Assembly (NCBI RefSeq): GCF_018336915.1
Contig: NZ_CP064923.1
Span: 2,670,001-2,702,000, forward strand
From: Acaryochloris marina S15
GTDB lineage: Bacteria > Cyanobacteriota > Cyanobacteriia > Thermosynechococcales > Thermosynechococcaceae
Direction: 5' to 3'
Length of the DNA stretch: 32,000 nt
Shown here piece after piece: positions 1 through 32,000 of the stretch. Both the position numbers and the translations under genes were made by a program. Within the stretch, counting starts at the first letter, position 1; each line of letters opens with the position of its first letter. The notes under the pieces are model-generated. The model was not told the origin of the DNA. It worked only from the letters and a program-made list of their open reading frames with translations, and searched no databases.

Positions 1-486
1 ATAGCCCTGAGCAATCTTCAACAGCTTTGGATCATGGATAATGCGCTGAATCGCCGGGCAATCGAGGAATGTATCTGGATATCGTCCCCTGGAATAGAGC
101 TTATTGAATCTAGGAGCTGTAAGGCTATTATCAACCTCAGGGGGAATATAGGCTGGGCCATCATGGTCGGGATAGTAGTCGATGGTTTCAAGAAATTGAA
201 AGATATCCTGAACCGTTGTCGATGGAAGATTTATGCCCGCATAAAACCCATCTTTTTTGATGCCATGTACAACCGTATTAACGTGTAGGTCGGAAAATAG
301 AGAAACTCTATCTTCGATGCCAATAAAGAGCGAATTGGTCGTTTTTTGGCTTTGGGCACTACCATAAAGCCGAGTAATAAGCTTCCGCATCGTGCTGAAG
401 CGGCTTAAGGCATACATGAGAAACCAATCTGGTTTTCGAAGCTTGAACAAGACTTGCTGGAGTCGTCCAAGCACAGCAGTATTCAT
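1..486 (-). CDS. hypothetical protein, N-terminal 162 codons; the gene continues past the left window edge
   Basis: My own reverse-strand translation from the ATG (complement of 484-486) is stop-free to position 1 (MNTAVLGRLQQVLFKLRKPDWF...IIHDPKLLKIAQGY). It is absent from the ORF track because it has no stop inside the window. The listed 34..288 + ORF lies antisense to it. No family recognised. Confidence 0.45.
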   Translation of the reverse strand, partial: MNTAVLGRLQQVLFKLRKPDWFLMYALSRFSTMRKLITRLYGSAQSQKTTNSLFIGIEDRVSLFSDLHVNTVVHGIKKDGFYAGINLPSTTVQDIFQFLETIDYYPDHDGPAYIPPEVDNSLTAPRFNKLYSRGRYPDTFLDCPAIQRIIHDPKLLKIAQGY

Positions 487-986
487 AATCAGACTCAACT
501 TAGTAGGTAGCCCTAAAAACTCTCTCTTAAAAGTAATTTCAATCCACTGAGTTGAATTTTGTGGAAGCCTTAGTGTAACTTATATTGCTGATGGGTGATG
601 TGATTTAAATCCCAAGCTAAATTGATAGGAAAAAATTGGGTTAATTAAAGATTAAGTATTGATGTCACCCTAAAAAAAAGAAATCTTATTCTAGTTGAAG
701 ATTACTTTTATATAAAGTTCCAAGTTAAAAAGAATGCGATTCTGAGCAAAGCATCATTAAAACAAATGGGAAAGTAGCCTTAGAGGATATTTGAATAAAC
801 CTTGGTCCTCAAGGCTTATTCTGGAGCCTTGCCGACGTTGAACTGCAGGTAGGAGGAATTCAAGGCGTTTTCCTTGCTCTAAGGGTAACTCGGGTATGAC
901 TTACCTATTAATCTTTAAGGCGATCGTGTAGCGATAACAGCCTACTCGCCGAGGGCTTATGGAAGCCTCGAATTCTCAAATATCCT

Positions 987-2087
987 TTAAAAAGTAATCG
1001 TTAAATATCCACCTTGAAATTTTGCGGCTTTAACGGGCTTCCCACGTAGCTCAGGGGGTAAGAAGATATTACGCCGTTGGTCTCCTGCTTCAATGGTCAC
1101 TTCAGGACCATATTGGGTTAATTTAACCTGGGATTTTTCAAATTTGGGCAGAAATAATTTCACCTGCCCCAGGATAATGTCAATTTCGATGGGTTTAGGA
1201 GCATTGGCGGCTTGTTTTAGATCAGGTAGGGCCGCCATCAGGGACTGCCAATCTCCGGTGTATTCCGGCAGAGTTACTACAGAGAGTGGATCAAAGGCCG
1301 ATTGCAAAGCTGAGGGATTGAGGGGGGTTCTAGCAGGATTGGCAATCACACCACCAATGCTTAATCCCACTTGCTGGGCACTGCCCCAATAGTATTGAGC
1401 AGTTGCGATCGCAACTTCGTCCCCAGTGGTAACCAAATAAGCTGCAACTCGATTCGGATCTGAGATCGCCCGCTTGGCATCATCCAAGACGGTATTGGCT
1501 TGCTCAGTTGGTCCAGCAAAATTGTCCCCGGCCAAATTAACGGTGAACACAGCAGATGTGACGGGCTGGACAAAGGGAGAGAGTGCTTTACCCAAATCGG
1601 AGTCAGCAATCACCTGGCGAAATCGACGGGCATACCAACTCAGGATCTCTGGCGACCCAATCATGCGAAGCGTAGACAGATCGCCCGGACCATCATAAAT
1701 AATGACGTCATAACTGCCACTGCCCTCATACTCACGCAGAGTATTGAGGGCGAGGACATTATCCATACCGGGCAGAATGCCAAGTTCTTGGCCAAAGACC
1801 GTCTTAAAAAAAGGCGTGCGAACATATTCTGCTTCGAGTTTCTTGAGATCTTCCCAAGCTTTCTCTAGCAGAACCGTGCTGCGGAGCTGCACTGCTTTTA
1901 AGTTGACGCCGAGTTCTTGAGGTTCCGTGCCAATTGTGGCACCCATCATTAAATCAAAACCGGGACCCGGATTCTGACTGGCCAATAAGACCCGATATCC
2001 CTGTTCAGCGAATTGTTTTGCCGCTGCGATCGCAACCGTCGTTCGCCCCGTGCCGCCTTTTCCTAAGAAAGTCAGAAGAAATGCCAT
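987..2087 (-). CDS. ArsA/Get3-family (SIMIBI) ATPase-like protein with a C-terminal HSP20-like tail; catalytic motifs degenerate
   Basis: 366-aa ORF. N-terminal deviant Walker A region FLGKGGTGRTTVAIAAAK. ArsA/Get3-type layout, with LLASQNPGPG at the switch I position and YDVIIYDGPGDLSTLRMIG at the switch II position. The beta-rich C-terminus (VKLTQYGPEVTIEAGDQRRNIFLPPELRGKPVKAAKFQGGYLTITF) resembles the HSP20-like domain attached to cyanobacterial and plastid ArsA homologues. Confidence 0.85.
   Translation of the reverse strand: MAFLLTFLGKGGTGRTTVAIAAAKQFAEQGYRVLLASQNPGPGFDLMMGATIGTEPQELGVNLKAVQLRSTVLLEKAWEDLKKLEAEYVRTPFFKTVFGQELGILPGMDNVLALNTLREYEGSGSYDVIIYDGPGDLSTLRMIGSPEILSWYARRFRQVIADSDLGKALSPFVQPVTSAVFTVNLAGDNFAGPTEQANTVLDDAKRAISDPNRVAAYLVTTGDEVAIATAQYYWGSAQQVGLSIGGVIANPARTPLNPSALQSAFDPLSVVTLPEYTGDWQSLMAALPDLKQAANAPKPIEIDIILGQVKLFLPKFEKSQVKLTQYGPEVTIEAGDQRRNIFLPPELRGKPVKAAKFQGGYLTITF
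1401..1416. repeat. HIP1 copy (GCGATCGC at 1405-1412) inside a perfect 16-bp palindrome AGTTGCGATCGCAACT
   Basis: Read directly from the sequence. Confidence 0.9.
2026..2033. repeat. HIP1 copy (GCGATCGC)
   Basis: Exact octamer read in the sequence. Confidence 0.9.
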
Positions 2088-2093
2088 TCAGAG

Positions 2094-2327
2094 TTACCGT
2101 CGACCTGTCTCTAGCTCTTCTTCAAAAAACCAGCTACTGGTTTTGTCACTGAAGGCGACGACGACACCAACACCACTACCATCCGTCATTTTGAAATCTT
2201 GAATCGTACCCATTTCACCGACTTTATCGTTGAGGGCACTAGAAAATCGATCGCGAATTTGGCAAACGCGAACCTTCTGACCTAACTTCATCACTTGATA
2301 CCTCTGCAAGAAAACGGACCAATCCAT
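2094..2327 (-). CDS. small conserved-looking hypothetical protein, possibly an SH3/KOW-like barrel
   Basis: 77-aa ORF on the same strand, ending 6 nt before the ArsA-like start, so probably co-transcribed. An alternative ATG at 2291 (MKLGQKVRV...) is preceded by GAGG. Short beta-like segments are visible (KVRV, GTIQDF, VGVVVAF). Family not recognised with confidence. Confidence 0.55.
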   Translation of the reverse strand: MDWSVFLQRYQVMKLGQKVRVCQIRDRFSSALNDKVGEMGTIQDFKMTDGSGVGVVVAFSDKTSSWFFEEELETGRR

Positions 2328-2415
2328 AGTCTAGCAGGCTTGAGGTCTTTATACCGTAAGGATTTAAGCCTATTGTTAAGAAAAAATGTGGTAAATCCCT
2401 ATCGTGTGAAGGTTA

Positions 2416-2853
2416 TTACCCAAGTCGTTGGACTTCGATCCAATGAATCGCTTCATTCAAAGTTTGAGCATAAAATGCCTTGCCTGAACACGGATCGCTA
2501 ACCTGCCACCAGGTTTCTCCCTTAAGATTACTTTTTTTCTCAATGCTAAGTTGTGAGCGTTGCGCTAGACCTTGAGAGGCTTGTTGCCAAACTCCTCGCC
2601 AACCCGTATTACGGTCCAGAATTGGAGCAGAAACTGCCGTTGAATCCTTTGGATAAGGTGGCACATGAGAAGATCGATGTGGCTGGTCAACCTCTAGAGA
2701 ATGCAATTGGCTAAACATCCTGAAAACCCCCGCTGGCAAAAAAATGTGTTCTAGATTACTGTCTTTAAGTCTTGTCAGTTCACATCTAGAAAGATACGCA
2801 ACATACCTCAAACCATAGTGCATCGCTTTTAAATAAGACAGCGCTTCAATCAC
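2416..2853 (-). CDS. hypothetical protein; start uncertain, with an internal Met46 at 2718
   Basis: 145-aa ORF. Only the C-terminal approx 35 aa (ETWWQVSDPCSGKAFYAQTLNEAIHWIE) looks like a compact conserved motif. No catalytic motifs seen. Confidence 0.4.
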   Translation of the reverse strand: MIEALSYLKAMHYGLRYVAYLSRCELTRLKDSNLEHIFLPAGVFRMFSQLHSLEVDQPHRSSHVPPYPKDSTAVSAPILDRNTGWRGVWQQASQGLAQRSQLSIEKKSNLKGETWWQVSDPCSGKAFYAQTLNEAIHWIEVQRLG

Positions 2854-3156
2854 ACCGCTCGATAGACTGAGATCACGGCAATTTCTCTATATTCATGGCA
2901 TTTTCAGCACATCATGTATTGCTGATGCCAAAGAAATTATGATTGTTTATCAGCTGGGTTAGGGCTAGCAATCACAGCTCATGCCATACAAGCAAAACAA
3001 CTACTTCAGTAATGCCCCCATTCGTCCAAACGATAGAACCATAGCCAGGTTGATCAACTGCATCAGAGGGAGGGATAACCAGAAATAATCCCAACATCTT
3101 GAAGAGAAACGAACCAGTAGGTACCCTCATAGATATCTGCTCTGAGGATCTGGATC

Positions 3157-5244
3157 GTGACTTTTGATATTCGCCAGCTCGACGGCCTGGATTATGACGA
3201 GGCTGAACCATTATTAGACGACTACATTAACGGTGTGATTCGTGAATTCATCGAATCAGAAGTAGGAAAGGCCCATACCCAAGCCTATCCAACTGGAGGC
3301 TTTTGGATCGGCACTTTTATAGAAATGGCCTTTACCTACGGCGAATTTACCTTAGCAAAGATGAGCAAAGGGGATGCCCAGCTTGTCATGGCGAATATTC
3401 TTCCCCGCAAGCTTACCCTACTAGACCGCAGCGAAGCAGAGGATGCGATTCCAGAGCTAGTGGCCTTTTGGACGTTTTTAAAGCAGGAGTATAAATTCCG
3501 TAGTGCAGGTGCGATCGCAAAATACCTCACCTCGATCCAAGACAAGTTCCAAGACTGGATGTTTGACTCAACCCGAGGCGGCATTGCCAAAAACTTTATG
3601 ATGCAGGGGATGGAGGCAGGCTTTGACATGTCGAGCCAATCAGATGTCGAGGCCTTCCAAGCTGAATACAATCAGCGAATTAAAGCGGATCCTCAAAATA
3701 ACCCCCTCATTCCTGCTGAACCGACTGTCCCCATGACAGCTCCTCCGCCAGATGTGAAGCAGTTTCTAGACTTAATGGGGGTTGAACTACCGGAAGAGGG
3801 AGAGCAGGTTAATCCTGCAGAGCTGCTTGGCAAAATCATGGATGCGGCCGATCAGATGGCAGATCTGCTAGATGCCAATGCCCCAACCGCCAAGCAAGGA
3901 CCTGGAGATTTTCTCCGATCCCTCAGAACTGATTTGATGGGCTCGCCCCTAGATGAAGACTTCTCCTTGTCAGAACAAGATATTACGCTACTTGAAGCAC
4001 TCACCATTAGTGAAACTCAACCTGGCCCCCTCCTCAAAGACTTCCAGACTCTACTAGAGTTCATTGGCCCAGAAGGGCGGATTGTCAGTGGCAAAAGACA
4101 GCAAATTTCCATGAAAGACCTAGCTGAACTGAATCAGCAGTTGAGCACTCCCATAGACATTGATCTGAAACGTCCGGCTCAAAAATCTTATCCTCCGATT
4201 CATGGGCTGTATTTGCTGCTGAGAGCAACGGGTATCGTCAAAATAGTGGCGAAAGGGAAAAAACAATTTCTGGTTCTGAATCCGCCAGTTTATGACCTCT
4301 GGCAACAATTCAATCCAACAGAACGCTACTGTACGCTTCTCGAAGCTTGGTTAATCCGTGGCCATGGAGAAATGTTAGGTGAAGACCGAATGGGATATCT
4401 CACCGAGGGGAATCGCTGCATACAAAGCTGGCACAAGATTGTTGAGAAGAAAAAGCATACCTATAACCAGAAAAGAACGGCTCAGGATTCTTTTAGCTTC
4501 TATCCTGGAATCCACAATTTAGCGCTAATGGAGATGTTCGGCCTAGTCAATATCACGACAGGCAAACCTGATGCTGGGAAGGGATGGCGGATTAAAAGTA
4601 TTGAAGCATTATCCTTGGGAACGCCAGTCTTAAATTTGGTCAAAAATGCCTTTCTAGAAAACAATATGACTTGGCCTTCTGGGGTGGATCCATCTGTCCC
4701 CTATGGTGAATTACAAGACGCATTACAGCCCTATTTCCCAAAATGGCAGAAAACGCTGGTCTTGCCTAGTTCAGACTTCCGACCCGATCGCCATATCTTT
4801 AAAGTTAGTTTAGGCAAAATATGGCGACGGATCGCCATCTCTGGAGACGCTACTTTAGAAGATCTCAGTGCTTATATCCTGTCTTCGGTGGAGTTTGATT
4901 CCGATCATCTGGATTCCTTTACCTATACCAATGAAATGGGGCGAAAAGTAGAAGTACTGCATCCCTTTGCTAAAGGCGGATTCTTCTCAGATGAAGAACC
5001 TCTTCATACGGATGCAGTCAAAATTGGTAGCCTGCCCCTTTCAGAAGGCAGCATAATGGAGTATCTTTTTGATTTTGGGGATTGTTGGACGTTTCAGGTT
5101 CAACTGGAAACGATTGAGCCAAACCCCGATCAAATTCAGAGTACCCGCACCAAAAAGAAAAAGAAAAAAGCACCTGTGGGTGAAATTTTGGAGGTGCATG
5201 GGGAACCACCCAAACAATACCCAGGCTCTGATGAAGATTGGTAG
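3157..5244 (+). CDS. large multidomain protein with a C-terminal plasmid pRiA4b ORF-3-like (MM3350-like) domain
   Basis: 695-aa ORF with a GTG start. The C-terminal approx 150 aa (HIFKVSLGKIWRRIAISGDATLEDLSAYILSSVEFDSDHLDSF...YLFDFGDCWTFQVQLE) match the remembered hallmark of the pRiA4b ORF-3 family (F.V.L....WRR..V....tL.dLH..I......d.HL..F ... Y.YDFGD.W.H.I). The protein ends with a KKKKKK tract. Confidence 0.75.
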   Translation: MTFDIRQLDGLDYDEAEPLLDDYINGVIREFIESEVGKAHTQAYPTGGFWIGTFIEMAFTYGEFTLAKMSKGDAQLVMANILPRKLTLLDRSEAEDAIPELVAFWTFLKQEYKFRSAGAIAKYLTSIQDKFQDWMFDSTRGGIAKNFMMQGMEAGFDMSSQSDVEAFQAEYNQRIKADPQNNPLIPAEPTVPMTAPPPDVKQFLDLMGVELPEEGEQVNPAELLGKIMDAADQMADLLDANAPTAKQGPGDFLRSLRTDLMGSPLDEDFSLSEQDITLLEALTISETQPGPLLKDFQTLLEFIGPEGRIVSGKRQQISMKDLAELNQQLSTPIDIDLKRPAQKSYPPIHGLYLLLRATGIVKIVAKGKKQFLVLNPPVYDLWQQFNPTERYCTLLEAWLIRGHGEMLGEDRMGYLTEGNRCIQSWHKIVEKKKHTYNQKRTAQDSFSFYPGIHNLALMEMFGLVNITTGKPDAGKGWRIKSIEALSLGTPVLNLVKNAFLENNMTWPSGVDPSVPYGELQDALQPYFPKWQKTLVLPSSDFRPDRHIFKVSLGKIWRRIAISGDATLEDLSAYILSSVEFDSDHLDSFTYTNEMGRKVEVLHPFAKGGFFSDEEPLHTDAVKIGSLPLSEGSIMEYLFDFGDCWTFQVQLETIEPNPDQIQSTRTKKKKKKAPVGEILEVHGEPPKQYPGSDEDW
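3511..3518. repeat. HIP1 copy (GCGATCGC)
   Basis: Exact octamer read in the sequence. Confidence 0.9.
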
Positions 5245-5252
5245 TCGATGAT

Positions 5253-5276
5253 TGAGTGACTTAAAACTCATTTTTT
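5253..5276 (+). terminator. weak candidate intrinsic terminator after the 695-aa gene
   Basis: TGAGT (5253-5257) pairs with ACTCA (5266-5270) around an 8-nt loop and is followed by TTTTTT (5271-5276), 9 nt after the stop codon. The stem is only 5 bp. Confidence 0.3.
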
Positions 5277-5450
5277 GGTGCATACTTATCAAAGCTTCAG
5301 GCAGAGAGGGGGCACCTCCATCTGTTTCGCTCCTCCTTAGCTCCTGAAATGGGCTTATTGGGATCACCCTCACACTGCTGATGTACTTGGATCACAAATA
5401 ATTCTACCCAGGATGATTAAGATCACCCTACGGAATGGTTTGAGATCAAT

Positions 5451-6404
5451 ATGTCCTCTGATATAGCAGTACGCACCCAGGGATTGACGAAGCGATTTGG
5501 TCGCCACGTTGCAGTCAATGACCTAGATTTAGAAATTGGCTCAGGGGAAGTATTTGGACTCATTGGTCCCAATGGTGCTGGCAAGACGACCCTAATTCGG
5601 ATGTTGGCAACGGCGGAACAGCCCACCCTTGGCGATATCTATATTCGGGGACAGTTATTAGAACGTAATCAAACCAACGCCCATCTCAAACGCCTAATCG
5701 GTTATTTACCCGATGATTTTCCCCTCTATGAAGATCTGACGGTATGGGAATATCTCCATTACTTTGCTCATCTATATGAGTTACGCCAGCCTCGCCGTCG
5801 CCAACGTTTGTTTGACGTGTTGGAGCTGGTGCAATTGACCCACAAGCGTCGGAGTTCCGTCGCCAGTTTATCGCGGGGAATGAAGCAGCGTTTGGGCCTA
5901 GCTCGTACGATTATCCACGAACCTGTTTTGCTGCTGCTAGACGAACCCGTCTCTGGTTTAGATCCCCTCGCTAGAGTTCAGTTTCGGGAATTGATCAATG
6001 TACTGCGAGAAGCAGGCATGACCATCATTATTTCCTCCCATATCCTCAGCGATTTAGCAGAGCTCTGTACCTCTGTTGGGATTATGGAACTGGGCTATTT
6101 GGTGGAGAAGACCTCGCTTCAGCAGCTCTACGAAACGTTAGGCCAGCAGCAAATTCAGATTGCCACCCTGGGAGATTGGCAGCCCGTGGAACAACTGTTG
6201 GGGCAATGCCCTCATATAGAGAGTTGGCAGGTAGATCCAACAACCCAACAGATCAAAGCTCAATTCCAAGGGAATCAAGCGGATGCCGCTGCATTATTGC
6301 GATCGCTCCTGGAAGCCGATCTTCCCATCTATAACTTTCAGTGCATTCAAGAAGATTTAGAAACCATCTTTCTCGAAAAACTAGACCATAAGCAGGTGTC
6401 ATAA
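5451..6404 (+). CDS. ABC transporter ATP-binding protein
   Basis: Walker A GPNGAGKTT, Q-loop, ABC signature LSRGMKQRL, Walker B LLLLDEP and an H-loop SSHIL are all present and in order. Confidence 0.95.
   Translation: MSSDIAVRTQGLTKRFGRHVAVNDLDLEIGSGEVFGLIGPNGAGKTTLIRMLATAEQPTLGDIYIRGQLLERNQTNAHLKRLIGYLPDDFPLYEDLTVWEYLHYFAHLYELRQPRRRQRLFDVLELVQLTHKRRSSVASLSRGMKQRLGLARTIIHEPVLLLLDEPVSGLDPLARVQFRELINVLREAGMTIIISSHILSDLAELCTSVGIMELGYLVEKTSLQQLYETLGQQQIQIATLGDWQPVEQLLGQCPHIESWQVDPTTQQIKAQFQGNQADAAALLRSLLEADLPIYNFQCIQEDLETIFLEKLDHKQVS
6299..6306. repeat. HIP1 copy (GCGATCGC)
   Basis: Exact octamer read in the sequence. Confidence 0.9.
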
Positions 6405-8093
6405 ATGGGCAAGGCTCAATCTTCCCTCGTGAATAGAGGAATAGAAACCCTGGGTGACTGGAATCCGCAACTGATGCGGGAGATCCAAGGTCGCTTAAAA
6501 TTACGCAGTGTGTTGTTGACGGTATTTTTGTCTTTGGTCGCTCAAGGACTGTTTCTATTCTGGCAATATCGGACTTTAGATTATCGGTGGGGGAACTGTG
6601 AAACCGCTGAATATCGGAAAATAGGCGTGGACTGTTTCCAAGTCAGCCCAGAACAATTTCTGTTAGTGAATTGGCAAGGATGGTGGTTACGAGTCTTTTC
6701 CTGGAGCTGCATTTTTCTGATGTTTGGCCTGATTGTGGGTGGCACTTTTTTACTGATCAGTGATCTATCAAGGGAAGATCGCCACGGAACCCTGACATTT
6801 ATTAGCCTCAGCCCCCAAACAGCCCGCACCATCTTGCTGGGAAAAATGCTCGGTGCTCCTTTCTTGATTTACTTGGCTGTCCTCTTCGCACTGCCACTTC
6901 ACTATATGACAGGGTTAGCTGCTGAAATTCCGGCCATCAGAATATTAGGCTTTGATGTTCTTCTATTGGCTAGCTGTTGTTTCTACTACAGCCTGGCTTT
7001 ATTAATGGGGCTTGCCAGCAACTGGCTGAACGGCTTTCAAGCTTGGTTATGGAGTGCAGGTATTGTTTTACTCCTGCTGTCTCTTAAACAAACCTCTCTA
7101 ACATACAGTTCTATTGACTGGCTATATACTCTATCGCCTTCAGTGATTTTCCCCCTTATTTATCGGGATATAATGCCTACTCTGACGGGTGTGAACCTCC
7201 CTTTATATTCCCATCGGTTAGCGGACTGGCAATGGTTTTTAGTGCCCATCGGCAGAAGTGTCGTGGGGGTAGGGTTATTTGTATTGGCCCATTTCGGTCT
7301 ATGGACTTGGTGGTTATGGCGACCTCTACAACGCCGCTTTAACAACCCCACGATTTCCCTCCTCAGCAAAAAGCAAAGCTATTGGGCAACTGCCTGCTTC
7401 TTTGTCTGCTTGTTGGGATTTTCATTCAATTCTGGAAACAACTCTCCATCGAATATGATGACAGCCGTTATCCTCACTCATTTTTTATGGTTTCTGTTGA
7501 TGGTTGTATTGTTACTCCCTCACCATCAGAATCTAGAAGATTGGGCTCGGTTTCGAAGAAATTATCCATCCACGAAGGGCAAGACACAACGCTTCCATGA
7601 TTTAGTTTGGGCCGATAATAGTCCAACTTGGATTGCAATCGCCATCAATCTAGGCATTGCAGGTCTTCCGATCCTACTTTGGATGTTATTTTTACCCGAA
7701 AATGACTCTAGAGTCGGCATTGCTGCACTCTTGTTCAATTCCACCTTGATATTGATTTTCACTCTATTCAATCAGGTGATGTTGTTGCGGCCCATCTCCA
7801 ATCGCAACTTGTGGGTAATGGCAACGTTGTTGGGACCCACTATTCTTCCAACTTTTGTACTCGCTATGTTGGGAATTAATCCTGGACAAGCGTGGGAGAG
7901 TTTGATTTTGTTCACCCCTTTTGCCATAGCTGGAATCGAAAAAATTCCAGCCTTCAGTGCACTGCCGATATTTGGCATCCACGTGGGTTTGGTCGCAGGT
8001 TTGAGCTGGTTACAGAACCGAAAGCTGACCCAACTGGGGGAGTCAACGTCCCAGCAACTTCTTCGAGGTGACGTCTATGTTGAGCAAGGCTAA
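6405..8093 (+). CDS. polytopic ABC-2-type permease-like membrane protein
   Basis: 562-aa ORF whose ATG directly abuts the ATPase TAA (TAAATG at 6402-6407). It has many hydrophobic segments. The N-terminal WNPQLMREIQGRLK and EDRHGTLTFISLSPQ motifs resemble those I remember from cyanobacterial ABC-2 permeases. Confidence 0.8.
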   Translation: MGKAQSSLVNRGIETLGDWNPQLMREIQGRLKLRSVLLTVFLSLVAQGLFLFWQYRTLDYRWGNCETAEYRKIGVDCFQVSPEQFLLVNWQGWWLRVFSWSCIFLMFGLIVGGTFLLISDLSREDRHGTLTFISLSPQTARTILLGKMLGAPFLIYLAVLFALPLHYMTGLAAEIPAIRILGFDVLLLASCCFYYSLALLMGLASNWLNGFQAWLWSAGIVLLLLSLKQTSLTYSSIDWLYTLSPSVIFPLIYRDIMPTLTGVNLPLYSHRLADWQWFLVPIGRSVVGVGLFVLAHFGLWTWWLWRPLQRRFNNPTISLLSKKQSYWATACFFVCLLGFSFNSGNNSPSNMMTAVILTHFLWFLLMVVLLLPHHQNLEDWARFRRNYPSTKGKTQRFHDLVWADNSPTWIAIAINLGIAGLPILLWMLFLPENDSRVGIAALLFNSTLILIFTLFNQVMLLRPISNRNLWVMATLLGPTILPTFVLAMLGINPGQAWESLILFTPFAIAGIEKIPAFSALPIFGIHVGLVAGLSWLQNRKLTQLGESTSQQLLRGDVYVEQG

Positions 8094-8150
8094 AGTTTAA
8101 TGCTTATCCCTCACTGGTCCGGGAGTTCGTTACCCTTTGGTTTGTAAATT

Positions 8151-9083
8151 CTATTGTTCTGCTAAAGCTAACAAGGTTACTTCCCAGACTAAGCGGGGTT
8201 GGGCATAGTGACGTAGCTGTTCCTTCGCTTTCTCAAACTGATGGACCAAGGCCGAATTACCATAGGTGCGCCAGTATACCTGTTGATAGTAGTCTAGGAG
8301 CCACAGTTGAGAAGGGAGGTCCAAAGCTTGATCAATTTTTTGAGCTAGCCCCAGACAGGCTAGAGGCGTGTTGAGAGTCTCCAAATCTGCCTGCAAGAGA
8401 TCTGGTGAAATCGAGTCTTGCTGATGCCAATGTGAGATCGCACCCCCAGGACTTCCCTGGGCCATCTCGATCAATTGAGGATGATCCAAAACTTCCGTAT
8501 ATCCAGCCTGTTTCAACACCTGTGCCATTTGCTCTGGATTCAGGCGGCAAAATGGGATGCGCTGACAACGCGATACCAACGTCGGTATCAAAGCGTCAAT
8601 ATTAGGTGCCAATAAAACTAACGTGGCATTGCCAGGCTCTTCTAAGCTTTTCAGCAGAGCATTAGCAGCGGCCTCATTCATAGTTTCCGCCCCTTCAAGC
8701 ACTACGGCCAATCGGGATGCCTCCAACGGGGATTGGCTCAGAAACTGAGTCATATCTCGAATTTGGGCCAAGCGAATTTGTGGGTGACTTCTAGGCAGAG
8801 AAATGTCTTGTTCCTGCATTTGAGCCACCGTCAGCAATTTATTCTTATGTTTATAGGTGGGAGCAATCCACAGGCTATCAGGATGATTTTTGAGACTGCG
8901 CCGATCCGTTTGTTCCGGATCTAAAAGCAGACTTAGAAACTGTTCGGCAACGAGGCTCCGTCCAATCCCTTCCGGTCCAGCAAACAAATAAGCAGGGGCG
9001 ACTCGCTGGGTTGAGATTGCCCGACTCAAATATTCAATCGCCGCCGACTGGCCAATAATCCCTGTAAACATTAGGGATACCAT
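8151..9083 (-). CDS. holB: DNA polymerase III delta-prime subunit
   Basis: GQSAAIEYLSRAISTQRVAPAYLFAGPEGIGRSLVAEQF at the N-terminus, a DEAD-box-like VLEGAETMN segment, an SRC motif (LVSRCQRIPF), and the classic position immediately downstream of tmk with a 13-nt overlap. Confidence 0.85.
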   Translation of the reverse strand: MVSLMFTGIIGQSAAIEYLSRAISTQRVAPAYLFAGPEGIGRSLVAEQFLSLLLDPEQTDRRSLKNHPDSLWIAPTYKHKNKLLTVAQMQEQDISLPRSHPQIRLAQIRDMTQFLSQSPLEASRLAVVLEGAETMNEAAANALLKSLEEPGNATLVLLAPNIDALIPTLVSRCQRIPFCRLNPEQMAQVLKQAGYTEVLDHPQLIEMAQGSPGGAISHWHQQDSISPDLLQADLETLNTPLACLGLAQKIDQALDLPSQLWLLDYYQQVYWRTYGNSALVHQFEKAKEQLRHYAQPRLVWEVTLLALAEQ

Positions 9084-9766
9084 TTTTGGAGGTATGGCTC
9101 GAAACTCTCTTGAATCTGCTGGGCCACCACAGTATTGGGCTGCTGAGCTTCAATTCGAACAATCCGCTCTGGATGTTGGCAGGCTAAGTCGGTAAACCCC
9201 TGCCGCAGTCTTTGGTGGAAGGCAATCTCAGTAGCCTCCATTCGATCCGTTTCAATCTCTGGATCTTGTTCCCGGTTATGGGTTCGGGCCAGCCCAGATT
9301 CGGCATCTATATCTAACCAAAAGGTGAGGTCACTCTCCAAGTCTTGGGTGGCAATTTGATTGAGCTGGTGAATTAATGTTAGGTCTAATGCCCGACCATA
9401 TCCCTGATAGGCAATGGTGGAATCCGTATAGCGATCGCACAATACCAAAGACCCATGTTGTAAATGTGGCAGCAGACAACTTGACACATGTTGAGCTCGA
9501 TCCGCGGCAAACAGCAATAACTCAGCCCTTTCATCAATGGCCTCATTCCCGGTCGCCGTCACATCCAACAACAACTTGCGGATTCCTTTCCCTAAAATCG
9601 TTCCCCCCGGTTCTCGGGTCGTCAGAACGGGGGAGTAATCACCCTGAATATGCGCCTTAATCCGGTTGGTCCAGCCGCTCCATGACAACCACTCATTTAC
9701 CAAGTTGAGCTGAGTGGTTTTCCCCGCCCCTTCGCCACCTTCAAAAACAATAAATTTACCAAGCAT
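9071..9766 (-). CDS. tmk: thymidylate kinase
   Basis: FIVFEGGEGAGKTTQ P-loop, a TREPGGT segment, a DRY motif (LCDRYTDSTIAYQGYGR), and a typical length of 231 aa. Confidence 0.95.
   Translation of the reverse strand: MLGKFIVFEGGEGAGKTTQLNLVNEWLSWSGWTNRIKAHIQGDYSPVLTTREPGGTILGKGIRKLLLDVTATGNEAIDERAELLLFAADRAQHVSSCLLPHLQHGSLVLCDRYTDSTIAYQGYGRALDLTLIHQLNQIATQDLESDLTFWLDIDAESGLARTHNREQDPEIETDRMEATEIAFHQRLRQGFTDLACQHPERIVRIEAQQPNTVVAQQIQESFEPYLQKWYP
9431..9438. repeat. HIP1 copy (GCGATCGC)
   Basis: Exact octamer read in the sequence. Confidence 0.9.
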
Positions 9767-9814
9767 GCATCAGCCATTGAAGTCATGCTCTCTATCTTGC
9801 ACCGGAAATTGACA

Positions 9815-10060
9815 TTAAGCATCCGATTCAGGGTGACGATGCTGAAAATAAAGCTGCCGTGTCAGCTGTTGTCTCGCTTGAACGTACTCGGGTGAGTGTT
9901 CGACCCTGCTTCCACTCTGTTCAGTAATACAGGCATCTAGTTCATCATTAAGTTTGTCAATCAAGGCCAGGGCATCTTCATCTTCTAAATAAGTTTGCAA
10001 ATACAGCACAGCAATAATGTTATTGATATCTCGATTGGTCAAATTGACCCTACAATCCAT
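9815..10060 (-). CDS. hypothetical small acidic protein
   Basis: The ORF track gives 9815..10096 from a GTG. I prefer the ATG at 10060 (MDCRVNLTNRDINN...) because GGAGA lies 6 nt upstream of it. No family recognised. Confidence 0.45.
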   Translation of the reverse strand: MDCRVNLTNRDINNIIAVLYLQTYLEDEDALALIDKLNDELDACITEQSGSRVEHSPEYVQARQQLTRQLYFQHRHPESDA

Positions 10061-10797
10061 GTAGCTTCTCCTACGATGCGGTAAAGTTCCCCCCACACCA
10101 TTAGGTCAACATTCAAACTTGAGAAGACATGGAAATTCCAGTCAATCCTCATTCCAAATTGAAAAAACAATCGGAGAATGACCTATGTATCAGTTGATGT
10201 TTATTTTGAGTGACAGCAACCTGCGCCTCTCTTGAACTTAGCTACGGCAAATAGCTAAAGATAGAGATCAATGGCGATTAGTTGCATTTCCCCGCGACAA
10301 CTCAAAACAATGAACAATTGTATTTAGCTCATCCAAGATAGCTTATTAAATCTCTACCGTCACTATTTAATAGGTAGACGCAGATAGAGGAACCTGCTGT
10401 TGTCTAGATTTATCTGCCTAAATGGATAGGATGGGTGAGTCCTTCCCCACCCAATGGAATAGTCGTAACAATGGGTACACAGTGAGTTGAGAGAGAATAC
10501 GACGATGTCTCAACTTGTTTCCAGAGAAAATCTTCTAATTTAAATTAAGTAACGAGAAGTTAGCTTAACAAGCGTAAACCTTTTGAAGGTTATGTAAAAG
10601 TTCAGACGATTGCCCTGGGCTAATAAGTCTTTCAAGATGTCCCAGAGTCACAGGCTCGATTCAGGAGGGCTTTGAGCATTCGCAATATCTAATTCTGAGG
10701 GCATCGGGGCTTCCTGCCCGTCTGGCCATCTTCAGTAACTGACTGGGGACTAAGGGGGAGAATCGATCCCCACCTTAGACAGTGAGTGTCACAATAA

Positions 10798-11106
10798 ATG
10801 AGTACACTCAACTTGAATGCCCCAATGGCTATAAATAAAGCCCAAATACGACGACTTCATGCTCGAATTGCACCCATATGGTTCCTGCCCCTTATCCTTA
10901 CCTCTCTAAGTGGCTCTCTTTATCAAGTCGCCAATCTGAATAAAGCCAATAGTGATTTCTTTTGGCTACTCGATATCCATAAAGGAAACTTTGGCCCCCT
11001 CAAGCTAGAAGTCATTTATCCTTTTATCAATACCTTTGCCCTGCTGATGCTGGCAGTCACCGGCATCACTATGTGGCTGCAAACTCCTCGAAGAAAACGT
11101 TCATAA
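10798..11106 (+). CDS. small two-TM membrane protein, PepSY-associated-TM-helix-like
   Basis: 102 aa with two hydrophobic helices (IAPIWFLPLILTSLSGSLY and FALLMLAVTGITMWL) and an RRLHARI lead-in similar to PepSY_TM proteins. Its stop directly abuts the next gene (TAAATG at 11104-11109). Confidence 0.55.
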   Translation: MSTLNLNAPMAINKAQIRRLHARIAPIWFLPLILTSLSGSLYQVANLNKANSDFFWLLDIHKGNFGPLKLEVIYPFINTFALLMLAVTGITMWLQTPRRKRS

Positions 11107-11811
11107 ATGCGACCCACCGTCATCCTGCCGGGGTATCTGGCTTCGGCAACAGACTATCTAGATCTCCAACAGCAACTCAAGGTTTTAGGCACAGACACGA
11201 CTATTGTTCCCCTACAGCGTAAAGACTGGTTTCCCACCCTGGGTGGACGTCCCATCTCACCTATTTTGGAACAGCTAGATCGTACTGTTCATGAAGTTCT
11301 TGGACGCACCCAAGCCCCTCAAGTCAATATCGTCGGCCATTCAGCAGGGGGGTGGATCTCTCGGATCTATATGGGGGCAGAACCTTATTGTGATCAAGTT
11401 TGGCAAGCTCAGCCTAAAGTGCATACCCTGATTAGTCTGGGAACCCCACACACCAGCCAAGAATCATGGACCCAACGCAACCTCAATTTCGTGAATGATA
11501 ACTACCCTGGTGCTTTTCATCCTGAAGTGCAATACGTATGCGTTGCGGGTAAAGCCCTTTATGGCCAGCGTAGTTGGCGATTGGGGCAGTGGTTTACCTA
11601 TAGCAGTTATAAGGTCACTTGTGGTGAAGGTGAATGCTGGGGCGATGGGGTCACTCCAATCATGTCTGCCCATCTATCGGGTGCCCTCAATCTAACCATC
11701 GATCAGGTGTGGCATTCGCCGCATCCAACCCAAGCTGTTCCTAGAAATACAGACTATCAATGGTACGGATCACCAGAGGTGATTAAAGGTTGGAGTTCTT
11801 ATTTGGCATGA
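11107..11811 (+). CDS. alpha/beta-hydrolase (esterase/lipase-type) protein
   Basis: 234 aa with a nucleophile-elbow GHSAGG (VNIVGHSAGGWISRIY) and later conserved G.D..V and His positions. Translationally coupled to the upstream small membrane protein. Confidence 0.8.
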   Translation: MRPTVILPGYLASATDYLDLQQQLKVLGTDTTIVPLQRKDWFPTLGGRPISPILEQLDRTVHEVLGRTQAPQVNIVGHSAGGWISRIYMGAEPYCDQVWQAQPKVHTLISLGTPHTSQESWTQRNLNFVNDNYPGAFHPEVQYVCVAGKALYGQRSWRLGQWFTYSSYKVTCGEGECWGDGVTPIMSAHLSGALNLTIDQVWHSPHPTQAVPRNTDYQWYGSPEVIKGWSSYLA

Positions 11812-12021
11812 CCTGTCAATAGAGTCCTACCTACGCAATGGCATCCCTTATTGCTCTAAGTTCTGGGGACAATCTCCTTGAAGCCATGAACAGAAAATCT
11901 CGCCCAAATCTAATCGGTAGCTGGCCGATTAACCCCATTGAGGCAAGAGCTAATCGGCCACTGATGATTTTCTATAGAAGTCTCTATTTTCTATCTAGGG
12001 ACTCAAAAATTGAGGATAGAC

Positions 12022-12240
12022 TTAACGGGTAAAACTTAATCTCTTAGATCTGCGTAAATAGAACTTTGACAAAGTCAAAGGCCAATGAATAATTTGATGT
12101 TTTGAACGCTTTTTTTGAGTCAGATATTGATCTGATTTTGTAGAAGGGACTTCTATCCAACAATGGGGACAGAACCAGCTAACTCTATCAAAGTGGATTT
12201 GTCGTAGCAATGTATTCGAGCAGCATGGACAGTCAGTCAT
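12022..12240 (-). CDS. small zinc-ribbon protein (CPCC...CPHC)
   Basis: 72-aa ORF. The N-terminal MTDCPCCSNTLLRQIHFDRVSWFCPHCWIEVP carries two CxxC pairs. The C-terminal tail is basic and AT-rich and may be over-extended. Divergent from the protelomerase-like gene. Confidence 0.5.
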   Translation of the reverse strand: MTDCPCCSNTLLRQIHFDRVSWFCPHCWIEVPSTKSDQYLTQKKRSKHQIIHWPLTLSKFYLRRSKRLSFTR

Positions 12241-12452
12241 AAGCTTTGTGGAAATTATTGCTGGAAAGAATGATGCTGTTATGTGCTTACTTTAGGTTGC
12301 AATCATGAGGAAGTTGTGAGGGTAGCCTTAAACCTTCACGTCTGGGTATTGAGGAAAGCACTACTATCACTCGCTTTGCAAAAGTTTTATACCTAATGGG
12401 AAATCGACCAATAGGTGTGTAATAATCATCGCAATCTGGTACTTGCAATACT

Positions 12453-14579
12453 ATGCGCCGCTGGCTTAAAAAATTATATGATCACCCATTTTTGCCTGCG
12501 GTAGCTTCTTTAGGAAATACTCCTCAAGATCGCCAGATCGCAGAACAATGGTCGACTTGGATGAAGCAACAGTGGCATGACCATGGCCTAAAAGAGCTGA
12601 AACAGCAGCGCAATTTGATGACGGAGGTGCGGCAGGCACTCAAGCAGCAACTCGGTGAAGAGCATGTGGTCGTAGAGACCATGAATTTCTCACGGGATGA
12701 GTGGATTCAAATCAATTTATCGATTAATGATACGGTGGCAGCTCGCAACGAACAGCAGGGGCTGATTGAACAGCCCGATGCCATTGTCGATCGCGCCAAG
12801 ATGCTGCTAGATAGTCAGGATTGGTCAGAAGTCGCCGCTGGGCTAGCCGTAGTAACCGGACGTCGCTGTACGGAGCTATTACAAACCGCTGAATTTATCT
12901 TTTGCTCCCCCTATAGCGTTTGGTTTACTGGAGCACTGAAACGTCGAAAAGAGTCCATGGAGCTACGTTTTGAAATTCCTACCCTTGCTTCTGCTAAACA
13001 TGCGATCGCAGCCCTAGAGCTTCTCCGGCAACGAGTCAATACCGTGGGATTGGATCTAGAAACCATTAATCGCAAGTACAGTCCCCCCGTAGCCAAAGCC
13101 TGCGATCGGTATTTTGCCGAACTGATTCCCCAACGAGCCGGACGGGGCAATCTGTATACCCACCTATTTCGAACGATCTATGCTCGGATCTCTACCCATT
13201 GGTACGCTCCCCCCACTGTGGCGGATGTTGAATATATGGCTGCGATTCAAGGCCATTTTTTGATCCAGAAGGAGCAGGATACGACGCTCCGCCGATCCCT
13301 TGCCTCCACTCGCCACTACAATGACTACAAAATTGGTGACGGCCAGGGCAATATAGATGGTCGTCAAGGTATCCGACTACGAGATCCAGGGGTGCAGGTC
13401 CTGCAAGTGTTCCAAAGTGCCGCCCCTCAAATTGAACCAGAACCCCTCACTGAATGGGAAGAACAACCAATGATCCGACCTGTTAAACGTCAACACCAGC
13501 GCCCTAAGCGAGAAATTTCCACCCTAAGACTTTACCAAGATGAACGGGATCGGTGGCTCCAGGTGCTCGACCAGTTTGAGCCTCGTGGCACTCAACAAGA
13601 AAAGATGTCTGTGCTGCTGGAATGGCTAGAACAATCCCTAAAAGACGGGACTCCTATGAGTGAGACCCCAGATGATTTAGACCAGCTAGCCCACCTGTTT
13701 ATTGAGCCACTACAGCCCCTCAGAGACCCAGAGGCTATCCGAAACCTGTGCCAGCAAGAAATTTCTGACCTGGAGCAGGACTACTATCCAGAGGATTATT
13801 TGCCCCTGTATAAACGAGCGATCGCAGAAGCAATACGCTCGGGGCAGCTCCCCCTAATTGATGGAAAGACAGCAGAACGAACCAGCTATACCAAAGAGGG
13901 GGTCAACTATGAGCAGCGCACCCATTATGCTCTGTTATTTCTAGACGATCTGGATCATGAATTGGAAGCTCCCGCATCTGATACGCCTCAACAAGTTACA
14001 CCTATTAAATCGGACATTACACCTAAAATTGATTCAGCACCCAGTCAAGCCGACTCACCATCCACAACCGATCAAAAATTAGATACGTTAGCCACGGTAC
14101 TGACACAGCTAGTACAAGTGATGCAGGGAGATTCGGTAGCTCCTCAACCCACTCCAGAACTAGACACTGCGCAGAATAAAATGGCCCACAAGAATGGCCA
14201 TGCCTCATCTCAGCAGGCTAAATCTACAAAATCTTCAACAACAACGCCAGATCCAGAACCTTCTTCTCCCCAAAAGAGCGGCAGACGTTCAGGTAATACG
14301 TCTGCCGCTGCAGAAGCCAAAATCATCCAGGCCATTAACGCGATCATGGACTACAACAATGTTTCCACTCGAACCTTTGATGAAAAATGGATGATTAGCT
14401 CATCTATCCTCAAACGATTGACCAAGTCTTACCAAGGCGTGATTCAGCGGGTCCTAGATGCCCGCAAAGATGAAATTAAACTCCACCATCAGGCCCATGG
14501 TTTGAAAGGCCGTCATAATACTCGCCACGGTCGAGCTGGGATCACGATTGACCAAATAATTCAACTTGAGTTGGATTAA
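12453..14579 (+). CDS. protelomerase (telomere resolvase) family protein with a long low-complexity tail
   Basis: The core (aa approx 125-300) carries GLAVVTGRRCTELL, FTGALKRRKES, LYTHLFRTIYARIS and IQGH...TRHYNDY. Order and spacing match the motifs I remember from N15 TelN and phiKO2 TelK (..SGRRMIEI.., FSGQAKKRSED, SRAIYARIA, LGH...LHYKQF). See findings. Confidence 0.7.
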   Translation: MRRWLKKLYDHPFLPAVASLGNTPQDRQIAEQWSTWMKQQWHDHGLKELKQQRNLMTEVRQALKQQLGEEHVVVETMNFSRDEWIQINLSINDTVAARNEQQGLIEQPDAIVDRAKMLLDSQDWSEVAAGLAVVTGRRCTELLQTAEFIFCSPYSVWFTGALKRRKESMELRFEIPTLASAKHAIAALELLRQRVNTVGLDLETINRKYSPPVAKACDRYFAELIPQRAGRGNLYTHLFRTIYARISTHWYAPPTVADVEYMAAIQGHFLIQKEQDTTLRRSLASTRHYNDYKIGDGQGNIDGRQGIRLRDPGVQVLQVFQSAAPQIEPEPLTEWEEQPMIRPVKRQHQRPKREISTLRLYQDERDRWLQVLDQFEPRGTQQEKMSVLLEWLEQSLKDGTPMSETPDDLDQLAHLFIEPLQPLRDPEAIRNLCQQEISDLEQDYYPEDYLPLYKRAIAEAIRSGQLPLIDGKTAERTSYTKEGVNYEQRTHYALLFLDDLDHELEAPASDTPQQVTPIKSDITPKIDSAPSQADSPSTTDQKLDTLATVLTQLVQVMQGDSVAPQPTPELDTAQNKMAHKNGHASSQQAKSTKSSTTTPDPEPSSPQKSGRRSGNTSAAAEAKIIQAINAIMDYNNVSTRTFDEKWMISSSILKRLTKSYQGVIQRVLDARKDEIKLHHQAHGLKGRHNTRHGRAGITIDQIIQLELD
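13002..13009. repeat. HIP1 copy (GCGATCGC)
   Basis: Exact octamer read in the sequence, inside the protelomerase-like gene. Confidence 0.9.
13818..13825. repeat. HIP1 copy (GCGATCGC)
   Basis: Exact octamer read in the sequence, inside the protelomerase-like gene. Confidence 0.9.
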
Positions 14580-14655
14580 ATTACCAGTACTCGGATACAG
14601 AATGGGTTGTTCGTAAACCCAAAGATATTCGCTAAAGTACGGCTAGTAAACTTTT

Positions 14656-15321
14656 TTATAGAAAACCTTGCTGCTCGCCAAATTTCTTGACCACTGGCAT
14701 ACATCGTCTTTGAAAAAAACTACTCAGTGTAGAGATAGGCAGATCAAACTCCTGAGAAATTTGATCCCATTGCATATCAGAGAAGATGCGCTTCAACAAC
14801 AACACTTGGCAATTGGCATCAGGTCGATTGAGAATATGTAGCTCACGCAATTCTCCAGATGGATCTGTTTCCACCCAATGACGGGTCACTTCCAAAATAG
14901 GAGGGATATCTGGAGGAGCAGCAAGATTTGCCATAGTGTCACCAGCCTTATTAGTTCCAGTTGATGAGACAGGAGAACAAAATCTCGTATGATGCTGAGC
15001 CTTGTTGATCTGAAAGTCTCGTAAACGCCATTTAAGATACTGATTTAACCAGGTAATGATGCTGCTGCGTTCTGGGTCAAACTGCTTTCCGGTACCTGCT
15101 TCACATATATTCTGACAAAAATAAAGCCAAGTCAGTTGTAAGGCATCTTCATAATATGGAGTATGTTCATGCCAAAGCTTTTTCGATTTTTGGATAATCC
15201 TAATTATTTTTGATAAACATTGTTTTCTTTTATAGTGACCTGGAGGATATTGACGAGCTTCCAATAACAATGGCAGAACTTCTACGTCAATTGGATTTGA
15301 ATCTCGATCAGTGATATTCAT
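14656..15321 (-). CDS. sigma-70 family (ECF-like) RNA polymerase sigma factor-like protein
   Basis: 221 aa. The region-2-like segment is YYEDALQLTWLYFCQNI...FDPERSSIITWLNQYLKWRLRDF. The region-4 HTH-like segment is MQWDQISQEFDLPISTLSSFFQRRCMPVVKKF. AT-rich codon usage. Confidence 0.65.
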   Translation of the reverse strand: MNITDRDSNPIDVEVLPLLLEARQYPPGHYKRKQCLSKIIRIIQKSKKLWHEHTPYYEDALQLTWLYFCQNICEAGTGKQFDPERSSIITWLNQYLKWRLRDFQINKAQHHTRFCSPVSSTGTNKAGDTMANLAAPPDIPPILEVTRHWVETDPSGELRELHILNRPDANCQVLLLKRIFSDMQWDQISQEFDLPISTLSSFFQRRCMPVVKKFGEQQGFL

Positions 15322-15727
15322 ATGTCTTGCGTCGTCTAGAGAATAGCAAAGTCGAAAGCTATTAGTTCTTTACAAATTAATCACCCATAAAAATCCATCT
15401 TAAAAAAATTGCTGAAACACTTTAAGCACCTGAGGAGTCCTAAGCCCTCAAAACAACAAAACCATTTCCAGACCAAATCATGAAGTTACGACTAGTTCAC
15501 ATAACAACTGATAACTTGATGCTAGTAACGGCAAGCAACAAGTCCTTTATAATCGCAAAAAGCTATATGAGCAGAAGCTTCTAGAGTTAAAGGTAGCTCT
15601 CTAACCTATCAATTGCCATTAACTTTATTAGTGTTGTAATGGCCAGAAACCACCGCATCTAGATCTATGATTAACTTAGCAAGTTACATCTACCGTACCT
15701 ATCTTTTAGTGCATTCAACCTCGGCCT

Positions 15728-18355
15728 ATGTATGACTCTGGCCCATTTCTCGATCATGAAAATGGGAGAAATCATTTGACCTATGGCCCAGTCCCTAGAC
15801 GAAGGACAAAGCGTCTGCTGGAAGTTCTACTTGCCTATTCAAATGATGAATTCGAAATTAGTGAGCAGCTACGATCAAAAATCAGAGTCAATTGGCAGAC
15901 AGACTATCAACTGGTGGTGGAGACGACTGTTCATGCCTTAGTTTCACTGACCCAATCGGATGCTTATAGTGGTCAGCTTGATAATAATCACGTTAAAACT
16001 TCACTCAAATTATTAGAAAAATTCTTAAATATCCTGGTAGATAATCGTTCTCAGCCCCGAGGATCGCACAAATGGAATTTTACAATTAAGCTCTGGTTTG
16101 ATCGGAACCATACTGCAGATAATTTAGAAAAGTTTTACGACGAATGGGAGCGTCTCAGGCCTTCTAAATCCAAACAAGTCACTGACTATGGTTATAACAC
16201 AAGCCAACCGATTTCTTCTTTACCCGATGTGTCTTATAGTGTTGCCGAAAACAATAGAACACTAAACGCTTCCCTGCAACATAGATCTGATACCCATAGC
16301 AATCAGCAATGCTCTTTCTCGACGGAAGCATATTTGAGACGGTATTCTGAGCGTCATGGCATTTTGAAAGTATTGGGGATGAGAGGGCCAGCTCAGCTGG
16401 ATTCACTCTATACCACAATGCACTTACTGAATGAAGATTCTGTCCTTAGCTCTGAGTCCATCAATTGGCTCGAAGAAAACTACCGTCAGCGCAAGGTTTT
16501 CTTGCTAGAAGAAAAGCGAGCTAAACGACAATCTGGCATAGAGATAGCTAATGCATATCAATATTTGATGGTATTAGGTGGTCCTGGCACAGGCAAATCT
16601 ACCTTCTTACGAAAAATAGGACTAGAGACCCTCCATAATAGATATCAAGAGGGCTATGAATATAACTGCATTCCCATCTTTATTGAGCTAAAAAAATTTA
16701 GCTTTACAGAAGTTGATCTGGAATCAGCAATTATTGAAGAATTCAAAATTTGTGGTTTTTCTAAACCGCAACATTTTTTAGAGAAAGCTCTGGTGCAAGG
16801 GAATTTGCTGCTATTGCTGGATGGGCTGGATGAAGTGCCGATGGAGCAAATGAGCGAGGCGATTTCAAAAATCCAAGACTTTGCCAATCGATTTCACCAA
16901 AATCGGTTCATCATTACCTGTAGACCTGCAGCATACAGATACAACCTCCGCAATTTCACAGATGTTGTGATTGCCGAGTTTGATGATCATCAGATCAGGC
17001 AGTTTATAGAGAAATGGTTTTATAACCAACCCCAACAGGGTCGAAAATGTTGGGAGCAACTCAATACTGATAGTAATACGGCAGCAAAAGAGCTGACTCG
17101 AACGCCATTACTTCTCACCATGCTTTGCCTTGTTTTCCAAAGGGAAGGACAGTTCCCGAAGCACAGAGCCACTTTGTATGAAAAGTCTCTATGGGTGCTT
17201 TTAGAAGAATGGGATGCCGAAAAGGATGTTCCGAGAGAAGGTATTTATAAAGGACTGGCAACAAAACGCAAAGAGATTATTCTGTCAAAAATTGCTTTTG
17301 ATGCTTTTCAGAGAGATGAATTATTTATCACAAGACGAACGCTAACCCAGCAAATCGAGGAACTATTGAGTGAAATGCTTCCTGATATTGCTTTAATTGA
17401 TGGCAAGAAAGTCTTGAAATCAATTGAATTACAACATGGTCTATTGGTTGAACGGGTCGAATCTGTATACTCATTTTCGCACTTAACCATACAAGAATTT
17501 CTAGCTGCTCAGTATATTTTTGCTCAGTCCAAAAATGATGATTTTCTTTTACAAGACTTGATTGAACAATATTTAACGGATGACCGTTGGCAAGAAATTT
17601 TCTTGTTGTTATCAGGTATGAGTAAGGCAGATAAAATTTTACAAATTATGGACAGACATGCTCGAAGCTATCTAGACAGTTCTCCACCCCTCCAGAAGTT
17701 ACTTCGATGTGCAGATCTGAGTACTCAAGATACAGAAGGTGATTTTAAGTCAGCAGCCAAAAGGGCTACTGCAATTGGACTTTTTTTCCCTGGGGTACAT
17801 CCTCTCTATCCCATTACCCGCTTCTCAAACCCTGATGATGCTATCCTCAAAAAAAGACTTTATTATACCTATGACTTAGCCCGTGAGCTTACAGGTGCTC
17901 TTACGAATAGACGGCTACTAACCCTAGCATTAGATCGCAATAGAACGACCGACACGGTGATGTATTGCGGCATAGAAAGCACCCATAAAAATGCATTTTT
18001 GCGTGCAATTAAGATTTCAATTATTAGTGCTAAAAAATTCAAGGAAGCGAAAATATTCAATAATGTAGACTTCAATGAGCTGGTTAGAGCCCTTGAGTTG
18101 TTAAAAAGTGATATCCCAAGTGAATTAGCACCTTTCGAGGAGAATATGGAATTCGCTAAGCGTGCTCAGCAGATTTGGATTGATGCGTTTAAAGTTAATT
18201 TTGAATTGGTTAGCTTTTCTTTAAAAGACTTGAATTTATTGAATAATTACCTCAAGTCCATGATTGTTATCATTCACTGCCAGAGATCTTCTTTATCATA
18301 CTCGCAATCAATATGGGACAGCATTGAATCCAGAATATTAGTTGCCAATAAATAA
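15728..18355 (+). CDS. NACHT-domain STAND NTPase with unassigned N- and C-terminal regions
   Basis: 875 aa. Walker A is LMVLGGPGTGKSTF (nt 16577-16603) and Walker B is LLLLLDGLDEV (nt 16805-16837). These are followed by ITCRP and a winged-helix/helical region typical of NACHT. I recognise no WD40, TPR or LRR repeats and no known effector domain. Confidence 0.9.
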   Translation: MYDSGPFLDHENGRNHLTYGPVPRRRTKRLLEVLLAYSNDEFEISEQLRSKIRVNWQTDYQLVVETTVHALVSLTQSDAYSGQLDNNHVKTSLKLLEKFLNILVDNRSQPRGSHKWNFTIKLWFDRNHTADNLEKFYDEWERLRPSKSKQVTDYGYNTSQPISSLPDVSYSVAENNRTLNASLQHRSDTHSNQQCSFSTEAYLRRYSERHGILKVLGMRGPAQLDSLYTTMHLLNEDSVLSSESINWLEENYRQRKVFLLEEKRAKRQSGIEIANAYQYLMVLGGPGTGKSTFLRKIGLETLHNRYQEGYEYNCIPIFIELKKFSFTEVDLESAIIEEFKICGFSKPQHFLEKALVQGNLLLLLDGLDEVPMEQMSEAISKIQDFANRFHQNRFIITCRPAAYRYNLRNFTDVVIAEFDDHQIRQFIEKWFYNQPQQGRKCWEQLNTDSNTAAKELTRTPLLLTMLCLVFQREGQFPKHRATLYEKSLWVLLEEWDAEKDVPREGIYKGLATKRKEIILSKIAFDAFQRDELFITRRTLTQQIEELLSEMLPDIALIDGKKVLKSIELQHGLLVERVESVYSFSHLTIQEFLAAQYIFAQSKNDDFLLQDLIEQYLTDDRWQEIFLLLSGMSKADKILQIMDRHARSYLDSSPPLQKLLRCADLSTQDTEGDFKSAAKRATAIGLFFPGVHPLYPITRFSNPDDAILKKRLYYTYDLARELTGALTNRRLLTLALDRNRTTDTVMYCGIESTHKNAFLRAIKISIISAKKFKEAKIFNNVDFNELVRALELLKSDIPSELAPFEENMEFAKRAQQIWIDAFKVNFELVSFSLKDLNLLNNYLKSMIVIIHCQRSSLSYSQSIWDSIESRILVANK

Positions 18356-18500
18356 TAGCTAGTAGAAAGCTCAAAGCCTATCCCTTGACATTGAGATGAA
18401 CGGCTTTCAAGTCGAGTGAACGATTCCTATTTCACGATAAGCTAATGGCTAATTGGATTGTGCTTTAAAAATCTCTTCGTTCGGCCATCAATATACCCCT

Positions 18501-20219
18501 ATGGTGCTATTAAAATTTTGGGCTACTTGCTCTAGCATGTGTTTTGCCATTAGCACCTTAGTTAGCCCGTGTCTAGCAGCTCCACCTTCTATTCAGGGTC
18601 GAACGGGCCTCATCACCTCTGCCCATCCCGACGCCACAAGGGTTGGTTTAGAGATCCTCAAGCAAGGTGGCAATGCTATAGATGCTGCCGTGGCCACAGC
18701 GATGGCTATATCAGTGGCGGAACCCTTCTCCGCAGGGATTGGAGGAGGGGGATTCTTACTTTTGCGACTCGGGGAAACCAATCAGATGATTGCCCTAGAT
18801 TTTCGTGAGCGGGCACCTCTGAAAGCAAACTCTCGACTCTACCTTGATGCAGAGGGGCAGGTGATTCCCCGAGCTAGTATTGATGGTCATCGAGCCGTAG
18901 CCGTTCCTGGCACCATTGCAGGTTTGCAAGCTATTCACCAAAAATATGGTCGATTGCCTTGGCAAACGTTGCTGAATCCTGCAATCAAATTGGCGGAAGA
19001 GGGATTTGTGGTGAGCGATCGCACTCACCGTATCATCCTCCTCAGGCAAAAGGCTCTCGCAGCAAACCCCGCTGCTCAGAAGATTTTTCTCCCCAAGGGT
19101 CAACCGTTAGCCGTTGGCAGTCGCCTCATCCAAACAGACTTAGCTAACACCCTCAAACGACTCGCCCAGGATCCCCAGGCTTTTTACTCTGGCTCTATCG
19201 CCCTAGCGATTGCCAAGGATATGCAGAAAAATGATGGCATCGTCTCCCTCTGGGATTTAAAAACCTATGCCCCTACTTGGCGAGAGCCTTTATGTGGCGA
19301 GTTCCAACAACTGCAAGTCTGCTCTATGCCTCCCCCTTCTTCGGGGGGTGTTCATCTAATCCAGATATTAAATCTACTCACTTTAGGGCAGCCATTTTCT
19401 ACAAAGGCAGATCATCCTGATTATTTACATGCCTTAGTAGAGGCCATGAAAATTGCCTATGCCGATCGCGCTGAATATCTAGGAGATACTGATTTCGTTG
19501 AGGTTCCAGTCCAGGAATTGATCAGCCCTCAATATGCCCAGCGTCGCTTTCAGGAGATTAATCCTAATCAAGCTCGCCCGGCGGAGCAGGTTAAGGCCAT
19601 GAATTCCCAGACGTTGAAGTGGCTGCAAAAAGAGTCGAATGATACCAGTCACTTAAATGTAGTGGATCGCGATCGCAATGCCGTCAGCCTCACGTTTACC
19701 CTCAATTTAGGATTTGGGGCCGGGGTCGTCGTCCCAGGAACAGGAATCATTCTAAATAATGAGATGGATGATTTTGCGACCGCGCCGGGGGTCCCCAATG
19801 CCTTTGGGTTAGTTGGCAATACTCAAAATGCGATCGCACCCACCAAAAAACCCCTCTCCAGCATGACGCCGACCATCGTGACGGAAGCAGGGAAATTAAG
19901 GCTGGTGGTTGGGGCCGCCGGGGGCAGCACGATTATCACCACCGTATTGCAGTTAGTCATGAATGTTTTGGTCTTTGAGCAGGATGTAGCCACGGCGATT
20001 CATGCCCCTAAAGTTCATCACCAATGGCGACCTTTGCCCTTACGCATGGAAGAATGGGTGCAATTTCCTCAAACAACTGTGGAAGAGCTGAAACAGCGAG
20101 GACATGACATTCAAGGGAGAACTCAATGGGGCAATGCCAACTTAATTGAAGTGACGCCCCAAGATGAATTGTTCGGCGCTGCTGATCCCCGAGGAGAAGG
20201 GACAGCATTAGGTTATTAA
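18501..20219 (+). CDS. ggt: gamma-glutamyltranspeptidase
   Basis: Autoprocessing/catalytic Thr context NDTSHLNVVD and downstream GFGAGVVVPGTGIILNNEMDDF and PLSSMTPT motifs. The ORF track starts at TTG 18453. I prefer ATG 18501, which begins a signal-peptide-like MVLLKFWATCSSMCFAISTLVSPCLA. Confidence 0.93.
   Translation: MVLLKFWATCSSMCFAISTLVSPCLAAPPSIQGRTGLITSAHPDATRVGLEILKQGGNAIDAAVATAMAISVAEPFSAGIGGGGFLLLRLGETNQMIALDFRERAPLKANSRLYLDAEGQVIPRASIDGHRAVAVPGTIAGLQAIHQKYGRLPWQTLLNPAIKLAEEGFVVSDRTHRIILLRQKALAANPAAQKIFLPKGQPLAVGSRLIQTDLANTLKRLAQDPQAFYSGSIALAIAKDMQKNDGIVSLWDLKTYAPTWREPLCGEFQQLQVCSMPPPSSGGVHLIQILNLLTLGQPFSTKADHPDYLHALVEAMKIAYADRAEYLGDTDFVEVPVQELISPQYAQRRFQEINPNQARPAEQVKAMNSQTLKWLQKESNDTSHLNVVDRDRNAVSLTFTLNLGFGAGVVVPGTGIILNNEMDDFATAPGVPNAFGLVGNTQNAIAPTKKPLSSMTPTIVTEAGKLRLVVGAAGGSTIITTVLQLVMNVLVFEQDVATAIHAPKVHHQWRPLPLRMEEWVQFPQTTVEELKQRGHDIQGRTQWGNANLIEVTPQDELFGAADPRGEGTALGY
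19015..19022. repeat. HIP1 copy (GCGATCGC)
   Basis: Exact octamer read in the sequence. Confidence 0.9.
19669..19676. repeat. HIP1 copy (GCGATCGC)
   Basis: Exact octamer read in the sequence. Confidence 0.9.
19830..19837. repeat. HIP1 copy (GCGATCGC)
   Basis: Exact octamer read in the sequence. Confidence 0.9.
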
Positions 20220-20490
20220 AACCGTATGTATCAAAAAACTAGAATCACAAACGGTTCAATTTTACTCTCAATACATAGAAAGTTTGCACGTATCAAGCCC
20301 AATCTTTTTGGGTATCTTAAGACAGAATAGAACCCACAACATCTCACTATTTAAGCCATTTCAGTCGCTCATGAAATTAGCGACTGGCACTATATTTTTC
20401 CGCAATTTAGTCAATTAAGCTGTTTTTTTCAGGAATATCAAGATTCACCTATTAACCGAACAACAAGTCCCTCTGCAGTCGAGACTTATC

Positions 20491-21375
20491 TTGGAACCGA
20501 ATCTGGACCAACTCTTCAATATTTGCCCAGAGATCATCTGTCTATTGAAGCCCAACTACACTATCCACCGAGTAAATGCATCATTTACTCAGCTATTCGG
20601 CTGGGATGCCAGTCGAGTCCAAGGGCGGTCTTTTCTTGATTTTGTCCATGTTGAATGGATACAGCAAACCCAGCAGACCCTCCAATCTACGATCAATCAG
20701 ATCATCCCCAGCTTTGAAACCCTGCACTGCAAGGCAGATGGTAATCAGACCTACTTAACTTGGTCCTTTAGCTTTGACCCCAGCTCAAACTCCATCTTGG
20801 GCATCGCCCGAGAGAGTGAGGCCCTCAAACGATTTCAAGAGGGCATTCTGCAAGAGAATTTTCGCCTCACCGAACTGGCCTATACCGATTCCTTGACGGA
20901 GTTGATGAATCGAAGGGGGTTTCTGACCCAACTCCAGCAATATCAGTCTTTTGCCACTCGCACTCAACGCCCCTTATCCATCCTGTTGCTGGATGTAGAT
21001 TACTTCAAAACCTTTAATGATTCCTACGGTCATTCGGCGGGGGATCAGGCATTAGTATTAATTGCCAGCATCCTCAAAACCAACTTACGCCGAAGCGACT
21101 TGGCCGGTCGCTATGGTGGGGAAGAATTTGTGGTGTGTTTGCCAGACAGTGACCAGCAGGGGTCTTTTACAGTGGCCGAGTCGTTACGACAGGCGGTGGA
21201 TAACTATGGCTGGCCCATTCAAGACGTTACGATCAGTGTGGGGATTGCGACTGCGATCGCAACTCAAGAATCCACCTATAAAACGGCCAAGGAACTGATC
21301 GATGAGGCCGATCAAGCCTTATACCATTCCAAACAATCAGGCCGAAATTGCTCCACCCATCACGCCAACCTATAG
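20491..21375 (+). CDS. PAS-GGDEF diguanylate cyclase
   Basis: An N-terminal PAS-like segment (YTIHRVNASFTQLFGWDASRVQGRSFLDF). A GGDEF domain with an intact GGEEF active site (RYGGEEFVVCL) and an RxxD I-site five residues upstream (RRSD). TTG start. Confidence 0.9.
   Translation: MEPNLDQLFNICPEIICLLKPNYTIHRVNASFTQLFGWDASRVQGRSFLDFVHVEWIQQTQQTLQSTINQIIPSFETLHCKADGNQTYLTWSFSFDPSSNSILGIARESEALKRFQEGILQENFRLTELAYTDSLTELMNRRGFLTQLQQYQSFATRTQRPLSILLLDVDYFKTFNDSYGHSAGDQALVLIASILKTNLRRSDLAGRYGGEEFVVCLPDSDQQGSFTVAESLRQAVDNYGWPIQDVTISVGIATAIATQESTYKTAKELIDEADQALYHSKQSGRNCSTHHANL
21253..21260. repeat. HIP1 copy (GCGATCGC)
   Basis: Exact octamer read in the sequence. Confidence 0.9.
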
Positions 21376-21426
21376 CTTCAAGCGTTCCCATATCGTCTGC
21401 CGAAATACTATGATGTGCCTTTTGGC

Positions 21427-22125
21427 ATGACTTGGATTCTTACCAACGACGATGGCATTGACGCCCCAGGAATCTCAGCCTTAGGACAGGCCATCGATCA
21501 GCCCCTCTTAATCATCGCTCCCCTCACCCACCATTCAGGTTGTGGGCATCAAGTGACGACCTCAGGCCCCATTGCCATCGAAAAGCGGAAGATACCGCTG
21601 GGGAATAAGCTGTTGCTCAGCTACGGAATTGGAGGTACTCCTGTGGATTGTGTGAGGGTGGCGCTTCAGCATCTCTGCCCCACCCTCACCTGGGTCCTGT
21701 CCGGCATCAATGAGGGAGGCAACTTAGGATCGGACATCTATGTATCAGGAACCGTTGCTGCCGTGCGTGAAGCTGCTTTACACGAAATTCCGGGGATTGC
21801 CATTTCCCAATATCATCGCCGGGACCGCCCCATCGATTGGTCTCGTTCTACTCGCTGGGCCCAGCAGGTTATCGAGTACTTACTCAAGCAGCCCCTCCCC
21901 AACCAAGCATTTTGGAATGTCAACTTACCCCATCTCTCCCCAGAGGCTGCCGATCCAGCGATTATTCATTGCCCCTTATCCCGAAAACCCCTCCCGGTTG
22001 CCTATCGTCAGGAAGCAGCAGGACTCGTCTATTCCGGTAATTATCACGGTCGCGAACATGAGCCGGGTAGTGATGTCGATATCTGTTTTCAAGGAAATAT
22101 TGCCGTCACTCAGATGCAAGTGTGA
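21427..22125 (+). CDS. surE: 5'/3'-nucleotidase SurE
   Basis: ILTNDDGIDAPGI N-terminal signature, GINEGGNLG, and YVSGTVAAVREA. The ORF track starts at GTG 21415, while ATG 21427 gives the canonical MTWILTNDDG N-terminus. Confidence 0.9.
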   Translation: MTWILTNDDGIDAPGISALGQAIDQPLLIIAPLTHHSGCGHQVTTSGPIAIEKRKIPLGNKLLLSYGIGGTPVDCVRVALQHLCPTLTWVLSGINEGGNLGSDIYVSGTVAAVREAALHEIPGIAISQYHRRDRPIDWSRSTRWAQQVIEYLLKQPLPNQAFWNVNLPHLSPEAADPAIIHCPLSRKPLPVAYRQEAAGLVYSGNYHGREHEPGSDVDICFQGNIAVTQMQV

Positions 22126-22171
22126 TAGTTAGTTTTATGTACTAATGTAAAGATATTGACGTCATAACGGT

Positions 22172-22208
22172 TTGACAGCTTGACAGCAATATGTCTAATC
22201 TTTAAGCT
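22172..22208 (+). promoter_or_regulatory. candidate sigma-70-type promoter(s) built on a tandem TTGACAGC duplication
   Basis: TTGACAGC occurs twice in tandem (22172-22179 and 22180-22187). The first TTGACA is followed after 18 nt by TAATCT (22196-22201). The second is followed after 17 nt by TAAGCT (22203-22208). Located 36-70 nt upstream of ATG 22244. Confidence 0.3.
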
Positions 22209-22215
22209 GTATCCT

Positions 22216-22227
22216 ATACCCGGGTAT
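22216..22227. promoter_or_regulatory. perfect 12-bp palindrome ATACCCGGGTAT, a candidate operator
   Basis: Read directly from the sequence. It lies between the candidate -10 elements and the start codon of the RHH-like gene. Confidence 0.3.
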
Positions 22228-22243
22228 CCATTCACTAAGTCAT

Positions 22244-22570
22244 ATGCAAGATAAACAAAAGGTTACTCTTTACCTGCCACCCGACCTTCATCGTCAGCTC
22301 AAAATCCGAGGTGCCGTTGATGCAGAGCCCATGTCAGCCATTGCTGAGCGGGCCATTGATTTTTACCTGGGTCATCCTGAGGTGGTGGAGCAAACAGAAG
22401 CGTCTCATGGGTCTACCCACCAAGTCTATGCCTGCCCCGAATGTACTACGACTGTAGTTTTGCGAGCGGGTGAGATGGTTTCCCTGAAAGAGCAACCTGC
22501 CATGTTAAGTGATGATGGACTGAAGGTTCAACCTGCAGCTGCCGAAGAACTCGTGGGAGCGAGTGTCTGA
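22244..22570 (+). CDS. ribbon-helix-helix-like small protein
   Basis: 108 aa. The N-terminus KQKVTLYLPPDLHRQLKIRGAVDAEPMSAIAERAIDFYL has the beta-strand/helix/helix pattern of CopG/Arc/ParG-type RHH proteins. A single CPEC lies further on. Located upstream of the AAA+ gene. Confidence 0.55.
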   Translation: MQDKQKVTLYLPPDLHRQLKIRGAVDAEPMSAIAERAIDFYLGHPEVVEQTEASHGSTHQVYACPECTTTVVLRAGEMVSLKEQPAMLSDDGLKVQPAAAEELVGASV

Positions 22571-22656
22571 TTATTCAGACTCTTAGGGCTTTGTAGCTGT
22601 TTGTCCAACTTCATGCATCCTCTGTAATCAACCCCCTGCATTGGGAGACAAAGGTC

Positions 22657-24162
22657 ATGAAAGAAGAGCTAAGTATTCTTATCCAAGCTCAATATCCTTT
22701 GATCTACCTCGTTACTCCTGAGGAAGAACGGGCAGAGGAGGCTATTGCTGCTATTGCTCAAAGGCAACCGGAACAGAAAGTGTTTGTCTGGACCCTGACT
22801 CGGGGGACTGTTGAATATGGGCAACCCCGCAGTTCCACCCAACACAGTACTGTTTCCCCCCAGATGGCGATTCAGTCAGCGATTGGGGAACGTCAAAATG
22901 CCATTTTTATCTTCAAGGATCTGCATCCGTTCCTGGATAGTGCTGAAGTCGTGCGATGGTTACGAGATGCGATCGCAAGCTTCAAAAACACCCATAAAAC
23001 CATTATCTTGATGTCTCCCGTTCATCAGGTCCCCCTCGAACTTGAGAAAGAAATGGTCGTACTCGACTATCCCTTTCCTGACCTGGCAGAACTGCAAGAC
23101 GTTCTCGATCGGCAGTTACTCCTTACCGGTCGTCCTTTAGGAACACCCGCACGGGAAAAGTTGCTGAAAGCAGCCCTAGGATTGACCAAAGATGAAGCCG
23201 AAAAAGTTTACCGCAAAGCCAAAGTAACGACCGGCCAACTCACCGAATCAGAAGTGGAAGTTGTTCTCTCAGAAAAGAAACAGCTGATTCGCCGGAACGG
23301 CATTCTGGACTATATCGAATGTGATCAAACCATTGATGCAGTCGGTGGCTTAGAAGAGCTGAAGCATTGGCTTACCCAGCGTTCGGAAGCCTTTACCGAA
23401 CGGGCACGGGAATATGGCTTACCCCAGCCCAAAGGCATGTTAATTTTGGGGGTTCCTGGATGCGGAAAATCCTTGATTGCCAAAACCACTTCGCGATTAT
23501 GGGGCTTACCTCTGCTCCGCCTAGATATGGGACGTGTCTACGATGGCTCCATGGTGGGACGTTCAGAAGCCAATCTGCGAAGCGCCCTTAAAACCGCTGA
23601 GTCCATTTCTCCAGCCATCTTATTTATTGATGAGATGGATAAAGCCTTTGCCGGTGGTGCCGGATCGGCAGATTCAGATGGCGGTACATCCAGTCGAATT
23701 TTCGGGTCTTTCTTAACCTGGATGCAGGAAAAGACCTCTCCAGTCTTTGTCATGGCCACCGCTAACCGGGTTGAGCGGCTACCTGGCGAATTCCTACGCA
23801 AAGGTCGATTTGACGAAATTTTCTTTGTCGATCTGCCGACCCAGCAAGAGCGCCAGCAAATTTTCAATATTCATCTCTCCCAGCGCCGTCGAGACGTTTC
23901 CCGGTTTAACCTAGAGGAGCTAGCAAACGTTTGCGAGGGCTTTTCGGGAGCTGAAATTGAACAAGTTGTCATCGCTGCCATGTATGAAGCCTTTGCCCAG
24001 AATCGCGAATTTACCCAACTTGATATTATTGCTGCCAGCCGCTCCACCTTGCCTCTCTCCAAAACAATGACCGAGCAGGTAATGGCTTTACGGGAGTGGG
24101 CTCGCCAAAGAGCCCGTCCTGCAGCAGCCTCAGTCGCAGAATATCAGCGGCTCGAGTTCTAA
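22657..24162 (+). CDS. ycf46: Ycf46-type AAA+ ATPase
   Basis: 501 aa. The N-terminus ...LIQAQYPLIYLVTPEEERAEEAI is typical of the Ycf46 family. Walker A is GVPGCGKSLIAK and Walker B is ILFIDEMDK. Sensor and arginine-finger region MATANRVERLPGEFLRKGRFDEIFFVDLP. Confidence 0.88.
   Translation: MKEELSILIQAQYPLIYLVTPEEERAEEAIAAIAQRQPEQKVFVWTLTRGTVEYGQPRSSTQHSTVSPQMAIQSAIGERQNAIFIFKDLHPFLDSAEVVRWLRDAIASFKNTHKTIILMSPVHQVPLELEKEMVVLDYPFPDLAELQDVLDRQLLLTGRPLGTPAREKLLKAALGLTKDEAEKVYRKAKVTTGQLTESEVEVVLSEKKQLIRRNGILDYIECDQTIDAVGGLEELKHWLTQRSEAFTERAREYGLPQPKGMLILGVPGCGKSLIAKTTSRLWGLPLLRLDMGRVYDGSMVGRSEANLRSALKTAESISPAILFIDEMDKAFAGGAGSADSDGGTSSRIFGSFLTWMQEKTSPVFVMATANRVERLPGEFLRKGRFDEIFFVDLPTQQERQQIFNIHLSQRRRDVSRFNLEELANVCEGFSGAEIEQVVIAAMYEAFAQNREFTQLDIIAASRSTLPLSKTMTEQVMALREWARQRARPAAASVAEYQRLEF
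22969..22976. repeat. HIP1 copy (GCGATCGC)
   Basis: Exact octamer read in the sequence. Confidence 0.9.
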
Positions 24163-24288
24163 AAGCTTTCTCCTGTTCCCAGCAGGAGAAACCACTAGCT
24201 ATACGCTAGTTCATCCAACCGCAATTCTGTCAGCGTTGCGGTTTATCCCAACCAAACGTTGTTATCTCAATTCCTGGAGGAACATCCA

Positions 24289-24642
24289 ATGTCACACTTT
24301 AGTACTCTCCGCACCAAGATCACTGAAGCTGAAATTCTTAAGTCTTCTCTGAAAGATCTCGGTATTGAAGTTAAAACGAATGCCGATGTACGGGGCTATA
24401 ACGGCCAGCGTGTTCGGGCAGACATCGTTGCTGTTTTAGACGGTGAATATGATTTGGGGTGGTCCCATAATACTGATGGCTCCTTTGATCTGATTGCTGA
24501 TCTATGGGGCGTTGCCAAAAAGCATAATCAGACAGAACTCATTAACTCCATCAATCAGAAGTACGCCGTCACTAAAACATTGTCAGAGATTAAGCGACCT
24601 GAGCTCCAGAATGCCAATGTTAAGTTGGTTCTCCATCACTAA
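24289..24642 (+). CDS. ycf35: Ycf35 / DUF1257 family protein
   Basis: MSHFSTLRTKITEAEILKSSLKDLG... matches the remembered MSHFS.I.T.I hallmark of Ycf35/DUF1257. GGAGG (24276-24280) lies 8 nt upstream of ATG 24289. The ORF-track TTG start at 24259 is less likely. Confidence 0.8.
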   Translation: MSHFSTLRTKITEAEILKSSLKDLGIEVKTNADVRGYNGQRVRADIVAVLDGEYDLGWSHNTDGSFDLIADLWGVAKKHNQTELINSINQKYAVTKTLSEIKRPELQNANVKLVLHH

Positions 24643-24670
24643 TCTCTCTGCGCGTTCCCAAAAATCCTAA

Positions 24671-24698
24671 AGGCTGGCCTCAGGGTCAGCCTTTTTTA
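24671..24698 (+). terminator. rho-independent terminator after ycf35
   Basis: AGGCTGGCC (24671-24679) pairs with GGTCAGCCT (24684-24692), including one G-U pair, around a 4-nt TCAG loop. It is followed by a T-run to 24697, 29 nt after the stop codon. Confidence 0.75.
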
Positions 24699-24799
24699 TG
24701 TCCACAATGTTTAACATTCGTAACCCCTGACAACTCTATTGATACGTCTGTTGCCATCAGACTTAATATAGTCCTAGGTCCCATGTCCGGAGCATCTTT

Positions 24800-27223
24800 A
24801 TGTCTCAGTTGATTCAAGCGGTCTTAAATAGTGACGAAAAAACGGATTTGCGGCAGTTTGCCAGTGAAGTTCATAATCAATCCGAGCGCTATTTACTCCG
24901 CAACGACATTCTGAGCGTATTTGACACCTTCTGCGAGAAATATAAGAAAACCCCTGCCTTTCAGCTCTCTTCACGCCTACAGAAGCTGATTTACTACACC
25001 CAAGAAATCCTGGTCGAGGATGAAAATCTCTATCTGATTATTCGTCCCAAAATAGCTTCTGAAGAAGCCTACCGCTTAGATTCACGAGAATTGGTCTATG
25101 AGCAAATCCAGGTTGATGAGCTACTGGACCTGCGCGATCGGTTTGTGGGGCACTACCATCCCCAAGATGGAGACATCCTCGAAATCGATTTCCGTCCCTT
25201 CTACGACTATTCTCCCGTCATCCGAGATCCCAAGAATATTGGTCGAGGCGTTCAGTATCTCAATCGATACTTATCTAGCAAGATGTTTGAGGGGCCTCAA
25301 CAATGGCTATTCTCCCTCTTCTCATTCCTCAAACTCCATTCTTACAACGGCACTCAACTCCTCATTAACCAAAGGATCCAAAACCCAGAACAGCTGTCTG
25401 AGTGCGTAAAACAAGCCATTGGCTTAGTGGGTGGGCTATCTCCAGAACAGCCCTATCCCGAATTTAGATTTGACTTTCAAGAACTAGGATTCGAGCCGGG
25501 CTGGGGGAATACCGCCGCCAGAGTTTTAGAAACCTTGGAAATGCTAGATGAGCTGATCGATTCTCCTGACGATCAGGTCTTAGAAGCCTTTATCTCTCGC
25601 ATTCCCATGATCTTTAAGATCGTGCTGGTTTCGATTCACGGCTACTTTGGACAAGAAGGAGTTTTGGGCAGGCCCGATACCGGTGGGCAAGTCGTCTATG
25701 TCCTCGATCAGGCCAAAAGCCTAGAGAAACAGCTACAAGAAGATCTACAGTTCGCAGGTCTAGATACTCTAGAAGTTCAGCCCAAACTCATTATCCTGTC
25801 TCGATTGATTCCCAATAGTGAAGGCACCCTCTGTAATCAGCGGCTCGAAAAAGTTCATGCCACCGACAATGTTTGGATTTTGCGAGTTCCCTTCCGAGAG
25901 CTGAATCCCAAATACACCCAAAACTGGATTTCCCGGTTTGAAATTTGGCCCTACTTAGAAACCTATGCGATTGATGCGGAACGGGAATTACTGGCTGAAT
26001 TCCGAGGGTTGCCGGATTTGATTGTTGGTAACTATACAGACGGCAACTTAGTCGCCTTTCTCCTATCTCGTCGGTTAGGAGTGACTCAATGCAACGTCGC
26101 CCATGCCCTAGAGAAATCGAAGTATTTGTTCAGTAATCTGTATTGGCAAGATCTAGAAGAGCAATATCACTTTTCCATGCAGTTTACCGCCGATCTCATT
26201 GCTATGAATGCGGCGAATTTCGTGGTCACCAGTACCTATCAAGAAATTGCAGGTCGCCCCGATACCATTGGTCAGTATGAAAGCTATCGCTCCTTCACCA
26301 TGCCCGATCTGTACCATGTTGTGTATGGGGCAGAATTGTTCAGTCCTAAATTTAATGTTGTCCCCCCTGGCGTCAATGAAAGTGTCTATTTCCCTTTCAC
26401 ACGTCACCAGGAGAGAACACCAGGAGATATAGATCGGCTGGAAGAGTTGCTGTTTACCCTTGAAGACCCTGAACATGTATTTGGTTATTTAGAAGACCCA
26501 GAAAAACCTCCACTGTTTTCCATGGCTCGATTGGATCGGATCAAAAATTTAACAGGCTTGGCAGAATGCTTTGGCCAGCATCCTCAACTCCAGGAGCACT
26601 ACAACCTCATTCTGGTAGCAGGAAAACTGAGAACGGGTGATTCTGTCGATCATGAAGAAATTAACGAAATCGAACGTCTGTACCGAATCATTGACCAATA
26701 CAACTTACATGGAAAAATTCGCTGGTTAGGGGTTCGCTTTCCCAAGCAAGATTCGGGTGAAGTCTATCGAGTCATTGCCGATCACAAAGGTATCTTTGTC
26801 CAACCTGCCCTATTTGAAGCTTTTGGCTTAACGGTTTTAGAAGCCATGATTTCTGGACTTCCTACCTTTGCCACACGTTTTGGGGGGCCATTAGAAATTA
26901 TCCGAGATGGTATCGATGGTTTTTATATCAACCCAACCCATACAGAAGAAATTGCCGCTAAATTGCTAGAGTTCACAAAGGAATGTGAAACCAATCCAGA
27001 CTATTGGCAACAAATTTCAGAACAAGCTATCGAGCGAGTCTATACCACCTACACTTGGAAAATCCACACCAGTCGCTTACTATCTCTTGCCAAAATATAT
27101 GGTTTTTGGAACTATACTTCTAGGGAAAATAGAGAGGATATGCTCCGATATATCGAGACTATTTTCTATCTACTGTATAAACCCATGGCGAAAAAGCTAT
27201 TGGCTAAGCATATGGACTCCTAA
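24800..27223 (+). CDS. susA: sucrose synthase
   Basis: 807 aa, the length and architecture of sucrose synthase. An N-terminal regulatory region is followed by a GT-B glycosyltransferase core with SIHGYFGQEGVLGRPDTGGQVVYVLDQAKSLE and C-terminal FVQPALFEAFGLTVLEAM motifs. Confidence 0.93.
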   Translation: MSQLIQAVLNSDEKTDLRQFASEVHNQSERYLLRNDILSVFDTFCEKYKKTPAFQLSSRLQKLIYYTQEILVEDENLYLIIRPKIASEEAYRLDSRELVYEQIQVDELLDLRDRFVGHYHPQDGDILEIDFRPFYDYSPVIRDPKNIGRGVQYLNRYLSSKMFEGPQQWLFSLFSFLKLHSYNGTQLLINQRIQNPEQLSECVKQAIGLVGGLSPEQPYPEFRFDFQELGFEPGWGNTAARVLETLEMLDELIDSPDDQVLEAFISRIPMIFKIVLVSIHGYFGQEGVLGRPDTGGQVVYVLDQAKSLEKQLQEDLQFAGLDTLEVQPKLIILSRLIPNSEGTLCNQRLEKVHATDNVWILRVPFRELNPKYTQNWISRFEIWPYLETYAIDAERELLAEFRGLPDLIVGNYTDGNLVAFLLSRRLGVTQCNVAHALEKSKYLFSNLYWQDLEEQYHFSMQFTADLIAMNAANFVVTSTYQEIAGRPDTIGQYESYRSFTMPDLYHVVYGAELFSPKFNVVPPGVNESVYFPFTRHQERTPGDIDRLEELLFTLEDPEHVFGYLEDPEKPPLFSMARLDRIKNLTGLAECFGQHPQLQEHYNLILVAGKLRTGDSVDHEEINEIERLYRIIDQYNLHGKIRWLGVRFPKQDSGEVYRVIADHKGIFVQPALFEAFGLTVLEAMISGLPTFATRFGGPLEIIRDGIDGFYINPTHTEEIAAKLLEFTKECETNPDYWQQISEQAIERVYTTYTWKIHTSRLLSLAKIYGFWNYTSRENREDMLRYIETIFYLLYKPMAKKLLAKHMDS

Positions 27224-27311
27224 ACAAAATGTAGAGCTTTGACATCACAGTTTATTTAGCTCAATATTGTGCTGTGATCATATTTCCATACATCAATATC
27301 AAGTGAATGGC

Positions 27312-27938
27312 TTAGTGAATATCGTGGACTGCCTGCCAAAATGCTTCAGAATTAACCAGGCCACTGTTCCCTAGAATAAACGTACAATTTTGATGCCCCT
27401 TCTCATGGCATTCAGTTTCGATGGCCTCATATTCATACCCTGACAAGCTGCTAAAGAATCCTGCTAGAACGCCAGCAACCAGTGGGCATACTGGCTTATT
27501 TTTTGTCGCTTTTGTGCGATGGATCTTAGTATTGGTAAACGTTACAAAAAAATAATCACTTTGTTCTTGGCTTAATTCAAGATTAACGTTACCGTACTCA
27601 GACAAATAGGCATAAACCCACCACTTCTCTAGAATTGTCTTCCAACCTAAATCGAGCAAGGAAGGATTCTTGGGGGCAAAGGCTAGATAAAATGCTCTAA
27701 ATTCCCTCTCTCCTAATTCTTTACCGATTTGATAGATGTCCTGGGCTGGAAATTTCTCGACAATCCGATTGAGCATCTTTAAAGAAGTAGAAGATATTTG
27801 CATCTTCTGGATAAAGCTCCCACTTCTTTGATCGTTCAAAGCATGAAACCGCTGCATCGCCAAAATAGAAGGAAGCTGGTTGATAGCTCCTTCACGATTC
27901 AGAGACAAAGGAGTTACATTGAGCTGGGTACTTATCAT
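27312..27938 (-). CDS. stand-alone V4R-domain protein (XylR/DmpR A-domain-like)
   Basis: 208 aa. The C-terminal CPLVAGVLAGFFSSLSGYEYEAIETECHEKGHQNCTFILG fits the V4R pattern (C...G..G......E..C...G...C.F). AT-rich. Confidence 0.65.
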   Translation of the reverse strand: MISTQLNVTPLSLNREGAINQLPSILAMQRFHALNDQRSGSFIQKMQISSTSLKMLNRIVEKFPAQDIYQIGKELGEREFRAFYLAFAPKNPSLLDLGWKTILEKWWVYAYLSEYGNVNLELSQEQSDYFFVTFTNTKIHRTKATKNKPVCPLVAGVLAGFFSSLSGYEYEAIETECHEKGHQNCTFILGNSGLVNSEAFWQAVHDIH

Positions 27939-28152
27939 GGTAGAAATGACACTACTAAGGTGTAAATCAGGCTTAGTTCTTAGTATGTCAAGGCCAGGTT
28001 TAACATCATGTCTCAGGAATTGTTTGAGTTGTCTAGCTTAATGTCTATCTTTTTATTTAGATAGATTTTTTCAAAATCATAAACAAGCTGAGTTCTAAAA
28101 AACAGATTTCTGTTAACCCAATTCTATAAAATATCAAGTGTTCCTGGATTTT

Positions 28153-30258
28153 TTAGTAGGGATTGGCAGTCATCGGTGTAGCAGACTGGGCTGCATAAGA
28201 CATTGGTGGCAGGGTTTGCTTGGGCTGAACTGAGTCAAAGGAGATTTTCATCAGGGAGTAGTCGTCTTCAAAGCTCTTGTTGCCAGCAATATGTTGAATC
28301 TGCTGAAAAAGCGGATCGAGGGAGTCAAACTGCCGACGTTGGTATTCGGAGACAACGGTCATAAATCCTTCAAAGGTCCATACTTCGCCATTGGGTTGCA
28401 TAATTTCGTAGACGCCATCACTGAATAGGTAGATGGCACTACCCGCTTGGATATCGCATTCAAATTGATCGTAGGGAAAGCCTGACATCATACCAATGGG
28501 AATACTACGAACCTCCAAAGGCTGAATCGGCGTCTGGGCAGAGGCCAAAAGCACTGCCGGATGACCACCACTGGCATACTTTAATTTTTGGGTCTTACAG
28601 TTATAGACTCCATACCAAATCGTGAAGTAGTCATCCCCTTGTTCATTCATTTGAAAGACTTCATTGAGGCCATCTAGAACAGAGCTGGGCTGATAGAAAT
28701 CTGTATCCAACAAGGATTGCGATCGCACCACGTTAAGCACAGAAACAGAGAGTAATGTGGAACGGATACCATGGCCCGCTACATCTAGTAAGTAAATGGC
28801 GAGATGATCTGAGTCTAGCCAATAGTAATCAAAGACATCTCCCCCCAATTGATTGGATGGGATGAATTGATGCTGAATCGAAACGGGCCCTGTCATGGGT
28901 GGAGGAATTAAGGATTGGACATAGCCAGCGGCCTGGTCCAGCTCAGACTGCAATTTCGCATGCTGATGTTGGACCTCTTCCTCCGCTCGTTTACGCATAA
29001 TAAACTCGCCAAGCTGAGTGCCAATAGACCCCATAATTTTTAATAGGCTAGCATCCATCGCTTGATGTTCACGCTTGCTAAACACCATCACCCCCAAACG
29101 GTTATAGCCTTCTAGGATGGGAAAGCTAAAGGCGGTTTGCATACCTGCCTGGGGAAACGAATTAGCATGAATATCATGAATGGCATTATCGGTTAACCAT
29201 AGGGGACCATCATGGGTCCAGATGCGTTGAATCAGGCCTGAGGCCAGGGCAAAATTAGCAGAGCTAGATGCCACCTGAAACGAGCCCATCTTTTCTTCTA
29301 GTTCAAACCAACTTTCCACACATTTCAAGGTGTTGTTAGTCTCATCCATCAACCACAGCTCACCATATTCCCATCCCAAACTTTTGCTAATCGCTTGCAA
29401 TAGATTGGGGACAGCCTCGCTTAAGGTTGCCACTTCGGCCAAAACTCGAGTGGTGGCTCGCTCAACGGACAAGCGTTGATCTTGATATTTACGTTCTGTT
29501 ATGTCTGCAAGGGAACCAGAAATTCCGACGATTTTGCCATCTGGCCCAGGAATAGCGCAAGCATAGACTTCCATCCAGCCAAAGCTACCCGCTTTGCGGA
29601 GAAATCGAACATCAAAACGACATTCCGATTGTTGTCTGTGAAAAAGTTGATTAATGTACTGATTGAACTGGTGCCGATCACCTGGATGGACATATTCAGC
29701 CAAACTATGGTTGATGGCCTCTTCACGTACAAAGCCCGTTAATTCTGACCACACTGGATTGAGAAATGCTAAATTCCCTTCTTGGTTGATTTGGAAAATC
29801 ACCTCTTTTAAGTGATCAACCACCGATCGATAGCGAGCTTCACTATCCCGAACAACTTGCTCAGCCCAACTTGCTTCTAATAAATGACGCAATCGGCGTC
29901 GCAGAATAGGGGGATGGATGGGTTTTGTCACATAATCCATCGCTCCCGCTGCAAACGCTTTGTCAACTGAGGCTTGGTCATCTAAACCTGCAATCATCAG
30001 AATAGGGGTGGATGCACCTAAGGGCAGCTTCTGCAATTCAGCACAGCAGGTAAATCCATCCATAACTGGCATTTTGGCATCCAACAGAACCATATCAGGC
30101 TTGCGGGCGAGATAAGCATTCAGGCACTGCTGACCATTTTCAACATCGACTACCTCACACCCGTCTTGCTCCAAAATCAGGCGAAGAATAATTCGAGTTG
30201 ATCGATCGTCATCGACAACTAAAATAAGCGGGGTACGTTTTTCCAAGGTCTGACTCAT
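28153..30258 (-). CDS. response regulator with PAS, GAF and PP2C/SpoIIE phosphatase domains (RsbU-like)
   Basis: REC domain (LILVVDDD, DMVLLDAKMPVMDG, VTKPI). PAS at approx aa 150-265, GAF at approx aa 280-430. PP2C/SpoIIE motifs (GGDVFDYYW, LLDVAGHGIRS, FSDGVYE). Confidence 0.9.
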   Translation of the reverse strand: MSQTLEKRTPLILVVDDDRSTRIILRLILEQDGCEVVDVENGQQCLNAYLARKPDMVLLDAKMPVMDGFTCCAELQKLPLGASTPILMIAGLDDQASVDKAFAAGAMDYVTKPIHPPILRRRLRHLLEASWAEQVVRDSEARYRSVVDHLKEVIFQINQEGNLAFLNPVWSELTGFVREEAINHSLAEYVHPGDRHQFNQYINQLFHRQQSECRFDVRFLRKAGSFGWMEVYACAIPGPDGKIVGISGSLADITERKYQDQRLSVERATTRVLAEVATLSEAVPNLLQAISKSLGWEYGELWLMDETNNTLKCVESWFELEEKMGSFQVASSSANFALASGLIQRIWTHDGPLWLTDNAIHDIHANSFPQAGMQTAFSFPILEGYNRLGVMVFSKREHQAMDASLLKIMGSIGTQLGEFIMRKRAEEEVQHQHAKLQSELDQAAGYVQSLIPPPMTGPVSIQHQFIPSNQLGGDVFDYYWLDSDHLAIYLLDVAGHGIRSTLLSVSVLNVVRSQSLLDTDFYQPSSVLDGLNEVFQMNEQGDDYFTIWYGVYNCKTQKLKYASGGHPAVLLASAQTPIQPLEVRSIPIGMMSGFPYDQFECDIQAGSAIYLFSDGVYEIMQPNGEVWTFEGFMTVVSEYQRRQFDSLDPLFQQIQHIAGNKSFEDDYSLMKISFDSVQPKQTLPPMSYAAQSATPMTANPY
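28719..28726. repeat. HIP1 copy (GCGATCGC)
   Basis: Exact octamer read in the sequence. Confidence 0.9.
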
Positions 30259-30704
30259 CTCACCAAAACTAGAGAATGGGGAAGAACAATTTTTCGGAGT
30301 AAATCATGGCTTTTGGTACTATTTTGCCAGATTTTCTGGAGCTAAATTAGCGACTAACTATTCAAATATTTATCTCCTAGTAAGCCCACCTGTCATTCAA
30401 AACATTACATCTCCAGCAGGATCGATAAAACTACCATAATCAGCATTTTTTTCCTCTTCAATTTGCAAGACTAAGATAGCGGACAAAGCACTAGCTAGAT
30501 TTAGTGTAAAGGCTGATACCCCTGCCTAAATTGTTCGGTCTAGGAGCGATAAGGGCATGCTAATGATGCAGCAATGGAGAAGCTTTCTCTTGCCAAAGAA
30601 AGTCTTTCTAGAAATCAACTTCCTTCTCAGTAAACATTTACATCAAATAACTATTAAAAAAAGAATATTTTTTAATACTCAACTAACATCTATCAAGCGA
30701 AAAA

Positions 30705-32000
30705 ATGCAGCCGCTGAATTCATCAAAGTTTAGCCTGATTGATGGTCTGAAACAATGTTTAGCTCCCCTTCGTTCTCCCCTGAGTCGTCAGATTGGCATT
30801 ATGGGGTTAGGAAGCTGCCTCATTGCCGAGGCTGTCATTTTAGTACCGGCCTATTTCAGGATTAGAGAAGCCAAACTAGGCCAACTGGAAGCCCAAAGTT
30901 TAACCGCAATCACCCCTTTGGCCAGTTTCGCTAACACGAAGTCCTCTCCAGACCAGCTAGTTGATACGGCTGAGACCCTCATGCAGGGGTCAAACGTCAT
31001 GGGTGGCACCCTCTACCAAAATGGGAGTAAACGGGTCACGTTTGGGACTTCCCCTACATTGCCAGATTTTTCTAATCCTGACATAACCAGGGTTTGGAAC
31101 AACTCGTCATCGACTTACGATATTACTTGGCCACAGCAAGAGAATACCGGTTATCGATTATCTTTAAGGCTGGACGGGACAGAGATTCAGGCAGCAGCCC
31201 TAACGAGCTCTCTACAGTTAGCCGGATTCATTCTGCTCATTTGGATTACGTTTACGATTATTACCCTACAGGCTGTGAGCCGTACGGTTATCAGTCCCCT
31301 CAACCAGCTGTTAGATGAGTTACGGAAAGTTGAAGTTGCCATGTCTGGCGATCCTAGCCAGGTGGAATTGAGTTCTCTGGAATGCGATCGCAACCATGAA
31401 TTAGCTGAGGTCATCGATACCTTCAATGTTGTTCTCCAACGAGCCGCTCTCAATATTGGCCAACTCAAAGACAGCATGATTTCCCTGTTGGAGACTCGGC
31501 AGCAGGAGTTAGAGGAGATGGTTTCTGAGCTCCAATCTGCTAAACATGAAGCAGAGACAGCCAATCAGGCCAAAAGTCAATTTCTGGCCAATATGAGCCA
31601 TGAAATTCGCACCCCCATGAATGCAGTCATTGGCATGACTGGTTTACTCTTAAATACGCCTTTAGAGACACAACAACAGGATTTTGTCGAAACCATCCGC
31701 AGTAGTGGGGATGCCTTACTGACCCTGATCAACGATATTTTAGATTTCTCCAAAATTGAGGCAGGGAAGCTGGATCTTGAACAGCAACCCTTTGAAATCA
31801 GGACCTGTATTGAAGAAGCCTTGCTGATCGTTGCATCGAAAGCCTCTGGTAAAAATCTGGAGCTGGCTTATCTGATTAATCCACCCACGCCAACCGCCAT
31901 TCTGGGGGATATTACTCGCCTACGTCAGGTTTTAGTCAACCTGCTCAACAATGCGATTAAGTTTACAGGCGAAGGGGAAGTCGTCGTTTATGTGTCTTCA
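30705..32000 (+). CDS. membrane sensor histidine kinase, N-terminal 432 codons; continues past the right window edge
   Basis: My own translation from ATG 30705 is stop-free to the window end, and it is absent from the ORF track because it has no stop. Two hydrophobic helices ([21 protein letters not shown] and [17 protein letters not shown]), a HAMP-like linker, a coiled coil, the H-box [18 protein letters not shown] and the N-box [13 protein letters not shown]. Confidence 0.9.
31384..31391. repeat. HIP1 copy (GCGATCGC)
   Basis: Exact octamer read in the sequence. Confidence 0.9.

Follow-up and report, generated by a model that had tools for sequence, protein, structure and literature searches.

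What does a protelomerase gene do inside the chromosome of a cyanobacterium? The window analysed here (the whole stretch of 32,000 nucleotides from Acaryochloris marina S15) carries an open reading frame that an earlier note, written from the sequence alone, had assigned to the protelomerases. To our knowledge, every characterised protelomerase maintains hairpin telomeres. The puzzle is that the reading frame encodes what its sequence suggests is a full-length, catalytically intact enzyme under strong selection, in a genus with only circular molecules in its finished genomes. Some of the oddity had been overstated: RefSeq already names the S15 protein 'protelomerase family protein', and cyanobacterial protelomerases were already validated biochemically in 2024 (bioRxiv 10.1101/2024.11.13.623437). 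The earlier note had left two explanations, a hairpin-ended replicon located elsewhere or domestication of the enzyme for another task. This choice is still apt, and none of the checks that we ran overturned the assignment.

The protelomerase-family gene and its active site

The features of the locus are collected in Table 1. The product of the 708-codon reading frame is identical (100%) to QUY44868.1 of A. marina S15 in a protein database comparison. The RefSeq model WP_249370071.1 starts 13 codons downstream of the ATG at 12453; we favour the upstream ATG because W4 and L5, which only the longer product contains, are invariant family-wide (79 relatives). The gene is host-like in composition, as had been proposed, with a GC content of 0.49 (window, 0.46) and two HIP1 octamers, at 13002 and 13818, out of 14 in the whole window.

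Table 1. Positions of the features discussed, in window coordinates.
Feature	Position	Strand	Basis or remark
Unannotated 72-aa ORF with zinc-ribbon signature CPCC-x16-CPHC	12022..12240	-	Divergent; start 213 nt upstream of the protelomerase gene
Near-invariant non-coding element GTRTGYAATAATCATCGCAAYCTG	12415..12438	+	Ends 14 nt before the ATG
Protelomerase-family gene	12453..14579	+	ORF, 708 aa; Pfam PF16684 match, 97.8 bits
Conserved N-terminal helical region and catalytic region (aa 1-320)	12453..13412	+	Conservation, TelA alignment, pLDDT, Foldseek, dN/dS
Pfam ResT-TelK_cat match (aa 108-292)	12774..13328	+	Profile positions 7-181 of 181
Codon TAC of Tyr289, predicted nucleophile, equivalent to TelA Tyr405	13317..13319	+	Family-invariant; inside the Pfam match
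Folded middle domain X (aa ~400-505; helices and beta-hairpin)	13650..13967	+	pLDDT ~90
C-terminal helical, basic, His-rich module (aa 615-708)	14295..14576	+	Conserved residues; pLDDT above 90
EAD4-NACHT-NCH2 protein gene	15728-18355		~1.1 kb downstream of the protelomerase stop

The assignment to the protelomerases is borne out by the reading frame itself, the Pfam profile, the ranking of PDB folds and the invariant residues. The PF16684 (ResT-TelK_cat) match has an E-value of 7.5e-28 and lies far above the curated cut-off of 27 bits; Phage_integrase (PF00589) and Xer Pfam models gave no match to the protein, even at E up to 10. The best sequence matches in the PDB are TelA chains (phmmer E = 2.5e-6). 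The NCBIfam TelA equivalog NF052462 scored 44.7 bits and did not reach its cut-off of 800 bits; judged by sequence, the protein is a distant relative of Agrobacterium tumefaciens TelA and not a TelA orthologue. When the predicted structure was compared with the PDB using Foldseek, ranks 1-8 were all TelA (PDB 4dwp, 4e10 and related entries; E = 5e-9, TM 0.57 normalised to target length, ~285 columns), TelK (2v6e; E = 1e-6) or ResT (catalytic domain 8vs5; E = 3.5e-5). Cre first entered the list at E = 0.026, and Cre, lambda-Int and Xer were all at that value or worse. The model thus places the fold nearer to the protelomerases than to these recombinases.

The four motifs described from the sequence are present at aa 130-143, 158-168, 234-247 and 265-268/287-292. 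The proposed catalytic Arg/Lys/Arg/His/Tyr set (R137, K163, R240, H268, Y289) aligns with R255, K286, R366, H394 and Y405 in the list of TelA active-site residues (PMC3558466). All five are at least 95% conserved among the 120 relatives listed and invariant in 79 relatives, and the codon of the candidate nucleophile Tyr289 lies where it had been predicted. The region of aa 1-320, over which AlphaFold2 pLDDT is mostly 85-97, also carries R138 and H237 as conserved residues. The N-terminus ahead of the core is indeed short: 136 aa precede the first catalytic Arg, and the alignment with TelA starts at about TelA residue 173.

Although TelA is the best match in both sequence and structure, identity is only ~20%, and the Acaryochloris protein lacks the first ~170 residues of TelA and adds ~390 C-terminal residues. 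There are also differences in single residues. TelA Tyr363 is described as unique to TelA-type enzymes, tyrosine recombinases having His at this position (PMC3558466). The equivalent residue here is His237, which is invariant in the cyanobacterial family, including its subtelomeric members (see below); the sequences thus mark it as a family-wide variant that is not peculiar to the window gene. The hairpin-forming residues Tyr201 and Arg205 of TelA align with W84, whose conservation is at least 90%, and with N88, which is invariant; the aromatic residue is kept and the Arg is gone, in a part of the alignment that is of low identity.

Accessory domains and surroundings of the gene

The catalytic core had been thought to be followed by approximately 270 aa of low-complexity sequence. 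Disordered linkers are indeed predicted by AlphaFold2 (aa 326-358, 508-543 and 557-614), but they flank a part at ~aa 360-500 that is predicted to be folded (pLDDT ~75-93), and the middle stretch is under purifying selection (omega ~0.14). Domain X, located here, is clade-specific and occupies the place of a coiled coil in the other clades of the family. An exhaustive search identified it also at the N-terminus (aa ~25-135) of a second ResT-TelK_cat lineage, with 36-54% identity. We considered X as an EAD4 adaptor to the NACHT neighbour and ruled this out; its similarity to EAD4 is nil and the domain occurs in other protelomerases.

The basic, His-rich terminal module noticed earlier is real and conserved family-wide, with N635, W646, H678, H688 and N689 as conserved residues. 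It is shared with the second protelomerase lineage, is 34-39% identical to the C-termini of two proteins (P0132 and P0147) and is matched by phrog_34828 at E = 2e-5. Comparison of the C-terminal half with PDB folds gave nothing significant, the winged-helix and sigma-region-4-like hints having E-values of 2 or more. The C-terminal extension of TelT, the protelomerase of the LoPAST telomeric transposon of Leptolyngbya ohadii, is predicted to bind outer DNA (bioRxiv 10.1101/2024.11.13.623437), and by analogy the module here is presumably an accessory DNA-binding module.

The description of the neighbours as purely housekeeping needs amendment. No phage, partition or replication genes were found nearby, in agreement with the earlier note, but downstream of the protelomerase gene lie a 221-aa ORF and then the gene of an EAD4-NACHT STAND NTPase. 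In MBIC11017 and AP026075.1 this block is inverted and the NACHT gene is ~10 kb off; in other species there is no NACHT gene in the neighbourhood. The inversion created the adjacency, which is therefore peculiar to this strain. The inversion junctions (14580-14655 and 27236-27311) share no direct or inverted repeats.

Long palindromes are absent from both flanking spacers, as had been stated; arms never exceed 9 nt in either, and no telomere-sized palindrome was found in the window or in the ~180 kb of Acaryochloris DNA examined. A search for the validated TelT telomere across all loci returned one half-site with 6 mismatches, upstream of an outgroup gene (L014) and without a palindrome. The expectation that the target usually adjoins the gene is right for N15 and similar phages but wrong for Borrelia, where resT sits on the circular plasmid cp26, remote from the telomeres that are resolved in trans (PMC2229028). 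Remoteness from a target, which had been counted as odd, is normal in cellular systems.

Upstream, the divergent zinc-ribbon ORF is intact at 7/8 loci of the Acaryochloris clade, where 213-282 nt separate it from the protelomerase ATG. Its differences fall 93/68/212 on the three codon positions and omega is 0.07-0.28; this mini-gene is co-conserved with the protelomerase gene. Its product has no match in Pfam, PHROG or the protein database. A conserved block at ~12140-12250, at first taken as non-coding, contains 'CATAAGC', which is like motifs near the hairpin tips of three relatives' loci (L043, L054, L074), and was considered as a relic telomere half-site. We rejected this because the block proved to be the 5' end of the zinc-ribbon ORF on the minus strand, with the motif falling in the region of its start codon.

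The non-coding element before the protelomerase ATG is kept at all eight Acaryochloris-clade loci and absent upstream in other clades; it may be a 5'-UTR or an operator. The upstream spacer has no credible Rfam match to a known RNA. The only other public match to the element is a metagenome contig of 146,604 bp, probably the one that encodes an orthologue (P0010). With this presumably orthologous match and none on viral contigs, we discarded the idea that the element is a recurring telomere-like sequence. Only the 9-mer TATGTAATA is common to the TelT telomere and the element's genus consensus, the window having TGTGTAATA. The chance level of such sharing is 0.0006-0.007, calculated post hoc; since it is post hoc and the 9-mer is inexact in the window, we treat it as no more than a lead.

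Distribution in cyanobacteria and in Acaryochloris

In other cyanobacteria the family is mostly multi-copy and subtelomeric. Among relatives on contigs of at least 10 kb (n = 36), the 5' end of the gene lies no more than 3 kb from a contig end in 16/36 and the 3' end in 1/36 (p = 2.7e-4). Several of these contig ends bear terminal palindromes of the snap-back type. On the linear plasmid pLBY, which carries terminal inverted repeats, a relative with 37% identity is located 773 nt from the end. The family therefore does telomere work. Over aa 1-320 the subtelomeric relatives (e.g. Phormidesmis, Leptolyngbyales, Leptolyngbya JSC-1) are 40-59% identical to the Acaryochloris protein, pLBY of L. boryana being more distant, and they have the same invariant residues and C-terminal module. 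They differ from it in being multi-copy, in lying ~0.2-3 kb from contig or replicon ends with inward transcription, in the terminal palindromes at some of these ends and in having a coiled coil in the position of X. No relatives were found on viral contigs (IMG/VR), and among phages only Vibrio phage protelomerases matched, at ~27% identity; a phage origin was rejected on these grounds.

The Acaryochloris-clade gene, by contrast, is single-copy and chromosome-internal in every clade genome. In complete assemblies the orthologues are far from the record ends (e.g. at 2.94 of 6.42 Mb and 6.12 of 6.50 Mb), the window gene is flanked by 10 kb or more on either side, and the nearest outgroups (L012-L014, L060 and L076) likewise lie away from contig ends. 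The flanks differ between species, and the gene occurs in four different contexts. In each context a replication or recombination gene is located within ~5 genes (holB; rarA/mgsA; recA and dnaB; ruvB), a post hoc and weak observation.

Purifying selection on the gene is strong: dN/dS values are 0.03-0.07 for the catalytic part and 0.11-0.16 for the remainder, at a synonymous divergence that reaches saturation. All seven orthologues that we examined from other genomes of the genus proved intact, with no trace of the loss-of-function alleles that would have spoken against the assignment.

Two finished Acaryochloris genomes contributed 17 plasmids (all nine of MBIC11017 and the eight looked up for 'Moss Beach', pMB01-08), and every one is deposited as circular, the topology being the depositors' statement. 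In PLSDB we found no protelomerase homologue on Acaryochloris plasmids and located no plasmids of strain S15. A literature search found no report of a hairpin-ended linear replicon in Acaryochloris, none is on record for the genus, and the supplements of Hsieh et al. do not mention Acaryochloris.

Proposed telomere resolution in trans and competing explanations

Our best reading, which we hold tentatively and at slightly less than an even chance, is a trans-acting telomere resolvase with a linear substrate not yet recorded. The gene would encode a catalytically competent, hairpin-forming protelomerase of the large cyanobacterial family. By analogy with TelA and TelK, a dimer would bind an inverted-repeat site and Tyr289 of each subunit would cut one strand, 6 nt apart, yielding 3'-phosphotyrosyl links, with R137, K163, H237, R240 and H268 activating the phosphate. 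The freed 5'-OH strands would then fold back and be resealed onto the complementary strands, giving two covalently closed hairpin ends. It would act on the telomere junctions that replication leaves in one or several linear, hairpin-ended replicons elsewhere in the cell, absent from Acaryochloris assemblies so far; X and the C-terminal module may be accessory DNA-binding or dimerisation modules. We propose action in trans, as for ResT from cp26, because the gene is on a circular chromosome with no target beside it. The data show the family membership, the fold, the conservation of the active site, the purifying selection and the single-copy position inside the chromosome, whereas activity, action in trans and the substrate itself are inferred.

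Known systems offer partial parallels. ResT (Borrelia burgdorferi BBB03) is a cellular PF16684 telomere resolvase whose gene is on a circular replicon and whose structure resembles the model; its sequence similarity is marginal (phmmer E = 0.57), it is without X and the C-terminal module, and hairpin-ended replicons, many of which are documented in Borrelia, are not on record for Acaryochloris. For TelA, we take the gene (Atu2523) to be on the circular chromosome and the target on the linear one. TelN and TelK of the phage-plasmids N15 and phiKO2 have the same catalytic fold and, by analogy, would carry out the same reaction, but their target telRL adjoins the gene amid phage and partition genes, which do not surround the Acaryochloris gene. 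TelT, also a cyanobacterial protelomerase, resolves an inverted repeat with 28-bp arms into hairpins in vitro (bioRxiv 10.1101/2024.11.13.623437). It is, however, carried by a Tn7-like transposon at telomeres. It is outside the 120 closest relatives listed, none of which has a matching C-terminus, so that activity of the Acaryochloris protein is extrapolated from it.

The resolvase reading is consistent with the profile, fold and active-site results, with the telomere-linked relatives, with the retention, on sequence grounds, of the complete catalytic region and of the C-terminal module typical of the family, with the precedents of resT on cp26 and of TelT in vitro, and with strong selection and the lack of broken alleles. 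The circular plasmid records, the mid-chromosome genes, the missing palindrome, the want of homologues on Acaryochloris plasmids in PLSDB or on viral contigs and the His at the TelA Tyr363 position argue against it. Moreover, a linear replicon behind such strong conservation throughout the genus would have to be just as persistent, and it should have been seen. The leading alternative is that the enzyme of the Acaryochloris sub-clade has left telomere maintenance and been domesticated: it would cut and rejoin specific sequences of circular replicons in some other task, such as the processing of a particular inverted-repeat or cruciform intermediate of replication or recombination, perhaps with the zinc-ribbon mini-protein as partner. 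We regard this as possible, if somewhat doubtful. It fits the single-copy, internal gene in four contexts, the outgroups off contig ends while other clades are subtelomeric and multi-copy, the plasmids deposited as circular, very strong purifying selection despite no known substrate, the clade-specific architecture with X instead of a coiled coil, and the co-conserved zinc-ribbon gene and pre-ATG element; the replication or recombination genes nearby add a weak, post hoc hint. Yet no alternative target or phenotype is known, we know of no precedent for a non-telomeric cellular protelomerase, and record topology is a depositors' statement and not an experiment. Every residue needed for telomere resolution is still in place, and relatives linked to telomeres have the same accessory modules; the protein itself thus signals no changed reaction. 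A bolder version, which seems rather unlikely to us, has the whole protelomerase sub-clade (that of Acaryochloris and its nearest relatives) domesticated: the resolvase would have moved away from replicon ends to a site within the circular chromosome, acquired its middle domain and, with the zinc-ribbon gene, a partner, and be maintained by strong selection in cells that lack linear DNA, to form hairpins or to cut and reseal DNA at specific non-telomeric sequences during chromosome replication, recombination or segregation.

Other explanations are far less probable. The proximity of the EAD4-NACHT gene could indicate an effector or component of this conflict system or of another defence island, but the adjacency is found in S15 only, with ~10 kb between the genes in MBIC11017 and AP026075.1 and no such gene near the orthologue in other species, and X is protelomerase-specific and unlike EAD4. 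The lack of conserved linkage largely refutes this idea, and we consider it very improbable. Slightly more improbable still is the idea that the gene is now functionless and decaying, left behind by a linear plasmid or N15-like prophage that had integrated. The family is otherwise tied to linear replicon ends and the flanks vary between species, as such a remnant would have it, but the selection analysis refutes it, with intact orthologues and dN/dS of 0.03-0.16 over the gene; host-like composition, HIP1 sites, the lack of phage, partition or replication genes nearby and of relatives on viral contigs are also against it. Least credible of all is an Xer- or integrase-type tyrosine recombinase misread as a protelomerase: His237 is the tyrosine-recombinase state at the TelA Tyr363 position, but the Pfam and Foldseek results given above both point to the protelomerases.

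The practical outcomes are candidate sequences for the telomeres of the subtelomeric relatives, a conserved mini-gene missing from the annotation, and support for the 708-aa start over that of RefSeq. If Acaryochloris does have hairpin-ended replicons that standard assembly missed, the catalogue of linear DNA known from cyanobacteria would be in doubt, and so would the claim of 'finished' genomes to be complete. If it has none, a cellular protelomerase would for the first time be seen to work on something other than telomere maintenance.

Membership of the protelomerase family and domain architecture

The gene product matches almost the entire Pfam ResT-TelK_cat profile with its aa 108-292 (E = 7.5e-28, 97.8 bits against a cut-off of 27 bits), and no integrase or Xer family was matched in Pfam, even with E allowed to 10. 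Among solved structures, the top sequence matches are chains of Agrobacterium tumefaciens TelA (E = 2.5e-6), followed by TelK of the phage-plasmid phiKO2. An AlphaFold2 model based on an alignment of 79 relatives is confident across aa 1-320. When the model was compared with the PDB using Foldseek, the best eight matches were all protelomerases, namely TelA (E = 5e-9, TM 0.57 normalised to target length), TelK (1e-6) and Borrelia burgdorferi ResT (3.5e-5). Behind these eight ranked Cre, lambda integrase and Xer (E 0.026 or worse).

The four motifs that the earlier note had read as a catalytic set are indeed present (aa 130-143, 158-168, 234-247 and 265-268/287-292), and its proposed nucleophile, Tyr289, is encoded by TAC at nt 13317-13319. 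R137, K163, R240, H268 and Y289 align with R255, K286, R366, H394 and Y405 of TelA (active-site list in PMC3558466) and are invariant among 79-120 relatives. Profile, fold and active site thus show that the protein belongs to the protelomerase family. One departure from TelA is notable. Tyr363 of TelA, described as unique in comparison with the His of tyrosine recombinases (PMC3558466), corresponds to His237, invariant throughout this cyanobacterial family. In a low-identity part of the alignment, the hairpin-forming Tyr201 and Arg205 of TelA lie opposite conserved W84 and N88. The protein scores far under the threshold of the NCBIfam TelA equivalog model. It belongs to the family as a distant relative and is no orthologue of TelA.

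The product shares 100% identity with QUY44868.1, recorded as 'hypothetical protein I1H34_12775' on a 5.88-Mb contig of Acaryochloris marina S15, and RefSeq holds the same gene as WP_249370071.1, 'protelomerase family protein'. In RefSeq models (WP_249370071.1 and others, 695 aa) translation begins 13 codons into the ORF, at a codon other than ATG. The residues upstream of that start, MRRWLKKLYD, are kept across the family with W4 and L5 invariant, which favours the start at 12453 and makes the 708-aa form more likely to be the correct one. The gene carries two HIP1 octamers (13002 and 13818) and has a host-like GC content (0.49 versus 0.46 for the window), both as previously noted.

The 270 aa following the core, earlier described as low-complexity, are so only in part: disordered linkers occupy aa 326-358, 508-543 and 557-614, whereas aa ~360-500 are folded in the model. 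The C-terminal module (aa 615-708) is helical, well predicted and common to the whole family (conserved N635, W646, H678, H688 and N689). Only the Acaryochloris lineage and a few relatives possess the middle domain (aa ~400-505), which a coiled coil replaces in other clades. Neither domain significantly resembles a solved fold. In an exhaustive search the middle domain recurred N-terminally (aa ~25-135) in a second, distant ResT-TelK_cat lineage (proteins P0124, P0125, P0130, P0132, P0133, P0147 and others; locus L101), which shares the same C-terminal module and has just 22-30% identity in the catalytic core. Both domains are therefore protelomerase-specific modules that occur in differing orders, which is evidence for domain shuffling among protelomerases.

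Features of the window and of homologous loci (L numbers)
Feature	Sequence	Position (nt)	Strand	Remarks
Protelomerase gene	window	12453..14579	+	ORF, 708 aa
Zinc-ribbon ORF	window	12240..12022	-	72 aa, unannotated, divergent from protelomerase gene
Pre-ATG element	window	12415-12438		GTRTGYAATAATCATCGCAAYCTG; 24 nt, nearly invariant, just upstream of protelomerase ATG
221-aa ORF	window	14656-15321	-	no family match; adjoins EAD4-NACHT gene
EAD4-NACHT-NCH2 STAND NTPase	window	15728-18355	+	component of conflict/immunity-type system
Inverted block	window	14580-27235		12.6 kb; ORF221, EAD4-NACHT, ggt, GGDEF, surE, AAA, DUF1257, sucrose synthase
Terminal palindrome	L037	1-45		22-nt arms
Terminal palindrome	L054	1-193		96-nt arms
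Terminal palindrome	L074	11-38
Terminal palindrome	L055	1-23
Terminal palindrome	L041	1-23
Terminal palindrome	L052	1-30
Pre-ATG repeated motif	L016-L025, L082			AGATAAGATA
Pre-ATG repeated motif	L029-L033, L062, L002			TATGGATA

Subtelomeric relatives and a chromosome-internal clade

Matches with E < 1e-108 comprise at least 120 cyanobacterial proteins, and 79 loci were retrieved (GTDB, one genome per species). Outside Acaryochloris the genes are often multi-copy per genome, near contig ends and strongly biased in orientation. On contigs of at least 10 kb, the 5' end of the gene lies less than 3 kb from a contig end in 16/36 cases and the 3' end in 1/36 (binomial p = 2.7e-4); contig ends are not all telomeres, as assemblies break at repeats too, but an asymmetry of 16:1 speaks for a telomeric nature of many such ends. 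Several of the ends carry palindromes, at distances from a few hundred nt up to ~2.4 kb upstream of the family member, and two of these (L037 and L055) have the centre AGTTCTGAACT in common. They are candidate hairpin-telomere sequences for this protelomerase family, of the type that arises if an assembly continues through a hairpin. A more distant relative is encoded 773 nt from the end of pLBY, a linear plasmid of Leptolyngbya boryana with terminal inverted repeats. These locations agree with a 2024 report of cyanobacterial protelomerases at hairpin telomeres, in which TelT of Leptolyngbya ohadii resolves its own telomere in vitro (bioRxiv 10.1101/2024.11.13.623437).

The Acaryochloris sequences form a single clade in a neighbour-joining tree (without bootstrap). 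Each genome has one copy, with ordinary chromosomal genes for at least 10 kb on either side (at 6.12 of 6.50 Mb in A. marina MBIC11017 and 2.94 of 6.42 Mb in AP026075.1), and the closest relatives (L012, L013, L014, L060 and L076) are likewise away from contig ends. Flanking genes vary from species to species, so that four contexts are seen. None of the seven orthologues from other Acaryochloris genomes is broken. Their catalytic region has a dN/dS of 0.03-0.07, against 0.11-0.16 for the middle and C-terminal parts, with synonymous divergence ranging from 0.3 up to saturation. This single-copy, internal gene is under purifying selection and is a working gene, not a remnant.

Each of the four contexts has a replication or recombination gene within about five genes (holB; rarA/mgsA; recA and dnaB; ruvB; L094, L096, L098, window 8151-9083); we put the chance of this at ~0.002, a rough post-hoc estimate not computed by a tool, and regard it as weak evidence. 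Relative to MBIC11017 (L001) and AP026075.1 (L006), a block next to the gene is inverted, with one breakpoint ~27 nt or less from the protelomerase stop codon; no repeat shared between both junctions was found. Both of those genomes also have a psbA-type (Photo_RC) gene (L001 8224-9279 and the equivalent region of L006), with the hydrolase gene on one side of it and the zinc-ribbon/protelomerase module on the other; this gene is missing from the window (11812-12018).

The conserved upstream module

About 450-480 nt upstream are kept with the protelomerase gene even where the flanks differ, mostly owing to the minus-strand zinc-ribbon ORF. This begins MTDCPCCSNTLLRQIHFDRVSWFCPHCW, carries a zinc-ribbon signature (CPCC...CPHC) and is intact in 7/8 Acaryochloris-clade loci, with 213-282 nt separating its start from that of the protelomerase gene. 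Its substitution pattern is that of coding sequence (93/68/212 differences at codon positions 1/2/3, omega 0.07-0.28). Searches of Pfam, PHROGs and the protein database gave no match for the protein, which may serve as a functional partner or regulator.

The pre-ATG element is present in all Acaryochloris-clade loci, is specific to the clade and may be an operator or half-site. In a post hoc comparison, its genus consensus shares the 9-mer TATGTAATA with the validated TelT telomere; the window reads TGTGTAATA there, one base off. Scans for further copies gave a single match, on a 146,604-bp metagenome contig presumed to carry the orthologous promoter, that of protein P0010. In other clades the 70 nt immediately preceding the ATG contain short, clade-specific repeated motifs similar to sequences at the ends of the same contigs. 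This hints at autoregulatory binding sites, and suggests that the enzymes bind telomere-like motifs within the promoters of their own genes.

A possible role in trans

The deposited records of all nine MBIC11017 plasmids and of all eight 'Moss Beach' plasmids looked up (pMB01-08) give a circular topology. No homologue was found on Acaryochloris plasmids in PLSDB, no relative on viral contigs, no telomere-sized palindrome in ~180 kb of Acaryochloris DNA scanned and no link between Acaryochloris and linear plasmids or telomeres in a literature search. The spacers flanking the gene also lack a long palindrome, as the earlier note observed (inverted-repeat arms never exceed 9 nt on either side). 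A resolvase gene may lie far from its target: telA is on the Agrobacterium circular chromosome. The ResT gene is likewise on the circular cp26, far from its target (PMC2229028). On these precedents, the absence of an adjacent palindrome is not unusual in itself.

We tentatively favour, as the best explanation, a telomere resolvase that would form hairpins by the TelA/TelK mechanism and would act in trans, on a linear substrate not on record so far. The main rival, domestication for another chromosomal cleavage-rejoining task, is somewhat less likely; the all-circular genomes, the internal location throughout the sub-clade, the clade-specific domain and the co-conserved mini-gene speak for it. 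Three further readings are in effect ruled out: involvement in the neighbouring NACHT system, since other genomes show no linkage of the EAD4-NACHT gene or the 221-aa ORF to the protelomerase gene; a decaying remnant, by the intact orthologues and low dN/dS; and an ordinary integrase, by the Pfam and Foldseek results.

The gene's identification (RefSeq) and cyanobacterial protelomerases as a kind are already known. What is new, besides an apparently shuffled accessory domain and a candidate partner mini-gene, is the contrast between a family that is subtelomeric and an 'orphan' clade that is chromosome-internal, strongly conserved and found in a genus for which only circular replicons are recorded, a contrast that a specialist would find moderately surprising.

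Follow-up and report, generated by a model that had tools for sequence, protein, structure and literature searches.

A predicted, very divergent ECF-like sigma factor gene divergently paired with an EAD4-NACHT gene in Acaryochloris

Cyanobacterial gene neighbourhoods that combine an ECF sigma factor with a TPR-like DUF1822 protein and an EACC2-caspase(CHAT)-CHASE2 protein have so far been described computationally only (Kaur, Iyer, Burroughs, Aravind 2021, eLife, PMC8195603), and no experimental characterisation of this sigma family or of the DUF1822/CHAT/CHASE2/DUF928 operon was found in the literature. A second kind of described system comprises the EAD-tagged STAND and NACHT proteins of "multicellular-type" conflict systems, in which core NTPases bear EADs that act as homotypic adaptors (Kaur et al. 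2020, PMC7159879); EAD-NACHT proteins have also been placed in the "adaptor" class of bNACHT (Kibby et al., bioRxiv 10.1101/2022.07.19.500537). Further points of comparison are the classical ECF sigma/anti-sigma pairs (sigmaE-RseA, AlgU-MucA, SigK-RskA) as well as STAND NTPases tied to a transcriptional output, i.e. MalT, AfsR/SARP-type regulators and the NLR co-activator CIITA, the last of which is named by Kibby et al. (bioRxiv 10.1101/2022.07.19.500537) as an NLR that regulates transcription.

The locus analysed here lies in a window of 32,000 nucleotides from Acaryochloris marina S15 (NZ_CP064923.1:2670001-2702000). A sequence-only reading had proposed a divergent pair of a sigma-like gene and a NACHT gene separated by 406 bp, and both ORFs, their orientation and the spacer were recovered exactly as proposed. 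The features of the pair are as follows.

14656-15321, minus strand: orphan ECF-like sigma gene, predicted, 221 aa (ORF, homologues, TIGR02937, AF2/Foldseek, tree)
14668-14901, minus strand: sigma4-like HTH domain, aa 141-218 (AF2 pLDDT 89-97; hhalign)
14776-14784, minus strand: codons F180-S181-D182, in place of the family PPE motif in sigma4 (alignment)
14980-15294, minus strand: sigma2-like helical domain, aa 10-114 (AF2 helices 10-23, 30-46, 57-71 and 88-114; hhalign)
15322-15727, no strand: divergent spacer, 406 bp, GC 0.372, with blocks conserved among three orphan loci
15510-15539, minus strand: central block GTTGCTTnnCGTTACTAnCAnnAAGTTATC, roughly 190-220 nt 5' of the sigma start codon and shared by the window, L021 (A. 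marina MBIC11017) and L007
15582-15627, no strand: imperfect dyad TAGAGTTAAAGG-N22-CCATTAACTTTA (inverted repeat I4), roughly 100-145 nt 5' of the NACHT start codon
15728-18355, plus strand: EAD4-NACHT-NCH2 STAND NTPase, 875 aa (Pfam)
15785-16153, plus strand: EAD4 adaptor domain, aa 20-142 (PF19959, E 2.1e-38)
16184-16318, plus strand: predicted disordered linker from EAD4 to the NACHT module, aa 153-197 (pLDDT <50)
16562-17026, plus strand: NACHT P-loop module with Walker A/B, aa 279-433 (PF05729, E 1.4e-12)
18083-18343, plus strand: NCH2 (NACHT C-terminal helical domain 2), aa 786-872 (PF22727, E 8e-7)

The description of the 221-aa protein as sigma-like holds for a very divergent ECF-like protein, while the thresholds of curated profiles are not reached. 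Neither the sigma-70 region 2 and region 4 profiles nor the ECF profiles were matched above threshold, no Pfam match was obtained at E<=0.1, and the match to TIGR02937 (sigma70-ECF), which spans aa 35-201, scores 19.6 bits, below the cutoff of 42.9; out of 23 proteins of the family, four match this profile at E<=0.01. A family HMM gave nothing significant against PDB sequences. Using hhalign, the region 2.2-2.4 and 4.2 HTH signatures of the family align colinearly with a manually entered E. coli sigmaE sequence at E 0.004; here, YEDALQxTW and SSIITWLNQYL match regions 2.2-2.4, and WDQISQEFDLPISTLSS pairs with the 4.2 HTH. The AF2 model (pLDDT 81) predicts one helical domain at 10-114 and another at 141-218 with a disordered linker between them, a two-domain sigma2 plus sigma4 architecture lacking sigma1.1 and sigma3, as in ECF factors. 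Its Foldseek matches in the PDB are mostly ECF sigmas —sigmaE (1or7_A) with probability 0.99 and E 0.011, besides AlgU, SigL, SigK, SigH and SigW— and the top ECF matches span both halves of the model. The 150 homologues are cyanobacterial wherever a source is named, and several are annotated as sigma-70 family. Relative to the A. marina copy, the gene shows a dN/dS of 0.046, while that of the NACHT gene is 0.099, so both genes are under purifying selection. The gene product is predicted to be a working, very divergent ECF-like sigma factor. With the classical ECF/anti-sigma pairs it shares the sigma2 and sigma4 domains, and these sigmas provide the best structural matches; in contrast to them, its similarity stays below curated thresholds, no co-encoded protein bears a recognisable anti-sigma domain, and its conserved neighbour is transcribed divergently instead of in the same operon.

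The family context of this sigma factor is that of the system of Kaur et al. (2021, PMC8195603). In 49 of the 80 cyanobacterial loci compared, the gene directly downstream of sigma is DUF1822, with CHAT/CHASE2 and DUF928 next in line, and four further loci have DUF1822 within 10 kb; direct Pfam annotation of examples confirmed these operons. Spot-checked non-canonical loci have TPR-CHAT, TamB, PKS, GlgB or AAA_35 genes as neighbours. The sequence-only reading had pointed to similar sigma-like genes next to STAND genes in other cyanobacteria, a link which the data do not support: just one of the 80 sigma genes adjoins a NACHT gene, namely the orthologue in A. marina MBIC11017, and no recurrent STAND family occurs among 75 heterogeneous upstream neighbours. 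Its suggestion of an undescribed module is likewise not supported, since an ECF sigma with DUF1822 beside EACC2-caspase-CHASE2 had already been reported in silico (PMC8195603). The sigma of the window is 58-64% identical to the operon-heading Acaryochloris sigmas, branches inside their clade and has the same two-domain ECF-like fold. It differs from them in that DUF1822, CHAT/CHASE2 and DUF928 are absent beside it in the 32-kb window (the sole profile match being a partial kinase-like ORF at 30705-32000), in that its conserved neighbour is an EAD4-NACHT gene, and in that FSD replaces PPE. This motif is nearly invariant in 80 non-orphan sequences (P 100%, P 99%, E 96%), whereas the five orphan sigmas carry F, then S, A or L, then D, Q or H; the loss is consistent with a changed regulatory partner. 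In the tree, the orphan clade is monophyletic in 25 of 25 bootstraps and nested within the canonical clade of the Acaryochloridaceae; hence, it arose by duplication inside this family. Canonical operon (L013) and orphan sigma coexist in the MBIC11017 genome, and the canonical operon is also found in an Acaryochloris assembly (L101) with a run accession from the series to which the window-matching runs belong.

The 875-aa partner displays a tripartite NLR-like layout with an N-terminal EAD4, a central NACHT module and C-terminal NCH2 plus HD2-like helices. As the sequence-only reading had seen, Walker A (GGPGTGKS, aa 284-291, with K290) and Walker B (LLLLDGLDE from aa 361) are intact, and a Pfam search gave no WD40, TPR or LRR match. 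The EAD4 and NCH2 domains had been missed in that reading. Its argument that a NACHT protein lacking an effector most plausibly uses the sigma as its output fails at the premise, the N-terminal EAD4 being an adaptor, i.e. the output/adaptor end of such proteins (Kaur et al. 2020; Kibby et al.). About 2000 homologues exist; the NACHT-NCH2 core occurs widely across cyanobacteria behind N-termini that differ from protein to protein, NCH2 is found in almost all NACHT relatives listed, and the C-terminal NCH2/HD2-like helical region is presumed to form the sensor end. EAD4 itself occurs in 289 representative proteins, at the N-terminus in nearly all of 150 listed, and among 80 scanned hosts NB-ARC, NACHT and AAA_16 prevail, with AAA_35 hosts also occurring. 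No enzymatic effector was seen among the closest EAD4 proteins examined. When all ORFs from 70 aa upwards in the window and in 100 loci were searched with an EAD4 profile for a second such gene, NACHT proteins were the only matches. Three NACHT relatives outside the clade that carries the pair (P0222, P0136, P0130) have no sigma neighbour, and an EAD4-NACHT protein of 57% identity (P0127) has an unrelated one. The EruA antiphage model matches partially, at 52 bits and far below its cutoff of 1000, and PADLOC returned no meaningful match beyond a P-loop fragment. Compared with the EAD-tagged systems (PMC7159879) and the bNACHT adaptor class, the protein has the same tripartite layout with an EAD on the core NTPase, but neither an adjacent second EAD4 gene or effector nor a repeat-type sensor, and the anti-phage role of its clade is putative.

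In Acaryochloris, the pair is conserved in all members of one clade and is unsplit in five lineages, with sigma identities down to 65% and saturated dS, while the flank 3' of the sigma gene was rearranged at least four times. Synteny with MBIC11017 breaks down at a distance of four bases from where the sigma ORF ends, and the genes past it differ by lineage (a resolvase; a Tn5-type transposase; CHASE2-HK/DUF928/TPS; DUF3370), with an iSTAND-MoxR-vWA system farther beyond. On the other side, the order GGT-NACHT-sigma is seen in four lineages out of five (the contig of the remaining one being too short to tell), and therefore plain vertical synteny accounts for the conserved adjacency equally well. 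Sigma gene, spacer and NACHT gene share a low GC content of 0.37-0.40 against 0.45-0.50 in the flanks, which suggests a common history as a unit; the low-GC island recurs in L021 and L007, while the canonical sigma operon has normal GC. The sequence-only reading had asked how often the sigma family adjoins NACHT or other STAND genes across cyanobacteria. Judged by this neighbourhood test, set beforehand, a general two-gene sigma/NACHT module is refuted, as adjacency is absent outside Acaryochloris and the sigma groups with a family having its own partner genes.

The best explanation, to which we give an even chance of being right, is that the two genes are separate parts of two described kinds of conflict system and are neighbours in a variable island specific to Acaryochloris, instead of forming a dedicated pair of sensor and output. 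The part identities, family contexts, duplication origin, purifying selection and lineage-restricted adjacency on which it builds were established by the analysis; the mechanisms of both proteins and their mutual independence are what we infer. In the canonical operon, following Kaur et al. (2021), CHASE2 would sense a signal, upon which the CHAT protease would be activated and the sigma released, giving a transcriptional response. The orphan sigma, after its duplication within the Acaryochloridaceae, the loss of its operon partners and the alteration of PPE in sigma4, probably represents an extra or rewired transcriptional arm. By analogy with its family, the NACHT protein would detect a trigger through its C-terminal helical region, NTP-dependent oligomerisation would cluster the N-terminal EAD4 adaptors, and these may recruit EAD4-tagged proteins encoded elsewhere. 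Counting against separate systems are the unsplit pair in spite of the repeated flank rearrangements, the shared low-GC island together with the PPE loss, and the lack of an EAD4-tagged partner gene in the window and of an enzymatic effector among the closest EAD4 proteins examined.

A lineage-specific coupling of sigma and NACHT in Acaryochloris is possible, and a transcriptional one is likelier than sequestration. In the transcriptional case, which we regard as unlikely, the orphan sigma would autoregulate and would use the common 406-bp region to switch on the divergently oriented NACHT gene as well. Once activated, perhaps through the canonical CHAT/CHASE2 system or on its own induction, the sigma would thereby make the NACHT sensor more abundant. 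Autoregulation is usual for ECF sigmas, and where a regulator belongs to a conserved divergent pair, the other gene is often its target; the divergent layout is kept in all five orphan lineages. In a three-way alignment of the window, L021 and L007, the spacer has a mean column identity of 76% with discrete conserved blocks, which persist though synonymous divergence is saturated. Additionally, canonical Acaryochloris sigma genes are preceded, at 160-260 nt, by an element related to the central block, TCTTGTARTGTKCAARWTAAT, which is hence shared by orphan and canonical copies. This shared element, however, faces the sigma gene and not NACHT, and a PWM scan found its type almost confined to Acaryochloris; k-mer and PWM searches for a family-wide sigma promoter motif gave lineage-specific signals only. 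Moreover, no ECF-type -35/-10 pair was recognised in the spacer, sigma-70-type promoter matches show no excess over shuffles, and there is no Rfam match.

A broader proposal, which looks less probable still, is that an EAD4-NACHT sensor captured the duplicated ECF-like sigma as its dedicated transcriptional output in Acaryochloris. Such coupling might rest on direct binding, on the action of a winged-helix-like EAD4 at the spacer, or on sensor expression that depends on the sigma; the PPE loss would then mark the release of the sigma from its ancestral DUF1822/CHAT regulator. The narrower model of the sequence-only reading, in which the N-terminal region of NACHT holds the sigma and NTP-dependent oligomerisation releases or captures it as the NACHT output, appears very unlikely. 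Stable co-inheritance within a common compositional island, an orphan sigma without PPE and without a recognisable anti-sigma or DUF1822 neighbour, and the lack of both an EAD4-tagged output partner in the window and an effector among the closest EAD4 proteins would fit it, and "a transcriptional response" has been allowed for adaptor-type NACHT N-termini (Kibby et al., bioRxiv 10.1101/2022.07.19.500537). The EAD4 N-terminus, however, occurs on hundreds of STAND NTPases without a sigma neighbour, the adjacency is confined to one genus, and the sigma has no EAD4 (Pfam) for homotypic contact. Profile searches found no DUF1822-like or anti-sigma-like region in the NACHT protein, whose residues 153-197 are predicted to be disordered and 198-278 to form low-confidence helices running into the NACHT module (AF2); no test result favours sequestration in particular.

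Equally improbable is that the NACHT protein itself regulates transcription in the manner of the STAND proteins AfsR/SARP or MalT, with a winged-helix EAD4 that would bind the spacer and control the sigma gene, leading from sensor via sigma to regulon. The EAD4 model is a compact alpha+beta domain (pLDDT about 90) with consistently winged-helix Foldseek neighbours (PadR/LmrR, MarR, RTP, ORC/Cdc6), a regulator divergent from its target is a classical layout, and the imperfect dyad, though short repeats of its kind may occur by chance, has a counterpart in L021 (inverted repeat I1) and contains TAAAGTTA and AACTCT blocks that are invariant in the three-way alignment. Against this, the Foldseek matches are uniformly weak (E 0.03 at best, none <=0.001, TM-scores <=0.48), winged helices are also common as protein-protein modules, other EAD4-STAND genes lack a sigma neighbour, and EAD4 is defined by its paired presence on core and partner proteins (PMC7159879), which argues for use as a protein-protein adaptor. 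The coupling of a STAND NTPase to transcription underlies both the model of the sequence-only reading and the winged-helix one. In MalT, the AfsR/SARP-type regulators and CIITA, the DNA-binding or co-activator function resides within the STAND protein, whereas the candidate partner here is a separate sigma and the winged-helix resemblance of EAD4 is weak. We know of no MalT-, AfsR/SARP- or CIITA-type protein that acts via a separate sigma factor.

Since each gene belongs to a described kind of conflict system and their adjacency is limited to Acaryochloris, the pair is a local curiosity and not a new widespread two-gene module. Under the separate-systems explanation it adds little, i.e. another EAD4-NACHT protein and an orphan paralogue of the sigma of the CHAT/DUF1822 system, both already catalogued computationally. 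The invariant PPE motif and its orphan-specific loss nevertheless offer a concrete handle on the regulator-binding surface of the sigma. Should the sensor indeed have captured the sigma, the pair would provide the first example of a sigma factor linked to a bacterial NLR-type protein, and, if the pair proved functionally coupled at all, bacterial NLR-like sensors could have a transcriptional instead of a killing output, which would matter for understanding immune-type systems.

Two divergent open reading frames, for a sigma-like protein and a NACHT-type STAND NTPase, lie where the sequence-only reading had placed them, and the larger protein contains the proposed NACHT module with Walker A (GGPGTGKS, K290) and Walker B (LLLLDGLDE) motifs. 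Likewise, Pfam bears out that WD40, TPR and LRR repeats are missing from this protein. The premise that it lacks an effector, leaving sigma as its output, is not supported, since an N-terminal EAD4 and a C-terminal NCH2 domain had been overlooked.

Gene pair and domains of the NACHT protein
14656-15321, minus strand: sigma ORF, 221 aa (ORF call)
15322-15727: spacer between the sigma and NACHT genes, 406 bp, GC 0.372
15728-18355, plus strand: NACHT ORF, 875 aa (ORF call)
NACHT protein, aa 20-142: EAD4 domain (Pfam PF19959, E 2.1e-38)
NACHT protein, aa 279-433: NACHT module (Pfam PF05729, E 1.4e-12)
NACHT protein, aa 786-872: NCH2 domain (Pfam PF22727)

EADs are small non-enzymatic adaptor domains on a core NTPase, a second copy usually being found on an effector or signalling protein encoded adjacently or at a distance, and EAD4 is classed with those EADs that 'primarily recruit other effectors' (Kaur et al. 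2020, PMC7159879). Among bacterial NACHT proteins, EAD-type N-termini constitute the 'adaptor' class (Kibby et al., bioRxiv 10.1101/2022.07.19.500537). The NACHT-NCH2 core, about 700 aa long, is shared by a very large family in cyanobacteria (about 2000 matches) whose N-termini vary and in which EAD4 occurs in the Acaryochloris clade (P0121-P0127) and in P0222; another relative, P0150 (1220 aa), starts with N6-DNA-methylase and Eco57I-type domains (PF02384, PF07669). An exhaustive HMMER search for EAD4 returned 289 representative proteins; of the 150 listed, nearly all have it at the N-terminus. The closest 80 of the 289 carry NB-ARC (21), NACHT (17) or AAA_16 (11), others TPR, HEAT or WD40, while ten short EAD4 proteins are NTPase fragments (including AAA_35), repeat proteins or EAD4-only; no classic enzymatic effector was seen among these sampled proteins. 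A profile search of the window and all fetched loci revealed no second EAD4 gene. The one standalone partner candidate, P0241, was the sole match of a word-indexed EAD4 protein search, which the HMMER search superseded, and turns out to be the same sigma/NACHT locus, in which the NACHT gene is truncated and the contig short. Two further candidates, a sigma protein with an EAD4 domain and a NACHT protein with a DUF1822-like or anti-sigma-like segment, were ruled out as neither gave a match.

Identification of the 221-aa protein as a sigma factor stands insofar as its structure model is ECF-like, although the protein is very divergent and has no Pfam match. The generic ECF model TIGR02937 spans aa 35-201 with 19.6 bits, below its cutoff of 42.9 bits, and reaches E<=0.01 in 4 of 23 family members; the family HMM found nothing significant among PDB sequences. 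An AlphaFold2 model built with 23 homologues (pLDDT 81) comprises helical domains at 10-114 and 141-218 with a disordered linker between them, and Foldseek matches it in the PDB to proteins that are nearly all ECF sigma factors, namely sigmaE (prob 0.99, E 0.011), AlgU, SigL, SigK, SigH and SigW. Weak E-values and low TM-scores of these matches are expected of two domains whose relative position is flexible. Moreover, the sigma profile aligns colinearly with E. coli sigmaE (E 0.004), which places YEDALQxTW at region 2.2, SSIITWLNQYL at regions 2.3-2.4 and WDQISQEFDLPISTLSS at the 4.2 HTH; this alignment, in all its parts, is supportive only. Several family members bear the NCBI label 'sigma-70 family RNA polymerase sigma factor'. 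The structural evidence for sigma identity is better than the profile evidence, and 'ECF-like sigma', very divergent, is our working identity.

Homologues of this sigma (150 matches) are cyanobacterial wherever the source names an organism. From 403 confirmed loci in genome contigs the best-scoring 80 were fetched, a selection biased toward closer relatives, and ORFs in all of them were called as simple longest ORFs.

Neighbours of the sigma gene in the best 80 of 403 loci
49 loci: DUF1822 directly downstream of sigma, then CHAT/CHASE2, usually then DUF928
4 loci: DUF1822 within 10 kb of sigma, with TPR-CHAT or two-partner-secretion (TPS)-type genes between
1 locus: sigma adjacent to NACHT (L021, the A. 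marina MBIC11017 orthologue, 92% identity)
21 loci: neither DUF1822 nor NACHT
5 loci: contig too short to assess

Precomputed Pfam annotation confirmed the operon of sigma, DUF1822, CHAT-Guanylate_cyc-CHASE2 and DUF928. Such a neighbourhood has been described before, around EACC2-caspase proteins whose variable C-termini include CHASE2 (Kaur et al. 2021, PMC8195603); our literature search found no further paper tying DUF1822 to a sigma factor and no experimental work on the sigma-DUF1822-CHAT system. As the neighbour profiles were seeded from single annotated reference neighbours, divergent DUF1822 or STAND genes could escape in the 21 unclassified loci, and Pfam spot checks and an upstream census were added to offset this. 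The spot checks gave TPR-CHAT, TamB, PKS, GlgB and an AAA_35 protein (the last at L034). The census, an unbiased Pfam call on the gene directly upstream of sigma (the position of NACHT in the window) in 75 loci, was heterogeneous, with DUF2330 (9), thioredoxin (8), response regulators (5) and, more rarely, RTX (4), TPR-CHAT (3) and TnpB (3), and no STAND family was among the 75 neighbours listed. A 1226-aa WD40 protein is encoded two genes upstream of sigma at L029; none of the 25 Pfam families listed, out of 67, covers its aa 1 to about 600. The widespread sigma/STAND two-gene module suggested by the sequence-only reading loses its premises; the reading itself had also named a lack of conserved adjacency as grounds for rejection, and that lack is what the 80 neighbourhoods display.

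In Nostocales, a DUF2330 gene repeatedly precedes sigma on the same strand (9 of 75 loci: L047, L054, L058, L061, L063, L071, L075, L078, L091), often with sigma followed by a TPR-CHAT gene whose product has about 900 aa; at L047, Pfam identifies an NQR2/RnfD-like membrane protein before the DUF2330 gene, and several other loci have an ORF of similar size there. This is a second conserved sigma context, of which no mention was found in the literature consulted. All loci with a named taxon are cyanobacterial save one, and a few carry only the label 'uncultured bacterium'. The exception, L080 (JBLNEP010000174.1), has the canonical sigma-DUF1822-CHAT arrangement and comes from a MAG that carries the label Actinomycetota, on a contig of 9 kb; it is likely a binning contaminant, or possibly a transfer.

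Viewed from the NACHT side, no sigma neighbour was found outside the orthologous clade at P0222, P0136, P0130 or P0127. P0222 (39% identity, locus L093), the only EAD4-NACHT-NCH2 protein found outside Acaryochloris, is encoded on a plasmid-like contig that also has NikA-like and relaxase genes, the genes around P0136 and P0130 are unrelated, and P0127 (EAD4-NACHT, 57% identical) adjoins an unrelated 163-aa protein.

Within Acaryochloris, the NACHT-adjacent sigmas form an orphan clade of five lineages, comprising the window, L021 (92% identity to the window), L007 (69%), P0003/L097 (66%) and P0007/L100 (65%). Monophyly of the clade is recovered in 25 of 25 bootstraps, and it lies nested inside the canonical, operon-heading sigmas of Acaryochloridaceae; the orphan therefore originated by duplication of an operon sigma, and A. 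marina MBIC11017 has both copies (L013 and L021). The divergent EAD4-NACHT neighbour is kept in all five lineages, as is the GGT gene beyond NACHT wherever the contig is long enough. The window, a segment of an Acaryochloris chromosome, is 98.9% identical to GenBank CP071717.1 over 20.7 kb and 86% identical to MBIC11017 up to window position 14660. The 3' flank of sigma differs in four orphan lineages.

Flank beyond sigma
Window: ResT/TelK-type resolvase
MBIC11017 (L021): Tn5-type transposase
L007: CHASE2 kinase, DUF928, TPS
L097: DUF3370, further on an iSTAND-MoxR-vWA system

The resolvase gene (12453-14579, plus strand, 708 aa), immediately 3' of sigma on a 5.7-Mb Acaryochloris chromosome, encodes a catalytic domain of the ResT/TelK telomere-resolvase type (Pfam E 7.5e-28; NCBIfam TelA E 1e-11) and is missing at the equivalent site in MBIC11017, L007 and L097. 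Its homologues (26-46% identity) come from 18 plasmids, of which 17 are cyanobacterial (Leptolyngbya, Nostoc, Chondrocystis, Gloeothece, Gloeocapsa and others), and those listed are, where named, annotated protelomerase or telomere resolvase; no palindrome of at least 14 nt, as a telomere-resolution site, was found near the gene. Between it and the upstream genes lies a 72-aa, zinc-ribbon-like ORF with two CxxC pairs (12022-12240, minus strand) and no family assignment. The L097 cluster (11062-15624, about 5 kb beyond sigma) contains iSTAND, MoxR-like AAA, vWA and FGE-sulfatase genes, with 'faint' AAA_5 and VWA_CoxE matches in Pfam; it resembles a conflict system and is consistent with a defence or variable island.

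GC content is 0.398 in sigma, 0.372 in the spacer and 0.395 in NACHT, every flanking gene having 0.45-0.50; the low-GC block recurs in L021 and L007, and in A. marina the canonical sigma operon is normal in GC (0.46-0.49). Both genes are under purifying selection (dN/dS vs MBIC11017 of 0.046 for sigma and 0.099 for NACHT), which for sigma rules out a decaying remnant. In CP071717.1 (L004, about 7258-7331, corresponding to about window 18020-18050), an extra A in an A6 homopolymer of the NACHT gene cuts off the NCH2 part at the C-terminus; the sigma proteins show 100% identity. Either a genuine frameshift or phase variation, or an assembly error in the homopolymer, could explain the extra A. 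In sigma4, a PPE motif is conserved at 100%, 99% and 96% in 80 non-orphan sequences, including Nostocales members without a DUF1822 neighbour. According to the alignment of 85 family members its loss is limited to the orphan clade, where it is replaced by F, then S/A/L, then D/Q/H (F180-S181-D182 in the window, 14776-14784, minus strand). PPE is a candidate contact site for a putative regulator of the sigma family.

On coupling between sigma and NACHT these Acaryochloris data are ambiguous. We give an even chance to the reading that direct coupling is absent and that inheritance or site alone would account for the adjacency: GGT is also kept beside NACHT, and vertical synteny therefore suffices; furthermore, the site behaves like a variable hotspot, and conflict genes tend toward clustering in islands. 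However, stable co-inheritance, the common compositional island and the altered sigma4 motif all favour a shared history, perhaps a shared function.

A smaller share of our confidence, making it rather unlikely, goes to sigma-dependent transcription of NACHT, for which the spacer is the relevant region. It holds conserved blocks, the central one (15510-15539) being related to an element of roughly 25 nt found upstream of both paralogue types in Acaryochloris (TCTTGTARTGTKCAARWTAAT in canonical loci, CGTTACTAGCATCAAGTTATC in orphans), 160-260 nt upstream of sigma in L013, L014, L015, L016, L017 and L008; part of the parental control region may persist in the orphan. An imperfect dyad (15582-15627) is located 100-145 nt upstream of the NACHT start. 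The element was not found family-wide, a PWM seeded with it recovering essentially only the Acaryochloris seeds and two others. Upstream of sigma genes across the family, k-mer enrichment yielded no shared promoter motif, only HIP1 (GCGATCGC) and strings specific to Nostocales (at -26 to -46 relative to estimated start codons). A generic promoter and terminator scan gave matches no better than shuffles, and an Rfam search of the region returned nothing.

That NACHT might be a winged-helix STAND regulator of sigma is improbable. The AF2 model of aa 1-280 has a compact, confidently predicted alpha+beta EAD4 (pLDDT about 90), followed by a disordered linker at 153-197, and Foldseek consistently pairs this EAD4 model with winged-helix proteins (PadR/LmrR, MarR, RTP, ORC/Cdc6); these matches are all weak (best E 0.03, none <=0.001), and the predicted likeness is a lead only. 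Equally improbable is the model of the sequence-only reading, an interpretation only partly supported, in which a NACHT protein taken as effector-less sequesters or releases sigma as its output. What little is left falls to other explanations.

The general hypothesis of a sigma/STAND module thus fails, and both proteins are members of families already described computationally. The orphan sigma clade, fixed beside an EAD4-NACHT gene, is a lineage-specific variant, and this pairing is of modest interest.
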